Shown: one piece after another, positions 1 to 64,000 of the stretch
Position numbering within the stretch: the first letter of the stretch is position 1
Layout of the letters: each line of letters opens with the position of its first letter
NCBI GenBank assembly: GCA_016937695.1
Contig: JAFGWC010000069.1
Coordinates: 13,244-77,243, forward strand
From: Bacteroidales bacterium
GTDB taxonomy: Bacteria; Bacteroidota; Bacteroidia; Bacteroidales; NBLH01
Direction: 5' to 3'
Length of the DNA stretch: 64,000 bases
Notes under the pieces: generated by a model
Seen by the model: the letters and a program-made list of their open reading frames with translations, nothing else
What the model was told of the DNA's origin: nothing
The model's database searches: none
Position numbers and translations under genes: made by a program

Positions 1-95
1 ACATTGCATTCTTCATGAGAAAAATAAAATAAAACAGCATCGTGTTTTTCTATTGCATTTTCGTAATACTCTAATGATTCAATTGTATTTATCAT
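1..95 (-). CDS. thioredoxin-fold protein, N-terminal fragment (gene runs off the left edge)
   Basis: Manual reverse translation from the ATG at 95..93 gives MINTIESLEYYENAIEKHDAVLFYFSHEECNV, open to the window edge. The ...YFSxxxCxV pattern resembles the approach to a thioredoxin-type CxxC site, but the second Cys would lie outside the window. Confidence 0.35.
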   Translation of the reverse strand, partial: MINTIESLEYYENAIEKHDAVLFYFSHEECN

Positions 96-164
96 ATTAA
101 TTAAATATTATTAAAAAACGGCTGTAAAAATAGTACATTTTTAAAATTATGCAATATTCTTAAA

Positions 165-530
165 TTAAAATAAATCTGAATTTAACATAACTAAAGAGCA
201 GTTTTGAACAACTTTAATGTTTTTTGTTTCTAATATTTTATAAAACTCAGGATTTTCCGTTCCCGGATTAAAAATTACTCTTTTCGGATTTAATGAAATA
301 ATATAGTTGTAATATTCTGATTGTCTGTCTGTTCCAACATAAATTGTAACTGTATGAACATCTTTTATTTCGGGAAATCCTTTTATTATTTCAATATTGT
401 TTATGCTTCCGTTTCTTATTCCAATTGGCACAACAGGATGAGAGTATAATGATAATAATTTTACTGCTTTGTACGAATATCTGTTTTCATTTGGACTTGC
501 TCCAATAACAACAGTTTTTTTAATTTCCAT
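165..530 (-). CDS. CoA-binding domain protein (YccU/CoA_binding_2-like)
   Basis: 121-aa ORF. It has an N-terminal KTVVIGASPNENRYSYKAV Rossmann-like signature and the size typical of small CoA-binding proteins. Confidence 0.7.
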   Translation of the reverse strand: MEIKKTVVIGASPNENRYSYKAVKLLSLYSHPVVPIGIRNGSINNIEIIKGFPEIKDVHTVTIYVGTDRQSEYYNYIISLNPKRVIFNPGTENPEFYKILETKNIKVVQNCSLVMLNSDLF

Positions 531-533
531 AAA

Positions 534-1013
534 TTATATTTTTTGAATAAGAACAACAGCATAAGCCGAAACACCTTCTTCTCTTCCAACAAAACCAAGC
601 TTTTCGGTAGTTGTGGCTTTTATTGAAATGTCATCTTCATCAATATTCATCGCTGATGAAAGATTTTTTTGCATTTCGGGAATAAAGTGCTTAATTTTAG
701 GCGTTTGCAATGCAATTGTACAGTCGATATTGTTTATAGAATAGCCTTTTTCTTTAATTAAGTCTATTGTCTTTTTTAAAAGAATTTTACTGTCAATGTT
801 TTTAAAATCATCAGAATTATCAGGAAAATGAAAACCAATATCTCTTAAATTTGCTGCTCCAAGTAGAGCATCGCATATTGCATGAATTAATACATCGCCG
901 TCAGAATGCGCTACTGTTCCTTTGTAATGTTTAATTTTATTGCCGCCAAGTATTAATTCTTCGCCTTGCTGTAGTATATGAACATCATATCCAAAACCAA
1001 CTCTTAATTTCAT
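534..1013 (-). CDS. ispF: 2-C-methyl-D-erythritol 2,4-cyclodiphosphate synthase
   Basis: Motifs VGFGYDVH, HSDGDVLIHAICDALLGA and ATTTEKLGFVGREEG are present. The start is moved to the internal ATG (MKLRVGFGYD) at 1013; the 13-codon upstream extension looks spurious. Confidence 0.9.
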   Translation of the reverse strand: MKLRVGFGYDVHILQQGEELILGGNKIKHYKGTVAHSDGDVLIHAICDALLGAANLRDIGFHFPDNSDDFKNIDSKILLKKTIDLIKEKGYSINNIDCTIALQTPKIKHFIPEMQKNLSSAMNIDEDDISIKATTTEKLGFVGREEGVSAYAVVLIQKI

Positions 1014-1080
1014 TTGTAATATGTTTATAATAAACAATTTACACACAGACATCTAGTTTATGTCTGTGCGTAAAAATTCA

Positions 1081-2295
1081 TTATTTGTCTTTAATTTCAG
1101 AATTATTTTCTGATGAAACTTTTTTGAGAGCTTTAAAATTAAATAATAATGAAAATCTTAAAGTATTTTCTAATGGATTACGCTGTTGAACAGGTAATAA
1201 ATAAGCAAAATCAAGTTGGAATACATTTAATTTTAATCCTAATCCAACAGTAGCATATTTTCTGTTTCCTTTTGTTTCATGTTCATGAAAATAGCCTGTT
1301 CTTAATGCAAATTTCTTGTCATACCAATATTCAAGGCCGAAAGAATATGTTAGTTCTCTAAGCTCTTCCTGTGTTCCGCCTGGCGCATCATAAAAAGATT
1401 GCCACATACCAGCAGGCACTGAAACATCAGGATCCATTCCATCTACAATATTTTCAGGCGCTGTTCCTTCTCCATCGTAAACAGGAGGTGTTGGAATTAA
1501 AAGTTTATTAATATCCATACTGTATGTTAATGCGTTATATTGGTCAAATTCATACGTTAATGCTCCACCTAATCTTAAGTTTGTTGGTAAAAAGTTCGAT
1601 TCTGAATCATCAGTATAAGAAATTTTATTTCCAATATTTGAAATATTAATACCAAAAGACATATTGCTGTTATTACCTGCAATTTTAATTGCTTTTGTAT
1701 AGTATAAGGAAATATCTCCTGCTACAGCATTTCCCGGATGTGTTTCAACATTTCCTGATTGAATTCCACCTGTTAAATTGGAGTAAATATATTTTAACGC
1801 AATACCACCTGATAAATTTTTCGAGAAAAGCATTGAATAAGAGGCGCTTAGAGAAAATTCGTTTGGTCTAAAATCTCTTAAAGTTGTTCCACTTATGTCA
1901 GTAAAAGTAATATTCCCTAAAGAAAAATACCTTAAACTTAAGCCTAATACTTGTCCGTTTTTTAGTTTCTTAAATCCGGATAAATATGATAAACTTATAT
2001 CGTCAATTAAAGCTCTTAGCCATGGTGTGTAAGACAATGAAGCTCCATAATCTTCATCAATAAATGATAGTTTTGCGGCATTCCAATGTAAAGAAGCAGC
2101 ATCAGGGCTTGTTGCAACTCCAGCATCACCCATTCCACCGGCTCTGGAGTCGGGTGTTATCATTAAAAAAGGTACTGCTGAAGTTATTGTATTTACTTCG
2201 CCGCTTAATTCGCCTGTTGTAATTTGACTTTTTAAATTTAAAGAAGGGATTATCAATAAAATAAAAAATGAGAATCTAATTAGTGCTTTTTTCAT
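1081..2295 (-). CDS. porV: type IX secretion system outer-membrane channel protein PorV (LptO)
   Basis: Signal peptide MKKALIRFSFFILLIIPSLNLKSQ, followed by the characteristic PorV N-terminus ...AVPFLMITPDSRAGGMGDAGVATSPDAASLHWNAAKL and a beta-barrel-like C-terminus ending in F. The start is taken at the ATG at 2295 (checked in sequence). Confidence 0.85.
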   Translation of the reverse strand: MKKALIRFSFFILLIIPSLNLKSQITTGELSGEVNTITSAVPFLMITPDSRAGGMGDAGVATSPDAASLHWNAAKLSFIDEDYGASLSYTPWLRALIDDISLSYLSGFKKLKNGQVLGLSLRYFSLGNITFTDISGTTLRDFRPNEFSLSASYSMLFSKNLSGGIALKYIYSNLTGGIQSGNVETHPGNAVAGDISLYYTKAIKIAGNNSNMSFGINISNIGNKISYTDDSESNFLPTNLRLGGALTYEFDQYNALTYSMDINKLLIPTPPVYDGEGTAPENIVDGMDPDVSVPAGMWQSFYDAPGGTQEELRELTYSFGLEYWYDKKFALRTGYFHEHETKGNRKYATVGLGLKLNVFQLDFAYLLPVQQRNPLENTLRFSLLFNFKALKKVSSENNSEIKDK

Positions 2296-2514
2296 TTGTA
2301 AATTATTTGTTACTTTTTGTATAGTTAGTCGTTTAGTTATTCTTTTTAAAAAGAAAGAAATATTATTCAAATTTGTGCAAATATTTTTCTTTTATTTATT
2401 GCAAATATATTAATAATACAAAACGTAGGAAATTTATATTTATTATAGTCTTAAAAATGATATAAATTTTTAAATTCGTCCTTAATTTTTAAGTAGTAAT
2501 TAAATATTTATTTT

Positions 2515-3687
2515 GTGACTAAGCTGTTAATAGACAGACGATTATATGTAGTATTTGGAATAACACTTATTGCAGTAATGGGTGTTGCAAGTTTATCTCC
2601 TGCATTTCCTAAAATTGCTAAAAGCCTTGGATTAAATGAAACTCAAGTAGGTTTGCTGATAAGTATTTTTACTTTGCCCGGAATTTTTCTATCGCCTGTT
2701 GCCGGAATTTTAGCTGATAGATTTGGACGAAAAATAGTTTTAGTGCCATCTTTATTTTTATTTGCAATTTCAGGTTTTGCATGTTTTTTTACTAGAGATT
2801 TTCATGTTATTTTAATTTTAAGATTTTTTCAAGGAGTTGGTGCAGCATCTATTGGTTCTTTAAATATAACTTTAGTTGGCGATTTTTTTAAAGGAAAAGA
2901 TCGCCCGGCTGCAATGGGATATAATGCAAGTGTATTAAGCTTATCTACAGCTTTTTATCCTTTAATTGGAGGTTTACTCGCCGGATTTGCTTGGTATTAT
3001 CCATTTATTTTGCCTTTGCTTTCAATACCAATTGGTTTATTTGTGATTTTTGGCATTGATGAACCTGAGTTTAATAGAAGTGAAAATTTTTATGCTTACC
3101 TTAAATCTGCTTGGACAAGTATTATTCGTAAAGAAGTTATTAGTATTTTCATCTTAAGCATTTTAACTTTTATAATACTTTATGGTGCTTTTTTAACATA
3201 TATTCCTTTTTTATTAAATCAAAAATTTGGTTTATCAGCGCCTAAAATTGGTGCTTTTTTATCATTAAGCTCATTTTCTACAGCTATAATGGCCACACAA
3301 GTTGGTAAACTTACTGTCCGTTTTGGTAGTGTTAATATGTTAAAAGCTGCTTTTCTGTTATATTTTACAGTTTCAGTATTGATTCCTAACATTGACAATT
3401 TGTATTTATTGATTTTTCCTGTTTTGCTCTTTGGAGTTGCTCAGGCTTTAAATATTCCAAGTTTACAAACATTATTAACAAACTTAGCACCTGATGAACA
3501 AAGAGCGGTTTTTATGTCAACTAATGGAATGGTATTGAGAATAGGACAGACTTTGGGTCCACCAATAATTGCAATAGGTTATGCAGTTCTTAAAATTGAA
3601 GGTGTTTATTACCTTTCAGCGATTGTTGCATTAAGTGGATTGGCTATAATTTTTAGTTTGCTTGGTAATATAAAAAAGAGTTTATAA
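2515..3687 (+). CDS. MFS transporter
   Basis: 390 aa with about 12 hydrophobic segments and the MFS loop 2-3 motif GILADRFGRK. GTG start. It lies antisense between porU and porV. Confidence 0.8.
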   Translation: MTKLLIDRRLYVVFGITLIAVMGVASLSPAFPKIAKSLGLNETQVGLLISIFTLPGIFLSPVAGILADRFGRKIVLVPSLFLFAISGFACFFTRDFHVILILRFFQGVGAASIGSLNITLVGDFFKGKDRPAAMGYNASVLSLSTAFYPLIGGLLAGFAWYYPFILPLLSIPIGLFVIFGIDEPEFNRSENFYAYLKSAWTSIIRKEVISIFILSILTFIILYGAFLTYIPFLLNQKFGLSAPKIGAFLSLSSFSTAIMATQVGKLTVRFGSVNMLKAAFLLYFTVSVLIPNIDNLYLLIFPVLLFGVAQALNIPSLQTLLTNLAPDEQRAVFMSTNGMVLRIGQTLGPPIIAIGYAVLKIEGVYYLSAIVALSGLAIIFSLLGNIKKSL

Positions 3688-6600
3688 TTTAAGCAGTTTT
3701 TCAAAAACATTTGTTCTTTCACCTGATTGTGTTCTAACACTCAATTTGTAAAAATAAACTCCTCGTCCAATATTATTGCCAAAATCATCTTTCGAGTCCC
3801 ATGTAATTGCATTTGATCTAAATCCAGAATATAAAGCATTGGTTTTTATAGTTTTAACAAGTTTTCCAGACACACTAAATACTTGAATTAATATTTCAAG
3901 CAATTCATTTGGTCTGTTGTGCTCAAAGAAAAAAGAAGTGTTAGTTGAAAATGGATTAGGGTAATTTAAAACGTGTTTTATTTTAAAGTTTTCATTTTCA
4001 GTAACTATAAATATTATTGAATCTTGAGCAGAATTATTATAAACATCCCACGCTTTTATTTTTAATTTATGTTCTCCTGTTTCTAAATCAGAAAAATTAT
4101 AATTTACGGTTCCACTTGTATAATCGTCAATATTTGATTCATAATAATCATTCAAAATAAATTGTTTTTGTATATCATCATCAATCGTAGCAACAATATC
4201 ATGGCCAATCCCGTTTCCGGTTGTATTAATACCACTTTCATCTTTTAAAAACAAAAGTAAAGCCGGATTATCATTTGTAATCCCACCCGAAACAAAGCTT
4301 TCATCGTTAAAATATATTTCCATTTCAGGACCTTTTTCATCAGTAATAGCATTGTCTGAGCTTCCTCCAATTAAAATGTTCTTGTCATAACCTTTTGCAT
4401 CTTTCAATAATAGATTATTTGATGCGTAATAGCTTATTTTTCCTGTATCTACATTATATCTAATGTCTTTTGGTACAATAAAACTAAATTGAAATTCCCC
4501 ATTTATTACACTTGCTTTTCCTTTAAAAATAATATTGTTTTGGACTGTGAAATCAAAAACTCCATCTGTTTCGTTGTCATTATTTAAAGTTTTAACATTT
4601 TTTTCTTTATCGTAAACGCTAGGGTAAACAATTCCATTGTAATTCGAAATTTTTTGATTGTTGTAATCTCTAATTTCGCCTTTAATTGTTACTTTTTCGT
4701 ATGCTTTTAGTGTGTCTGCTATAATTCCTGTTTCAATACCATTTACTGATGTAGTAACAATATTATTGTAAGCATAGCTTAAGGAAATTGCAGGATCACC
4801 AAGCAAAGTGAAATTTCTTTTGTTTGTTCCGGTTCCTGTTGCCACTTTTGTTAGTCTAACAACATCACCCAATCTGTATCTTTTATTAGTTGTTAAATTA
4901 TTTTCAAAAATAAAAGAGTAAAAATTTTTGTTTAAATCGAAATTCGGATCTGATAAAACAAGTCTTGTTGTTGTAAATAAGGCAATTGCACCTCCAGTTG
5001 GATTTAAAAACACTTGTTCGCCGGCTGAAGTATGTTCGTAATTATCAAATCTGCTGAATTCGCAAGTTGCTGTTATAAAAATTGGCAGTTTATATTTATT
5101 TTCCCATTTTGTGATTTGGTCGATTGTAATTATTCTTTCTTCGGCTAAACCGTTTTCGCCTCCATGTCCTGTATAATTAAAAATTAATAATCCTTTTGCT
5201 AATAAATTATTAATTGACTGATTTACATCAGGATACCTTTGTCCTACGGATGTGCTTTCTTGTTTGTAAGCGTCAATATATACTTTTTCTATATTAAAAA
5301 CAGGATAATTATTTCTAACAATTCTTGTCAATTCGTCGGCCTGTTCTATATGCTTTTTATCATCTTCATCATCAGCAATAAAACACAGTTGGTTTCGCCA
5401 ATTACTGTATGATTCAATGCTAATGTAATTTTGTATTTTATTTACTGCATTTTGAGCTTGTTCTGCACTTGATACGGGAAGCCTTCCGATTCCTATGTCT
5501 AAAAATCCGTCAGAATCACCTTCATCGTCATCTAATAAACCAAAAAAGTCATCAGTAACAAAGCTTGCAATCGGGTGTAATGAACTCTCTGATTGATAGG
5601 TTAATATGAAATTAGTGTTTGCATTATTAATGTGTTTATTGTCGTACGAACCATCACCAAACAGCAATAAATATTTAGGCATTTCTTCTTCTGTATTTGC
5701 CCTGTCGTAAAACATTTTCATTAAGTCTCTTATGGCAGAAACATCAGGTGCACCTGATGAAAATTCATTGTAAATTTGCTCTGTTGTAGCTAATGTAACA
5801 TTAAGATTATCAGTTGTTTCGTGCAAAGATTTTAGTTGTGAAGCATATTGGATAAATTCAGCCGGACAAACAATAAGCATATCTGTTTGCAAAATTCCAT
5901 GTAAGTTTTGATTTTGGATAATTCCGACATCTTCCCCGTTAAAAATAGGACTTAAATATGAACTTCCATCAAATGCAATAAACTCCCGAAGCTCATTTGT
6001 TTCTAGCTTAAATATTTGATTATTACCTGATTGTGTGCTTAAAACTTTTTTAGCTTGTTGAGGATTTGTAATATCCCAAATTTTTACTGTTGAAGGCGCA
6101 TTTGACAATGTAAATTCAGTAATATTTGAACTTCCAACTGTTTCAACGTTTCTAAAAGCCATTTGCGAGCCGTACATTGATAAACTACGTTTGCAATTTA
6201 CGATAAAATAATCCAGCCATGCTTCAGAAGACGATGTGCTTTTATTGTATGTGAGTTTAGTATTTATACTGTTGCCACCAGAATTTGTATAAGTGAATGT
6301 TTCATGTTTTTGATTAGCATAATAATCTTCATTATTATAACTTGTTGAGCTAAATGCAGAGCTGAAAGTATTAGTGCCTGATTGGATTATAAATGAACTT
6401 GATAAAGGAGATCTTGTTAATAATGAAGTGATTACTGTTGTTGTACTGCTTGGAATAATATTTGGAAAATCAAAATTATATTCATATTCTGTTTGAAAAT
6501 CAAAATGTTCACCAACCCATAATCTCCCTGATTGTATTAAATTTAAAGAGTCAATTTCATGGAAATTATAATCCGTAAAACTATTTGCATTATGTGTTTT

Positions 6601-7482
6601 TGTTAAACTCGATTGCGAAATTGATTGAATCAAATTGTTTGTTTGTGAGTTGTAATCTGAGCTCAAAAAATAGTAAGAATAGTCTGAATATAAATGTTTT
6701 TTTTGAATAAAAGTATTTGTGTTTGTGTCAAATTCCCATTGAATAGGTCCATCTCCATAAAAAAATATCGAATTGTTTTCAATTAATATGTGATTTTCAA
6801 TTAAATCATCCATTCGTGGGTCCGAGTTTTGATATGAAAGCATTGAACCTCCATTTCCGAAAATTCTAACATTCTCCGGATTATTAATTCCTAAGTTAGT
6901 AAGTTCATCAAACGTTATTTTATAAATGCCGCTTTCCTTAATTTTTATTTTAACCCATTTCCCTGATTTCAAAACAGAATTTATAGAGTAAGATTTTATA
7001 GTGGATTTTTGTGTTTTAGACATGTTTTTTTCATTTATTACAATGTCAAAACTGCTTATTTTCATATATTTGCCAGTTTTGCTTTTTATTATAGGAACAA
7101 ATGAAACTGAAAGTTTTAAGTTTTTTCTTTCTGAAAAAACTTTTGAATAAACATTAATTTTATTAGATACCTTATTCAAATCTATTATATCTCTCAAATC
7201 AAGTTCAGAAAAATTTTCATATTTAATGTTTTCAATTGAGACATCAATATTGTTTGAATAAACATTTATATTTTCGAAATATTTGGGTAAATAACTGCTT
7301 TTAAAGTCATAAACTGCCGATTTAAAATTTAAAACATATTTTTTACTGTCCTGGTTTCCTTTTTTTATGGTATTTAAAGATATTTTTTTTGTCCATGTAA
7401 TTTTTCTGTTAAAGCTGATGTTTTGGCTAAATACAGCAGTATTAATTAATAATAGTAATATCGTTATATTTTTTTTTGACAC
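3682..7482 (-). CDS. porU: type IX secretion system sortase PorU (C25 peptidase-like C-terminal signal peptidase)
   Basis: 1266 aa with a signal peptide. The gingipain/C25-like region has YLLLFGDGSYD, a NYTGHGGENG (His) and a FITATCEF (Cys) dyad. The C-terminal T9SS sorting domain reads ...NYPNPFSTNTSFFFEH...GVYFYKL. GTG start. Confidence 0.85.
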   Translation of the reverse strand: MSKKNITILLLLINTAVFSQNISFNRKITWTKKISLNTIKKGNQDSKKYVLNFKSAVYDFKSSYLPKYFENINVYSNNIDVSIENIKYENFSELDLRDIIDLNKVSNKINVYSKVFSERKNLKLSVSFVPIIKSKTGKYMKISSFDIVINEKNMSKTQKSTIKSYSINSVLKSGKWVKIKIKESGIYKITFDELTNLGINNPENVRIFGNGGSMLSYQNSDPRMDDLIENHILIENNSIFFYGDGPIQWEFDTNTNTFIQKKHLYSDYSYYFLSSDYNSQTNNLIQSISQSSLTKTHNANSFTDYNFHEIDSLNLIQSGRLWVGEHFDFQTEYEYNFDFPNIIPSSTTTVITSLLTRSPLSSSFIIQSGTNTFSSAFSSTSYNNEDYYANQKHETFTYTNSGGNSINTKLTYNKSTSSSEAWLDYFIVNCKRSLSMYGSQMAFRNVETVGSSNITEFTLSNAPSTVKIWDITNPQQAKKVLSTQSGNNQIFKLETNELREFIAFDGSSYLSPIFNGEDVGIIQNQNLHGILQTDMLIVCPAEFIQYASQLKSLHETTDNLNVTLATTEQIYNEFSSGAPDVSAIRDLMKMFYDRANTEEEMPKYLLLFGDGSYDNKHINNANTNFILTYQSESSLHPIASFVTDDFFGLLDDDEGDSDGFLDIGIGRLPVSSAEQAQNAVNKIQNYISIESYSNWRNQLCFIADDEDDKKHIEQADELTRIVRNNYPVFNIEKVYIDAYKQESTSVGQRYPDVNQSINNLLAKGLLIFNYTGHGGENGLAEERIITIDQITKWENKYKLPIFITATCEFSRFDNYEHTSAGEQVFLNPTGGAIALFTTTRLVLSDPNFDLNKNFYSFIFENNLTTNKRYRLGDVVRLTKVATGTGTNKRNFTLLGDPAISLSYAYNNIVTTSVNGIETGIIADTLKAYEKVTIKGEIRDYNNQKISNYNGIVYPSVYDKEKNVKTLNNDNETDGVFDFTVQNNIIFKGKASVINGEFQFSFIVPKDIRYNVDTGKISYYASNNLLLKDAKGYDKNILIGGSSDNAITDEKGPEMEIYFNDESFVSGGITNDNPALLLFLKDESGINTTGNGIGHDIVATIDDDIQKQFILNDYYESNIDDYTSGTVNYNFSDLETGEHKLKIKAWDVYNNSAQDSIIFIVTENENFKIKHVLNYPNPFSTNTSFFFEHNRPNELLEILIQVFSVSGKLVKTIKTNALYSGFRSNAITWDSKDDFGNNIGRGVYFYKLSVRTQSGERTNVFEKLLKL

Positions 7483-7642
7483 GTTATATCTTCTGTTATA
7501 AGGTTATTAATAAAATTTAAAATATAAAGTATAAATTTAAAAGCATTTTTACATTTTAAAATTAATTATACAATATAAATATTTAATTTTGTACGTTATT
7601 TGTAAAATAATAGTTCAAAATTATAGATAATTGATTTTAAAA

Positions 7643-8629
7643 ATGACTAATTTAAAAAAAATATTAGCGAATATTGTTTTAATATTATTTTTTCTTGTAA
7701 CGAAAAATGCTTTAAAGGCGCAAGATGTGCAATTTTCTCAATTATTTGCAGACAAAATGTATCTTAACCCGGCATTTGCTGGTTCAGAATATTGTCCTAA
7801 TTTAATGTTAAGTCATAGAAATCAATGGCCTACAATACAATTTCCATTTTTAACATACAGCGTTGCTTACGATCAATATTCTGAATTAATGCATGGAGGA
7901 ATTGGCTTTCGACTGATGAAAGATGATCAGGGCGGAGGTGTTTTTAGTAAATTAAATGCTGATTTAATTTATTCGAATAAAATTAATCTTAGTCCAAATA
8001 TGTCATTAAAATTGGCTTTGGAAGCATCTGTTTATCAGCAAAACACCAATAGTTCAGGTCTAATATTTTCAGACATGATTGACCCATTATTAGGAGTGGT
8101 TTATCCTAATTCAGAAGTTATTAACAATCAGGCAATTTTTACGCCTGATTTTTCATCAGCATTACTTTTTTCATATAAGAATTATAGTATCGGGTTCATA
8201 GCAAGTCATATTCCACAATCTTTAGTTGCTGAACATAATGATATTTTACCTTTAAAATTTACTTCTCATATCTCAGCTGCTATTCCAATATTTCAAGGAG
8301 ATTTAAAAAAAACTACCTTTATTCTTGAGCCTAATATAGTTTATATTCAACAACTTAATGCTACTCAATTGTATTATGGCATGTATTTTGACATTAATAA
8401 TATAGCAATTGGTATGTTTTATCGACAAAATTTAAAATTTCATTTTGATGCTTTAATTGCATCATTTCATTTTAGTATAAAACAACTAAAAATTGGATAT
8501 AGCTATGATGTTACGCTGTCAAGTTTTTATAAGCAAACACTAGGTTCACATGAGATTTCATTTACATATTTATTCAACTGTGATAAAAAAATTAAGAACT
8601 ATAAAACAATAAGTTGTCCATCTTTTTAG
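7643..8629 (+). CDS. PorP/SprF-family type IX secretion system membrane protein
   Basis: A signal peptide is followed by QDVQFSQLFADKMYLNPAFAGS, the hallmark N-terminus of the PorP/SprF family. About 330 aa, with beta-barrel-like alternating hydrophobicity. The start is taken at the ATG at 7643. Confidence 0.8.
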   Translation: MTNLKKILANIVLILFFLVTKNALKAQDVQFSQLFADKMYLNPAFAGSEYCPNLMLSHRNQWPTIQFPFLTYSVAYDQYSELMHGGIGFRLMKDDQGGGVFSKLNADLIYSNKINLSPNMSLKLALEASVYQQNTNSSGLIFSDMIDPLLGVVYPNSEVINNQAIFTPDFSSALLFSYKNYSIGFIASHIPQSLVAEHNDILPLKFTSHISAAIPIFQGDLKKTTFILEPNIVYIQQLNATQLYYGMYFDINNIAIGMFYRQNLKFHFDALIASFHFSIKQLKIGYSYDVTLSSFYKQTLGSHEISFTYLFNCDKKIKNYKTISCPSF

Positions 8630-8835
8630 TTATATTTGCATATAAAATATATATTTGCTTTTTAGATATTATTTTTTGAAATAAAATATTTAATTTTGAC
8701 ATATAAAACATCTTTAATTTTGATAAACAAACAAAAGTATGCAAAAAGCATAATCGTTAAATAATCAGATATTTGTGAGTTTATAAAAATATTGGATATT
8801 TAAATGGTAATACGAAATAATTTAAAAATAGACAT

Positions 8836-10350
8836 ATGAAATTTAAATCAGTTGTGCTTTTATCAAGTTTATTTAGTGCACTTGTATTATTGCCTTCGTG
8901 TTTTTTAACAGGCGGAAGTTCCAAAGGAGTAGGTGCAGAGTCATCAACAACAGGATGGTCATATAACGATGAAGATATGGGCCGTTTTGAGGTTATGGAC
9001 TATGTTGAACAACAAAATGGTCCAGGTTTAGTTTTAATAGAAGGTGGTACTTATATTATGGGAAGAACTTCTCAAGACGTTATTTACGATTGGAATAATA
9101 TGCCAAGAAGAGTTACAGTTGCTTCTTTTTATATGGACGAAACTGAAGTCAGAAATGTTGATTATAGAGAATATCTTCATTGGATAAGAATGGTTTATGT
9201 AAGTTATCCTCAAGTTTTTATACAAGCATTACCAGATACTTTAGTTTGGCGTAAAAGACTTGCATATAACGAGCCATATGTTGAATATTATTTCAGACAC
9301 CCTGCTTATCATACATATCCTGTTGTTGGCGTAAGCTGGTTACAGGCAACTGATTATTGTGCATGGAGAACTGATAGAGTTAATGAAAGACAACTTATTG
9401 ATGAAGGTATTTTAGATATGAATCCTAATCAAGTAGATGAGGATAATTTTAATACAGAATCATATCTTGCAGGACAATATGAAAGTGGTGTACTAAAAAA
9501 TTTACCAACATTAGATGGTGGTGAAAGACATGCTACAATGGAAGATGGAATTTTATTTCCTAAATATCGTTTGCCGACTGAGGCAGAGTGGGAGTATGCA
9601 GCTTTAGGATTAATAGGTAATTCTCAAGGCTCACCTGAAAGAATTTATAATAGAAAAATTTTCCCATGGAATGGCCATTATGTTCGTAATGATACAAAGC
9701 AAAGCAGAGGCCAATTTAGAGGAAACTTCCAAAGAGGAAGAGGAGATATGATGGGTGTTGCAGGCGCATTAAATGATAACGCTTCAATACCAGCACCTGT
9801 TGATGCTTATTGGCCAAATGATTATGGATTGTATTGTATGGCTGGGAATGTAAATGAATGGTGCTTAGATGTTTATAGGGCAATGTCATCTATAGATGTT
9901 GAGGAGTTTAGGCCTTTTAGAGGTAACGTTTTTAAAACTATTGTTAGAGATGAAGATGGAGTAGTTGCCGATAAAGATTCTCTGGGAAGAATTAAATATA
10001 GAGAAATGACTTATGAAGAAAGTGTTTCCAGAGTTAACTATAAAAAAGCCAATAATATAAATTACAGAGATGGTGATGTTGAATCAAGTATTGTAGAAGG
10101 TGGAGCTTGGTTAGATGAGTCTGATACTCAAAGTTCAGAAAGAATGTACAATCAAGGTACTGGAGATAAAGGTAAAGGCATGACAACTTTAATTAGTGAC
10201 AGAGCCAGAGTTTACAAAGGTGGTGGCTGGAACGACAGAATGTATTGGCTAAGTCCGGGAACAAGAAGATTTTTAGACGAAAGAAAATCAAGAGAAAATA
10301 TTGGTTTCCGTTGTGCAATGACTCGTGTTGGTAGTCCAGGAGGGTTTTAA
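8836..10350 (+). CDS. gldJ: gliding motility lipoprotein GldJ (FGE/SUMF1-fold)
   Basis: Lipobox LLPSC. The FGE-sulfatase-like repeats include GGTYIMGR, YPVVGVSWLQATDYCAWR, RLPTEAEWEYAA, GNVNEWC and GFRCA. It lies directly upstream of murF. Confidence 0.8.
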   Translation: MKFKSVVLLSSLFSALVLLPSCFLTGGSSKGVGAESSTTGWSYNDEDMGRFEVMDYVEQQNGPGLVLIEGGTYIMGRTSQDVIYDWNNMPRRVTVASFYMDETEVRNVDYREYLHWIRMVYVSYPQVFIQALPDTLVWRKRLAYNEPYVEYYFRHPAYHTYPVVGVSWLQATDYCAWRTDRVNERQLIDEGILDMNPNQVDEDNFNTESYLAGQYESGVLKNLPTLDGGERHATMEDGILFPKYRLPTEAEWEYAALGLIGNSQGSPERIYNRKIFPWNGHYVRNDTKQSRGQFRGNFQRGRGDMMGVAGALNDNASIPAPVDAYWPNDYGLYCMAGNVNEWCLDVYRAMSSIDVEEFRPFRGNVFKTIVRDEDGVVADKDSLGRIKYREMTYEESVSRVNYKKANNINYRDGDVESSIVEGGAWLDESDTQSSERMYNQGTGDKGKGMTTLISDRARVYKGGGWNDRMYWLSPGTRRFLDERKSRENIGFRCAMTRVGSPGGF

Positions 10351-10373
10351 AATCATAAAAATTATTATATTGC

Positions 10374-10407
10374 AACTCGTTTCAATTTTTGAAACGAGTT
10401 TTTTATT
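10374..10407 (+). terminator. rho-independent terminator downstream of gldJ
   Basis: Perfect 10-bp stem aactcgtttc (10374-10383) / gaaacgagtt (10391-10400) with a 7-nt loop, followed by ttttatt. Confidence 0.8.
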
Positions 10408-10537
10408 GTTTAATAATTTGAAATGCTTAGATTATATTATTCTTTTGCATAAAAGTATGAGAATCAATATTTGTATTATAAATATTTACGTGTTTAAATT
10501 ATCAATTTTTTGTCTAATATGAAAATTGTATAAATAT

Positions 10538-11821
10538 ATGAAAATAAGCGAGTTACATAAAATATTCTTGAAGTCTGAAGGCATTGCAACTGATACAAGA
10601 AAAGTTAATATTAATGCGATTTTTTTTGCACTAAAAGGTGAAAATTTTGACGGTAATAAGTTTGCCTTAAAAGCAATAGATTCAGGTGCGGTTTATTCTA
10701 TAATTGATAATAAAAAATACTTTACTGATGAAAAAACAATATTGGTAGATGATGTGTTAAAAACATTGCAGAATTTAGCTAAATTTCATCGAGATTATCT
10801 CGCTATTCCGATATTAGCAATTACAGGAACAAATGGCAAAACAACTACTAAAGAGCTTATAAGAGAAGTATTATCTATTAAATATAATGTTTCAGCTACA
10901 ATTGGAAACTTAAATAATCATATAGGCGTACCATTGACACTTTTATCGATGAATAAAAAAACAGAAATTGGCATTGTTGAAATGGGTGCTAATCATGTTG
11001 GAGAAATTAAGGCACTTTGTGAAATTGCAAACCCAAATTTTGGACTAATTACAAATATTGGACGTGCTCATATTCAAGGGTTTGGCTCGTTTGAAGGAGT
11101 AATTAAAGCTAAGAGTGAAATGTATGACTTTATTAATCAAAGAGGCGATGCCGTTTTCTTAAATATTGATGATCAATTGCTGAGCAAGCTTTCAGTAAGC
11201 TTAAAAAAAATCAGTTATGGCAGTAAAAATGATGCTGATTATATTGCACAAACTATTGATTCTAATCCCTTTCTAAAATTAAACTGGCAAAATAATATTA
11301 TAAATACAAAATTAGTTGGGTCGTATAATTTTTATAATGTTTTAGCTGCAATAGCTGTTGGTAGTTTTTTTGAAGTGCCTGATAATAATATAATTGAAGC
11401 TATAGAAAACTATTCCCCACAAAATAATCGTTCTCAATTATTAAAAACTCAAAAAAATACTTTAATAGTTGATGCCTATAATGCTAATCCAAGCAGTATG
11501 AATCTGGCAATAAAAAATTTTGTTGAAATAAAAAAATCAGGCAAAGTATTAATATTAGGAGATATGTTCGAGCTTGGAAATGATAGTATTGATGAGCACA
11601 TTAAAATTATTGATTTGATAAATAATTATAAATTTGATAATGTTATTTTAGTTGGGAAAGACTTTTTTAGACAATCTGAGTTGAAACAAAACAAATATTT
11701 GTATTTTAAAAATACTGACGAATTAGTTGTTTATATAAAAAATAAGCCTTTAACAAATAAATATATATTGTTAAAGGCTTCAAGAGGCATTATGCTTGAA
11801 AAAGTAATTGAATATTTGTGA
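10538..11821 (+). CDS. murF: UDP-N-acetylmuramoyl-tripeptide--D-alanyl-D-alanine ligase
   Basis: Mur ligase P-loop ITGTNGKTTTKE, plus DAYNANPSSM and the overall MurF architecture. The ATG at 10538 is preferred over the TTG at 10526. Confidence 0.9.
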   Translation: MKISELHKIFLKSEGIATDTRKVNINAIFFALKGENFDGNKFALKAIDSGAVYSIIDNKKYFTDEKTILVDDVLKTLQNLAKFHRDYLAIPILAITGTNGKTTTKELIREVLSIKYNVSATIGNLNNHIGVPLTLLSMNKKTEIGIVEMGANHVGEIKALCEIANPNFGLITNIGRAHIQGFGSFEGVIKAKSEMYDFINQRGDAVFLNIDDQLLSKLSVSLKKISYGSKNDADYIAQTIDSNPFLKLNWQNNIINTKLVGSYNFYNVLAAIAVGSFFEVPDNNIIEAIENYSPQNNRSQLLKTQKNTLIVDAYNANPSSMNLAIKNFVEIKKSGKVLILGDMFELGNDSIDEHIKIIDLINNYKFDNVILVGKDFFRQSELKQNKYLYFKNTDELVVYIKNKPLTNKYILLKASRGIMLEKVIEYL

Positions 11822-11826
11822 AAAAA

Positions 11827-12264
11827 TTAATCCGTTTTCCTCTCAAATTCTAATATTTTCTCTTTTTCCTCATCTGTAATTTGGTTTGGAAGACCAGTTT
11901 TTTGATCTATTGAAACTAAGATTACTTTTGAGTGTGAAACAATCTTATCACTTTCATTCTCATTATTTACAACAAATATTGTTGTGAGTTCAAAACTTTT
12001 GTTTCCTATATTGCTTAATTTAGTATAAGCTGATAATTTATCGTTATAAAAAACTGGTTTTAAGTAGTTTATCTCAATTTTAGCAACTACAGAACTAAAT
12101 TCTAAAGCACTTTTCCATTTAAATACAGACTTGTGGTAATCAATTCTAGCTTCTTCAAGAAAAGATAAATATGCTTTATTATTAACATGCCCATAAGTAT
12201 CTAAGTCATCATACCTTAATTTAATATCAATTACATGTTTAAAATCTTTAATGTTTATTTCCAT
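11827..12264 (-). CDS. acyl-CoA thioesterase (4HBT/YbgC-like hotdog fold)
   Basis: 145 aa. The N-terminal pattern RYDDLDTYGHVNNKAYLSFLEEAR is typical of YbgC/4HBT thioesterases. Confidence 0.75.
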   Translation of the reverse strand: MEINIKDFKHVIDIKLRYDDLDTYGHVNNKAYLSFLEEARIDYHKSVFKWKSALEFSSVVAKIEINYLKPVFYNDKLSAYTKLSNIGNKSFELTTIFVVNNENESDKIVSHSKVILVSIDQKTGLPNQITDEEKEKILEFERKTD

Positions 12265-12344
12265 AATATTTTTAGTAAAAGCTTAATAAATATTGGATAA
12301 ATATAAAATATTATAAATTAAGTAACAAAATAATAAAAAAATAC

Positions 12345-12375
12345 TTTGCATGCATAATATTTTTTCATAAATTTG
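12345..12375 (+). promoter_or_regulatory. Bacteroidota-type promoter for the marR-fad cluster (-33 TTTG, -7 TAnnTTTG), overlapped by repeated TGCA-rich operator-like sites
   Basis: TTTG at 12345-12348 and TAAATTTG at 12368-12375 are separated by a 19-nt spacer. The start codon is at 12408. The repeated motif tttgcatgcataat (12345-12358) / tttgcaatgcaagcataat (12372-12390) coincides with both boxes. Confidence 0.4.
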
Positions 12376-12407
12376 CAATGCAAGCATAATAAATTTAATT
12401 TTTAAAA

Positions 12408-12869
12408 ATGGTTTTGAAAGAAACAGTGGATTTTCATATTAAGTCAACATGGCATTCAATAACAAGAATGTATAATCTTTTTGCGTCAGAATTTTCTTTG
12501 TCACAAACAATTGGTTACGTGTTGATAAATATAGAAAAAGAAGGAACACCAGCTACAAAAATAGCACCTCTAATGGGCATGGAACCAACAAGCCTTAGTA
12601 GATTACTTAAAAACATGGAAGATAATGGATTAATATACAGAAAAGGAGATGAAACCGATAAACGAATTGTGAGAATTTACTTAACAGAAACAGGAATTGA
12701 AAAAAGGAAAATAGCAAAACAAACTATTTTAGATTTTAATACTAAACTTATTAATAGAATAAATGAAAAAGATATGAATGTTTTTATTAAAGTGTTAACA
12801 TGCATAAAAGAACAAGTAAATCTTGATATCTCTGAATTTCAGTCAAAAATAAATAACAATAATAAATAA
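12408..12869 (+). CDS. MarR-family transcriptional regulator
   Basis: 153 aa. The winged-helix region reads ...ATKIAPLMGMEPTSLSRLLKNMEDNGLIYRKGDETDKRIVRIYLTETG. Confidence 0.85.
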   Translation: MVLKETVDFHIKSTWHSITRMYNLFASEFSLSQTIGYVLINIEKEGTPATKIAPLMGMEPTSLSRLLKNMEDNGLIYRKGDETDKRIVRIYLTETGIEKRKIAKQTILDFNTKLINRINEKDMNVFIKVLTCIKEQVNLDISEFQSKINNNNK

Positions 12870-12895
12870 TCAATTTTTAAATTAACAATAGAATT

Positions 12896-15298
12896 ATGAC
12901 ACGTAGGATAAACAAAGTCGCAGTATTAGGGTCCGGTGTAATGGGCTCTGGAATTGCCTGTCATTTCGCTAATATTGGTCTAGAGGTATTATTGGTTGAT
13001 ATAGTACCTAGAGAGCTGAATGATATGGAAAAAAAGAAAGGATTAACTTTAAACGATAAATCTGTTAGAAACAGAATCGTAAATGATGCTCTAACAGCAG
13101 CATTAAAGTCTAAACCTTCGCCAATCTATAAGCAATCGTTTGCAAGTAGAATTACTACAGGTAATTTTGATGATGATTTACCTAAAATTAAAGATTTTGA
13201 TTGGGTAATAGAAGTCGTTGTTGAGAGATTGGATATAAAACAAGCTGTTTTTGAAAATGTTGAGAAATTCAGAAAAAAAGGCAGTCTAATAACAACAAAT
13301 ACTTCAGGAATCTCAATAGAAGCAATGACTGAAGGCAGAAGTGAAGATTTCCAAAAACATTTTTGTGGAACTCACTTTTTTAATCCACCACGTTATTTAC
13401 AACTTTTTGAAATTATTCCTTCAACAAAAACAGCTCCTGAAGTTATTAATTTCTTAGGTGAATATGCAGGAAAATTTTTAGGTAAAACTACAGTTCACGC
13501 TAAAGATACTCCTGCTTTTATAGCTAACAGAGTTGGTACCTTCTCAATAATGGAACTTTTCAATAATGTTAAAGAATTAGGATTAACAATTCCTGAAATT
13601 GACAAACTAACAGGCCCAGTTATTGGTAGAGCAAAATCAGCTACTTTTAGAACTGCTGATGTAGTTGGCTTAGACACTCTTGTTCACGTTGCTGATAACA
13701 TAAGAGAAACTACAAAAGACGAATCAAAGGATGTGTTTAAAATCCCTGATTATTTGCAAAAAATGTTAGATAATAAATGGTTAGGATCAAAAACACAACA
13801 AGGCTTCTTTAAGAAAGTTGTTGAAGACGGCAAGAAAAAATTCCTTACTCTTGATTTCAACACTATGGAATATGTTGAAACACCTAGACCAAACTTTCCT
13901 GTTTTTGAAAAAACGAAAGGAATTGATGATTTACGTGAAAGAATGAGAATTTTGATGGCTGACAAAGGAAAAGCAGGTGATTTTTATAGAGCTTCGTTTT
14001 ACAGTTTATTTCAATTTGTTTCAAATCGTATTCCTGAAATATCTGACGAATTATATAAAGTAGATGATGGATTAAATGCAGGTTTTGGTTGGAAATTAGG
14101 GCCATTTCAAACTTGGGATGCTATTGGAGTTGAAAGTACTGTAAAAGCAATGGAATCTGCTGGTAAAAAAGCTGCAAATTGGGTTTATGACATGCTTAAA
14201 GCTGGCGCAACTTCATTCTACAAAGTAGAAAATGGGAAAAAGATGTTCTATAATGTTCCAACTAAATCATATTTGGAAATTCCAGGACAAGATGAAATAC
14301 TCTCTTTAGAAGTATTAAGGGAAACTAATATTATTTGGAAAAATACAGACACAACAATTGTTGATTTAGGTGATGGTGTTCTAAATATTGAATTTCATAC
14401 AAAAATGAATACAATTGGTGCAGGCGTATTAGAAGGTTTAAATAAAGCAATTGATTTAGCCGAAGCAGATTATAAAGCTTTAGTGATTTCAAATGATGGC
14501 GAACATTTTTCAGCAGGTGCAAATGTAGGAATGATTTTTATGCTTGCCGTTGAGCAAGAGTGGGAAGAATTAAATTTTGCAGTTCAAATGTTCCAAAAAA
14601 CAACAATGAGACTAAGATATTCTTCAATTCCTGTTATTGCTGCACCTCATGGAATGGCTTTAGGTGGTGGATGCGAAGTTTGTTTACACTCAGATAAAGT
14701 TATTGCACACGCAGAAACTTATATGGGATTAGTTGAATTTGGAGTAGGTCTTATCCCAGGTGGTGGTGGAACAAAAGAATTTGCGCTAAGATTATCTGAT
14801 GAATTAAAAGATGGCGATATCAGAACTAATGCATTTACAAATAGATTTTTAACAATAGGACAAGCAAAAGTTTCAACTTCTGCTTATGAAGCCTTTGATC
14901 TTGGTTTTTTAAGACATGGTGTAGATGAAGTAATTGTTAGTAGAGCTCATCAGTTGGCTTATGCTAAAAAAGTTGCTTTAAATATGGCTGAAAAAGGATA
15001 TTCAAAACCAGCTCCAAGAAATGATATTAAAATTCTTGGTAGAGAAGCTCTAGGTTTAGTTTACGTAGGTGCAGATGGAATGGCATTAGGAAATTATATG
15101 TCTGAGCATGATAAATTAATAGCAGAAAAATTAGGAACTGTTATTGCAGGTGGCGATATATCGCAAAATCTAACTGAAGTTTCTGAACAATATTTACTTG
15201 ATATTGAAAGGAAAACTTTTGTGGAACTTTGTATGCAAAAGAAAACTCTTGAAAGAATGCAAAGTTTAATTACTAAAGGTCAAATTCTTAGAAATTAA
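12896..15298 (+). CDS. bifunctional 3-hydroxyacyl-CoA dehydrogenase / enoyl-CoA hydratase
   Basis: 800 aa. The N-terminal NAD-binding motif is VAVLGSGVMGSGIA. The C-terminal crotonase-like region contains ISNDGEHFSAGANVG. The domain order is HCDH first, then ECH. Confidence 0.9.
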   Translation: MTRRINKVAVLGSGVMGSGIACHFANIGLEVLLVDIVPRELNDMEKKKGLTLNDKSVRNRIVNDALTAALKSKPSPIYKQSFASRITTGNFDDDLPKIKDFDWVIEVVVERLDIKQAVFENVEKFRKKGSLITTNTSGISIEAMTEGRSEDFQKHFCGTHFFNPPRYLQLFEIIPSTKTAPEVINFLGEYAGKFLGKTTVHAKDTPAFIANRVGTFSIMELFNNVKELGLTIPEIDKLTGPVIGRAKSATFRTADVVGLDTLVHVADNIRETTKDESKDVFKIPDYLQKMLDNKWLGSKTQQGFFKKVVEDGKKKFLTLDFNTMEYVETPRPNFPVFEKTKGIDDLRERMRILMADKGKAGDFYRASFYSLFQFVSNRIPEISDELYKVDDGLNAGFGWKLGPFQTWDAIGVESTVKAMESAGKKAANWVYDMLKAGATSFYKVENGKKMFYNVPTKSYLEIPGQDEILSLEVLRETNIIWKNTDTTIVDLGDGVLNIEFHTKMNTIGAGVLEGLNKAIDLAEADYKALVISNDGEHFSAGANVGMIFMLAVEQEWEELNFAVQMFQKTTMRLRYSSIPVIAAPHGMALGGGCEVCLHSDKVIAHAETYMGLVEFGVGLIPGGGGTKEFALRLSDELKDGDIRTNAFTNRFLTIGQAKVSTSAYEAFDLGFLRHGVDEVIVSRAHQLAYAKKVALNMAEKGYSKPAPRNDIKILGREALGLVYVGADGMALGNYMSEHDKLIAEKLGTVIAGGDISQNLTEVSEQYLLDIERKTFVELCMQKKTLERMQSLITKGQILRN

Positions 15299-15382
15299 AG
15301 AACTCTTTTTTTTATAAAGATTTTCTAAAATCTAATAATTATTATCTGAAATTTATTATTTAAATTTAAAAGAATATAAAAA

Positions 15383-16555
15383 ATGAACGCATATATAGTA
15401 GGAGGATATCGCTCAGCAATAGGTAAAGCTCCCCGAGGTGCATTTCGATTTACACGCCCGGATGATATTGCCGCAGTTGTTATTAAGCATTTATTAAATG
15501 ACTTTCCTCAAATAGAAAAAACAAGGATAGACGAAGTTGTAGTTGGTAACGCTTTCCCTGAGGCAGAATCAGGTTTTAATATGGGAAGAATGCTTTCTCT
15601 TATGTCAATGGGTAATGTTGAAGTTCCTGGCTCTACAGTAAACAGATATTGTGCATCAGGTATTGAATCAATAGCTATCGCATCTGCTAAAATTAGTGCA
15701 GGAATTGCTGATATTATTGTTGCAGGAGGTGCCGAATCAATGTCTATGATTTCAATGGGTGGTTGGCGACAAGTACCTAATCCTGAGATTGCAATGAATA
15801 ATCCAAGATGGTATTTAAGCATGGGATTAACTTCTGAAATGGTTGCTAGAGAATATAAAATATCTAGAGAAGAATTAGATATCTTTGGTGCAAAATCAGT
15901 TGATAAAGCACTTGCTGCAATCGAAGCTGGTAAATTTAAAGACGAAATTGTACCTATTACAGTTAAAGAAAATTATTTTGACGATGGCAAAGTTAAAAGT
16001 AGAGAGTACATTATGGATACTGATGAAGGACCAAGAAAAGGGACAACAGTTGAGTCATTATCAAGATTAAGACCAGCTTTTGCTGCTGATGGTACATCAA
16101 CCGCTGGAAACTCCTCTCAAATGTCTGATGGCGCAGGATTTGTTTTAGTTGTGTCTGAAAAAATTCTAAAAGAATATAATTTAACGCCAATTGCAAGATT
16201 AGTTGACTATCAAGTTGCTGGTGTAGAGCCATATAAAATGGGTGTTGGACCAATGGCTGCTATTCCAAAAGTGCTGAAACATGCAGGAATGAAATTGAAT
16301 GATATGGATTTAATTGAGTTAAACGAAGCTTTTGCAACTCAATCACTTGCTGTTATTAAAGAGCTTGGTATCAATACGGATATTCTTAATGTAAATGGTG
16401 GTGCAATTGCTTTAGGACATCCACTTGGTGCAACTGGTGCAAAATTAACTGTACAGATTTTAAATGAGCTGAAAAAGCGAAATAAGAAATATGGAATGGT
16501 AACTATGTGTATTGGTACTGGACAAGGTGCAGCAGGGATATACGAATTGCTATAA
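15383..16555 (+). CDS. fadA: acetyl-CoA C-acyltransferase (3-ketoacyl-CoA thiolase)
   Basis: Thiolase motifs are present: active-site [36 protein letters not shown] and CIGTGQG. Confidence 0.9.
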
Positions 16556-16564
16556 ATTTAGATA

Positions 16565-16604
16565 GACCTTTGAGTGTGCATTGCGCCTCAAAGCGTCTTT
16601 TTTT
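16565..16604 (+). terminator. rho-independent terminator downstream of the thiolase gene
   Basis: Stem gacctttgag (16565-16574) / ctcaaag(c)gtc (16587-16597), 10 bp with one bulge and a 12-nt loop, followed by 7 T. Confidence 0.65.
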
Positions 16605-16672
16605 AATTGTTGATTTTCGATTGAGATAATCACCAAAATAAAAATTAAAATAAATTAATTAAAAAAAACAAA

Positions 16673-18454
16673 ATGAGTAAAAAAAATATAAAAGGTGGCG
16701 AGTTTTTAGTTAGAGAAACACCATGCGAAGAGATCTTTATACCTGAAGAATTTAATGAGGAGCAAAGAATGATGGCTCAAACTTGTTATGACTTTACAGA
16801 AACAAGGATTTTTCCTATTATTGACGATCTTGATAAACATGATAGAGTATTATTAAGAAAATTAATGGACGAAGCCGGAGAACTTGGACTTCTTGGAGTG
16901 TCAGTTCCAGAGGAATATAATGGTTTTGGTCAAAATTTTGTAACTTCGATGCTTACAGCTGAAGCAATGGGCGGAAGCTTTTCTTTTGCTGTAGCATTTT
17001 CTGCACATACAGGTATTGGTACATTACCAATTCTTTATTATGGAACTGAAGCTCAAAAAAAAGAATATGTTTCTAAATTAGCTACAGGCGAATATGTTGG
17101 AGCTTATTGTTTAACTGAGCCAGAAGCAGGTTCTGATGCAAATTCAGGCAAATCAAAAGCAATTTTAAGCGAAGATGGAAAAGAATACACTTTAAATGGT
17201 GTTAAAATGTGGATTACTAATGGAGGTATTGCAGATGTTTTAATTGTATTTGCTAAAATTAATGACGATAAAAATTTAAGTGCTTTTATCGTTGACGCTA
17301 AAGCTAAAGGTGTTACTATTGGTGCAGAAGAAGAAAAATTAGGAATTAAAGGATCTTCAACTGTTCAAGTTTATTTTGAAAATGTAAAAGTTCCTGCAGA
17401 GAATATTTTAGGTAAAAGAGACAATGGTTTTAAGATTGCTTTATATATTCTTAATCTTGGTAGAATTAAGTTAGGAGCTGCTGTATTAGGCGCTTCTAAA
17501 GGTCTTATTACCTATTCTGTAAATTATGCAAATGAAAGAAAACAATTTGGCAAAGTAATTGCAACTTTTGGCGCAATTAAATATAAAATTGCTGAAATGG
17601 CAATTAGGACATTTGCAGGCGAGTCTTTAACATACCGGGCAAGTCAAAATATTGATGATGAAATCCAAGAACTTGTTAAAGGCGGAATGAATAAAGATGA
17701 AGCAATAATTGAAGGAATTAGACAATATGCAATTGAAGCTTCTATTTCAAAAGTTTTCACATCAGAAGGTTTAGATTATTGTGCTGATGAAGGTGTTCAG
17801 ATTTTTGGAGGTATGGGATATTCTGCTGAAACACGTGTTGAAAAAGCGTATCGTGATTCAAGAATTAACCGAATTTTTGAAGGAACTAATGAAATTAACC
17901 GAATGGTTATTGTTGCTGAAATTTTAAAACGAGCTTTCAAAGGGGAGATTGATTTATTAAATCCTGCAAAAGAAGTTGCAAAAGAGCTAATGGGAATTCC
18001 TGATTTTGGAAGTTCAACAATGGATTATTTTGAAGAAAAATTAAACTCTATTAAAAACTTCAAGAAATCAATTTTAATGGTTTCTGGTGCTGCACTTCAA
18101 AAATATGGTCCAAAACTTACTGAAGAACAAGAGCTTTTGTTCAATGCTGCAAATATGATTATGGGAACTTATGCCGCTGAGTCAATGGCTCTTAGAGTTC
18201 AGAAAATGAGCAAAACAATGGATGAAAGCAAATTAAGTCTTTATAAAGATATGCTTGATGTTTATGTTTATGATATGGCTTCAAAAATTAACAAAGAAGG
18301 TATTGATGCTATAAACGCTTTTGTTGAAGGAGATGAGCAACAAGCTATGCTTATGGGAATGAAACGTTTTACAAAAGTTGCTCCAGTTAATGTTATTGCT
18401 GCAAGAAGAAATATTGCAGATAAGTTAATTGAAGACAATAAATACAGCTTTTAG
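16673..18454 (+). CDS. acyl-CoA dehydrogenase (long form with C-terminal extension)
   Basis: 593 aa. Motifs include AYCLTEPEAGSDA, KMWITNGG and IFGGMGYS...YRDSRINRIFEGTNEI. Confidence 0.9.
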   Translation: MSKKNIKGGEFLVRETPCEEIFIPEEFNEEQRMMAQTCYDFTETRIFPIIDDLDKHDRVLLRKLMDEAGELGLLGVSVPEEYNGFGQNFVTSMLTAEAMGGSFSFAVAFSAHTGIGTLPILYYGTEAQKKEYVSKLATGEYVGAYCLTEPEAGSDANSGKSKAILSEDGKEYTLNGVKMWITNGGIADVLIVFAKINDDKNLSAFIVDAKAKGVTIGAEEEKLGIKGSSTVQVYFENVKVPAENILGKRDNGFKIALYILNLGRIKLGAAVLGASKGLITYSVNYANERKQFGKVIATFGAIKYKIAEMAIRTFAGESLTYRASQNIDDEIQELVKGGMNKDEAIIEGIRQYAIEASISKVFTSEGLDYCADEGVQIFGGMGYSAETRVEKAYRDSRINRIFEGTNEINRMVIVAEILKRAFKGEIDLLNPAKEVAKELMGIPDFGSSTMDYFEEKLNSIKNFKKSILMVSGAALQKYGPKLTEEQELLFNAANMIMGTYAAESMALRVQKMSKTMDESKLSLYKDMLDVYVYDMASKINKEGIDAINAFVEGDEQQAMLMGMKRFTKVAPVNVIAARRNIADKLIEDNKYSF

Positions 18455-18476
18455 TAATATTAATAATATTGGTTAT

Positions 18477-18515
18477 AACTCCGGAAGATTAAATTATTCT
18501 TTCGGAGTTTTTTTA
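18477..18515 (+). terminator. rho-independent terminator downstream of the acyl-CoA dehydrogenase gene
   Basis: Stem aactccggaag (18477-18487) / ctttcggagtt (18499-18509) with one mismatch, followed by a T-run. Confidence 0.55.
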
Positions 18516-18621
18516 AAACAAAATATATAAAGTTATCTGTATATTTAAATGTTAATTTGTTGTATAAATAACAACAAATTGTTTAAAACATGGTCTTTAC
18601 CTTAATTTTAAGATGTAAATT

Positions 18622-19104
18622 ATGAATAAAAAAGAAAAATTAATTAAAGATATTGGAAATAGGTTTAAAATGAAACTGTTTATGTTAATGAAACTTCCTT
18701 TGGGATTTTTTACAGGCCTAAGAGTTGTGAAAATTACTGAAGAAATGGCATCTGTTACAATACCATTTAAAAATTTGAATAAAAACCCTTTTCAATCAAT
18801 ATATTTTGCTGCACTGGCAATGGCAGCTGAATTATCAACCGGTGTATTAGCAATGGCTTCTATCAAAGGTTCTGGGAAAAATGTTTCAATGTTGGTTTAT
18901 GATATGAGTGCTAATTTTTCAAAAAAAGCAAAAGGTAGAATTACTTTTACTTGTAATCAAGGTAGAGAAATTAGCGAGACAGTTGAAGAAAGCATGAGGA
19001 CAAATGAAGGTAAAACAGTTTCTGTTAATACTATTGGAATTGATAAAGATGGTGATGAAGTAGCACGCTTTATTTTTACTTGGACTTTTAAACCTAAATT
19101 GTAA
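18622..19104 (+). CDS. DUF4442-like hotdog-fold (thioesterase-like) protein
   Basis: 160 aa. Size and sequence pattern (...SIYFAALAMAAELSTGVLAM...) resemble the DUF4442/PaaI-like family. Assigned from memory of the family, not a search. Confidence 0.55.
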   Translation: MNKKEKLIKDIGNRFKMKLFMLMKLPLGFFTGLRVVKITEEMASVTIPFKNLNKNPFQSIYFAALAMAAELSTGVLAMASIKGSGKNVSMLVYDMSANFSKKAKGRITFTCNQGREISETVEESMRTNEGKTVSVNTIGIDKDGDEVARFIFTWTFKPKL

Positions 19105-19140
19105 TGTAATTTAGCTTGAACAATTTATTTGATGCTTTAA

Positions 19141-20028
19141 TTAATATCCCTTTTTTTTCAAGTCTTTAACTATTTTATATACAAACATTTCAGCATCAAA
19201 ACTGCTTGATTTACTGACGAATTTCATACCCACAATATCAAAATGAGATATGCCGTAAGCTTCATTGCTTTTTACAATCCCTTTGAAATCTCCCCATTTA
19301 TATGAATATGAAGAAACAACGCAGTCGTTATCACCTTCAGCTTTTTGCATTATTTCATGCTGAACTTTAACAATCCAACTCGGATAATTATCATTTACTA
19401 TACTTCCATAACTTTGATAATAAACTTGAGGCATATTAGGCACTGATTTATTAAAATCTTTCATGTAATCAACCGTTAAATTTCTTGCAGATTCTATTGC
19501 GTTTGGATTATTGTCACCAATTAGTTTTGCATAAAAATTAGCAAGGCGATGTATCCTTTTCGTGAGATTTTTTTTATCTAAGAATGCTACAATAGTATCA
19601 GCCATGGAACTGCCTCTGTGTGGCGTTGATAATGTTGTTAGGCTTGCTACTTTATCAGCCATTTCTAGTTTTGTTATCATATATCTGGCTTCTATTCCTC
19701 CTTTTGAGTGAGCTATAATATTAACTTTATCTGATTTTGTTTCATTTAATATTTCTAATATCTTTTCTTTGATTTGTATTGCGTTATCGGAGTGAGAATT
19801 AAAAGCATTTTGATTTGAAAGATAAACTTTTCCTCCGTTTTCTTCAATTATTTTAGGAATATTGCTCCAATATTTAATAATTGGAACATCATCCCGATAA
19901 GCAACCCCATGAACAAAAACTATTGGATATTTTGTTGTACAATCATTTTTGTCTATTTCTTTAGGAGTAGAACACTGTAAAAATAGGCAAAAAAGTAGAA
20001 TAATTGCAGTATTATTAATATCATACAT
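19141..20028 (-). CDS. secreted triacylglycerol lipase/esterase (family I-like alpha/beta hydrolase), probable lipoprotein
   Basis: YPIVFVHG, YW..IP and KVNIIAHSKGG (a GxSxG variant) follow the layout of Pseudomonas/Bacillus family I lipases. It has an N-terminal signal with Cys. Confidence 0.7.
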   Translation of the reverse strand: MYDINNTAIILLFCLFLQCSTPKEIDKNDCTTKYPIVFVHGVAYRDDVPIIKYWSNIPKIIEENGGKVYLSNQNAFNSHSDNAIQIKEKILEILNETKSDKVNIIAHSKGGIEARYMITKLEMADKVASLTTLSTPHRGSSMADTIVAFLDKKNLTKRIHRLANFYAKLIGDNNPNAIESARNLTVDYMKDFNKSVPNMPQVYYQSYGSIVNDNYPSWIVKVQHEIMQKAEGDNDCVVSSYSYKWGDFKGIVKSNEAYGISHFDIVGMKFVSKSSSFDAEMFVYKIVKDLKKKGY

Positions 20029-20205
20029 ATAGCAAATATACGAAATTGAATTTTAATAATCTAGACTATCCTTATTTTATTTAAAAATTAGTAAGTATTT
20101 AATTGTTAGTTTGTTATAGCTATGCTTAATCAAAACTCAGATGTTTTATTACGATTAATATTCTTAATAGAATGTTTTTTATACACAAAACAAAAAAAAT
20201 ATAAT

Positions 20206-21771
20206 TTAGTTTTCGCCAAAACAATATAATAAACCATCGCGAGAAGCAACGTATATTCTTTTATTATAAACAACTGGTGTAGCCTCGATAGAGCCAGTTT
20301 CATAATGTGCAAGTAATTTGAAATTCATCTTTTCATCATGTTCAAAAAGATAAATCCCATTATATGTTGCTGCAATTATTCTATTTTGCAATATAATCGG
20401 AGTTGAAATAGCAGGCCCGGTTTTGTATTTAAAAATGAGTTCTGGTTTAGGATACAAGTGTTTTTTATTTGGTCCCAAAACTTTTTGTTCTGTATCAATT
20501 TTATTTGTATTAATAACATATAAGTTTTCATCGATAGCCGTAAATGCAGCAATATTAGGCACTACTTTAGTCGCAAAAGCTTTTTTGCTAGTATGATAGA
20601 AACTGTCTAATTCTGCTTTGTATTTATCGTTTATGCTAACCGAACCGATAATTCCTCCATGCCAAAAAACAAAGAATTTGTCAGCTACAGGAAAATACCA
20701 TATTACAGAACTATCTGCAGGTTTTGAAGGGTTTAATTTAAAAACACCACCTTTACCATCGATATACTCCTTCTCTAAAGAAACAAGCAAGCAATTATCA
20801 TGAGTTATTACAGGAGAACCATCCATATCTGCGCCTGTAAAAAAATCCCAATCAAGTTTTTTAGTTAAAATGTTATATCCGTAAACATGTCCCGCACCAG
20901 AAGAAACATAAACTCTGTTTTTTAGTTGGCTTGGAGATGATTCAGTAACTAAATTTCCCCGATGCTTAAGTTTATCAGTTTTTTTATACATAGTATCTTG
21001 GAAAAAAACTTCAGGTTGTTTTATTCCATCTATCAGTTTTGTTTTTTTTGGATTTGGATTAAAAACAGTAAAAAGACCATTTTCTAGTCCAATATAGGCT
21101 GTGTCGTTTATTATTATTGCAGATGCATCAACATCTCTGCTATAGCTATCGGTTTTTGTACTATTATATTGCCAAACGTCTTTTCCATTTATGAAGGAAA
21201 TAGCTCTAAAACTAGGAACTACTTTACTACTATTCGTGCGATTATTACCTTTTCTACTTCCTTGCAGAATTAAATATCTATCTGTAATTGAGTCAGCATA
21301 AGGATTTACAATAAAAGTTCCTGTTCCCTTTATAACATCTTCAAACTCGTACTGCCAAATTATTTTACCTGTTTCAGCATCGATTTTTTTTAAACGATGA
21401 TCGTAAGAGCCTTGTATTAAATACAAAACGGAGTTTTGCTTAATTAAAAGAGGTTGCCCTGTCCAGCCAGCGCCAGACCATTTTTTAAGCTGACTTCCTA
21501 CTTTTGTTGTGCCTGTACCAAGGTTTATTTTCCAAATGAGATTTAATTTTGAAGGAGCTTCATTTCCATAATAATTTCTTTGGTTATTGCCCAAAAAAGT
21601 TGATGAAATCACTTCAATATTATCAGCATTAAGTAATGAATCTATTATTGATATTTTTTCAACTATTTTGTTTTCTTCTGTATTATCAGAATTAATATTG
21701 CAAGCATAAAAAGAAGCTGTAAATAAAAAAAAAGCCCCCAAAAAGAGCTTTGTAATATGTTTTATTTTCAC
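20206..21771 (-). CDS. PQQ-like beta-propeller repeat lipoprotein
   Basis: 521 aa with signal plus lipobox (FYAC). Repeated ...G(K)xxWxY/F... blade motifs include GKIIWQYEF, GKDVWQYN and KKLDWDFF, and the protein ends in DGLLYCFG. Confidence 0.6.
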   Translation of the reverse strand: MKIKHITKLFLGAFFLFTASFYACNINSDNTEENKIVEKISIIDSLLNADNIEVISSTFLGNNQRNYYGNEAPSKLNLIWKINLGTGTTKVGSQLKKWSGAGWTGQPLLIKQNSVLYLIQGSYDHRLKKIDAETGKIIWQYEFEDVIKGTGTFIVNPYADSITDRYLILQGSRKGNNRTNSSKVVPSFRAISFINGKDVWQYNSTKTDSYSRDVDASAIIINDTAYIGLENGLFTVFNPNPKKTKLIDGIKQPEVFFQDTMYKKTDKLKHRGNLVTESSPSQLKNRVYVSSGAGHVYGYNILTKKLDWDFFTGADMDGSPVITHDNCLLVSLEKEYIDGKGGVFKLNPSKPADSSVIWYFPVADKFFVFWHGGIIGSVSINDKYKAELDSFYHTSKKAFATKVVPNIAAFTAIDENLYVINTNKIDTEQKVLGPNKKHLYPKPELIFKYKTGPAISTPIILQNRIIAATYNGIYLFEHDEKMNFKLLAHYETGSIEATPVVYNKRIYVASRDGLLYCFGEN

Positions 21772-21808
21772 GAAAAAAATATTATAAGTTTAAATCTAGA
21801 TAGTTTTT

Positions 21809-22783
21809 TTATTCAAAAATATGAGTATTTGCATTTGAAGACATTTCTATCATTTCAGCATATTCTTCATCAGTTAAATCATTATAATAGAAATTTACCG
21901 GATTTACAAATTTTCCATTTATTCTAACTTCATAATGTAAATGAGGACTAGTAGAAAGACCTGTGCTTCCAACGTAACCAATAACATCTCCACGCTTAAC
22001 TTTTTGTCCTGGGCGTACAATGAATTTATTCATGTGTCCATATAAAGTCATATACCCATAACCGTGATTTATTCTAACGCAGTTTCCATATCCACCTGCC
22101 CAATCAGCACGTGTTACAATACCATTGCCACTTGCATGAATTTCTGTTCCTCTTGGTGCAGTTAAATCAATGCCAGTATGCATTTTTAAAATTTTGTAAA
22201 TTGGATGAATTCTGTATCCAAATGCTGAACCAAATCTTGTTAATTCGTTTAAAGCTATTGGTTGTATTGCAGGAATGCTTGCAAGCATTTTTTCTTTATC
22301 TTTAACTAAATCAATAACTTCATCAAAAGATTTAGATTGAACAACAAGTTGTTTTGAAAGAATATCTAAACGTTTTGCTGTAGATTTTAATATATTTAAA
22401 TTTTCTGAGCCTTCATAAATTTTATACTTATCTACACCACCAAAACCAGCTTTCCTAACAGATTGAGGAATTGGATTAGCTTGAAAAATCTTACGATAAA
22501 TATTATCATCTCTATTTTCAACTTCATCTAAAGAGCCTTCAGCTTCAGCCATTTGTCTGTTTAGCATGTCAAACTTTAAAATTAAAGCTGATTTTTCTTC
22601 TTCTAATTGTTTTTCTATAGGTGATTTTATAATAAATGAACTAAGGACAAATATTATAACTCCGATAATTGCAGAAATAGCAAATTTTGGTAGAAACTTT
22701 TTATAAACTCTTGTCTTAAAGTCTAATTTGACTTTCGAATAAATTAATGTTTCAGGATCAAAATGGTATTTGTATGCACTCAT
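21809..22783 (-). CDS. M23-family peptidoglycan metalloendopeptidase
   Basis: N-terminal TM segment and coiled coil. The C-terminal LytM domain carries HTGIDL and GSTGLSTSPHLHYEV. Confidence 0.85.
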   Translation of the reverse strand: MSAYKYHFDPETLIYSKVKLDFKTRVYKKFLPKFAISAIIGVIIFVLSSFIIKSPIEKQLEEEKSALILKFDMLNRQMAEAEGSLDEVENRDDNIYRKIFQANPIPQSVRKAGFGGVDKYKIYEGSENLNILKSTAKRLDILSKQLVVQSKSFDEVIDLVKDKEKMLASIPAIQPIALNELTRFGSAFGYRIHPIYKILKMHTGIDLTAPRGTEIHASGNGIVTRADWAGGYGNCVRINHGYGYMTLYGHMNKFIVRPGQKVKRGDVIGYVGSTGLSTSPHLHYEVRINGKFVNPVNFYYNDLTDEEYAEMIEMSSNANTHIFE

Positions 22784-22831
22784 TCTTTATTTTTTTGATG
22801 AAAAATATATTGATTTTTCATATTAGTACGG

Positions 22832-22839
22832 CAAATGTA
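22832..22839 (-). promoter_or_regulatory. candidate -7 box (TACATTTG on the minus strand) for the M23 peptidase gene
   Basis: The plus-strand caaatgta is the reverse complement of TAnnTTTG and lies about 49 nt upstream of the start codon at 22783. No clean -33 TTTG was seen. Confidence 0.3.
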
Positions 22840-23192
22840 ATAAAATAATTTTATTATGCAAGTAAAATTAAAAATATTTGACAATAAAACTGTACTTTTT
22901 TACAAAGCAAATATCAAGCCATTATCTAAAGATATTAGCTAATATTTCATAATGTCCTGAAAATCAATAAGTTACTTGGTTTTAGCGAGGTTTAACTGGT
23001 TTATAAAAAAATATTAACTTTTTATTAACATTTATTAAAGTTATTTAACATAATTATTTATTCAATCTTCAAATTATGAATGGTTATTTGATAAACAGAC
23101 TTTTTTTTTATGTTAATGGTTGCTTGTTAATTTTTTTCGATACAAATGTAATAAAAAACTGATTTGAATTATATAATTTAACTTTTATTAAA

Positions 23193-23200
23193 TAATTTTG
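23193..23200 (+). promoter_or_regulatory. candidate -7 box (TAATTTTG) for alaS
   Basis: Matches TAnnTTTG and ends 30 nt upstream of the alaS ATG at 23230. Confidence 0.35.
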
Positions 23201-23229
23201 AGGACTTTTTTATAGAAAAAATAAAATTT

Positions 23230-25851
23230 ATGACTTCAAACGAAATAAGAAAAGCTTTTTTAGATTTTTTTGAATCTAAAAATCATAAAATAGTAGCATC
23301 AGCGCCAATGGTTGTGAAAAATGACCCAACTTTGATGTTTACAAATGCAGGAATGAATCAATTTAAAGATATTTTTTTAGGCCAGTCTGCAATTAAAGAA
23401 AAACGAATTGCTGATTCACAAAAGTGTTTGAGAGTTTCTGGAAAGCATAATGATTTAGAGGAAGTTGGACACGACACATATCATCATACAATGTTTGAAA
23501 TGCTTGGTAATTGGTCGTTTGGAGATTATTTTAAAACTGAAGCAATTGATTGGGCATGGGAATTTTTAGTTGAAACGTTAAATGTTTCTAAAGATAGATT
23601 ATATGCAACTGTTTTTGAAGGAGATAAAACAGATAAATTAGATGCTGATGATGAGGCAAAAGAATTGTGGCTTAAATATTTAGATGAAAATAGTGTATTG
23701 TATGGCTCAAAAAAGGATAATTTCTGGGAAATGGGTGATAGTGGTCCATGTGGCCCGTGTTCTGAAATTCATATAGATTTAAGAGATGATGAGGCTAGAG
23801 AAAAAATATCAGGGAAAGAGCTTGTTAACAAAGATCATCCATTAGTAATTGAAATCTGGAATCTGGTTTTTATTCAATATGACAGAAAATCAGATGGTAT
23901 TTTGGAGGAATTGCCTCATAAACATGTAGATACAGGTATGGGATTTGAACGATTAGCAATGGTTGTTCAGGGCAAGAAGTCAAATTATGATACAGATATC
24001 TTTCAACCAATAATTTCTGAAATTGGAAGGATTTCTAATTTTAAATATGGCGAGAATGAGGAAAAAGACATCGCAATGCGAGTTATTGCAGACCATTTGC
24101 GTACAATTTCATTTGCTATTGCAGATGGACAATTACCATCTAATAATAAAGCCGGCTATGTAATACGTAGAATTTTAAGAAGAGCTGTAAGATATGCTTA
24201 TACATTTCTAAATGTTGAAGAACCATTAATCTATAAATTAACAGACGTATTAATTGAAGTAATGGGAAAGGCATATCCTGAACTTAAAAAACAAAACCAT
24301 TTAATTAAAAGAGTTATTAAAGAGGAAGAAAGTTCTTTTTTAAGAACTCTAGCAACAGGAATTAATTTATTAGATAAGATAATTGAGAATACTAAATTGT
24401 CTAATTATAAGGTCGTTAGTGGGAAACAGGCATTTGAATTGTATGATACTTTTGGATTTCCTCTTGATTTAACAGAACTAATATTGAGAGAAAATGACTT
24501 AATTGTTAGTAAAAGAGAGTTTGATGAAGAAATGGCTGCTCAGAAATCAAGATCGAGAGAAGCAGCAAATGTGGAAACAGATGATTGGGTAATAGTAAGA
24601 GATGATGATGTTGAAGAGTTTGTAGGATATGATTTTCTTGAAACAAGTCTCAAAATAACCAGATACAGAAAGATTAAGTCAAAAGGTAAAGAATTGTATC
24701 AGCTAGTTTTTAATTTAACTCCCTTTTATGCAGAAAGCGGCGGGCAAGTTGGAGATAAAGGCTATATTGAAAATGACACAGAAAAAATATATGTGTTAGA
24801 TACTCAAAAAGAGCATAATATGATTATTCATATTACAGAAAAACTACCTAATGAATTTGATTCTGAATTTAGAGCATTTGTTAATGTTGATAAAAGAAAG
24901 CATACTGAATCAAATCATTCGGCTACACATTTATTACACTTTGCATTAAGAAAAGTTTTAGGAGAGCATGTTGAGCAAAAAGGCTCTTTGGTTGATGATA
25001 AACATTTAAGGTTTGATTTTTCTCATTTTCAAAAGATGACAAAAGAAGAACTTTTAGAAGTTGAATTTGAGGTTAATGATTTGATTAGAAGGAATATACA
25101 GCTTGTTGAAAAAAGAAATATTCCAATTCAAAAGGCTCAAGAGTTAGGTGCGCTTTCGCTTTTTGGCGAAAAATATGGTGATGTTGTACGTGTAATTAAA
25201 TTTGAAGATTCTATTGAGTTTTGTGGTGGCACACATGTAAATGCAACTGGCGAAATAGGATATTTTGTAATTACTTCAGAATCTGCAATTGCCTCAGGAA
25301 TTAGAAGAATTGAGGCTATTACATCGCTTAATGCAGAAAAATTTTTAAAAGAGGAATTAAGCACTTTAACAGATATAAAATCATTATTTAAAAATCAGAA
25401 AGATTTAGTTAATTCTGTGGAAGAATTAATTAGTGAAAATTTGCAATTAAAAAAACAGATTGAAGAATTCAATAAGCAAAAAGCTATGAATATAAAGTCT
25501 GATTTAGTAAAGAAAGTGATTAGACATAATGGTATTAATATTATTGCAGAAGAGATAGACATAGATTCAGCTCAGAGTGTGAAGGATATTGCTTTTCAAT
25601 TAAAAGGAGAAATTGAAAATTTGTTTCTTGTTATTGGCATAAAAACAGGAGATAAAGCAAACATAAGCGTAATGATTTCTGAAAATCTGGTAAAAGAAAA
25701 AGAATTACATGCCGGAAATATAATAAAAGAAATATCGAAAGAAATAGATGGTGGAGGTGGAGGTCAGGCATTTTTTGCAACTGCTGGAGGCAAAAATCCC
25801 AAAGGAATAAAAAATGCTATTGATAAAGCTAAAGGATTTGTTGGTTTGTAG
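23230..25851 (+). CDS. alaS: alanine--tRNA ligase
   Basis: 873 aa. Class II AlaRS motifs are present ([39 protein letters not shown]), along with the editing-domain HSATHLL...CGGTH and a C-terminal DHHA1-like GGGGG region. Confidence 0.95.
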
Positions 25852-26014
25852 AAAATTGTCTGTTAAGTTTCTGATTTGTAGTTATTTGATAGGTTTTTAA
25901 GAATTAGCAATTGGAATTTTTAGGAAATTAAATATTTAAGATTCTAATTGCTAATAGCCAATAAATAAGTTAGTTGCAAAATCAAAACATTTTAGCTATT
26001 ACTGATATCTTAAT

Positions 26015-26875
26015 CTATTGAAAAGCAGTTTGATTTAATTTAGCGATTAGAATTTTAGAAATTTTATTGTAATATCTTCTTTGCTTAAAAGCTAAAACCC
26101 ATTTTATACCTGAAACAGCATTTGTCAAAAAAACTTCATCAGCAGAAATTAAATCTTTAGAATTTAGAGGTGTATTGTCTATTATGTTGAAATTTAATGT
26201 TTTAGATATGTCTATTATTTTATTTCTTATAATTCCGTTTAAACAACCGGATGAAAGTGGTGGCGTGTAAATATTATTTTCTTTTACTAAAAACAGATTT
26301 GAGCTTATCGCTTCAACCATATTTCCTTTTTCGTTTAATACTATGCAATCGTCAAGTTTTTTTTCTGACTTGTATATTCCGGCAATAACAAAATAAATTG
26401 AACTAGTAATCTTTAAATTTGATAATTTATTGTTCGGTTTAGGAATATCTTCGAAAATATCAATTATTAATCCATTGCTATTTAATTGATATTCAGCGGT
26501 TTCTAGTTTTTCGGTTTGAATTAAATAATCAACTTCGTTATTAGTAGGAGTATATAAGCCTCCTGATTTTCTAAAAACAGTAATTCTTATTTTTGCGGCA
26601 ATATGAAATTTGTTTTTATTTAAAAGTTTAAAGATTTCTTTTTGAATACCTAAAGTGTCAATGCTAAATCTTACCGGAACTTCCATTTTTAAAATTTTCA
26701 TGCTTCTTATAAGGCGGTCGATATGATCGTAAAAAAAGTGAACTTTTCCACCTGCAGCATGCATAGTTTCAAATAAACCATCACCATATAAAAAGGCTCT
26801 GTTGTTTAAGTCAAGTTTAAACTCATCTTCGGTAAATATTTTACCGTTAAAACTTATATATTTTGAGTTATCCAT
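26015..26875 (-). CDS. class IV aminotransferase-fold protein (aminodeoxychorismate lyase/BCAT-like)
   Basis: 286 aa. The N-terminal NRAFLYGDGLFET and the overall class IV layout are present. Specificity is not determinable from sequence alone. Confidence 0.7.
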   Translation of the reverse strand: MDNSKYISFNGKIFTEDEFKLDLNNRAFLYGDGLFETMHAAGGKVHFFYDHIDRLIRSMKILKMEVPVRFSIDTLGIQKEIFKLLNKNKFHIAAKIRITVFRKSGGLYTPTNNEVDYLIQTEKLETAEYQLNSNGLIIDIFEDIPKPNNKLSNLKITSSIYFVIAGIYKSEKKLDDCIVLNEKGNMVEAISSNLFLVKENNIYTPPLSSGCLNGIIRNKIIDISKTLNFNIIDNTPLNSKDLISADEVFLTNAVSGIKWVLAFKQRRYYNKISKILIAKLNQTAFQ

Positions 26876-26880
26876 TATAT

Positions 26881-27393
26881 TTATTCTAAAATATAGGAAT
26901 ATCCGGCTTTTACAATTTCATCGAATAAATTTTTATTCGCATTAATTTTTATGCTTTTAATTCCGGCTTTTTCACCTGCCATAATATCTCTTTCAGAATC
27001 GCCTATAAAAAAAGACTTTTCTATATCAATTTTATATCTGGCAACAGCTTTTTCTAAAAGAAGAGAGTCAGGTTTTCTGCAAATACATTTTTCAATATCA
27101 GAATGATGTGGACAGAAGTAGCTATCAGTTATTTTTATATTTTCTTTTTCGAAAATTTCATTAATATGGGTTTGGAGATTTTCAACATCAGTAATAGAAA
27201 AAGCTTTTTTAGAAATACCGCCTTGATTTGAAATTATTATTAATATAAAACCTTTATCGTAAAATATTTTCAAGCTCTTTATTACTCCATCGTTTAAAAT
27301 AAAGTCTTCTTTTTTGAAAGTGTAATAAGTATTTGAATTATTGTTAATTACACCATCTCTATCAAGAAAAATTGCTTTGTTTTTTTTCGGCAT
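26881..27393 (-). CDS. HAD-IIIA phosphatase (D,D-heptose 1,7-bisphosphate phosphatase GmhB-like)
   Basis: Contains FLDRDGVIN, SNQGGI, the Zn-finger-like insert CPHHSDIEKCICRKP, and GDSERD. Confidence 0.7.
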   Translation of the reverse strand: MPKKNKAIFLDRDGVINNNSNTYYTFKKEDFILNDGVIKSLKIFYDKGFILIIISNQGGISKKAFSITDVENLQTHINEIFEKENIKITDSYFCPHHSDIEKCICRKPDSLLLEKAVARYKIDIEKSFFIGDSERDIMAGEKAGIKSIKINANKNLFDEIVKAGYSYILE

Positions 27394-27394
27394 T

Positions 27395-28006
27395 TTATGA
27401 GTATATCAAATTATTTATAAACACTTGTATTAATTCCGGCTTAAAAATAACAGGAAATATAAATCCAAAAATAGCGCCTGCAAAGTGTGCATCATGATTA
27501 ATATTGTCATTATCTTTTTTACTCATATATTGAGAATAAGCTAGATATGCGATTCCAAAAACAAAACCGGGAATTGGAATCGGGATTAAAAAAAGGTAAA
27601 TACTCATTTTTGGATCGAAAAATATTGCTGTAAATAATACTGCTGCAACTGCACCTGATGCGCCAATTGAGTTATACCAATGATTGTTTTTGTGTTTTAA
27701 CACAGAAGGTATTGATGCGATTATTATTCCTAAAATGTAAAGTAAAACATATAAAAGTATGCCGTTATTAAAATAGAAACTTAAAAAATGCTCTGCATAT
27801 TTCCCAAAGAAAAATAAGGTAAACATATTGAAAAAAAGATGAGTCCAATCTGCGTGAAGCATTGCATGAGATAATATTCTGTAATATTCTTTTTTATGGT
27901 ATATCATGTATGGATTTAACTTCAATTTATCAAAAATATTTTTATTGCTAAAAGCTAAGATTGATACAATAGAAGTTAATAATATTATAATTAATGTAAT
28001 ATTCAT
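27395..28006 (-). CDS. rhomboid-family intramembrane serine protease
   Basis: Six hydrophobic segments. It has the HxxxxHxxxN-like HADWTHLFFNM, the catalytic GASGAV, and a downstream H in AHFAGAIFG. Confidence 0.8.
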   Translation of the reverse strand: MNITLIIILLTSIVSILAFSNKNIFDKLKLNPYMIYHKKEYYRILSHAMLHADWTHLFFNMFTLFFFGKYAEHFLSFYFNNGILLYVLLYILGIIIASIPSVLKHKNNHWYNSIGASGAVAAVLFTAIFFDPKMSIYLFLIPIPIPGFVFGIAYLAYSQYMSKKDNDNINHDAHFAGAIFGFIFPVIFKPELIQVFINNLIYS

Positions 28007-28110
28007 TTTACAAGTTTTATTGTTTTTTAAGCCGCAAAGATAATAAATTTAATATTTCTTATAATATTAAAATGTTAATGAAATTTAGTATTTTAATATT
28101 AGTTGCAAAT

Positions 28111-28146
28111 AAAAAAGAGACTGTTAATAAAAACAATCTCTTTTTC
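28111..28146 (-). terminator. rho-independent terminator downstream of the acyl-CoA synthetase gene
   Basis: The minus-strand RNA reads agagattgt-loop-acagtctct (9 bp including one U.G pair), followed by a U-run. It lies about 25 nt past the stop at 28169. Confidence 0.55.
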
Positions 28147-28168
28147 CTAAATAAAAACTCATTGGCTT

Positions 28169-29977
28169 TTAAGCCGAAGGAATTCCAACAAGACCAAGTT
28201 CGTCGGTTTTTCCATAAAGTCTGTCTAATTTAATTTTGTATTTTTCTTTTAAGAAACGACGTTTAACTTTAAGAGTTGGTGAAAGTTCACCTGTTTCAGG
28301 CAACCATTCCTGACAAGTTAGTTCAAATTTCTTAAGTTGTTCATGTCTTCCTAATATTTGGTTTATTCTATCAACTTCTTGCTGAAAACGCTCAATTACT
28401 TTAGGAATCTGAATTAAATCTTTATTATCTCGATATTTAATATTGTGTATTGAACACCAATCGTGTAAATATTCGAAAGAAGGGCAAATTATTGCGGCAG
28501 CAAATTTCTCATCAGCACCAACTACCATAATTTGTTCAATAAATGAAGATTCTTTAAATTTATTTTCAACAACTTGAGGTGCAATATATTTACCTGTAGA
28601 AAGCTTAAACATTTCTTTTTTTCTATCGGTAATTGTTAAAATATTTCTATCGTCTAGCTCGCCAATATCGCCTGTGTGAAACCAACCATCTTCATCAATT
28701 ACTTCACTTGTTTTTTGAGGATCTTTATAATATCCCATCATAAGATTTGGGCCTTTCATTAAAATTTCTCCATCATCGGCAATTTTAACTTGAACTTTTT
28801 CAATAATAGGTCCAACAGAACCAAATTTCAAATTAGGATATTCAACATGATTTACTGAAATAACAGGTGAGGTTTCTGTCAACCCATATCCTTCTTGAAC
28901 TTTAACTTTTGCAGCATGAAATACTCTCGCAAGTCTTGGTTGAAGAGCAGCTCCGCCCGATACAATTACTTTTGCATTTCCGCCAAGTGCTTCACGCCAT
29001 TTGCTGAAAATCAGTTTATCCGCAATTTTTAATTTTAAATTATAGAAAGCACCATTTGCATTATTTAGTTCATATTTTAGTCCTAAATCAACAGCCCAAA
29101 AGAAAAGTGTTTTTTTTATGCCGCTAAGCTCTTTGCCTTTCATTATTATTTTATCATAAAGTTTTTCAATAACTCTAGGAACACAAACAAAACCTGCAGG
29201 ATGAACTTCCTTTAAATTTTCACCTAATGTTTCAATACTTTCGGCATAATAAACAGAATTTCCATTGTATTGGAATAAATAATTTACCATTCTTTCAAGC
29301 ACATGGCAAAGTGGTAAAAAGCTTAATGTTTTTTCGTCATGATCAAGAGGTAAAATGTCTTTTGTTGCTAATACATTGGTAATAAAGTTATTGTGGCTTA
29401 ACATAACGCCTTTTGAAAGTCCTGTTGTTCCAGAAGTGTAAATTATTGAGAATAAATCCATTGGATCAATCTTGTCTTTTCTTTTTATAAGAGCTTCTCT
29501 ATGTTTGTCTGCATTTTTTTTGCCCAAATTTATAATTTCCATCCAATTAGGAATGCCTTCAATTTCGTCGAAAGTATAAACTTTCTCTATGTTTTTTGAT
29601 TTTTGTGAAATAGGTAAAATTCTGTCGTAAAGTTCTTTTGAAGAAAGAATCATAATTCTTGCATCAGAATGACTTATAACGTGCTCGTATTCAGCTGGTC
29701 CAATTGTTGGGTAAATAGGAACGTGAACTGCTCCAACTTGGCCCATTCCCATATCAATAAAATTCCATTCCGGACGATTGTTTGAAACAGTGGCTATCTT
29801 ATCGCCTTTGTTAAATCCCATTTCCAGTAATCCATAGCTGAAATTATCAACAAATTCTTTATATTGATCTGTACTAAAAGTTTCCCATTTCCCGAATCTT
29901 TTCACAGCTAATGCATCGTCTCTTTTGTATTTTTCAACAAGTTGGTCAACGATGTCGAAGGTTCTCCTAACTTCCAT
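28169..29977 (-). CDS. long-chain fatty acid--CoA ligase (AMP-forming)
   Basis: 602 aa. It has the AMP-binding motif YTSGTTGLSKGVMLSH, plus GYGLTETS, TGDIG and the C-terminal PTLKVKR. Confidence 0.85.
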   Translation of the reverse strand: MEVRRTFDIVDQLVEKYKRDDALAVKRFGKWETFSTDQYKEFVDNFSYGLLEMGFNKGDKIATVSNNRPEWNFIDMGMGQVGAVHVPIYPTIGPAEYEHVISHSDARIMILSSKELYDRILPISQKSKNIEKVYTFDEIEGIPNWMEIINLGKKNADKHREALIKRKDKIDPMDLFSIIYTSGTTGLSKGVMLSHNNFITNVLATKDILPLDHDEKTLSFLPLCHVLERMVNYLFQYNGNSVYYAESIETLGENLKEVHPAGFVCVPRVIEKLYDKIIMKGKELSGIKKTLFFWAVDLGLKYELNNANGAFYNLKLKIADKLIFSKWREALGGNAKVIVSGGAALQPRLARVFHAAKVKVQEGYGLTETSPVISVNHVEYPNLKFGSVGPIIEKVQVKIADDGEILMKGPNLMMGYYKDPQKTSEVIDEDGWFHTGDIGELDDRNILTITDRKKEMFKLSTGKYIAPQVVENKFKESSFIEQIMVVGADEKFAAAIICPSFEYLHDWCSIHNIKYRDNKDLIQIPKVIERFQQEVDRINQILGRHEQLKKFELTCQEWLPETGELSPTLKVKRRFLKEKYKIKLDRLYGKTDELGLVGIPSA

Positions 29978-30030
29978 TATATTTGATTTTAAGTTACGTT
30001 AATTAGATTAGATTTATTTTCAAAAGTAAG

Positions 30031-30073
30031 AAAAAAATAATGAAAAGCAGAAGCTTTAATAAAAAAAAGCTTC
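30031..30073 (-). terminator. possible terminator after the phasin-like gene pair
   Basis: 8-bp stem gaagcttt (30050-30057) / aaagcttc (30066-30073) with an 8-nt loop. On the minus strand it is followed by the U-rich tract UGCUUUUCAUUAUUUUUUU. Confidence 0.4.
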
Positions 30074-30193
30074 ATTATTACAAGATAATCAGTGCAATAC
30101 AATTTAAAATCAATAAATAATTGAAAGTTAATTCATTTATTATGATATATTTATATGTATATTGAAGCAAGTTTGCAAATATTTTTTTATAAT

Positions 30194-30571
30194 TTAACTT
30201 TCTTTTTGCTCCGAATCTTTACTTGAAGGTTTTGCTTTTGATTTTTTTTGCGTAGGTTTCTTTGTTGTAGGTTTTTTCTTGTTTAAAGCTTTTTCAAGTT
30301 CTGAAATTCTTGTGTTTAAATCAGCAATTTCATTTATTGTGGCAAAACTAAATGAGCTAATTAATTGATTTACAAGCTTGTCGAATTGTACTTCAAGTTC
30401 TTCTTTTTTTGTTTCTGCATTTTTAATAAATTCGTCAACAATCTGTTTCCCATCTTTCTCAGATAGTTTACCTTCTTCAATAAAAGCGTCAATTAGTTTT
30501 TTTAGTTTATCGCCTGTTAATGATATCCATCCAACACCTGTATATATGAATTTTTTGAAAAAATCTTCCAT
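30194..30571 (-). CDS. phasin-like (COG3937-type) coiled-coil protein with a lysine-rich C-terminal tail
   Basis: 125 aa. The N-terminal FKKFIYTGVGWISLTGDKLKKLID...EEGKLSEKDGK pattern is typical of PHA-granule regulator/phasin-like proteins. The tail is KKKPTTKKPTQKKSKAKPSSKDSEQKES. Confidence 0.55.
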   Translation of the reverse strand: MEDFFKKFIYTGVGWISLTGDKLKKLIDAFIEEGKLSEKDGKQIVDEFIKNAETKKEELEVQFDKLVNQLISSFSFATINEIADLNTRISELEKALNKKKPTTKKPTQKKSKAKPSSKDSEQKES

Positions 30572-30646
30572 GTTTTTAAATTTAGAAATTGAACATTAAA
30601 TTTATTGTTGTAATTATTTATTAATTTGTTTTATGAAATTAGTGCT

Positions 30647-30955
30647 TTATTTCTTGGCTAGCAATTTTTCTAAAATTTCAACTCTTGTTTTTAATTTTTC
30701 TAAATCGGCACTTGATGCAAAGTTGAATTTAGTAATTGCTTTGTCAACAACGCTTTTTAATTGAGTTTCAAGTTCTTGTTTTTTAGCCTCTGTGTTTTTA
30801 AAAAATTCGTCAATGATTTTTTTTCCTTCTTTTTCAGATATTTTTTCTTCTTTAATCATCTTTTCTATTGTAGACTGCAATTTGTCTTTAGTTAAAGAAA
30901 CCAAGCCAACTCCTGTGTAAATAAATTTTTTAAATAATTCTTCAATCTTTTCCAT
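30647..30955 (-). CDS. phasin-like (COG3937-type) coiled-coil protein, paralogue of 30194-30571
   Basis: 102 aa. It aligns along its whole length with the downstream paralogue, sharing an identical FKKFIYTGVG block and roughly half of all residues. It lacks the basic tail. Confidence 0.55.
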   Translation of the reverse strand: MEKIEELFKKFIYTGVGLVSLTKDKLQSTIEKMIKEEKISEKEGKKIIDEFFKNTEAKKQELETQLKSVVDKAITKFNFASSADLEKLKTRVEILEKLLAKK

Positions 30956-31140
30956 CTCTTAAAATTTAGTTTGTATTTAATTTTAATTGTGTTTTAAATT
31001 TACTAAATATAGTTTAAAAAGCAATCAATATACAATATTTTAACATACTTTAATAGAAAAATTTTGATGATTTAAGTAAAAATAATGACGATTTAATGTT
31101 AATTTACAATGTTATAATATTTTTTGAAAGTATAAATTTC

Positions 31141-31764
31141 CTAAATATCTTTTCCGCTGAAAGGCTGTCTGTTAACAATTGAGCGACCAAGTGTAATTTC
31201 ATCAGCATATTCCAATTCATCACCAAATGCAATTCCTCTTGCAATTGTACTTATTTTAAGGTCGAATTTTTTTAGCTTTTTATGTATGTAGAAATTTGTT
31301 GTGTCGCCTTCCATTGTGGAACTTAATGCTAAAATTATTTCTTTTACAATTCCTGTATTTACTCTTTCTTCCAGCGATTTAATATTAAGATCTGATGGCC
31401 CAATTCCATCAATAGGAGATAAAATTCCGCCTAAAACATGATAAACGCCTTTGTATTGTTGAGTGTTTTCTATAGCAATAACATCTTTTATGCTTTCTAC
31501 AATGCAAATTGTTGAAAAATCTCTTGTGTTATTTTCACAGATATTGCAAGTATCTGTATCAGAAATATTATGGCAGATTTTACAATATTTTATATCTCTA
31601 GCCAAAGTAATTAAAGTATTACCAAAATGTATTATGTTTTCTTTATCCTGTTTCAACAGATTTATTACTAATCTGGCAGCAGTTCTTTTACCTATTCCCG
31701 GAAGTTTAGAAAACTCTTCGATTGCATTATTGAAAAGTTTTGAAGAATAATTAATTTTGTCCAT
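31141..31764 (-). CDS. recR: recombination protein RecR
   Basis: Contains the HhH region [12 protein letters not shown], the C4 zinc finger [16 protein letters not shown], and Toprim/Walker-like regions. Confidence 0.95.
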
Positions 31765-31856
31765 TATTTGTATTTAAATTTAAGCTAAATTAAAAATTTC
31801 TTACTTTTACGGTTAATAATTTTGAATGTATTTAAATTAACTCAATAAATTTTATT

Positions 31857-32216
31857 ATGAATTTTCTTACAAAGATATTGAAAATAGTCTTTTTATTTAT
31901 TCTGATATTCTTTTTATTTTCTTGTGGTGATGATAATAAGAAAAGTAGTGTTGAAAATGCACAAGAGTGTGAAAATGAGCAGATTGTAACTGTAGAGGCA
32001 ATAAAGCTTGATACCGGTTGGGGATATGATATTTATATAGACGGCAAAAGATATATACATCAATATATAATACCAGAAGTTAGTGGCATGCATACATTTT
32101 CATCAAAAGAAAAAGCTTTAAAAACTGCTAATCTTGTAGTTCAAAAAATAAAAAATGGTATTATACCTCCTTTTGTAACAGAGAAAGAACTCGATAGTTT
32201 AGATGTATTAAATTAG
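31857..32216 (+). CDS. small lipoprotein, DUF4907-like
   Basis: 119 aa with lipobox LFSCG. The core TGWGYDIYIDGKRYIHQ resembles the DUF4907 family. Assigned from memory of the family. Confidence 0.5.
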   Translation: MNFLTKILKIVFLFILIFFLFSCGDDNKKSSVENAQECENEQIVTVEAIKLDTGWGYDIYIDGKRYIHQYIIPEVSGMHTFSSKEKALKTANLVVQKIKNGIIPPFVTEKELDSLDVLN

Positions 32217-32482
32217 TCAATATCAGTTATTTATCTTAAGATGACACATGATATCTAATTATATAAACTTACTTACTGCATGTTTTGATTAGAAATAAAT
32301 CCAAAAACAATAAAATATTACACTAAAGTTGTTATATTTGAAACAAAAAGTATATTATTGTTGTAAAAATGTAAAAAATATTTGCGAATAATAAATAAAT
32401 TTTTAAATTTGCTTCTTTATTTTAAATATTGGCATTTTTTATGCGTTTTATTTAGTTTAGTATTAAAATAATATTGATTTTT

Positions 32483-32671
32483 ATGGATATAAAAAAGAAC
32501 ATAAAATTAATAAATAGTAAGGAATCTGCATTGATTTATGTTTTACTAATTCCATTGTTGCTTGTTTTATTTATACCGGCAATTGCAATTTTTATGATTA
32601 GAGGCTTTTTTAAAGTTATATTATCAAACGGTAATAGCAATGATGCTGTAAGAAGACCGCCTGAATTTTAA
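32483..32671 (+). CDS. hypothetical small membrane protein (62 aa from the ATG)
   Basis: One strong hydrophobic segment (ALIYVLLIPLLLVLFIPAIAIFMI) with positive flanks. It has no recognisable family. Its 3' end overlaps the recQ stop by 4 bp in convergent orientation. Confidence 0.3.
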   Translation: MDIKKNIKLINSKESALIYVLLIPLLLVLFIPAIAIFMIRGFFKVILSNGNSNDAVRRPPEF

Positions 32672-34581
32672 TTTTGCGTATTCCATTTTATTCTAATTTC
32701 ATCTATATAGGTAAGTTTATTGTTTTCAGTAAGCCAGCGCAATACAATTAAAATTTTTTCTTCTTTAAAATTGCATTCTGATATTAAATCATTAATTATC
32801 CATGTTTTTTTCAATAGTTTTGACTTAATATCATTAAAAATAGAATCAAATTCATCCTTACTAAGGTTTTGTTCTTTTTTCTCTCTGCAAACATCGCATT
32901 GCATGCATTTATCTACGTTTTTTTGATCGAAATAATTAAGAAGAATCTGGCTTCTGCATTTATTTTTGGTTGAAGCATATTCAATAATAGCATTTATTCT
33001 GTTTAAATAATTTTTCTTTCTCAATTCATAATTTTCGTATGAAAGTCTTATGTTTTTTTCTTCAAGCCTTTCTTCAGTATAAACAATAAACGGAAATTTT
33101 CGTTGAGGTATATATTTAATTATATTAGCTTGTGCTAATTTTTGTAAATAATCATATATAATATCGACTTTTGTTTTTAAAATTTTAGCTAAATATTCTT
33201 CATCAATATTAACATAAGTACTGAAAATACCTGCATAAGTTCTAAGTATAATTTTAATAAAAGAATCTATTTTTTTGTTAGCAACTTGAAATTTATATAA
33301 ATCTTGCTGGCTTGTTATAAAAATCACTTTTGATAAGCTAAAAAAATCTTCAGTTAGTTCGATATATTTTTCTTGTTCTAAAAGTTTTAAACTGCTGTAT
33401 GTCTGAAGAATAGGCAGATTAAATTTTGTTGCAAAATCAGTAATTTTAAAATTAAAAATATTGCCTTTTCCTGCTCCAACAGGTAATTGGTAATAATTTC
33501 CTAAAGCAATATAAACTCTTTTAATTAATTCTTTTTCAGGAAATGCATTCCTGATTCTTTTTTCAATGTTTAAATTGTCAGTTTTATTGTAAAGTAAAAT
33601 TGCAAAAGCTTTTTTTTCGTCTCTTCCTGCTCTTCCCGCTTCTTGATAGTAAGCTTCAAGCGAGTCAGGCAAATCAATATGGACAACAAATCTAACATCA
33701 GGTTTGTCAATACCCATTCCAAAAGCATTGGTTGCCACAATAATTCTTGTTCTGCCTTGTGTCCATTGATTTTGTTTAAAGTCTTTTAGATTGTGCTCAA
33801 GTCCTGCGTGATAATAATCTGCACTAATTTTATTGTTTTGTAGAAATTGAGCAATTTCTTTAGTCTTTTTTCTGTTTCGAACATAAACAATTCCGCAGCC
33901 ATTAATTTTTTGAGAAATTCTTAAAAGATGTTTAAATTTATCTTCCACATTTCTAACTAAATAAACCAAATTTTTTCTCTCAAAGCTTTTCTTGAAAATG
34001 TTTTCTTTATGGAAAAGTAATTTTTCCTGAATGTCTTTAATCACATCTTTTGTAGCAGTAGCAGTTAAAGCAAGAACAGGAACATCTGGAATGTAATTTC
34101 TAATATTTGCTATTTCTAAATATGCAGGTCTAAAATCATATCCCCATTGCGATATACAATGAGCTTCGTCAACAGCAATTAAGTTAATATTCATTTTGCT
34201 GATTCTGGCTAAAAAAATATCAGTAGTTAAACGCTCAGGTGATAAATATAAAAACTTGTAAGCTCCATAAACACAATTGTTTAGAACGATGTCAATTTCA
34301 TGTTTTGTCATTCCTGAATAAATTGCTTCAGCTTTAATTTGTTTGGTTTTTAGGTTTTTAACCTGATCTTTCATTAAAGCAATCAAAGGAGTTATTACAA
34401 TACATAAACCTTCTTTCGATAATGCTGCAACCTGAAAAATGATAGATTTACCTCCACCTGTAGGCAATAAAGCCAAAGTGTCTTCAGAATTATCAGAAAC
34501 AGATTTTATAATATCTTCTTGCAAAGGTCTGAAACTCGAAAATCCCCAATTTTTTAGCAATATTTGTTCAAATTTGTTCAA
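32668..34581 (-). CDS. recQ: RecQ-family ATP-dependent DNA helicase
   Basis: Helicase motifs are present: LPTGGGKS, DEAHCISQWGYDFRPAY, LTATAT, VATNAFGMGIDKPDVRFV and QEAGRAGRD. The C-terminal region is Cys-rich (CRSQ...CMQCDVC). Confidence 0.9.
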   Translation of the reverse strand: MNKFEQILLKNWGFSSFRPLQEDIIKSVSDNSEDTLALLPTGGGKSIIFQVAALSKEGLCIVITPLIALMKDQVKNLKTKQIKAEAIYSGMTKHEIDIVLNNCVYGAYKFLYLSPERLTTDIFLARISKMNINLIAVDEAHCISQWGYDFRPAYLEIANIRNYIPDVPVLALTATATKDVIKDIQEKLLFHKENIFKKSFERKNLVYLVRNVEDKFKHLLRISQKINGCGIVYVRNRKKTKEIAQFLQNNKISADYYHAGLEHNLKDFKQNQWTQGRTRIIVATNAFGMGIDKPDVRFVVHIDLPDSLEAYYQEAGRAGRDEKKAFAILLYNKTDNLNIEKRIRNAFPEKELIKRVYIALGNYYQLPVGAGKGNIFNFKITDFATKFNLPILQTYSSLKLLEQEKYIELTEDFFSLSKVIFITSQQDLYKFQVANKKIDSFIKIILRTYAGIFSTYVNIDEEYLAKILKTKVDIIYDYLQKLAQANIIKYIPQRKFPFIVYTEERLEEKNIRLSYENYELRKKNYLNRINAIIEYASTKNKCRSQILLNYFDQKNVDKCMQCDVCREKKEQNLSKDEFDSIFNDIKSKLLKKTWIINDLISECNFKEEKILIVLRWLTENNKLTYIDEIRIKWNTQN

Positions 34582-34749
34582 AATATGATTTTAAATGTAA
34601 TAATCTTTGATTTTATGTAATGTAAAATTATATAATAAATTAAGTCTAAACAAAAAATGAATAAATCTTAACTCAACTGTTTAATTTTTTGTACTTTTGG
34701 CCGCAAAATTCATTTTTCTTTTTTTGAAAGGTAATTAAAATTTAATATT

Positions 34750-36219
34750 ATGTCAATTTTCAAAGAAAAAATAGTTGCAGAAGGGCTTACTTTTGATGAT
34801 GTTCTCCTAATTCCGGCTTATTCAGAGGTTTTACCGCGCAATGTTGAGCTTAAAACAAAATTCAGTAAAAATATTACCCTTAGAATTCCAATTGTCTCAG
34901 CAGCAATGGATACAGTTACTGATTCTACTTTAGCTATTGCCATAGCCAGAGAAGGAGGAATAGGTGTGATTCATAAAAATATGAGTATTGAGGAGCAAGC
35001 TCAACAGGTTAAAATTGTAAAACGAGCTGAAAATGGGATGATTGTTGATCCAATTACAATAGATAAAAATTCAACAGTTGAAGATGCTGTTAAATTAATG
35101 CAGGAATATAAAATTGGAGGAATTCCTGTTGTTGATGAAAATAATATCCTTATAGGTATTGTAACAAATAGAGATTTGAGATTTGAACAGCAATCTAAAA
35201 AACCGATTGCTGACATAATGACAAAAGACAATATAGTTACAACATCTCAAGATACTGATTTAGAAAAAGCTGCACATATATTACAAAAGCATAAAATTGA
35301 AAAATTACCTGTTGTAGACGAAGATAATAGACTAATTGGATTAATTACGTATAAAGATATTACAAAAGCGAAAGATCGGCCAAATTCATGTAAAGATGAT
35401 CGAGGAAGATTACGTGTTGCTGCAGCAGTAGGTGTAACCCCTGATACTTTCGACAGGATTGAGGCGCTAGCTTTTGAAGGTGTAGATGCAGTAGTTATTG
35501 ATACAGCTCATGGACATTCAAAAGGCGTACTGGAGACACTTAAAAAAGCAAAAGAACGTTTTCCTGAAATTGATATAATAGTTGGGAATATAGCAACGGC
35601 TGAAGCCGCTTTAGATTTAGTTAAAGCTGGTGCCGATGCCGTAAAAGTAGGAATAGGACCAGGTTCAATTTGTACAACAAGAGTTATTGCTGGAGTTGGT
35701 TATCCTCAACTTTCAGCTGTTTTTAATGTTGCTGAAGCACTTAAAGGTTCGGGAGTTCCGGTAATAGCAGATGGTGGAATCAGATATTCAGGTGATATGG
35801 TTAAAGCAATTGCTGCAGGCGCATATTCGGTTATGGCAGGTTCTTTGTTTGCAGGAGTTGAAGAATCACCAGGTGAAACAATTATATATCAAGGAAGAAA
35901 ATTTAAATCATATAGAGGAATGGGCTCAATTGAGGCAATGCAACAAGGCTCTAAAGACAGGTATTTTCAGGACATGGAAGATGATATTGCAAAATTAGTT
36001 CCAGAAGGTATAGCGGCACGAGTTCCTTTTAAAGGTAATTTGTCAGAAGTGATTTATCAATTAATAGGTGGTTTACGAGCTGGAATGGGATATTGTGGAA
36101 CACCGGATATTGAAAGTTTACATGGTGCGCGTTTTGTTAAAATAACTAACTCAGGTCTTATTGAGGGTCATCCACATGATGTTGCAATTACTCGTGAAGC
36201 GCCAAATTATAGTAGATAA
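34750..36219 (+). CDS. guaB: IMP dehydrogenase
   Basis: 489 aa with tandem CBS domains. The catalytic loop is [11 protein letters not shown], and [15 protein letters not shown] is also present. Confidence 0.95.
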
Positions 36220-36240
36220 AAAAATCATAACTAAGATATA

Positions 36241-38202
36241 ATGAAATTAATTTTATTATTTTTGAGTTTATTCATAGTTACTCAAATTTTTGCTCAAACA
36301 AATACTGATAATATTTTATTCCGAATTGATGAAGATGAAATAACTAAAGATGAATTCATTAGATATTATAAGAAAAATAATAATTTTTTCAGTTTTAATA
36401 AAGATTCTTTAAGATTTTATCTTGATAAATTTATTGATATTAAAATCAAGGTGAAAGAAGCAAGAGATTTTGGCATAGATAAATCTGAACAATTTAAAAG
36501 TGAATTTAATTTATATAAAAAGCAATTATCTAAGTTTTATTTGGCAGATAAAATGCTACTTAATAAATTAGCAAAGGAAGCTTACGAGAGACTATTAGTG
36601 GAAATCAGAGTAAAACATATATTAATCAGCCTAAATCAGTATGCATCAAAAGAAGATTCTGTAATAGCTTATAACAAAGCGATTAATATAAAGAATAGAA
36701 TAATTAAAGGCGAAGATTTTTCGCAAGTAGCAAAGGAAACTTCAGATGACCCAGGTGCAGTAATTAATGGTGGCGATTTATGGTACATTACGGCATTTGA
36801 TTTACCTTACGATTTTGAAAATTATGTTTATAAAACTAATGGTAAAGGTTTATCAGGTCCATTAAAAACAAAAGCAGGTTATCAGATAATAAAAATTGAG
36901 GATAGAAGAACAAATATGGGGAGCATTAAAATAGCTCATATAATGTTATCTTTTTCAAAAAACAAATCTGAAAACGAGTTAAAATCTAAAATTGACAGTA
37001 TCTACAATTTAATAAATTTAGGCAGTGATTTTTCAGCTTTAGCTACTAGATTTTCAGATGATAAAGGAACAAGTTTAAATGGTGGAGTATTACCATGGTT
37101 TACAACAGGTCAAATGCCAAATGAATTTGAATTGGCTACGATTTCATTATTGAAAAACGGAGATGTTTCAAAACCAATTAAAACAAATTATGGATGGCAT
37201 ATCCTTAAAAAGATTGATAGTAAAGAGATTCCTCTTTTTGAAAACATGAAAGACCAGATTGAGTATAAAGTTGAAAATTCTGATAGATTTGATTTAAACA
37301 ATGAAATTTTATTAAAGAAGATTGAAAAAGAAAATGTTTTAAAAGAATTTTATTCATTACAAGAAGTTAAAAGCGCTGTTGACAGCAGTATTTTTGAAGC
37401 AAAATGGGCAATTCCCATAGATACTAATTTTGATAAGATTTTATTTACAATTAATAACATTAAATTTCATCAGTATGATTTTGTGAAATTTATATTTGAT
37501 GAGCAAATCGTAATAAATCCAACATCTATTGATAATTATGTAAATAAAAATTATGATGTATTTAAAAAACTAAAACTTATAGAATTAGAAAATAAAAAAC
37601 TGGAATTGAAATATCCTGAATACAGATATCAATTAAATGAATTTTCTGACAGAACTCTACTTCGTTATTTTATGGAAGGAGAAGTTTTTAGAAAAGCTAT
37701 TGAAGATTCTGTAGATTTAAAAAACTATTATTCTTTAAATAAAGAAAAATATAATAGCAAGTATTGTTCTAATTTTTCAATTTTTGAGTATGATAACTAT
37801 ACAGATATTGACAAACTTAAAAAGTATTTAAACAGATATTTGCAAAAAACACTTAATGATAATGATTTAGCAGAACACATTTCCAAAAGAATAAAAGGAA
37901 AATTTGATTTTTTGGAAAAGAAAGAATTTTTAGAAGGAGAAGATGAACGTTCAGATTTAATTTTTAATTATTTTACACAAAATAAATTAAATGAAAAAAC
38001 ACGATATATTTTATTGGAAAGAATGAATTTTGTTATTCTAATAAACTCGCAAATTAAACGATTTGTAAATCCATTATATAAAGTTAAAAGAAAAGTGTTA
38101 GAAGATTATCAGAAAGAAATAGAATCAAAATTGTTAATTAAATTAAAAAATAAGTACAAAGTTGAAATTAACGATAATGTTTTTGAAACTTTATTGAAAT
38201 AA
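36241..38202 (+). CDS. periplasmic parvulin-type peptidyl-prolyl isomerase (two PpiC domains)
   Basis: A signal peptide precedes two rotamase-like segments: RVKHILIS...GGDLWYITAFDLP...GYQIIK and KIAHIMLSF...GGVLPWFTTGQMP...GWHILK. Confidence 0.8.
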   Translation: MKLILLFLSLFIVTQIFAQTNTDNILFRIDEDEITKDEFIRYYKKNNNFFSFNKDSLRFYLDKFIDIKIKVKEARDFGIDKSEQFKSEFNLYKKQLSKFYLADKMLLNKLAKEAYERLLVEIRVKHILISLNQYASKEDSVIAYNKAINIKNRIIKGEDFSQVAKETSDDPGAVINGGDLWYITAFDLPYDFENYVYKTNGKGLSGPLKTKAGYQIIKIEDRRTNMGSIKIAHIMLSFSKNKSENELKSKIDSIYNLINLGSDFSALATRFSDDKGTSLNGGVLPWFTTGQMPNEFELATISLLKNGDVSKPIKTNYGWHILKKIDSKEIPLFENMKDQIEYKVENSDRFDLNNEILLKKIEKENVLKEFYSLQEVKSAVDSSIFEAKWAIPIDTNFDKILFTINNIKFHQYDFVKFIFDEQIVINPTSIDNYVNKNYDVFKKLKLIELENKKLELKYPEYRYQLNEFSDRTLLRYFMEGEVFRKAIEDSVDLKNYYSLNKEKYNSKYCSNFSIFEYDNYTDIDKLKKYLNRYLQKTLNDNDLAEHISKRIKGKFDFLEKKEFLEGEDERSDLIFNYFTQNKLNEKTRYILLERMNFVILINSQIKRFVNPLYKVKRKVLEDYQKEIESKLLIKLKNKYKVEINDNVFETLLK

Positions 38203-38226
38203 TTAAAAAATATAAATATATTAAAA

Positions 38227-39099
38227 ATGAAAAAACACTTAATTGAATTTTTGATATTATCGACAATTTTTTTTTCAATAATATCATGTTCAAATAAAAA
38301 TAAGGAAGATAGTGAAATTCCAGTTGCAAGGGTTTATGGTGATTATCTTTATGTGTCAGATTTAGAAGAGATTATACCAGATGGAGTTAGTCCTGAAGAT
38401 AGTTTAAACAGAGTTAAAAGCTATATAGATTTTTGGGTTAAAAGGCAAGCCATTATGAAAACTGCCGAGATGAATTTAATTGAAGAACAAAAAGATGTTA
38501 CCGAAGAATTAGAAGATTACAGGATGAAATTGCTTATTTTTAGATATAAGCAAAAATTTATTGAACAGAATTTGGATACAGTAGTTACAGACTCACAAAT
38601 AGAACAATTTTATAATGAAAATCAAGCGGAATTTCTTGTTGGACAGCCAGTTATAAAAGCCTTGTATATAAAAATATTAAAAACAACAACAAATTTAGAA
38701 ATGGTAAAGCGATTATATCGTTCAAGCCGCGAAAGAGATATTGAACAATTATCTGATTATTGTGTTCAAAATGCTACAAAATACAATGATTTTAATAATG
38801 AATGGATTTATTTCAAAGATTTATTGATAGATATTCCTATTAGGGTTGATAATCAAGAAGAATATTTAAAATCAAAAAATTATATAGAAGTTGAAGATTC
38901 TGTTTTTTCTTATTTTGCAAGCATCAAAAATTATAGATTGAAAAATTCAATTGCACCTTTAGTTTTTGTACAAGGAAATATCCAATCTGTAATTTTAAAT
39001 AAAAGAAAACAAAAGTTAATAGATGATTTAGAAAATAATATTTATAATAATATGCTCGATAATATGGATATTGAGTTATTTGAAGGAACTAATAATTAA
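38227..39099 (+). CDS. hypothetical lipoprotein encoded between two PPIase genes
   Basis: 290 aa with lipobox IISCS. No catalytic motif was recognised. Its position suggests a chaperone-associated role. Confidence 0.5.
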   Translation: MKKHLIEFLILSTIFFSIISCSNKNKEDSEIPVARVYGDYLYVSDLEEIIPDGVSPEDSLNRVKSYIDFWVKRQAIMKTAEMNLIEEQKDVTEELEDYRMKLLIFRYKQKFIEQNLDTVVTDSQIEQFYNENQAEFLVGQPVIKALYIKILKTTTNLEMVKRLYRSSRERDIEQLSDYCVQNATKYNDFNNEWIYFKDLLIDIPIRVDNQEEYLKSKNYIEVEDSVFSYFASIKNYRLKNSIAPLVFVQGNIQSVILNKRKQKLIDDLENNIYNNMLDNMDIELFEGTNN

Positions 39100-39115
39100 A
39101 ATAAACAAGAAAACT

Positions 39116-40465
39116 ATGTATAAAACTTTTTCATCAATTTTTATAACTATAATTTTATTTACTTATAATCAGTCTAAAGGTCAGGAATCAAGGATTATAG
39201 ATAAGGTTGTAGCTGTAGTAGGAAATCAAGTTATATTAAAATCAGAAGTAGAAGAACAATTCTTACAATATCAGGCAAGAGGCCTTAGTTCAAGCGAAAA
39301 TCAAAAATGCGAAATTTTTGAGCAATTACTTTTTCAAAAATTATTAGTTGTTCAAGCAAAAATTGATAGTATTGAAGTATCTGAAAAACAAGTTAGTGCT
39401 GAAATAGATGGTAGATTAAACACTTTTATTGAGCAAATTGGTTCAAAAGAAAAGCTGGAAGAATATTTTGGTAAAAGTTTACTTGAAATAAAGGAAGACT
39501 TTAAACCAATTGTTGAGGAGCAAATTATTTCTCAAAAAATGCAGGCAGAAATCACAAAAGATGTGAAAATAACGCCATCCGATGTAAAAAAGTTTTTTCA
39601 GGAAATTCCTATAGACAGTTTGCCTTTGATTGATGCTCAATTCGAAATAGCTCAAATAGTTAAAAAGCCAAAAATTAGCGAAGAAGAACAAAAATCAACA
39701 AAGGATAGATTAAATGCTTTAAGAGACAGAATTGTTAATGGAGAGAGCTTTAAAACACTTGCAGTTTTATATTCTGATGATAAATCATCGGCTAAAAACG
39801 GAGGTGAACTTGGATATGTTAATAAATCAGATTTTGTAACTGAATTTTCAAATGCTGCATTTGATTTAGAAGAAAATGAACTTTCAGAAATTGTTGAAAC
39901 CGAGTTTGGATTTCACATAATACAACTAATTGGTAGAAAGGGAGATAAAATAAATGTCAGACATATTTTACTCGTTCCAAATATGTCATCTGTAGATAAA
40001 TATAAAGCAAAAACAGAATTGGATAGCATAACAAGATTAATTCGTTTAGACTCATTAAAATTTGAAGAAGCGGCCATTAAATTTTCAGATGATGAAGATA
40101 CAAGAAATAACGGAGGATTATTAATAAATCCTTATACAAGAACATCTAAATTTAAAATTAAAGAAATAGAGCCTTCGACAAATTATGCTTTACGAGATTT
40201 AAAAGTTGGACAAATTTCTCCTCCTTTTGAATCAAGTACAAGAAGTGCTTCATCAGAGTTTAAAATTATTTATTTGAAATCAAAAAGTGAGTCGCACACT
40301 GTTAATATGAAAGATGATTACCAACTAATTCAGGATATGGCAGAAGCCGATAAAAAAGAAAAGAAAATTGCAGAATGGGTAAAAGAAACTCAAAAGGAAA
40401 CATATATTAAATTAGAAGACGATTATAAAAATTGCGAGTTTAATTTTCCGGGTTGGATAAAATAA
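39116..40465 (+). CDS. surA: SurA-like periplasmic chaperone / peptidyl-prolyl isomerase
   Basis: Signal peptide, a SurA_N-like region (DKVVAVVGNQVILKSEVEEQ), and parvulin domains (GGELGYVNKSDF...FGFHIIQL, VRHILLVP). The start is taken at the ATG at 39116 rather than the TTG at 39071. Confidence 0.8.
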   Translation: MYKTFSSIFITIILFTYNQSKGQESRIIDKVVAVVGNQVILKSEVEEQFLQYQARGLSSSENQKCEIFEQLLFQKLLVVQAKIDSIEVSEKQVSAEIDGRLNTFIEQIGSKEKLEEYFGKSLLEIKEDFKPIVEEQIISQKMQAEITKDVKITPSDVKKFFQEIPIDSLPLIDAQFEIAQIVKKPKISEEEQKSTKDRLNALRDRIVNGESFKTLAVLYSDDKSSAKNGGELGYVNKSDFVTEFSNAAFDLEENELSEIVETEFGFHIIQLIGRKGDKINVRHILLVPNMSSVDKYKAKTELDSITRLIRLDSLKFEEAAIKFSDDEDTRNNGGLLINPYTRTSKFKIKEIEPSTNYALRDLKVGQISPPFESSTRSASSEFKIIYLKSKSESHTVNMKDDYQLIQDMAEADKKEKKIAEWVKETQKETYIKLEDDYKNCEFNFPGWIK

Positions 40466-40596
40466 ATTTTTAATTATTAATTAACAAGTAAAAAATTAGA
40501 AAAATAATATATAATATTGATTAATAGAAGATTAGATTGAATTTTTTGGCTTGAAATTTGATTTCAAAACAATTATAAAATTGCTAAATATACTTA

Positions 40597-40629
40597 AAGG
40601 GCAAAGGCTTTATAGCTTTGGCCCTTTTT
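40597..40629 (+). terminator. rho-independent terminator about 130 nt downstream of surA
   Basis: GC-containing stem aagggcaaag(g)ct / agctttg(g)ccctt with two bulges and a 4-nt loop, followed by ttttta. Confidence 0.55.
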
Positions 40630-40707
40630 ATTTATGCTGATATTGACATAACTCATTTTTTAATTCATTAATAAGTGCTTATTTTGGAAAAAAATAAAGC
40701 AAGACAT

Positions 40708-41796
40708 ATGCAAAAAAACATTAGCAAAATACTAGAAAACGAAACCTTTTCCAAAACTGATATTATTAATTTATTAAAAGCTGATGAAAATGAGCGACAG
40801 TTAATTTTTAAAAAAGCTCATGAAATAAAGGAAAAGCATGTTGGGCTAAAAACTTATTACCGTGGATTGGTCGAGTTCTCAAATATTTGTTACAAAAACT
40901 GTTTTTATTGCGGCATAAGAGCTGCAAATAAAAATATTGTAAGATACGATATTGATGACAAAGAAATATTAGAAGCTGTTGAATTTGCTTATAAAAATAA
41001 ATATGCCTCGGTTGTGTTTCAATCAGGCGAAAGAGATGATGATGAATTTATAGAAAGAATAGAAAATTTATTGAAAAAATCTAAACAAATAACTAATAAT
41101 GAGATTGGTATAACAATTTCATTAGGTGAACAAACTTATGAAACTTATAAAAAATGGTTTGATGCCGGTGCACACAGGTATTTATTAAGAATTGAAACAT
41201 CAAACAAAGATTTGTTTTATAAAATTCATCCAAAAAATGAAAAGCATAATTTTGAAAAACGCTTAAAAGCACTTAAAGATATAAAAAAAGCCGGATATCA
41301 AACAGGAACCGGAGTAATGATTGGATTGCCTTTTCAAACAATTGAGAATTTAGCTGATGATTTATTGTTTTTTAAAGAAAATGATATTGATATGATTGGA
41401 ATGGGGCCTTTTATTGAGCATACAGAAACGCCACTTTATCAATACAGAAAAAATTTATTGCCATTGAACGAAAGATTTATTCTAAGCTTAAAAATGATAG
41501 CAATTTTAAGAATAATGATGAAAGATATAAATATTGCTGCTGCAACTGCTTTGCAGGCAATTGACGCATTAGGAAGAGAAAAAGCATTGAAAGTTGGTGC
41601 AAATATTATTATGCCAAATATAACACCAACTCAAAATAGAACAAATTACCAACTATATGAAAATAAGCCATGTATAGATGAAGGTGCAGATGATTGCACA
41701 TCTTGTTTAGAAGCACGAATTGTAATTGGAGGAGATGAGCTTGGTTATAATGAATGGGGCGATTCACCCCATTTTTCAAATCGTAAAAAAGCTTGA
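40708..41796 (+). CDS. hydE: [FeFe]-hydrogenase H-cluster radical SAM maturase HydE
   Basis: Closely parallels the Thermotoga maritima HydE blocks. EFSNICYKNCFYCGIRAANKNIVRY corresponds to EFSNVCRKNCLYCGLRRDNKNLKRY. GAHRYLLRIETSN corresponds to GADRYLLRHETAN. GANIIMPNITP...YQLY...C corresponds to GANVIMPNWTP...YQLYPGKIC. Confidence 0.8.
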   Translation: MQKNISKILENETFSKTDIINLLKADENERQLIFKKAHEIKEKHVGLKTYYRGLVEFSNICYKNCFYCGIRAANKNIVRYDIDDKEILEAVEFAYKNKYASVVFQSGERDDDEFIERIENLLKKSKQITNNEIGITISLGEQTYETYKKWFDAGAHRYLLRIETSNKDLFYKIHPKNEKHNFEKRLKALKDIKKAGYQTGTGVMIGLPFQTIENLADDLLFFKENDIDMIGMGPFIEHTETPLYQYRKNLLPLNERFILSLKMIAILRIMMKDINIAAATALQAIDALGREKALKVGANIIMPNITPTQNRTNYQLYENKPCIDEGADDCTSCLEARIVIGGDELGYNEWGDSPHFSNRKKA

Positions 41797-41799
41797 ATT

Positions 41800-42924
41800 T
41801 TATCTTAATTTATCAACAATATCGATAATAACATTAAGAACAGATTCGCCTAATCTTTTTGATCTGTCTGCTGACCAGCCATATACAGGATCAGGCATGT
41901 TTTTATTGTCTTTAAAAGGCATTTCAACCGTTAATGACAAACAATCAAATCGCTCGCCAATTTGGTTAGAGCAGATTCCTAAATTAGCTGTGCCGGGCTT
42001 GTCTTTTTCGTATCCAAATTCATTTTGAAAGTCGGGACTTATTTTTAACCAGAAATTACTAAAATCTTCTTCGAGTTTTTTTATTCTTTCAGAATAACTA
42101 GGATTTCCTTCGTTTCCGCTTATAAAATTGTAAGGTAAAGATTCATCGCCATGTATATCTAAACATAAATCAACTCCGTATTCATCCATTTGATTTTTAA
42201 TGTGATACACTTCAGGGCTACTTTCTTCTGTCGGGTTTTCCCATTCTCTGTTTAGGTTTTTTCCTGCTGCATTTGATCTTAAATTGCCATTTATGCTTCC
42301 ATCAATATTCATATTTGGAACAAGAAAAAATACAGCTTTGTCTGTTAATTTTCTTGAAACAGGATCGTTTTCATCTAAAAGTCTTTCAATTAAGCCTTCC
42401 ATAAACCATTCTGCCATTGGTTCGCCAGGATGTTGGCGTGCAATTATCCAAATATTTTTTTTGTTTTTATCAGGTTCGCCAACTATCAGCATATCAATGT
42501 TTCTACCTTCAATAGTTTCACCTGCATATTTTAAAACGCATAAATCAGATTCTTGAGCTTTACTTACTAAGTTTAAATGTTGCTCGTATGAATATGGTGC
42601 AAAAAAGGCATAAAATATGGAATTGTAAATTGGCATATGGTCAATTATTAGTGACTTGCCATCGTAACTAGTTGGAACTCTAAACCAGTTTTTTTTGTCG
42701 TATGATGCAACTGCTTGATAATCTTTCCAAAGAGGATATGAGCATTCGTGAGCATTTATTATTTTCATTTTACAAGGATAACCGGCAGCGCCAATTAATC
42801 TGTAATGAAACCATTGAAGAAAATCCGAATTTGAATCTTTTCTAACTTTTAACTGAATGTCTTCAGGTGCATCAATTGAAATAAGCTCAATATTTCCGCT
42901 ATCAAAATTTGATGAAATTTTCAT
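41800..42924 (-). CDS. M14-family zinc carboxypeptidase (cytosolic carboxypeptidase-like, with N-terminal beta-sandwich)
   Basis: Zn ligand motifs ARQHPGEPMAEW (HxxE) and LCLDIHGDE are present, together with NREW. Confidence 0.8.
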   Translation of the reverse strand: MKISSNFDSGNIELISIDAPEDIQLKVRKDSNSDFLQWFHYRLIGAAGYPCKMKIINAHECSYPLWKDYQAVASYDKKNWFRVPTSYDGKSLIIDHMPIYNSIFYAFFAPYSYEQHLNLVSKAQESDLCVLKYAGETIEGRNIDMLIVGEPDKNKKNIWIIARQHPGEPMAEWFMEGLIERLLDENDPVSRKLTDKAVFFLVPNMNIDGSINGNLRSNAAGKNLNREWENPTEESSPEVYHIKNQMDEYGVDLCLDIHGDESLPYNFISGNEGNPSYSERIKKLEEDFSNFWLKISPDFQNEFGYEKDKPGTANLGICSNQIGERFDCLSLTVEMPFKDNKNMPDPVYGWSADRSKRLGESVLNVIIDIVDKLR

Positions 42925-43010
42925 TTTAATAAGGTTTATATTTAAAAAGATTTAGATCTCAATAAAAATGTTAAATTAGATATGTAATTTTAAAATTTAT
43001 TTGTAAAATT

Positions 43011-43721
43011 CTATTTTGCTTTAATAGAACCTGAACCAGAAACATTAGTAGAAACTTTTTTAGGATTTCCTTTATAATAGATTTTACCGCTTTGACTAAC
43101 TTCTCCGTCAAGTTTATCGCTAACGCTTATTTTACAAGTTCCTGCTCCAGCAACTTCAGCATCCACGAATTTTGCATTTAAATCAAATGCGCCAATTGAA
43201 CCGGCGCCATCTAAATTTATTTCAAATTTGTTAGCAGTTCCTTTTAACTCAATATTGCCGGAACCTTTTGCTAAAGTTTCTAATTCATCAACGTCTAAAC
43301 TTAATTTAATATTTCCGGCACCTTTGGCTTTGAGATATATGTTTTCAGATTTAATTTGCCCCACACTTCTTAATTCAGTTGAGCCGTCAACATATATTTT
43401 TGTGATATTTGGGGTGTAGATATAAATTTTAAATTCGGTAATTTCTTCAAGGCACCTTTTTTCATAAATTTTTAGTTTCATGCCTGAAATTTCAGTAATT
43501 ATAAATGGTAATAAATTGCTGTCAATTTCAACTTTAACATAACTTGTATTCGATTGATTTATAAATACTTTGGCTTGTCCGTCAATATCTATTTCGTCAA
43601 ATTCTGTAAGTTCGCGAGTTTCTATTTCTACTTCTCCTTTACCTTTTTCGCAAAATAAATTACACGAGTTAGAAGTGAAAACTAAAAGAGCAAGAATTGA
43701 AGAAAATAAAATGTTTTTCAT
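43011..43721 (-). CDS. DUF2807 / head-GIN domain lipoprotein
   Basis: 236 aa with lipobox TSNSC. Repetitive beta-helix-like G(A/S)G(N/S/T)I/C repeats ending in GSGSIKAK are typical of DUF2807. Confidence 0.6.
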   Translation of the reverse strand: MKNILFSSILALLVFTSNSCNLFCEKGKGEVEIETRELTEFDEIDIDGQAKVFINQSNTSYVKVEIDSNLLPFIITEISGMKLKIYEKRCLEEITEFKIYIYTPNITKIYVDGSTELRSVGQIKSENIYLKAKGAGNIKLSLDVDELETLAKGSGNIELKGTANKFEINLDGAGSIGAFDLNAKFVDAEVAGAGTCKISVSDKLDGEVSQSGKIYYKGNPKKVSTNVSGSGSIKAK

Positions 43722-43854
43722 GTGATTTGAATTATTAGTGGCTTATTATCAATAATTTATACTTTTTAAGATTGATATGTTTTTAATCTTAAAAAACGCA
43801 ATTTGTACAAATATACAATTTTAAAATAAATCTTATTATTGCTAAAAATAAAAT

Positions 43855-46824
43855 TTAATTAAAAGATTGATAAAAAACACTTTGAATTTTCGAACGAATA
43901 TTTAATTCAACTAATTTGTTATTTTGGGCATTAGGGTATACTCTGTTTGAAAGGAAAATGTAAATAAAATCTTCTTTTGGGTCAACCCAGGCCATTGTTC
44001 CTGTAAAACCGGTATGTCCAAAACTATAACTTGAAGCTAAATTTGAAACAGGGCTTTTTTTTCTGCTTCCTGGTCTGTCAAAACCGAGAGCTCTTCTATT
44101 ATTGCTTTTGCTGTATGCTTTTTTTGTAAATAATGCAACAGTACTACTATTTAAATATCTTCTGCCGCCATATTCTCCTTTTTGAAGAAACATTTGCATT
44201 AATTTAGCTAAGTCGTTTGAATTTGAAAATAAGCCTGCATGTCCGCTAATACCGCCCATCATAGCAGCGCCATAATCATGTACATATCCTTGAATTAATT
44301 GTTTCCTAAATTTATTGTCTTTTTCCGTTGGGATTATTTTTTCTAAAGGATATTTGTTTAATGGATTATAAGTGGTTGATGTTAAGCCAATAGGCTTGTA
44401 AAAATTTTTATCTAAAAAATCAGTAAAGCTATATTTACTCTGATTTTCTATCATCTTATAAAATAAATAAAAACCTAAATCGCTATATCTGTATCCTGAT
44501 TTTGTTCGTAAAGGCGATTCTATAATTTGTTTATACATTGTGTCTGTATATGAGTTACTTATAAATATTTTTTCAGCAACTTTAAATTGATGTTTTTCAT
44601 CAGATTTTTGAGTGTAAATTTCGGGATTTAACTTATATGGAATTTTTGATTTTTTATCATATGTTCTTAAGTAAAAAGGTATCCAAGCTTTTAATTTTGC
44701 TTGGTGCGCCAGTATTTGTTTAATAATTATATCTTTTTTATTTGTTGAGTCTAATTCGCTTAAATAGTAAGATAGTTTTTTGTTTATGTCGATCTTTCCT
44801 TCATCAGATAATTTCATTATAGCCGGAATTGTAGCAGTTATTTTTGTAAGTGAAGCTATATCGTAAATATCGTCATTTTTTACTTTTAATTTTTTATCGT
44901 AAGTGTGATATCCAAAGGACTTCTGGTAAAAAACGGTCCCGTTTTTTATGGCCAAAATTTGACATCCGGGCATAACTTTTTCATCAATTGCACTTAATAC
45001 AATGCTGTCTATTTTTTTGAGCTTTAATTCGTTTATATTCAGCTCTATAGGCGGAGCATATTTAAGTCTGATTTTTTTATCAATTTCTCCCATTCTTGAT
45101 AGAAAGTATTTTCCTGCACTAACCGGAAGTTTGCCTTGAGCCGAAACGCCTCCAAAAATTAATTGAGCCGATAAATCTTGGCTTATATCTGTATCTTCGT
45201 AAGAAAGAATAATTGCATTAAATGAATTTGGTTTAAACATACTTAAAGTGTATGGACTCGCAAAAATATCTAAAATAACTTTTGTGTGTTTAGATAATTC
45301 ATGAGCAAACCAAACAGAAATTTTAGTTAATCCAAAGGATTTTGGTTGTCTGTTTGGATTATGAAAACCGGCAATTACTAAATCAAATTTTGATAATTTA
45401 TTTAATAAATAATTATAATCAGAAAGGCTGGCATTTTTATTTATAGAAAAGTGAGTAACATTATCATATAAACTTAAACTTTCTTGAAATTTGGTTTCTC
45501 CGCCATATCCTATTGAAACAGAGGCTATTCTAACGGAATCTAAATTTTTTATTGGAATTAAATCGTTATTGTTTTTAACTAAAGTTAAAGAATTTTCAAT
45601 TAATTTCCTGTTAATCAAATTAGCATTAGATGAGTTCAAATCTTGAGTTAGATTATCAATTTTAATTGGTTTGTAATTTTCTAAACCTACCCATTGTTTT
45701 GATTTTAAAACTTTTAAACAACGTCTGTCAATTTCTTCTTTACTTATTAAGCCGCTTTCAACAGCATTTTTTATGGCAGAAATGCTGGCATTTACATCAT
45801 CGGGCATTAATAAAATATCTACGCCTGCTAAAAATGCTTTTAAAGAAGTAGTTCCAGGCGAATTATAGTTGCTAACTCCTTTCATTCCAAGTGCATCTGT
45901 AAAAATCAAACCTTTAAATCCTAAATCATTTATTAATAAATCAGTAACAACATTTTTTGATAAACTTGAGGCACTAAATTCTGCAGAATCTAAAGCAGGA
46001 ATATGTAAGTGAGCAATCATTGTTGCTGCTAATCCTCTGTCAATTAAATACTTAAATGGAAAAAGTTCGATAGAATCTAATCTGTTAAAAGAGTGATTAA
46101 TAATGGGAAGCGTTTTATGAGAATCGCTGTCTGTATCTCCATGTCCGGGAAAATGTTTTGCTGTGGCGATTATTTTTTTTTCTTGCAATCCAAACATGTA
46201 TGCAAATCCTTTTTCGGCAACATTTACTCTGTCTTCACCAAATGAACGGCTGTTTATTACAGGATTTGCAGGATTATTATTAATGTCGATTACTGGTGCA
46301 AAGTTTACGTGAACTCCAAGTCTGTTGCACTGTTCGCCAATTTCAACTCCCAAATCGTAAAGCCATTTATTATTTTGTATTGCACCAAGCATCATTTGGA
46401 GCGGAAAATTTTGAACACTGTCAAGCCGCATTGAAAGTCCCCATTCTGCATCCATAGCAATAAGCAGAGGCGTTTTTGAAATTGATTGATAGTAGTTTGT
46501 TAAATTAGCTTGACGAACAGGCCCGCCTTGAAAAAAAATCAGGCCACCGATATTATGTTTTTGTATTAAATTTTCGATGTTTTTCTTATGTTCATCGCCT
46601 TTGTTTGAATATGCAGCAACCATTATAAGTTGTGCGATTTTATCATCAAGACTTAAACTTTGAAAAACAGAATCGACCCATTTATTTTTATATTTTATAA
46701 ACTCTGGATATCTGCTTTGGCTGAAATTTTCGACTTTAATTTTATTAGAACTAATATAGCTACTAGCAAATAAAATTATGATTGAAAAAATAAAAAATTT
46801 AAATATAAAATATAATAATTTCAT
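43855..46824 (-). CDS. fusion protein: GH3 beta-N-acetylhexosaminidase (NagZ-like) N-terminal domain plus class C/AmpH-like serine hydrolase (beta-lactamase fold) C-terminal domain
   Basis: 989 aa. The GH3 signature is KHFPGHGDTDSDSH. The C-terminal half carries SxxK (ASLTK) and YSDLGF (YxN/YSD-like) and ends in HTGFTGT. Confidence 0.85.
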   Translation of the reverse strand: MKLLYFIFKFFIFSIIILFASSYISSNKIKVENFSQSRYPEFIKYKNKWVDSVFQSLSLDDKIAQLIMVAAYSNKGDEHKKNIENLIQKHNIGGLIFFQGGPVRQANLTNYYQSISKTPLLIAMDAEWGLSMRLDSVQNFPLQMMLGAIQNNKWLYDLGVEIGEQCNRLGVHVNFAPVIDINNNPANPVINSRSFGEDRVNVAEKGFAYMFGLQEKKIIATAKHFPGHGDTDSDSHKTLPIINHSFNRLDSIELFPFKYLIDRGLAATMIAHLHIPALDSAEFSASSLSKNVVTDLLINDLGFKGLIFTDALGMKGVSNYNSPGTTSLKAFLAGVDILLMPDDVNASISAIKNAVESGLISKEEIDRRCLKVLKSKQWVGLENYKPIKIDNLTQDLNSSNANLINRKLIENSLTLVKNNNDLIPIKNLDSVRIASVSIGYGGETKFQESLSLYDNVTHFSINKNASLSDYNYLLNKLSKFDLVIAGFHNPNRQPKSFGLTKISVWFAHELSKHTKVILDIFASPYTLSMFKPNSFNAIILSYEDTDISQDLSAQLIFGGVSAQGKLPVSAGKYFLSRMGEIDKKIRLKYAPPIELNINELKLKKIDSIVLSAIDEKVMPGCQILAIKNGTVFYQKSFGYHTYDKKLKVKNDDIYDIASLTKITATIPAIMKLSDEGKIDINKKLSYYLSELDSTNKKDIIIKQILAHQAKLKAWIPFYLRTYDKKSKIPYKLNPEIYTQKSDEKHQFKVAEKIFISNSYTDTMYKQIIESPLRTKSGYRYSDLGFYLFYKMIENQSKYSFTDFLDKNFYKPIGLTSTTYNPLNKYPLEKIIPTEKDNKFRKQLIQGYVHDYGAAMMGGISGHAGLFSNSNDLAKLMQMFLQKGEYGGRRYLNSSTVALFTKKAYSKSNNRRALGFDRPGSRKKSPVSNLASSYSFGHTGFTGTMAWVDPKEDFIYIFLSNRVYPNAQNNKLVELNIRSKIQSVFYQSFN

Positions 46825-47067
46825 TATTTGTTGGCTTTTTTACATGTTGAACGACAAAATTTGTGCTAAATGTTGTGATAATCAAAATTTAATTTTTAAT
46901 AATCACAAATGTAAAAACAAATTGTAAAAAAGTAATGAATTATGTGAAAATAATTAAGGGCTTTTATGAAATTTTATTTATAAGCTCATAATATAAACAT
47001 TGTATAAAAACAATTTAACAATTTAATAATTTTTTATTTCTAATTGCTAATATATGTAATATATGCA

Positions 47068-48501
47068 TTAAGGTGTTTGTTTTGCTGCTCTTGAGGCTAA
47101 ACTTTCTATTGTTGATATTTCAATAAATGAAGCACCTTGTCCTGGACCAAAGTTCCCGGCAACTACAGCAATTAAATCTTGTGGTAGAATTTTCCCTTCT
47201 TTTAATAAAACACTAGTTAAAGTATTGAAAAACTCATCAGTTGAGTTTCGCATACTGGTAAAATATGTTTTAACACCATATGATAGAGAAAGTTCTCTTG
47301 CTAATTTTTTATCGTAACAAAAAGCAAATACCGGAAGTTTGCCTCTATATGAGGCTAAATTTCTAATCGTTCCACCTGTTAAACTATCAGCAACAATGCA
47401 TTTTATATCTAATTCAGTAGTTGCTTCAACAGCTGCTTTAGCTAATATCCCTAAAATTTTATTATGTAATGCTTTATCAGAAGGCTTTTTAAACGGTTTT
47501 TTGTTTTTTTCAACATGCTTCGCAATTTTTGTCATGATTTTTACAGACTCGACAGGGTAAAGTCCATAAGCAGTTTCACCACTTAACATTATAGCATCGG
47601 TGCCTTCATAAATAGCTGTTGCAATATCACTAACCTCTGCTCTGGTAGGCCTAGGATTTTCTATCATTGAGTAGAGCATTTGAGTTGCTACAATAACAGG
47701 CTTACGTCTTGAAACACAGCTTTTTATGAGCATTTTCTGTATTCCCGGAATTTCTTCCGCAGGAATTTCAATACCTAAATCTCCTCGAGCAATCATTGCA
47801 CCATAAGCATAATCTAAAATTTCATCAATATTGTCAACACCTTCTTGATTTTCAATTTTTGCAATTATTTTTATATTACTTTTATGCTTATCTAAAATGT
47901 GTTGAACTGCTAAAACATCTTCTTTCGTTCTTACAAAAGAGTGTGCAATAAAAGCCACATCTTGCTCTACTGCAAATTCTATAAATTTTTTATCTTTTTC
48001 GCTTAAGGATGGTAGTGAAATTAAAATTCCCGGCAGATTTATGCTTTTTCTGCTTCCAAGTTCACCATCATTTAAAATAAGGCAATTAAGTTGTTCATTG
48101 TCTTTAGAAATAACTTTGAATGCAAGTTCGCCATCATCAATTAAAATGGTTTTCCCAACCGGAACATCTTTTACAAAATCATTATAGGTAGTATAGATAC
48201 ATTTTTCTGTGCTGAGAAAATCAGCCCCACTTTTAAATAATATTTCGTTTCCTTTTATTAGCTTTATTTTTGTTTCAGTTACTGATGTTCTAATTTCAGG
48301 GCCTTTTGTGTCGATTAATATCGCTATTCTTTCAGACACTTTTCTAACATTCTCAATTACTTTTAGCGATTGTTCTGTTGATTGATGTGCAGTATTTAAT
48401 CTTACTACATTCATTCCTGCATCGAATAATTCCTTCAAAAAAGGAATGTCACATCTTTTATCTGAAATTGTAGCTACTATTTTTGTTTGTTTCAGCAACA
48501 T
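47068..48501 (-). CDS. pyk: pyruvate kinase
   Basis: Contains TKIVATI, MNVVRLNTAH, IIAKIENQEGV, MIARGDLGIEIP and ATQML. Confidence 0.95.
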   Translation of the reverse strand: MLLKQTKIVATISDKRCDIPFLKELFDAGMNVVRLNTAHQSTEQSLKVIENVRKVSERIAILIDTKGPEIRTSVTETKIKLIKGNEILFKSGADFLSTEKCIYTTYNDFVKDVPVGKTILIDDGELAFKVISKDNEQLNCLILNDGELGSRKSINLPGILISLPSLSEKDKKFIEFAVEQDVAFIAHSFVRTKEDVLAVQHILDKHKSNIKIIAKIENQEGVDNIDEILDYAYGAMIARGDLGIEIPAEEIPGIQKMLIKSCVSRRKPVIVATQMLYSMIENPRPTRAEVSDIATAIYEGTDAIMLSGETAYGLYPVESVKIMTKIAKHVEKNKKPFKKPSDKALHNKILGILAKAAVEATTELDIKCIVADSLTGGTIRNLASYRGKLPVFAFCYDKKLARELSLSYGVKTYFTSMRNSTDEFFNTLTSVLLKEGKILPQDLIAVVAGNFGPGQGASFIEISTIESLASRAAKQTP

Positions 48502-48512
48502 AATTGTTTTTT

Positions 48513-49469
48513 TTATTTTTTATAATTTTCGAGGAAATTTAATACGTTTTTCTCAATTCTTTCTGATACATTATCAATATCTTCTTTAATGAATTTTTCA
48601 CCAGTAATTTGCTCATAAAGTTCAATATATCTTTCTGATGTTTGTTTTACAAAATCATCAAAAATTGCAGGCATTTTTTGACCTGCTAAACCTTGAAATC
48701 CTTGTTCAATAAGCCATTCTCTAACAAATTCTTTTGATAATTGCTTTTGATTTTCTCCATTAGCTTGTCTAAGTTTATAACCCTCAGAATAAAAATATCT
48801 TGATGAATCAGGTGTGTGAATTTCATCAATTAAATAAATTTTCCCGTTTTTTTTGCCAAATTCATATTTTGTATCAACAAGAATTAAACCTTTTTCGGCA
48901 GCAATTTCAGTCCCTCGTTTAAATAAATCTAAGGAGTATTTTTCTAATTGAATATATTCATTTTCAGAAACTAAGCCTGTTGAAATTATCTCATCTCTTG
49001 AAATATCAGCATCGTGTTCGCCTTGTTCTGCTTTAGTTGTAGGCGTTAAAATAGGATTTTCAAATTTCTGGTGTTCTATCATTCCGTCAGGAATTGCAAC
49101 CCCACAAATTTCGCGACTTCCTTTTTTATATGACCGCCACGAACTACCTGTTAAATAGCCTCTTACAATCATCTCAACCGGAAATGGTTCGCAAACATAA
49201 CCAATTGTTACCATTGGATCTGGCGTTGCAATTTTCCAATTTGGAATTATATCAGAAGTTGCATCTAAAAATTTAGCTGCTATCTGGTTAAGCACCTGGC
49301 CTTTATATGGAATTCCTGTTGGTAAAATATGGTCAAAAGCAGAAATTCTATCAGAGACGATCATTATTAACAGCTCATTATCAATATTATAAACATCTCT
49401 AACTTTGCCTTTATAATAATTTGTTTGATTAGGGAATTTGAAATTTGATTCGATAACTGATTTGCTCAT
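48513..49469 (-). CDS. purC: phosphoribosylaminoimidazole-succinocarboxamide synthase (long form)
   Basis: 318 aa with [24 protein letters not shown] and [10 protein letters not shown]. Confidence 0.95.
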
Positions 49470-49627
49470 TTTTTCTATTAGATTTATCTTTTTTGCAAAA
49501 TTATGTTTTTCAGTTGAATTAAAAAAAGATTAGAAATTAATTATTTATTATATTTATTTGCAATCGTTTGCACTTTGTTTTTTGTTTTTTATGTTAAAAA
49601 TCATGCTTTTAATAATACAAATTTAGC

Positions 49628-49635
49628 TACTTTTG
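49628..49635 (+). promoter_or_regulatory. candidate -7 box (TACTTTTG) for crcB
   Basis: Matches TAnnTTTG and ends 36 nt upstream of the crcB ATG at 49671. Confidence 0.35.
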
Positions 49636-49670
49636 TAATAAAGAAAATTGGATATTTCACGGTGTGTTTT

Positions 49671-50048
49671 ATGATAAAAATTTTACTTTTAGTTGGTTCC
49701 GGCGGTTTTATCGGTAGCGTTTTAAGGTATTTAGTTCAGCATTTTATGCATGAGAAATTTGAAACTGGATTTCCTGTCGGAACATTAACAGTAAATATTT
49801 TAGGCAGTTTCGTTATCGGTTTCATTTATGCTATATCTGAAAAAACTGGAGTTCTAAGTGCCGAATGGCGACTTTTTTTAGCTGTTGGAATATGTGGGGG
49901 ATTTACAACATTTTCATCTTTTGCATACGAAAGTTTTAAAATGTTAGGTTTAGAGCAGTTTTTCTTTGTAGCTTTGTATATGGGATTAAGCCTTTTTATG
50001 GGTTTATTGGCAACTTATTTAGGCATTTTAAGTATAAAACTTATTTAA
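49671..50048 (+). CDS. crcB: fluoride efflux channel CrcB (Fluc)
   Basis: 125 aa from the internal ATG (MIKILLLVGSGGFIGSVLRY...). It contains GTLTVNILGSFVIGF and CGGFTTFSSF. The 32-codon TTG-initiated upstream extension is rejected. Confidence 0.9.
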   Translation: MIKILLLVGSGGFIGSVLRYLVQHFMHEKFETGFPVGTLTVNILGSFVIGFIYAISEKTGVLSAEWRLFLAVGICGGFTTFSSFAYESFKMLGLEQFFFVALYMGLSLFMGLLATYLGILSIKLI

Positions 50049-50075
50049 TCTTTAAATTTAATTTAGATATTGATT

Positions 50076-51729
<1,654 letters not shown>

Positions 51730-51753
51730 TGCTTTGATTTGCATATAGTTACA

Positions 51754-51781
51754 AGCTCGAATTTTTTTCGGGCTTTTTTTA
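51754..51781 (+). terminator. rho-independent terminator downstream of eno
   Basis: 8-bp stem agctcgaa / ttcgggct (one U.G pair) with a 5-nt loop, followed by a T-run. Confidence 0.65.
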
Positions 51782-51897
51782 TTTTTATTTATTTGTTTTT
51801 TATTTTTTAATGTATAATTGTAGCTTAAAATTATTATTCAATAAATTACTTATATTGCATGCAATATTCTAAATCATAGACACTTAAATATAAAGAA

Positions 51898-52869
51898 ATG
51901 CCATTAATAAATAGTCAAACTTACACAACACCGTTTTTGTTTCGGAATTATCATTTAAATACTATTTTTCCAGCTTTGTTTCGTAAAATTAAAGGAATTA
52001 AATTTCAAAGAATTAGAATAAATACGCCGGATGACGATTTTATTGACTTGGATTTTTCGAGGATAAAAAGTGAAAGCATTGCAATACTTATACACGGGCT
52101 TGAAGGAAATGCAGCCAAAGCTTATATGAAAGGATTAACTCGTATTTTGAATAAATCGGGAATGGACGTGGCAGCAATAAATCTACGTGGATGCAGTAAT
52201 CAAATCAATAAAAAATATTACTCATATCATAGCGGAAAAACTGAAGATTTAGACTCTGTAATTAATTATATATCAGATAATTATAATTATAATAAAATGT
52301 TTATTGCTGGTTTTAGTCTTGGTGGTAATTTAGCTTTGAAATATGTTGGTGAAAAAGCTGATAAAATTAATCCGATAATAAAAAAAGTAGTTGGAATTTC
52401 TGTACCGTGTGATTTAAAATCAACAGCATTTAAACTTAATAAAGCAGATAATTGGATTTATCAAAAACGATTTATTAACTCATTAAAGAAAAAGGCTCTG
52501 GAAAAAATTAAAATGTTTCCTGAATTTCAAAATCAAGAAAAAGAAATTAGAAAATCTAAAAATTTTATTCAATTTGATAATTTAGTTACAGCACCTGCTA
52601 ATGGATTTAACGATGCAGAAGATTATTGGATAAAAAATAGTTGTAAGCCGTTCTTAAATTCAATAAGAATTCCTGCATTATTGATTAATGCAATGGATGA
52701 TCCGTTTTTGACAGACGAAAGTTATCCGTTTGAAGAAGCAAAGCAAAATCCAAATTTCTATTTCGAGTTTCCAAAATATGGCGGACATGTTGGTTTTATA
52801 AACAGATGTAATTTTTCAAATGAATTATGGCATGAAAAAAGAATTTTGGAGTTTTTCTTAGATGTTTAA
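51898..52869 (+). CDS. alpha/beta hydrolase (YheT-like)
   Basis: 323 aa. HGLEG, the nucleophile elbow GFSLGG, and a C-terminal GGHVGF are present. Confidence 0.75.
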   Translation: MPLINSQTYTTPFLFRNYHLNTIFPALFRKIKGIKFQRIRINTPDDDFIDLDFSRIKSESIAILIHGLEGNAAKAYMKGLTRILNKSGMDVAAINLRGCSNQINKKYYSYHSGKTEDLDSVINYISDNYNYNKMFIAGFSLGGNLALKYVGEKADKINPIIKKVVGISVPCDLKSTAFKLNKADNWIYQKRFINSLKKKALEKIKMFPEFQNQEKEIRKSKNFIQFDNLVTAPANGFNDAEDYWIKNSCKPFLNSIRIPALLINAMDDPFLTDESYPFEEAKQNPNFYFEFPKYGGHVGFINRCNFSNELWHEKRILEFFLDV

Positions 52870-52968
52870 ATTTATCAAATTAAAAACCACATCTAAATTT
52901 TGATTTATTAATTGCTACATTTAAAATAACTATCTATTTTTGCTGCCTAAAATATTAAAAAAGAACAA

Positions 52969-54063
52969 ATGGCTTTAACTTGTGGAATTGTTGGATTAAC
53001 AAATATTGGAAAATCTACAATATTTAATTGTTTTTCAAATACAAAAGCAGAAATAACAAATTATACATACAGTACGTCCAAATCAAACATCGGAATGGTT
53101 AAAGTTCCGGATCCGCGTTTAAAAGAATTGGAAAAACTACAACCAACAGAAAAACTTGTTCAAGTAGTTGTTGATATTGTTGATATGCCCGGATTAGCCA
53201 AAGGAGCAAGCAAAGGCGAAGGAGTTGGTAATAAATTTTTAGGAGAATTAAGAAATACAGACGCTATTATACATGTTTTAAGATGTTTTGATGATGAAAA
53301 TCTTCCGCATGTTGAAGGCTCAATTGATCCTGTTCGAGATATCGAAATTTTAGATTTTGAATTGCAAGTTGCTGATTTAGAGTCTGTTGAAAAAAGAATT
53401 TCCAAAGTAGAAAAATTGATTAAAACTGGCGATAAAGAGGCTAAAAAAACAATCGAAGTTTTAAATAAGTATAAATCTCATATTGAGAATTTTCAAAATG
53501 CAAGAACACTTGAAGTAACAGAAGAAGAAAAAAGATTATTAGGCGATTTATTCTTATTAACCTCTAAACCAGTATTTTATGTGTGTAATGTAGATGATGA
53601 ATCTGCCTCATCAGGAAATAAATATACCGAAAAAGTAACAGAATATTTAAAAGACCAAAACACAGAAATAATTGTTATTGCAGCACAACTTGAAGCTGAA
53701 ATTGCAGAACTAGATTCAGAAGAGCAATTAGAATTTCTTAATGATATTGGATTATCAGAACCTGGTGTCGATAAACTTATTCGTTCTGCTTATAGCATCT
53801 TAAATTTAGATACCTTTTTTACTATCGGACCAAAAGAAATAAGAGCATGGACAATTAAACGCGGTGCAACAGCACCCGAAGCAGCCGGAGTTATTCATAG
53901 CGATTTGCAACGTGGCTTTATTCGAGCCGAAGTTATAAAATACAAGGATTTTATAGAATTGAAATCTGAACATGCTTGTAAAGAAGCCGGAAAATTACAT
54001 GTTGAAGGGAAAAAATATATTGTTGAAGATGGAGATCTTTTGAATATTAGATTTAATGTGTAA
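52969..54063 (+). CDS. ychF: redox-regulated ATPase YchF
   Basis: G1 motif GIVGLTNIGKST, DMPGL, a TGS-like C-terminus, and RAWTIKRGATAPEAAGVIHSDLQRGFIRAEV. Confidence 0.95.
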   Translation: MALTCGIVGLTNIGKSTIFNCFSNTKAEITNYTYSTSKSNIGMVKVPDPRLKELEKLQPTEKLVQVVVDIVDMPGLAKGASKGEGVGNKFLGELRNTDAIIHVLRCFDDENLPHVEGSIDPVRDIEILDFELQVADLESVEKRISKVEKLIKTGDKEAKKTIEVLNKYKSHIENFQNARTLEVTEEEKRLLGDLFLLTSKPVFYVCNVDDESASSGNKYTEKVTEYLKDQNTEIIVIAAQLEAEIAELDSEEQLEFLNDIGLSEPGVDKLIRSAYSILNLDTFFTIGPKEIRAWTIKRGATAPEAAGVIHSDLQRGFIRAEVIKYKDFIELKSEHACKEAGKLHVEGKKYIVEDGDLLNIRFNV

Positions 54064-54170
54064 TAAATATTGATTAAAAATCACGAGGCTTAAATTTATA
54101 ATAATTCTAAATAAAAATTTTCGACCTAAATAAATGAACTGAAAATCTTAAAAATATTGCTATATCTATT

Positions 54171-54222
54171 GTCTGATTGATGTTTAATTATGAATATAAA
54201 TAAATACTAATCAGACTTTTTT
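54171..54222 (+). terminator. possible terminator downstream of ychF
   Basis: 8-bp stem gtctgatt (54171-54178) / aatcagac (54209-54216), followed by tttttt. The 30-nt loop is long for an intrinsic terminator. Confidence 0.35.
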
Positions 54223-54337
54223 GTTTTAGAAAAGATGTAGAATTAAAACTGCTATTAAGCATGATTTATTTTTTTTCTTTTTTACTATATTTGGTTCAAA
54301 TATGAAATAAATCATTTATTAGATTAAAAAATATAAT

Positions 54338-55165
54338 ATGAATCGAATCATTAAAAAGGAATTTTTTTCAGATAAAGTTGCCAAAATAGTTGTGGAAGCT
54401 CCCGATATTGCCAAAAGCAGAAAAGCCGGGCATTTCGTAATTATCAGAGTTGATGAAAAAGGCGAAAGAATACCACTAACTATTGCAGGTGCTGATATTC
54501 AAAAAGGCACAATAGACCTTGTTGTACAGGAAGTTGGTGTTTCATCTTCAAAATTATTAAATTTAAATGAAGGCGATTATATTTTAGATGTAGTTGGTCC
54601 TTTGGGAAAAGCCACTCATATTGATAAAGTTGGAACAGTGCTAGCTGCCGGAGGAGGTGTAGGAATTGCACCTTTATTGCCAATCGTTGAAGCTTTTAAA
54701 GCTGCCGGAAATAGAGTTCTAACTGTGCTTGCTGCTCGAAATAAAGATCTAATTATATTAGAAGACGAAATGCGCATGCATTCAGATGAACTTATTGTAA
54801 TGACTGATGATGGTTCATATGGCAGAAAAGGTCTTGTAACTCAGGGAATGGAAGAATTTATTAATAAAGAAAAAATTGATGTCGCTGTTGCAATCGGTCC
54901 TGCAATTATGATGAAGTTTGCTGCTCTTACAACCAAAAAATATAATATCCATACACTTGCAAGTTTAAATACAATAATGGTTGATGGAACAGGAATGTGC
55001 GGTGCATGCAGAGTTACAGTTGGAGGAGAAACAAAATTTGTTTGTGTTGACGGACCTGAATTTGATGCTGATAAAATTGATTTTGATGAGATGTTGTATC
55101 GTTTAGGTGCTTATAAATCTCAAGAGGCCGAAGCATATCAAAAACATCTAGATTCAATAAATTAA
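54338..55165 (+). CDS. sulfide/dihydroorotate dehydrogenase-like FAD/NAD(P)-binding protein (NfnA / PyrK-like, [2Fe-2S])
   Basis: 275 aa. An FNR-like fold is indicated by GHFVIIR and AGGGVGIAP. The C-terminal cluster motif is GTGMCGACRV...FVCVDGP. Confidence 0.8.
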   Translation: MNRIIKKEFFSDKVAKIVVEAPDIAKSRKAGHFVIIRVDEKGERIPLTIAGADIQKGTIDLVVQEVGVSSSKLLNLNEGDYILDVVGPLGKATHIDKVGTVLAAGGGVGIAPLLPIVEAFKAAGNRVLTVLAARNKDLIILEDEMRMHSDELIVMTDDGSYGRKGLVTQGMEEFINKEKIDVAVAIGPAIMMKFAALTTKKYNIHTLASLNTIMVDGTGMCGACRVTVGGETKFVCVDGPEFDADKIDFDEMLYRLGAYKSQEAEAYQKHLDSIN

Positions 55166-55186
55166 TAAATAAGCAAAAAACTAAAC

Positions 55187-56671
55187 ATGGATAATATAGT
55201 AGACTATTTAAAAGAACAACGCAACCAAGAATGGCGTGATGAAATAAGAAAAAACATTAAGGTTAAGGATAGAACCCAAAAAATAAGGGTTTTGATGAAT
55301 GAAGAAGAACCAAATATCCGAAATAAAAATAATAACGAAGTAAATACAGGCTTAACAGAAGAACAAGCACTTTTAGAAGCACAAAGATGCATTGATTGCC
55401 CAACGCCTACTTGTATAACAGGCTGTCCTGTTGGGATAAATATTCCAAAATTTATTAAAAAAATTGAAATCGGCGACTTTCTTGGAGCAGCATCTGTGCT
55501 TAAAGAAACTAACACTTTGCCCGCTGTTTGTGGAAGAGTTTGTCCTCAAGAAAAGCAATGCGAAGCTCAGTGTTTTTATACATTAAAACTTAAAAAACCT
55601 CCAGTTGCAATTGGACACTTAGAAAGATTTGCAGCTGATTATGAGCAAAATAGCGGCAAAATGTCAATTCCGGAAGTAGCAACACAAAATAACATTAAAG
55701 TAGCAGCAATTGGAGCAGGACCGGCTAGCTTAGCATGGGCCGCTGATATGGCGCGTTTTGGTTATGATGTTACAGTTTTTGAAGCACTTCATGAAATTGG
55801 CGGAGTTTTAAAATACGGTATTCCTGAGTTTCGACTTCCAAATTCAGTTGTTGATATCGAAATTGAAAGCATGAAAAAAATGGGTGTGAAATTTATTACT
55901 AATTTTATTGTTGGAAAAACTGCTTCTTTCGATGATTTAAGAGAAAGAGGATTTGAAGCATTTTTTGTTGGAAGTGGTGCAGGTTTACCTAGATTTATGA
56001 ATATTCCTGGCGAAAATTATATTGGTATTTTTTCTTCAAATGAATACTTAACAAGAGTTAATTTGATGAATGCCGCAAATGATGAATACGATACTCCTGT
56101 TATTAGTGGAAAAAATGTCGCAGTTATTGGAGGCGGAAATACTGCAATGGATTCTGTTAGAACAGCAAAAAGGCTTGGTGCCGATAAGGCAATGATAATC
56201 TATAGACGTTCAATTACTGAAATGCCAGCCAGAATTGAAGAAGTAAAACATGCACAAGAAGAAGGAATAGAATTTCTTAATCTAAACAATCCACTTGAAT
56301 ATTATGCTGATGAAAATGGAAGAGTTAATAGAATGAAAGTTCAAAAAATGGAGCTTGGCGATCCTGATGAAAGCGGTAGAAGAAGTCCTGTTCCAATTGT
56401 AGGCTCTGAATATTATATCGATGTAGATACTGTTATCGTAAGTGTAGGTGTTTCGCCAAACCCTTTAATACCTTCAAGCTTAAAAGATTTAGACGTTACT
56501 CGTTGGGGCACAATTGTGGTTAATACTGAAACTATGCAATCATCAATTCCAGATATTTTTGCAGGTGGTGATATAGTAAGAGGCGGCGCAACAGTTATTC
56601 TTGCAATGGGAGATGGACGAAAAGCAGCAAGTGGAATGCATAAATATATTAAATCAAAAAAAGAAATTTAA
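55187..56671 (+). CDS. NADPH-dependent glutamate synthase small-subunit homologue (GltD/NfnB-like)
   Basis: Two N-terminal [4Fe-4S] motifs (CIDCPTPTCITGCP, CGRVCPQEKQCEAQC). Two dinucleotide-binding motifs (VAAIGAGPASL, VAVIGGGNTAMD). C-terminal FAGGD. Confidence 0.85.
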   Translation: MDNIVDYLKEQRNQEWRDEIRKNIKVKDRTQKIRVLMNEEEPNIRNKNNNEVNTGLTEEQALLEAQRCIDCPTPTCITGCPVGINIPKFIKKIEIGDFLGAASVLKETNTLPAVCGRVCPQEKQCEAQCFYTLKLKKPPVAIGHLERFAADYEQNSGKMSIPEVATQNNIKVAAIGAGPASLAWAADMARFGYDVTVFEALHEIGGVLKYGIPEFRLPNSVVDIEIESMKKMGVKFITNFIVGKTASFDDLRERGFEAFFVGSGAGLPRFMNIPGENYIGIFSSNEYLTRVNLMNAANDEYDTPVISGKNVAVIGGGNTAMDSVRTAKRLGADKAMIIYRRSITEMPARIEEVKHAQEEGIEFLNLNNPLEYYADENGRVNRMKVQKMELGDPDESGRRSPVPIVGSEYYIDVDTVIVSVGVSPNPLIPSSLKDLDVTRWGTIVVNTETMQSSIPDIFAGGDIVRGGATVILAMGDGRKAASGMHKYIKSKKEI

Positions 56672-56788
56672 AAAAGATGAATATTTTTATATAGTTTTAT
56701 TAACTTTATTCTTTAATTTATATGCTTATATAACTATATTGAGCGATAATTTCTCAACAAATAAATATCATTATTAATATTAATAATT

Positions 56789-57778
56789 ATGGCAAATTTA
56801 ACAACAAAATATCTTGGATTGGAACTCAGAAACCCTTTAATTGTTGGTAGTTCGGGTTTAACAAATTCAGTTGAGGATATAAAAGACCTTGAAAGAAAAG
56901 GTGCCGGAGCAATTGTATTAAAATCAATTTTTGAAGAAGAAATAATGCTCGAATTTAAAAGCGTTATAAAGGAAGTTGAAGCTGATGAAAACAATCTGGA
57001 ATATTACGATTATTTCGATTACAAAATAAAAGCAGACAATATAAAAAGATATATAAAGTTAATAGAAGACGTAAAAAAAGAGGTTAATATACCAGTAATA
57101 GCAAGTATTAACTGTGTAACTGCTCAAGAATGGACTTTTTTTGCAAAAAAGATACAAGATGCTGGTGCCGATGCAATTGAATTAAATGCATTTTTTTTGC
57201 CAACAGATTGTAGCAAAACATCTCAAGAAAACGAAAAAATTTATTTTGATTTAATTAATTCGGTAAGTAAACTTGTAACCATACCTGTTTCATTGAAAAT
57301 TAGTTACTATTTTTCTAATCTGGCCAGAATGATTAAAACCCTTTCTGAAACAACAGTTTCAGGTATTGTTTTATTTAATCGGTTTTATAGTCCCGATTTT
57401 GATATCGATAATAAAAAAGTGATATCAACACATGTTTTAAGTTCAGAAAATGATTTGCCAATCTCACTTCGTTGGGTTGCAATTATGGCAGAACGAATAA
57501 ATTGTGATATTAGTGCTTCTACAGGTGTTCACGATGGAAAAGCTTTAATTAAACAATTATTGGCAGGTGCTGATTCTGTTCAGGTTGTTTCTGCACTATA
57601 TAAAAATGGCACAAGCCATATCGGAACTATGTTAAAGGAATTGGAAGTTTGGATGGATAAAAATGGATATAAAACAATAGCCGATTTTAAAGGTAGTATG
57701 AGTCAAGCTAAAAGTAATAATCCTGCTGCATTTGAACGTGTGCAATTTATGAAATATTTTGGTGAAATGAAACTGTAA
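56789..57778 (+). CDS. dihydroorotate dehydrogenase-like TIM-barrel flavoprotein lacking the canonical catalytic loop
   Basis: It has a PyrD-like N-terminus (YLGLELRNPLIVGSSGLT) and FMN-site-like elements (GADAIELN, SASTGVHDGKALIKQLLAGADSVQVVSA). At the position of the class-1 ELN(L/I)SCPN loop it reads ELNAFFLPTDCS. Confidence 0.75.
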   Translation: MANLTTKYLGLELRNPLIVGSSGLTNSVEDIKDLERKGAGAIVLKSIFEEEIMLEFKSVIKEVEADENNLEYYDYFDYKIKADNIKRYIKLIEDVKKEVNIPVIASINCVTAQEWTFFAKKIQDAGADAIELNAFFLPTDCSKTSQENEKIYFDLINSVSKLVTIPVSLKISYYFSNLARMIKTLSETTVSGIVLFNRFYSPDFDIDNKKVISTHVLSSENDLPISLRWVAIMAERINCDISASTGVHDGKALIKQLLAGADSVQVVSALYKNGTSHIGTMLKELEVWMDKNGYKTIADFKGSMSQAKSNNPAAFERVQFMKYFGEMKL

Positions 57779-57860
57779 TTTTTATGCTCTTTTGCTAATT
57801 GAATTGATTTTAAATAAGAAAAAACATGTTTTTTAACATAGATGGATATGTGAATATGTT

Positions 57861-57868
57861 TACTTTTG
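57861..57868 (+). promoter_or_regulatory. candidate -7 box (TACTTTTG) for the Mrp-type cluster
   Basis: Matches TAnnTTTG and ends 24 nt upstream of the first ATG of the MrpE-like gene (57892). Confidence 0.35.
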
Positions 57869-57891
57869 TGCTGAAATTTTAAAAACCATAA

Positions 57892-58404
57892 ATGATGAAT
57901 TCTAAAATATCTGTTATTAGTAAATTGTTTTTTACATGGTTGATTGTTTTTGTTTTATGGTTAGCGTTTACTACATCAATAGAAATATATGAAGTATTAA
58001 CCGGATTGTTCATTAGTTTTATTATTAGTTTATTTACTTTTAAAAGCTTTACGTCTAGAGGTTTAAAAGGACTTTCACCAATAAAATTAATTTATGTGAT
58101 TAAATACATATTTGTTTTTTTAATTGCACTAGTAAAGGCTAATTTTCATGTTGCTAAAATAGTTTTATCACCTAGTTTGCCTATCAATCCGGGCATTGTT
58201 GAATTCGAATCTAAACTCGATTCCGATTTTGCCAAAATGATTCTTGCAAATAGCATAACTTTAACACCAGGAACTCTTAGTGTAGATGTAATAGGAAATA
58301 GATTTTACATACATTGGCTCGAGGTAAAAGATAGTGATTCTGAAGTTGCATTTAATGAAATAGCAAAACAATTTGAAGATGTTTTATTAAAAATTTACTC
58401 ATAA
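57892..58404 (+). CDS. Mrp/Mnh subunit E-like membrane protein (MbhA/MbxA equivalent)
   Basis: 170 aa. The ANSITLTPGTLSVD motif is typical of MnhE/MrpE. Confidence 0.85.
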   Translation: MMNSKISVISKLFFTWLIVFVLWLAFTTSIEIYEVLTGLFISFIISLFTFKSFTSRGLKGLSPIKLIYVIKYIFVFLIALVKANFHVAKIVLSPSLPINPGIVEFESKLDSDFAKMILANSITLTPGTLSVDVIGNRFYIHWLEVKDSDSEVAFNEIAKQFEDVLLKIYS

Positions 58405-58414
58405 TAAAAATAAT

Positions 58415-58672
58415 ATGTCTTATTTTTTTATAATAATAATTTCAATAATAGCTGTCGGAGCTATATTAGCATTTGTTAGATTTGTAAAAGGACCAACTGC
58501 TGCAGATAGAGTAGTTGCTTTAGATACAATCTCATTTATGGCAATTGCATTAATGGTTTTTTTAGGATTTGTTTTAGAACGATTTATATATATTGATGTG
58601 TCTTTGGTTTATGCCGTTCTGGGATTTGTCGGTGTAATTACAATCGCAAGATATTTAGAAGGAGGTATATAA
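58415..58672 (+). CDS. Mrp/Mnh subunit F-like membrane protein (MbhB/MbxB equivalent)
   Basis: 85 aa with 3 TM segments and a GPTAADRVVALDT motif. Confidence 0.85.
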   Translation: MSYFFIIIISIIAVGAILAFVRFVKGPTAADRVVALDTISFMAIALMVFLGFVLERFIYIDVSLVYAVLGFVGVITIARYLEGGI

Positions 58673-59049
58673 TGATAGTAATTGAATATTTAGCTTATTT
58701 TCTGATAACCTTAGGAGCAGTTTTCTTGTTTCTAGGAGCGCTTGGTATTTTCAGAATGCCAGATATATATACTCGAATTCAGGCAGGAACAAAATCAAGT
58801 ACTTTAGGAGCAATGAGCCTTGTTTTAGGAACAGGTCTTTTAGGATTTGTTTCTTTTACGCCAGGTTATCCTTGGCTTATTAAAACTATAATAATTGTGA
58901 TTTTTGTTGCGATAGCTAACCCGTTAAGTTCTCATGCTCTTGCAAGAGGAGCCTACAAAGATAAAATTGCACCTTTTACAAAAGAGAATATTGATGCTTA
59001 CCAAGAAGTAGAAAAAAATATTGAAGAAGAAATGGAGGATGCCAAATGA
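58672..59049 (+). CDS. Mrp/Mnh subunit G-like membrane protein (MbhC/MbxC equivalent)
   Basis: Contains the GALGIFRMPDIYTRIQAGTKSSTLG motif. Its start overlaps the preceding stop by 1 nt. Confidence 0.85.
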   Translation: MIVIEYLAYFLITLGAVFLFLGALGIFRMPDIYTRIQAGTKSSTLGAMSLVLGTGLLGFVSFTPGYPWLIKTIIIVIFVAIANPLSSHALARGAYKDKIAPFTKENIDAYQEVEKNIEEEMEDAK

Positions 59050-59300
59050 GTAACACATTAATTGTTATTACAATAATTTCACTATTCTTTTTGATTGTTG
59101 CAGGAATTTATGCTGTGATAAAAAAAGATTTATTGCAAGCAGCAATTGCTACAGGACTTATAAGCCTTGTTTTGTCTATTTTATTTTACATCTTACAAGC
59201 ACCAGATGTAGCTTTAACAGAAGCTGCCATTGGAATAGCTCTTAGCACAATAATATTTGTTTTGGCTATAAGAAATACAAAAAGATTCGAAGATAATTAA
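59046..59300 (+). CDS. DUF4040 / MbhD-like small membrane subunit
   Basis: 84 aa with the APDVALTEAAIG motif, corresponding to the MrpA C-terminal / MbhD-type domain. It overlaps the previous gene by 4 nt. Confidence 0.7.
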   Translation: MSNTLIVITIISLFFLIVAGIYAVIKKDLLQAAIATGLISLVLSILFYILQAPDVALTEAAIGIALSTIIFVLAIRNTKRFEDN

Positions 59301-59310
59301 AAATAAACTG

Positions 59311-60018
59311 ATGAAGAAACTATTAATATTCGGATTACTTATATTTATTGGAGTTGAAATTTTGGATGTTTTATCCGAAGTTCCTTTTGGAGAAGATAGA
59401 ATGAAAGTTTCGAATTTTTATCTGGAAAAATCACCTGAAGTACTTAAAGTTTCAAACGTTGTAACGGCTATTGTCGTTAATTTCAGAGGTTTTGATACTT
59501 TGGGAGAAGTAACAGTTCTATTTCTGGCTGCTGCTGGTATTGGAAGTATATTATATCGAAGACGTTCAGTTCACACTGAATTAAATCCGAAAAGGACATC
59601 AACTGAGGCATCTAACATTGTTCAGGCAGGTGCAAAAGTGCTTTTCCCTCTAATTATTTTGTTGGGTGCTTACATTTTTGTCCATGGTCATTTAACACCT
59701 GGAGGTGGTTTTCAGGGCGGGGCAATTATCGCAACCGGATTCTTACTAATGCTTATTTCGTACAGGAAATTTTTTGTTAAACATTCTGGAGTTACCTGGA
59801 TTGAATCCATAGCAGGTATTGTATTTGTCGGTTTAGGTTTGTTGGGAATGGTTTATGGTGGTACTTTTTTAGAAAATTTCTTGCCTGCAGGGGAATTGAA
59901 TAGTTTAATTAGCGGAGGAATAATTGGAATTATATACATAGCTGTTGGATTTAAAGTAGGCGCTGAATTAACAGGGGTATTAGATACCTTGTTAAATATC
60001 AGTCAGGATGAAGAATAA
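59311..60018 (+). CDS. MnhB/MrpB-domain membrane subunit (MbhE/F, MbxF equivalent)
   Basis: Contains the VTAIVVNFRGFDTLGEVTVL motif of the MnhB domain. 235 aa, multi-TM. Confidence 0.75.
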   Translation: MKKLLIFGLLIFIGVEILDVLSEVPFGEDRMKVSNFYLEKSPEVLKVSNVVTAIVVNFRGFDTLGEVTVLFLAAAGIGSILYRRRSVHTELNPKRTSTEASNIVQAGAKVLFPLIILLGAYIFVHGHLTPGGGFQGGAIIATGFLLMLISYRKFFVKHSGVTWIESIAGIVFVGLGLLGMVYGGTFLENFLPAGELNSLISGGIIGIIYIAVGFKVGAELTGVLDTLLNISQDEE

Positions 60019-60068
60019 ATTATACAATATATATTAATAATAATTAGCATTTTAAAAAACATTCAAAA

Positions 60069-60431
60069 ATGCAAGACTTTTTAACTTACGGAATATATGG
60101 TACAGCAATTTTTTTAATGCTTCTTGGAGTATACGCTGTGCTTGTAAAACGGAATCTGATTAAAATTGTGATAGGATTATCTATTTTAGATTCGGGTTTA
60201 CATTTGTTGTTTGTAGCGATAGGTTTTATAAGTGGTGGAACAGCACCAATTTTTTCACCAATGGCTATTGAAAGTGCAAATAAAATGGTTGATCCTGTCC
60301 CTCAAGCTTTAGTTTTAACAGCCATAGTAATTGGATTTGGCGTTACAGCTGTTGCACTTGCACTAGTAATTCGCCTTTACAGACATCATAATACAATTAA
60401 CATTGACGAAATTAAAAACTTAAAATGGTAA
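60069..60431 (+). CDS. MrpC / NuoK-like membrane subunit (MbhG/MbxG equivalent)
   Basis: 120 aa with 3 TM segments and a NuoK-like pattern (LIKIVIGLSILDSGLHLLFV...QALVLTAIVIGFGVTAVALAL). Confidence 0.8.
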   Translation: MQDFLTYGIYGTAIFLMLLGVYAVLVKRNLIKIVIGLSILDSGLHLLFVAIGFISGGTAPIFSPMAIESANKMVDPVPQALVLTAIVIGFGVTAVALALVIRLYRHHNTINIDEIKNLKW

Positions 60432-61921
60432 TAGCAGATCCTATTTATTACATAGTTCTTCCCTTGTTAACAGCTTTTTTGTTACCTCTTTTTGGGAAAT
60501 TATATAAACCTTTAATTGGTATAATCCCTGGCTTTGTTTTTCTTTTCTTAGCTTATATGTCAGTAATTCTAATGATTGATATTAGGCCGGATAATCCAAT
60601 TATTACAAAAATAGCAGGATGGACTCCGCCTTTTGGAATTAATTTGGTTTTTAGCTCTTTTAGCGGATTTATAGCATCTCTAATTAGTATAATGGGATTT
60701 TTAATTTGGGCATATAGCTATAAATTTAAAAAAGTTGGTTTTGACGATTCTCTAAAATATTTCATTTTGTTATTGCTTGTAGTTACTGGTTCTATTGGAA
60801 TAGTTTTAACAGGTGATATTTTTAATTTATTTGTATTTCTTGAAATTACTGGTATTTCTGCTTATGCTTTAACAGCGCTTTATAGAGGAAGAGATGGAGC
60901 TGAAGCTGCATTTAAATTTCTTTTAATTGGTGCGTTTGCTTCGTCGATGATTTTATTGGCTATAATTCTGCTTTATACACAAGTAGGAACTTTAAATATG
61001 GCAGAAATTTCTGTAAGAATGCATGAAGTTGATTTAAAAATCAAAGTTTTGATTTTTATTCTCTTTTTTGTTGGTTTTGGTATTGAAGCTGAAATGTTTC
61101 CTTTAAATGGTTGGGTTCCTGATGCTTACTCTCAAGCTCCAGGTCCAATTGCGGCTGTTTTTGCAGGCATGGTAGCTAAAGCTGGAATATATGCTCTTGT
61201 TCGAATTATATATTTAATGTTTGATCTTGAAGGAGCCTTTCACTTATTACTAATAATGGGAGTAATTACCATGATTATTGCCGAAGTTGTTGCTTTAAGA
61301 CAAGAAGCTTTGAGACGTATGCTTGCATATTCAAGTATCGGGCAAATGGGCTTGATAATGATTGCATTTAGTTTTAATACAGAACAAGGTGTTTTTGCTG
61401 CAATATTTTTGATGTTTAATCATGCTATAATTAAATCATTATTGTTTTTAACTACTAGCTTTTTAGTATATAATACAAAAACAAAATTAATTTCAGATTT
61501 AGATGGTTTTGGTAAAAAAATGCCACTTGTTTCTTTGCTTTTTGGATTAGGAGCATTTGCTATCGTTGGCTTACCACCATTTTCAGGTTTTTGGAGTAAA
61601 TTATACGTATTAATTGCTGCTGCAAATCAACATATGGAAGTTATTATTGCTTTAATTCTTTCTGTTAGTGTTGTAGAAATTATTTACTATTTTAAAGTAA
61701 TCAGTAGATTGTATTTCAGAAAAGCAAGCGAAGAAATACCAATTCAAAAACCATCATTAAACAGCTCAATTGTTATGATAGTTCTAGGTTTGATTATTAT
61801 TAGCGTTGGTGTTTATCCTGATTTAATTACTGGCCTAATTGAGAATGCAACAACTTCATTATTGAATAAGGATTTATATATAGAGAAAATATTACCTGGT
61901 TTAGCAGAAATTATTAATTAA
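60425..61921 (+). CDS. proton-conducting antiporter-like subunit (MrpD/NuoM-N family; MbxH equivalent)
   Basis: 498 aa. Family motifs are present: FLEITGISAY, WVPDAYSQAPGPIAAVFAGMVAKAGIYA and AYSSIGQMG. It overlaps the previous gene by 7 nt. Confidence 0.85.
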   Translation: MVIADPIYYIVLPLLTAFLLPLFGKLYKPLIGIIPGFVFLFLAYMSVILMIDIRPDNPIITKIAGWTPPFGINLVFSSFSGFIASLISIMGFLIWAYSYKFKKVGFDDSLKYFILLLLVVTGSIGIVLTGDIFNLFVFLEITGISAYALTALYRGRDGAEAAFKFLLIGAFASSMILLAIILLYTQVGTLNMAEISVRMHEVDLKIKVLIFILFFVGFGIEAEMFPLNGWVPDAYSQAPGPIAAVFAGMVAKAGIYALVRIIYLMFDLEGAFHLLLIMGVITMIIAEVVALRQEALRRMLAYSSIGQMGLIMIAFSFNTEQGVFAAIFLMFNHAIIKSLLFLTTSFLVYNTKTKLISDLDGFGKKMPLVSLLFGLGAFAIVGLPPFSGFWSKLYVLIAAANQHMEVIIALILSVSVVEIIYYFKVISRLYFRKASEEIPIQKPSLNSSIVMIVLGLIIISVGVYPDLITGLIENATTSLLNKDLYIEKILPGLAEIIN

Positions 61922-61945
61922 CAAAATATCTAATTTATTTAGAAA

Positions 61946-63790
61946 ATGATGAATAGCTTGTTTTTACTTTTATTTATATTATTTGGTTCAGCGATACTTT
62001 CATATATCGGACATCGTATTTCCGAAACTTTAGGTAATATTATTGTGGTTGTTGGAGCTTTTTCCGCGTCTATCTGGTTTTTTGTAGGCTTCGAAACACC
62101 TGCCGAATTTTCATATAAAATTGCTGATTTTGATGCTTTGTGGAGTTTTTCATCTTATAGCTGGATATTTGCAGCATTAGTATCAATATTGTCACCATTA
62201 GCATTATTATATTCTACATCATATATGAAAGGAAAAGAAAGATTAGGAACTTTCTATTTTAATTTTTTCCTTAGTATACTTGGAATGATTGGAATAACAA
62301 TGAGCCAAGATTTTATTTCTCTTTTTATTTTCTGGGAAATAATGACATGGTCATCTTATCTTATTGTTATTTATCTTGGTAAAGATGTAGAAAAAGTAGG
62401 TATAAAATATATGATATTTAGTGCAATAGGAGCATATGCATTACTTATGGGTATTGTTCTTATAAACAGAGAAGTAGGTAGCCTTTTAATAGAAGATGCA
62501 TTTGCTTATTTCCCTCAAATTCAATTCTCAACTCAATTACTTATAGGCATATTACTTTTAATAGGGTTTTCTATAAAAAGTGCAATGATGCCATTACACG
62601 TTTGGGCTCCAGGTGCTTATTCAAATTCACCAATGTCATATACTGCTGTTTTTTCAGGCGCTTTATCTAAAATGGGCATTTATGGATTAGGGCTTGTATT
62701 TATAAGACTTTTAAGTTCTGGTGAATTTACTTTAATAAATGAAATTTTTGCATGGGCTGGTGCGATAACTACTTTAATGGCTACTTTTTATGCTATTATT
62801 CAAGATGATGCGAAAAAACTTCTTGCATATTCATCAATCGGACAATTAGGATATATTATTGTTGGGGTTGCAATTGGTACTGAATTGTCAATTATGGCTG
62901 CGATTTATTTGGCTATTCTTCATGCTGCTTTTAAAGGAAACCTTTTCATGGCAATTGGTGCTGTTGAAAAACAAACAGGATCAACTGACATGACTTTAGT
63001 TACTGGACTTATAAGGAAAATGCCACTAACATTTTTCTCTACACTTGTATCTATAATTGCCTTAGCTGCTGTTCCTCCTTTAGGCGGATTTGTTGGAAAA
63101 TGGATGTTGTATCAATCGTTATTGGCTTCAGAACATTTTTTTTTAATTATTGTTATTTTTACAGCAAGCACGGCAGCATTTTTATATTCTTTCAAAATTC
63201 TTTATTCACTATTTCTTGGCCAAGAAGAGCCTGAATTTAAAAATATTAAAGAAGCTCCACTTCCAATGTTAATTCCTATGATTTTGTTATCATTATTTTT
63301 AATTGTAACAGGAACATTCCCGGGTATTTTATTCGAACCAATTGCTAATGGAATGAAATATTTAGGTTTTAATGATGTAAATTGGAATATGTCATTATTA
63401 GTTAATGCTTGGGGCGATGAAGTTAATTTACAACATGTTTCAATGTATATTGGAACAATTTTTATAGTTGCATTTATTTTTATATCCTTAAAAAACAGAA
63501 AAAGAACTAGATATGTTACAACTAAAGATATAAGTACATCCGGTGAAATTCCACTTCCTCATGAAAATCTATCATTTAAACTTAATTTTTACAAACCTTT
63601 TGAAAGAGCTATAAGCCCTGTAATGAAAAAAACAATGGACTCAATTTATGATGAAATTGGTAATGGCTTAAATGCATTATTTCAGTTTATTAGATATATT
63701 TATTCTGGAAACGGACAAGGTTATGCATTATATGTTATAATATTTTTTGTTCTATTATTATTACTTAAAAATCAAATTTTCGGATTGTAA
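61946..63790 (+). CDS. second proton-conducting antiporter-like subunit (MrpD/NuoL-M family with C-terminal extension; MbxH' equivalent)
   Basis: 614 aa with FWEIMTWSSY, HVWAPGAYSNSPMSYTAVFSGALSKMGIYG and AYSSIGQLGY. Confidence 0.8.
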   Translation: MMNSLFLLLFILFGSAILSYIGHRISETLGNIIVVVGAFSASIWFFVGFETPAEFSYKIADFDALWSFSSYSWIFAALVSILSPLALLYSTSYMKGKERLGTFYFNFFLSILGMIGITMSQDFISLFIFWEIMTWSSYLIVIYLGKDVEKVGIKYMIFSAIGAYALLMGIVLINREVGSLLIEDAFAYFPQIQFSTQLLIGILLLIGFSIKSAMMPLHVWAPGAYSNSPMSYTAVFSGALSKMGIYGLGLVFIRLLSSGEFTLINEIFAWAGAITTLMATFYAIIQDDAKKLLAYSSIGQLGYIIVGVAIGTELSIMAAIYLAILHAAFKGNLFMAIGAVEKQTGSTDMTLVTGLIRKMPLTFFSTLVSIIALAAVPPLGGFVGKWMLYQSLLASEHFFLIIVIFTASTAAFLYSFKILYSLFLGQEEPEFKNIKEAPLPMLIPMILLSLFLIVTGTFPGILFEPIANGMKYLGFNDVNWNMSLLVNAWGDEVNLQHVSMYIGTIFIVAFIFISLKNRKRTRYVTTKDISTSGEIPLPHENLSFKLNFYKPFERAISPVMKKTMDSIYDEIGNGLNALFQFIRYIYSGNGQGYALYVIIFFVLLLLLKNQIFGL

Positions 63791-63839
63791 ATTTGATGAT
63801 TTTAAAAAGAATTTCGATTAAAAGAAAAACATATATCAA

Positions 63840-64000
63840 ATGAATTGGTCTCTTATATTAGGAATAACAATAACCATAATAACAGCATTCACAGTCGGAA
63901 TGTTTTATGGAGGTATTAGTAGAAAAGTTACAGCTCGAATTCAGAATAGAGTAGGGCCGCCTATTTGGCAAAATTTTTTAGATGTTCTAAAATTATATAG
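63840..64000 (+). CDS. NuoH / HycD / MbhM-like membrane subunit, N-terminal fragment (runs off the right edge)
   Basis: Manual translation from the ATG at 63840 gives MNWSLILGITITIITAFTVGMFYGGISRKVTARIQNRVGPPIWQNFLDVLKLY. The RKxxARxQxRxGP...Q.F.D..KL signature belongs to the complex-I subunit-1 family. Confidence 0.7.
   Translation, partial: MNWSLILGITITIITAFTVGMFYGGISRKVTARIQNRVGPPIWQNFLDVLKLY

Follow-up and report, generated by a model that had tools for sequence, protein, structure and literature searches.

Organization of the gene cluster

The end of the window, meaning here the whole 64,000-nucleotide stretch of DNA analysed, was found to carry the first nine genes of a 13-gene operon of MBX/MBS type, identified from the ORF list and Pfam (Table 1). 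Between 57892 and 64000, eight complete ORFs are situated on the + strand, and a ninth runs from the ATG at 63840 past the window edge. Adjacent genes overlap by 1, 4 or 7 nt or are separated by gaps of 10-50 nt. The genes beyond position 64000 were read from the public contig L001 (GCA_016927025.1, JAFGNL010000098.1), which is legitimate because all 12,055 bases shared with the window are identical (12,055/12,055). Window-equivalent coordinates of the downstream genes were obtained by adding 51945 to the L001 positions. The complete gene order is A-B-C-D-E-G-H-H'-M-J-K-L-N, the order of mbx/MBS.

The original prediction for this DNA described nine packed + strand genes with 1-7 nt overlaps reaching the window edge, labelled them MrpE-, MrpF-, MrpG-, MbhD-, MnhB- and NuoK-like, two antiporter-like (498 and 614 aa) and NuoH-like, recognized the mbx/MBS order and expected NuoB-, NuoC-, NuoD- and NuoI-like genes past 64000. 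Its coordinates agreed with the ORF list and each label with Pfam, at E-values far too low for chance, while the expected genes were found directly downstream on L001 and completed the order. A TAnnTTTG sequence, a motif match only to the Bacteroidetes-type -7 element, is present at 57861-57868, 24-31 nt 5' of the first cluster gene.

Table 1. Features of the cluster and its upstream neighbours. Positions after 64000 are window-equivalent and were read from L001.
Feature	Position	Strand	Length (aa)	Match or remark
NfnA/SudB-like	54338-55165	+	275	NCBIfam PRK06222 2.4e-119
NfnB/SudA-like	55187-56671	+	494	NCBIfam TIGR01316 4.6e-167, above cut-off
Dihydroorotate-dehydrogenase (DHOD)-like FMN-barrel protein	56789-57778	+	329	NCBIfam PRK07565 1.8e-127
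MbxA/MbsA-like (MrpE family)	57892-58404	+	170	Cluster gene 1; Pfam MNHE 5e-41
MbxB-like (MrpF family)	58415-58672	+	85	Pfam MrpF_PhaF 1.2e-18
MbxC-like (MrpG family)	58672-59049	+	125	Pfam PhaG_MnhG_YufB 5.6e-23; 1-nt overlap with MbxB-like gene (58672)
MbxD-like (MbhD/DUF4040)	59046-59300	+	84	Pfam MbhD 3.6e-20; 4-nt overlap with MbxC-like gene (59046-59049)
MbxE-like, MbhE and MnhB (MbhF) fused	59311-60018	+	235	Pfam MbhE 2e-11, MnhB 1.5e-22
MbxG-like (NuoK/MrpC family)	60069-60431	+	120	Pfam Oxidored_q2 5.8e-27
MbxH-like, antiporter-type	60425-61921	+	498	Pfam Proton_antipo_M 6e-66; 7-nt overlap with MbxG-like gene (60425-60431)
MbxH'-like, antiporter-type, C-terminal extension	61946-63790	+	614	Pfam Proton_antipo_M 4e-59
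MbxM-like (NuoH/MbsM), gene start only	63840-64000	+	302 (full gene)	Full gene at L001 11895-12803
J/NuoB-like	64822-65367		181	
K/NuoC-like	65436-66011		191	
L/NuoD-like	66132-67235		367	
N-NfnB/GltD fusion	67365-69152		595	Last operon gene
Terminator-like hairpin	69194-69211			After the fusion gene

Membrane-arm subunits

Every tested subunit (L, J, H, H', M, E and the N domain) had the corresponding chain of Pyrococcus furiosus MBS (formerly Mbx; membrane-bound sulfane reductase; PDB 6U8Y) as its top solved relative, and MBS likewise has 13 subunits in this gene order. The MbxH-like protein matched 6u8y_H (MbsH) over its full length (1.3e-105, compared with 5e-58 for MbhH and 2e-52 for MrpD). 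Residues 7-605 of the MbxH'-like protein matched residues 7-614 of 6u8y_X (MbsH', 618 aa; 3.1e-84), and the match takes in the C-terminal part, which carries helix HL in MBS; NCBIfam PRK08668 was also matched full length (1e-141). The fused E of MBS is shared as well, the MbxE-like protein having 6u8y_E (235 aa) as top match (8.8e-56), followed by the separate MBH chains 6cfw_F (3e-15) and 6cfw_E (8e-10). The full-length MbxM-like protein from L001 matched Pfam NADHdh (6.8e-53), 6u8y_M (4.7e-48) and 6cfw_M (2.5e-22). The MbxA/MbsA-like gene holds an equal position in 40+ related loci. The nine membrane subunits (A, B, C, D, E, G, H, H' and M) would together make up an ion-translocating arm of Mrp derivation, which contains two antiporter-like pumps.

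P. furiosus MBH (group 4d [NiFe]-hydrogenase, PDB 6CFW) also combines a Mrp-derived arm with a NuoH/B/C/D/I-like module. Unlike the present complex, it has four Ni-Fe cysteines, binds the proximal cluster through four Cys, contains only one H and has E and F as separate proteins; its chains score far under those of MBS.

Ligand patterns of the J and L subunits

The L subunit matched 6u8y_L (MbsL, 2.9e-112, 379 bits) ahead of Nqo4 (3.9e-74) and MbhL (1.1e-38, 137 bits). It keeps two of the four Ni-Fe cysteines, one per CxxC pair, and this pattern is family-wide. The two, Cys66 and Cys361, align with the vestigial C85 and C385 of MbsL in the common motifs RICVPEPD and CPPEIER and are invariant in alignment A1. 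The degenerate site is the outcome that the original prediction had assigned to an Mbx/MBS-like subunit. At the positions of Nqo4 H38 and Y87, the quinone ligands in complex I, L has Thr and Val; MBS too has neither a Ni-Fe site nor quinone-ligating His/Tyr.

The J subunit (top match 6u8y_J, 1.6e-67) has three cysteines in total, C32, C97 and C127, aligned with the MBS ligands C28, C93 and C123, and lacks the tandem Cys pair of NuoB. This agrees with the structure and mutant data of MBS, in which three cysteines of J bind the proximal cluster (PMC7684303). Gly takes the place of the non-ligand MbsJ C25 here and, with few exceptions, in 73 bacterial homologues. By this pattern the proximal [4Fe-4S] cluster can be predicted to have three Cys ligands only, with one iron left open. 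Conservation is strict for the three cluster-binding cysteines of J as well as for the L motifs of the chamber. J, K and L would be seated on M and together make the chamber for coupling and catalysis, with sulfane-sulfur reduction proposed to take place at the open iron. Because of the MBS-best matches, the degenerate Ni-Fe ligands, the three-Cys J and the absence of quinone ligands, the complex is set apart from hydrogenases, from plain Mrp antiporters and from complex I.

Fusion of the N subunit

The last gene encodes a fusion in which residues ~8-116 form a MbsN/NuoI-type 2x[4Fe-4S] domain (Pfam Fer4 dicluster; top match 6u8y_N, 3.6e-20) and residues ~150-595 an NfnB/GltD-type module (Pfam Fer4_20 and Pyr_redox_2) with two further [4Fe-4S] motifs, one FAD site and one NAD(P)H site. 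NfnB is the large subunit of NADH-dependent ferredoxin:NADP+ oxidoreductase and GltD the small subunit of glutamate synthase. The top PDB matches of the C-terminal part were NfnB-type (1e-86 to 1e-90; 5jca_L 7.8e-90), and NCBIfam PRK13984 was matched by the whole fusion (1e-193). The C-terminal part shares 37% identity with the NfnB-like protein of its own genome, and in both the second Rossmann strand is followed by a YRR motif; one short motif is the basis for a possible NADPH preference. Unlike the NfnB/SudA/GltD family itself, this module is covalently joined to the NuoI-like domain of a membrane complex and has no NfnA-like partner within the operon. P. furiosus MBS differs in having no such ~445-aa module, and its host is a hyperthermophilic archaeon rather than a mesophilic bacterium. 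The original prediction had proposed a ferredoxin-oxidising, ion-translocating complex. The ion-translocating MBS type stands, but the "ferredoxin-oxidising" label needs refining: with an NAD(P)H flavoprotein of NfnB/GltD type joined to the N subunit, ferredoxin oxidation is probably not all that the complex does.

Complex I (NDH-1) possesses a homologous Q-module (NuoB/C/D/H/I), antiporter-like subunits and, similarly, a pyridine-nucleotide dehydrogenase attached where the Fe-S chain ends distally. That dehydrogenase is NuoEFG (FMN), whereas an NfnB/GltD-type FAD protein is present here along with a Mrp-type arm containing MrpE/F/G-like subunits.

Distribution and neighbouring genes

The original prediction described this kind of complex as best known from Thermococcales and as lying here in a T9SS-bearing, Bacteroidota-like genome. 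The type is not rare in Bacteroidota, and at least 590 species genomes from many bacterial phyla contain it. The order of the 13-gene block is kept across dozens of phyla with short gaps, and N is fused in 60 of the 76 informative loci, again from many phyla. The bacterial MBX/MBS type, of putative function, is widespread and already in the literature. In Thermotoga and proteobacterial mbx-like operons, a GltD-related flavoprotein takes the place of NuoI, which by description matches the fusion here, and rubrerythrin is often last (PMC4758237). A rubrerythrin-like gene follows the fusion gene in 11 related loci; none was seen in the present locus or in the complete genome of Ca. Sulfidibacterium. 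Members from the FCB group (Fibrobacterota-Chlorobiota-Bacteroidota) often have a DHOD-like gene beside the cluster instead. In public annotation the subunits are named NADH-quinone oxidoreductase B/C/D/H.

Here the DHOD-like gene lies 113 nt upstream of the cluster. It is directly upstream in nine FCB-group loci (gaps 9-95 nt) and directly downstream in two Melioribacter-type loci. The protein shows remote likeness to true DHODs (1e-11) and is possibly an accessory partner of GltD-type modules. Its membership of the complex is not established because most members of the family in metagenomes lie away from the cluster, often in an NfnA-NfnB-DHOD-like triad. The upstream NfnA/SudB-like and NfnB/SudA-like pair may be functionally linked to the cluster. 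Nfn-like pairs adjoin the cluster in five loci; apart from the present locus, they flank it in L026, L056, L061 and L062, at differing positions. Rex-type regulator genes are directly upstream in six loci. No sulfur-handling gene (NSR, rhodanese, Psr) adjoins the operon within the window. The source genome is a metagenome-assembled genome (MAG) from Zodletone spring sediment.

Proposed function and alternative explanations

With moderate confidence, the cluster is proposed to encode a bacterial MBX/MBS-type complex with a fused NAD(P)H-binding subunit which couples sulfane-sulfur (polysulfide) reduction to ion pumping, with NAD(P)H, and perhaps ferredoxin too, as donors. The gene content, the one-to-one resemblance to MBS chains, the ligand patterns and the widely conserved fusion were observed directly in the sequences. 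Which way the electrons run, which pyridine nucleotide serves and what accepts the electrons are inferred, the acceptor solely from similarity to MBS. The FAD would be reduced by NAD(P)H, and a chain of four [4Fe-4S] clusters would carry electrons singly to the proximal cluster with its three Cys ligands. In the hydrophobic J/L/M chamber, these electrons would reduce polysulfide or some other sulfane-sulfur compound, and the reaction would power the membrane arm, where H+ is pumped and Na+ exchanged for H+. As a second donor, ferredoxin may still dock at the N domain. The Rex and Nfn neighbours count in favour as a link to the pyridine-nucleotide redox state. A link to sulfur is favoured by the 13-subunit MBX of T. 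maritima, whose mbxA is induced 4.4-fold by S0 (PMC9431562), and by the source habitat, where soluble polysulfide is abundant (PMC9040765). Against the proposal, earlier authors took the GltD-related subunit as the site of NAD(P)+ reduction, an electron output rather than input (PMC4758237). The lack of an adjoining sulfur-handling gene within the window also counts against it.

Energetics must also be considered. With standard potentials of -320 mV for NAD(P)H and about -260 to -270 mV for polysulfide, the gain per 2 e- is small, about 10-12 kJ. The figure is close to the value quoted for MBH and far under the 42 kJ quoted for ferredoxin-driven MBS (PMC8165549). Both pumps, H and H', are kept despite the small yield, an argument that the true donor, or at least a co-donor, may be ferredoxin.

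The first alternative is an ion-translocating ferredoxin:NAD(P)+ oxidoreductase, Rnf-like in function, with reduced ferredoxin docking at the N domain, electrons leaving for NAD(P)+ by way of the NfnB/GltD module and ions pumped by the membrane arm. The drop from ferredoxin to NAD(P)+ would cover two pumps. The scheme was the original Mbx hypothesis and the literature reading of the Thermotoga-type operon (PMC4758237; Mesotoga model), and the Rex and Nfn links would suit balancing of the ferredoxin and NAD(P)H pools. It is considered rather unlikely, as a route from ferredoxin through N to flavin skips J and L, whose ligands and motifs are nevertheless strictly conserved. Moreover, all solved relatives couple by chemistry in the J/L/M chamber, and ferredoxin electrons in P. 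furiosus MBS go to polysulfide rather than NADP+ (PMC7684303).

An NAD(P)H:menaquinone oxidoreductase, in effect a slim alternative complex I with an NfnB-like polypeptide in place of NuoEFG and a Mrp-like arm for NuoL/M/N/A/J, is improbable. The public subunit names, the score of the NCBIfam NuoD model NF004739 (431 bits against a cut-off of 360) and a MBS chamber reportedly wide enough for hydrophobic substrates (PMC7684303) are in its favour. However, both quinone head-group ligands are replaced, the proximal cluster lacks the NuoB tandem pair, and all complex I chains score 100+ bits below those of MBS.

Very improbable is a genuine H2-evolving group-4 [NiFe]-hydrogenase, Mbh-like or "group 4g, Mrp-linked", despite an architecture broadly like Mbh and the labelling of Mrp-linked group 4g hydrogenases in MAG studies of Cloacimonadota and related phyla (PMC8542988). 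Only one Cys is left per Ni-Fe pair, MbhL scores far below MbsL, and hyp genes are absent among the annotated window genes; hydrogenase identity is refuted at the level of the Ni-Fe ligands. A conventional MrpA-G cation/proton antiporter beside an unrelated nuo-type operon, the alternative raised in the original prediction, is scarcely credible: the first six genes belong to Mrp families in Pfam, but the ~800-aa MrpA is absent with its parts split into H', D and E as in MBS, the H' extension matches MbsH', and the conserved synteny of the single 13-gene block and its subunit-level orthology to MBS refute that identity.

Gene content and extent of the operon

The row of genes predicted at 57892-64000 proved to be real. 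The ORF listing contains eight complete ORFs on the + strand and a ninth which is cut by the window end, and no competing long ORF on the opposite strand across 57892-64000. The eight ORFs lie close together, neighbours either overlapping by 1, 4 or 7 nt or standing 10-50 nt apart, and match their Pfam families with E-values from 1e-18 to 6e-66. The 614-aa protein is also encoded on public contigs, the best of which is JAFGNL010000098.1 from assembly GCA_016927025.1. As its locus, here called L001, is the same as the window at all 12,055 shared bases, it was used for reading beyond the window end. The NuoB-, NuoC-, NuoD- and NuoI-like genes which had been expected downstream were found there, and the mbx/MBS gene order of the original prediction was borne out by 13 genes on one strand, A-B-C-D-E-G-H-H'-M-J-K-L-N in the Mbx/MBS nomenclature.

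A terminator-like hairpin lies 42 nt past the stop codon of the last gene, and the 486 bases remaining on the L001 contig contain no ORF with a match. All public contigs with these exact proteins stop about 350-490 bp past this gene; its product is also recorded on a longer contig, of up to 82,881 bp. The clustering of contig ends just past the gene hints at a repeat or a coverage break there. The window is unbroken where the MAG assembly GCA_016927025.1 is split, with 12896-15298 corresponding to JAFGNL010000226.1 and 51946-64000 to JAFGNL010000098.1. The accession of L001 is within the range deposited for MAGs of Zodletone spring, which is anoxic, sulfidic and very rich in soluble polysulfide (PMC9040765).

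Features of the window and of the genes read beyond its end on L001
Feature	Position in window	Strand	Length (aa)	Match or remark
PorV (T9SS)	1081-2370	-		
Peptidase C25 (gingipain family)	3682-7482	-	1,266	between PorV and PorP/SprF
PorP/SprF (T9SS)	7631-8629			
NfnA/SudB-like, NfnB/SudA-like and DHOD-like (PRK07565) genes in a row	54338-57778			
DHOD-like gene	56789-57778		329	NCBIfam PRK07565 'dihydroorotate dehydrogenase-like protein' 1.8e-127; 113 nt upstream of cluster
Gene 1, A		+	170	Pfam MNHE
Gene 2, B		+	85	Pfam MrpF_PhaF
Gene 3, C		+	125	Pfam PhaG_MnhG_YufB
Gene 4, D		+	84	Pfam MbhD
Gene 5, E		+	235	Pfam MbhE+MnhB
Gene 6, G		+	120	Pfam Oxidored_q2 (NuoK)
Gene 7, H		+	498	Pfam Proton_antipo_M
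Gene 8, H'		+	614	Pfam Proton_antipo_M
NuoH-like, M	ATG at 63840	same	302	3' of H' gene; Pfam NADHdh 7e-53
NuoB-like, J		same	181	Pfam Oxidored_q6 5e-24
NuoC-like, K		same	191	Pfam Complex1_30kDa 2e-26
NuoD-like, L		same	367	Pfam Complex1_49kDa 9e-81
Fusion protein, N		same	595	last gene; NuoI-type domain + NfnB/SudA/GltD-type module

Relation of the subunits to MBS

For each subunit compared with solved structures (L, J, H, H', M, E and the N domain), the top match was by wide margins the corresponding chain of the Pyrococcus furiosus membrane-bound sulfane reductase (MBS, formerly Mbx; PDB 6U8Y). Judged from the encoded proteins, the operon at the window edge is that of an MBS/MBX-type complex. 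As in MBS, E is a fused subunit, and there are two antiporter-like subunits, H and H', of which H' is extended at its C-terminus. Unlike in MBS, where N stands alone with two [4Fe-4S] clusters and docks ferredoxin, the N domain is here the N-terminal 116 residues of the 595-aa fusion protein.

Best and next matches of the subunits among solved structures
Subunit	Best match	Next
L	6u8y_L 2.9e-112	Nqo4 3.9e-74, MbhL 1.1e-38
J	6u8y_J 1.6e-67	MbhJ 2.8e-32
H	6u8y_H 1.3e-105	MbhH 5e-58
H'	6u8y_X 3.1e-84 (residues 7-605 vs 7-614)	MbhH 1.8e-52
M	6u8y_M 4.7e-48	MbhM 2.5e-22
E	6u8y_E 8.8e-56 (same 235-aa fused form)	separate MbhE, MbhF
N domain	6u8y_N 3.6e-20	

Ligand patterns in the L and J subunits

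MbsL keeps two of the four Ni-Fe cysteines (C85 and C385), and the quinone-site residues H38 and Y87 of Nqo4 are absent in MBS (PMC7684303). Cys66 and Cys361 of the present L subunit align with these two cysteines inside the shared motifs RICVPEPD and CPPEIER, and both are invariant in the alignment A1 of this L, eight relatives and MbsL. The C-terminal Ni-Fe motif reads CPPE, with the second Cys changed to Glu; in the N-terminal one the second Cys (RIC) alone is conserved, and an extra Cys63 is variable. The CxxC pairs, named in the original prediction as the feature separating a hydrogenase from an Mbx/MBS-like subunit, are degenerate with one Cys left per pair, which is the Mbx/MBS-like state. 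The positions of Nqo4 H38 and Y87 are occupied by Thr and Val.

The proximal cluster of MbsJ has three Cys ligands only (C28, C93 and C123), while C25 is a dispensable non-ligand (PMC7684303). The present J possesses three Cys in total, aligned with C28, C93 and C123, and Gly at the position of C25. The motif reads YGTGCG in almost all of 73 homologues taken from other genomes, and the C25-equivalent Cys survives only in lineages closest to the archaeal type. The proximal [4Fe-4S] cluster of J is predicted to be ligated by three Cys, with an open iron site. The loss of the non-ligand Cys across the family agrees independently with the proposal, made from the MBS structure, that the open iron of a three-Cys cluster is the catalytic site.

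Fused N subunit

Residues ~8-116 of the fusion protein form a NuoI-type 2x[4Fe-4S] domain with both CxxCxxCxxxC motifs visible in the translation, and residues ~150-595 form an NfnB/SudA/GltD-type module (Pfam Fer4_20 1e-28, Pyr_redox_2 8e-30). The NCBIfam model PRK13984 'putative oxidoreductase' spans the whole fusion at 1e-193, with a score under its equivalog cut-off. Among solved relatives the C-terminal part matched 5jca_L best (7.8e-90), followed by 4ylf_B and 5vj7_A, and GltD proper reached 1e-59. This part is 37% identical to the window's own NfnB-like protein, situated 11 kb upstream. The two have both Rossmann motifs in common along with a YRR stretch after the second, which in this family suggests NADPH as the pyridine nucleotide. 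Since the fusion adds two [4Fe-4S] motifs and FAD, the expected chain consists of FAD and five clusters. The complex had been described as ferredoxin-oxidising; the fusion of its NuoI-like domain to an NfnB/GltD-type NAD(P)H module refines the likely donor.

A GltD-related NAD(P)-binding flavoprotein at the NuoI position is shared with the 'mbx-like' operons of Thermotoga and proteobacteria, where it replaces NuoI and was interpreted as the site of NAD(P)+ reduction (Degli Esposti 2015, PMC4758237). As such operons are already described, the kind is known and the present locus is an added member. They often, not obligatorily, end with rubrerythrin (PMC4758237); unlike many Thermotoga-type operons, the present one shows no rubrerythrin gene after the fusion. 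The likeness to Thermotoga is by published description, T. maritima sequences not being among the best 80 loci of our distribution scan. The T. maritima MBX has been called a 13-subunit MBS homologue, and its mbxA was induced 4.4-fold by S0 (PMC9431562). In Mesotoga work, Mbx was treated as a ferredoxin:NADP+ oxidoreductase, and in some MAG studies Mrp-linked clusters of Cloacimonadota were labelled 'group 4g hydrogenase' (PMC8542988). In the literature searched, no bacterial member has been studied biochemically or structurally, and the cluster goes unmentioned in the genome and omics papers on Melioribacter roseus.

Distribution and gene neighbourhood

A scan with two L-subunit motifs, taking one genome per species, gave at least 600 matches, of which at least 590 were confirmed relatives. 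The cluster type is thus very common, and the implied rarity outside Thermococcales does not hold. Gene content was parsed by script in the best 80 loci of these relatives. The N-NfnB/GltD fusion occurs in 60 of the 76 loci with a judgeable N gene, in Bacteroidales, Melioribacter and Chlorobiota, Marinimicrobia, Fermentibacteria, Spirochaetes, Cloacimonadota, Aminicenantes, Acidobacteria, WOR-3, Hydrothermota, Calditrichaceae, Desulfurellales and Gammaproteobacteria. The other 16 have a free N subunit and belong to Campylobacterota, Chromatiaceae, one Synergistota locus and two DHVE2 archaea. The fusion protein is represented by more than 100 clusters (90% identity) at 69% identity or more, and all 13 genes recur as a block in Ca. 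Sulfidibacterium hydrothermale, whose genome is complete.

The Campylobacterota/Chromatiaceae variant has a free N of ~130 aa and the MrpE-like gene in last place, B-C-D-E-G-H-H'-M-J-K-L-N-A (loci L033-L038, L040, L041, L045, L047, L050, L052 and L054). In many non-FCB phyla H and H' form a single ORF of ~1,045 aa (18 loci, e.g. L043, L061, L067, L081 and L085).

A rubrerythrin/ferritin-like gene of ~150 aa follows the fusion gene in 11 related loci (L017, L055, L058, L062, L064, L066, L069, L074, L077, L084 and L085). None was found in the 486 bases 3' of the fusion gene here or after it in Ca. Sulfidibacterium, where unrelated efflux genes follow. A Rex-type regulator gene adjoins the cluster in six loci, upstream in L043, L044, L046, L049 and L059 and downstream in L032; in Fermentibacteria, Hydrothermota and other genomes it lies 0-8 nt upstream of the MrpE-like gene. 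Its Pfam architecture is Put_DNA-bind_N + CoA_binding, presumably that of Rex. NfnAB-like pairs were found near the cluster in five loci including this one.

Upstream genes and promoter-type signals

The DHOD-like protein is only remotely related to true DHODs (1e-11), and the catalytic Cys130 of L. lactis DHODA aligns with Leu, so it is probably not a DHOD. Its gene is beside the cluster in 11 loci, all of the FCB (Fibrobacterota-Chlorobiota-Bacteroidota) group: nine Bacteroidales-type loci have it 9-95 nt upstream, and two Melioribacter-type loci have it just downstream. In a survey of 80 metagenome loci of this family, no more than 6-7 had the gene beside an Mbx-like cluster; about 11 had it after an NfnA-NfnB-like pair, in the same order as in the window, and three after an 840-aa GltD-like gene, the remainder being other contexts or contigs too short to judge. 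A dedicated 14th subunit was rejected, since most family members sit elsewhere, often after an NfnAB-like pair. The common denominator of these contexts is a GltD/NfnB-type module, and the gene is therefore listed as a possible accessory partner. The combination recalls the PreT/PreA pairing of dihydropyrimidine dehydrogenase, and the NfnA-NfnB-DHOD-like row of the window suggests an uncharacterised three-component flavoenzyme resembling that enzyme.

A scan for sigma-70 promoters gave 73 sites against 82 expected and was uninformative, as expected for Bacteroidota; the TAnnTTTG motif was therefore used instead. One such motif, at 57861-57868, is 24-31 nt before the MrpE-like start codon and weakly suggests that the cluster can also form a transcription unit by itself. 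Upstream of it, a perfect AT-rich palindrome, AAAAAACATGTTTTTT (57819-57834), lies within the 113 nt that separate the DHOD-like gene from the first Mbx-like gene and could be an operator or a weak terminator. An Rfam scan of the window gave no match.

Proposed mechanism and alternatives

Building on the observed subunit composition, ligand patterns, fusion and synteny, we propose at even odds a chain from NAD(P)H to sulfane sulfur. FAD would be reduced by NAD(P)H, and electrons would pass through two NfnB-type and two N-type clusters to the J cluster. A sulfane-sulfur substrate would then be reduced in the J/L/M chamber, and this reduction would power the Mrp-like arm. Energetics are the main weakness of this model. 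By standard potentials, passing 2 e- from NAD(P)H to polysulfide releases about 10-12 kJ. The yield quoted for MBH, the P. furiosus [NiFe]-hydrogenase, is similar at 12 kJ, and that quoted for ferredoxin-driven MBS is much larger at 42 kJ (PMC8165549). As both pumps, H and H', are kept despite the small NAD(P)H-polysulfide yield, ferredoxin may remain a donor. For the MBS-type activity, ferredoxin-dependent reduction of polysulfide or dimethyl trisulfide coupled to ion translocation, there is circumstantial support in the S0 induction of T. maritima mbxA and in the polysulfide-rich habitat of the source.

The NfnB-like module could instead be the output of a ferredoxin:NAD(P)+ oxidoreductase, which offers another answer to the low yield with two pumps; we hold this unlikely, as such a path would bypass the strictly conserved J/L site, the coupling driver in all solved relatives. 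More speculative, with a slim chance, is a membrane-bound, ion-pumping enzyme of electron-bifurcating or confurcating type. The NfnB-type subunit of Nfn carries the electron-bifurcating FAD, and the fused module is of this type. NADPH electrons would be split at the flavin, one branch running along the clusters of N and J to the site of sulfane reduction and the other to ferredoxin or to the adjacent DHOD-like FMN protein, as a dihydropyrimidine-dehydrogenase-like side arm. If true, it would make the complex the first relative of complex I with a hard-wired link to flavin-based bifurcation.

Quinone reduction is slightly less probable again, because the quinone ligands are missing. Complex I itself was rejected on subunit-level similarity and on ligand patterns, as the NuoD-like L has no quinone-ligating His/Tyr and the NuoB-like J no tandem Cys; the 13-gene block contains no NuoA-, E-, F-, G- or J-like gene. 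A group 4 [NiFe]-hydrogenase (Mbh, Ech, Hyc, 4g) is effectively excluded by the incomplete Ni-Fe CxxC pairs of the large subunit and by the subunit-level similarity; no hyp maturation gene is among the annotated genes of the 64-kb window. A plain Mrp (MrpA-G) antiporter is the least credible and effectively excluded by the same similarity, there being no ~800-aa MrpA, the equivalent parts of which are split into H', D and E, and NuoH/B/C/D/I-like redox genes continuing in the same block.

If the NAD(P)H-to-sulfane function is true, MBS-type iron-sulfur-catalysed sulfur reduction would not be peculiar to hyperthermophilic archaea and would represent a common energy-conserving route in mesophilic anaerobic bacteria, represented in at least 590 species genomes of Bacteroidales, Ignavibacteria, Marinimicrobia, Cloacimonadota, Spirochaetes, Gammaproteobacteria and other lineages. 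Standard annotation masks the complex as 'Na+/H+ antiporter subunit', 'NADH-quinone oxidoreductase subunit' and 'FAD-dependent oxidoreductase'. Inventories of the sulfur cycle that are limited to psrABC and sulfhydrogenases, such as the one made for the source habitat (PMC9040765), would overlook it. Although of little surprise to a specialist in complex-I evolution, the complex is widespread and mis-annotated, and it offers a testable candidate for iron-sulfur-catalysed, NAD(P)H-linked sulfur respiration by mesophilic bacteria. It also presents a natural case of a complex-I-like core with an acquired pyridine-nucleotide dehydrogenase module other than NuoEFG, with a bearing on the origin of the complex I N-module.

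Other genes of the window

Elsewhere the window carries genes of the type IX secretion system (T9SS) along with ordinary housekeeping genes. The T9SS/peptidase C25 set at 1081-8629 is consistent with a Bacteroidales origin. At 12408-18454, genes for fatty-acid beta-oxidation come after one for a MarR-type regulator; they encode an 800-aa fusion of 3-hydroxyacyl-CoA dehydrogenase and enoyl-CoA hydratase, a thiolase and an acyl-CoA dehydrogenase of 593 aa. A 989-aa protein encoded on the - strand at 43855-46824 has both a glycoside hydrolase family 3 domain and a beta-lactamase-fold domain.
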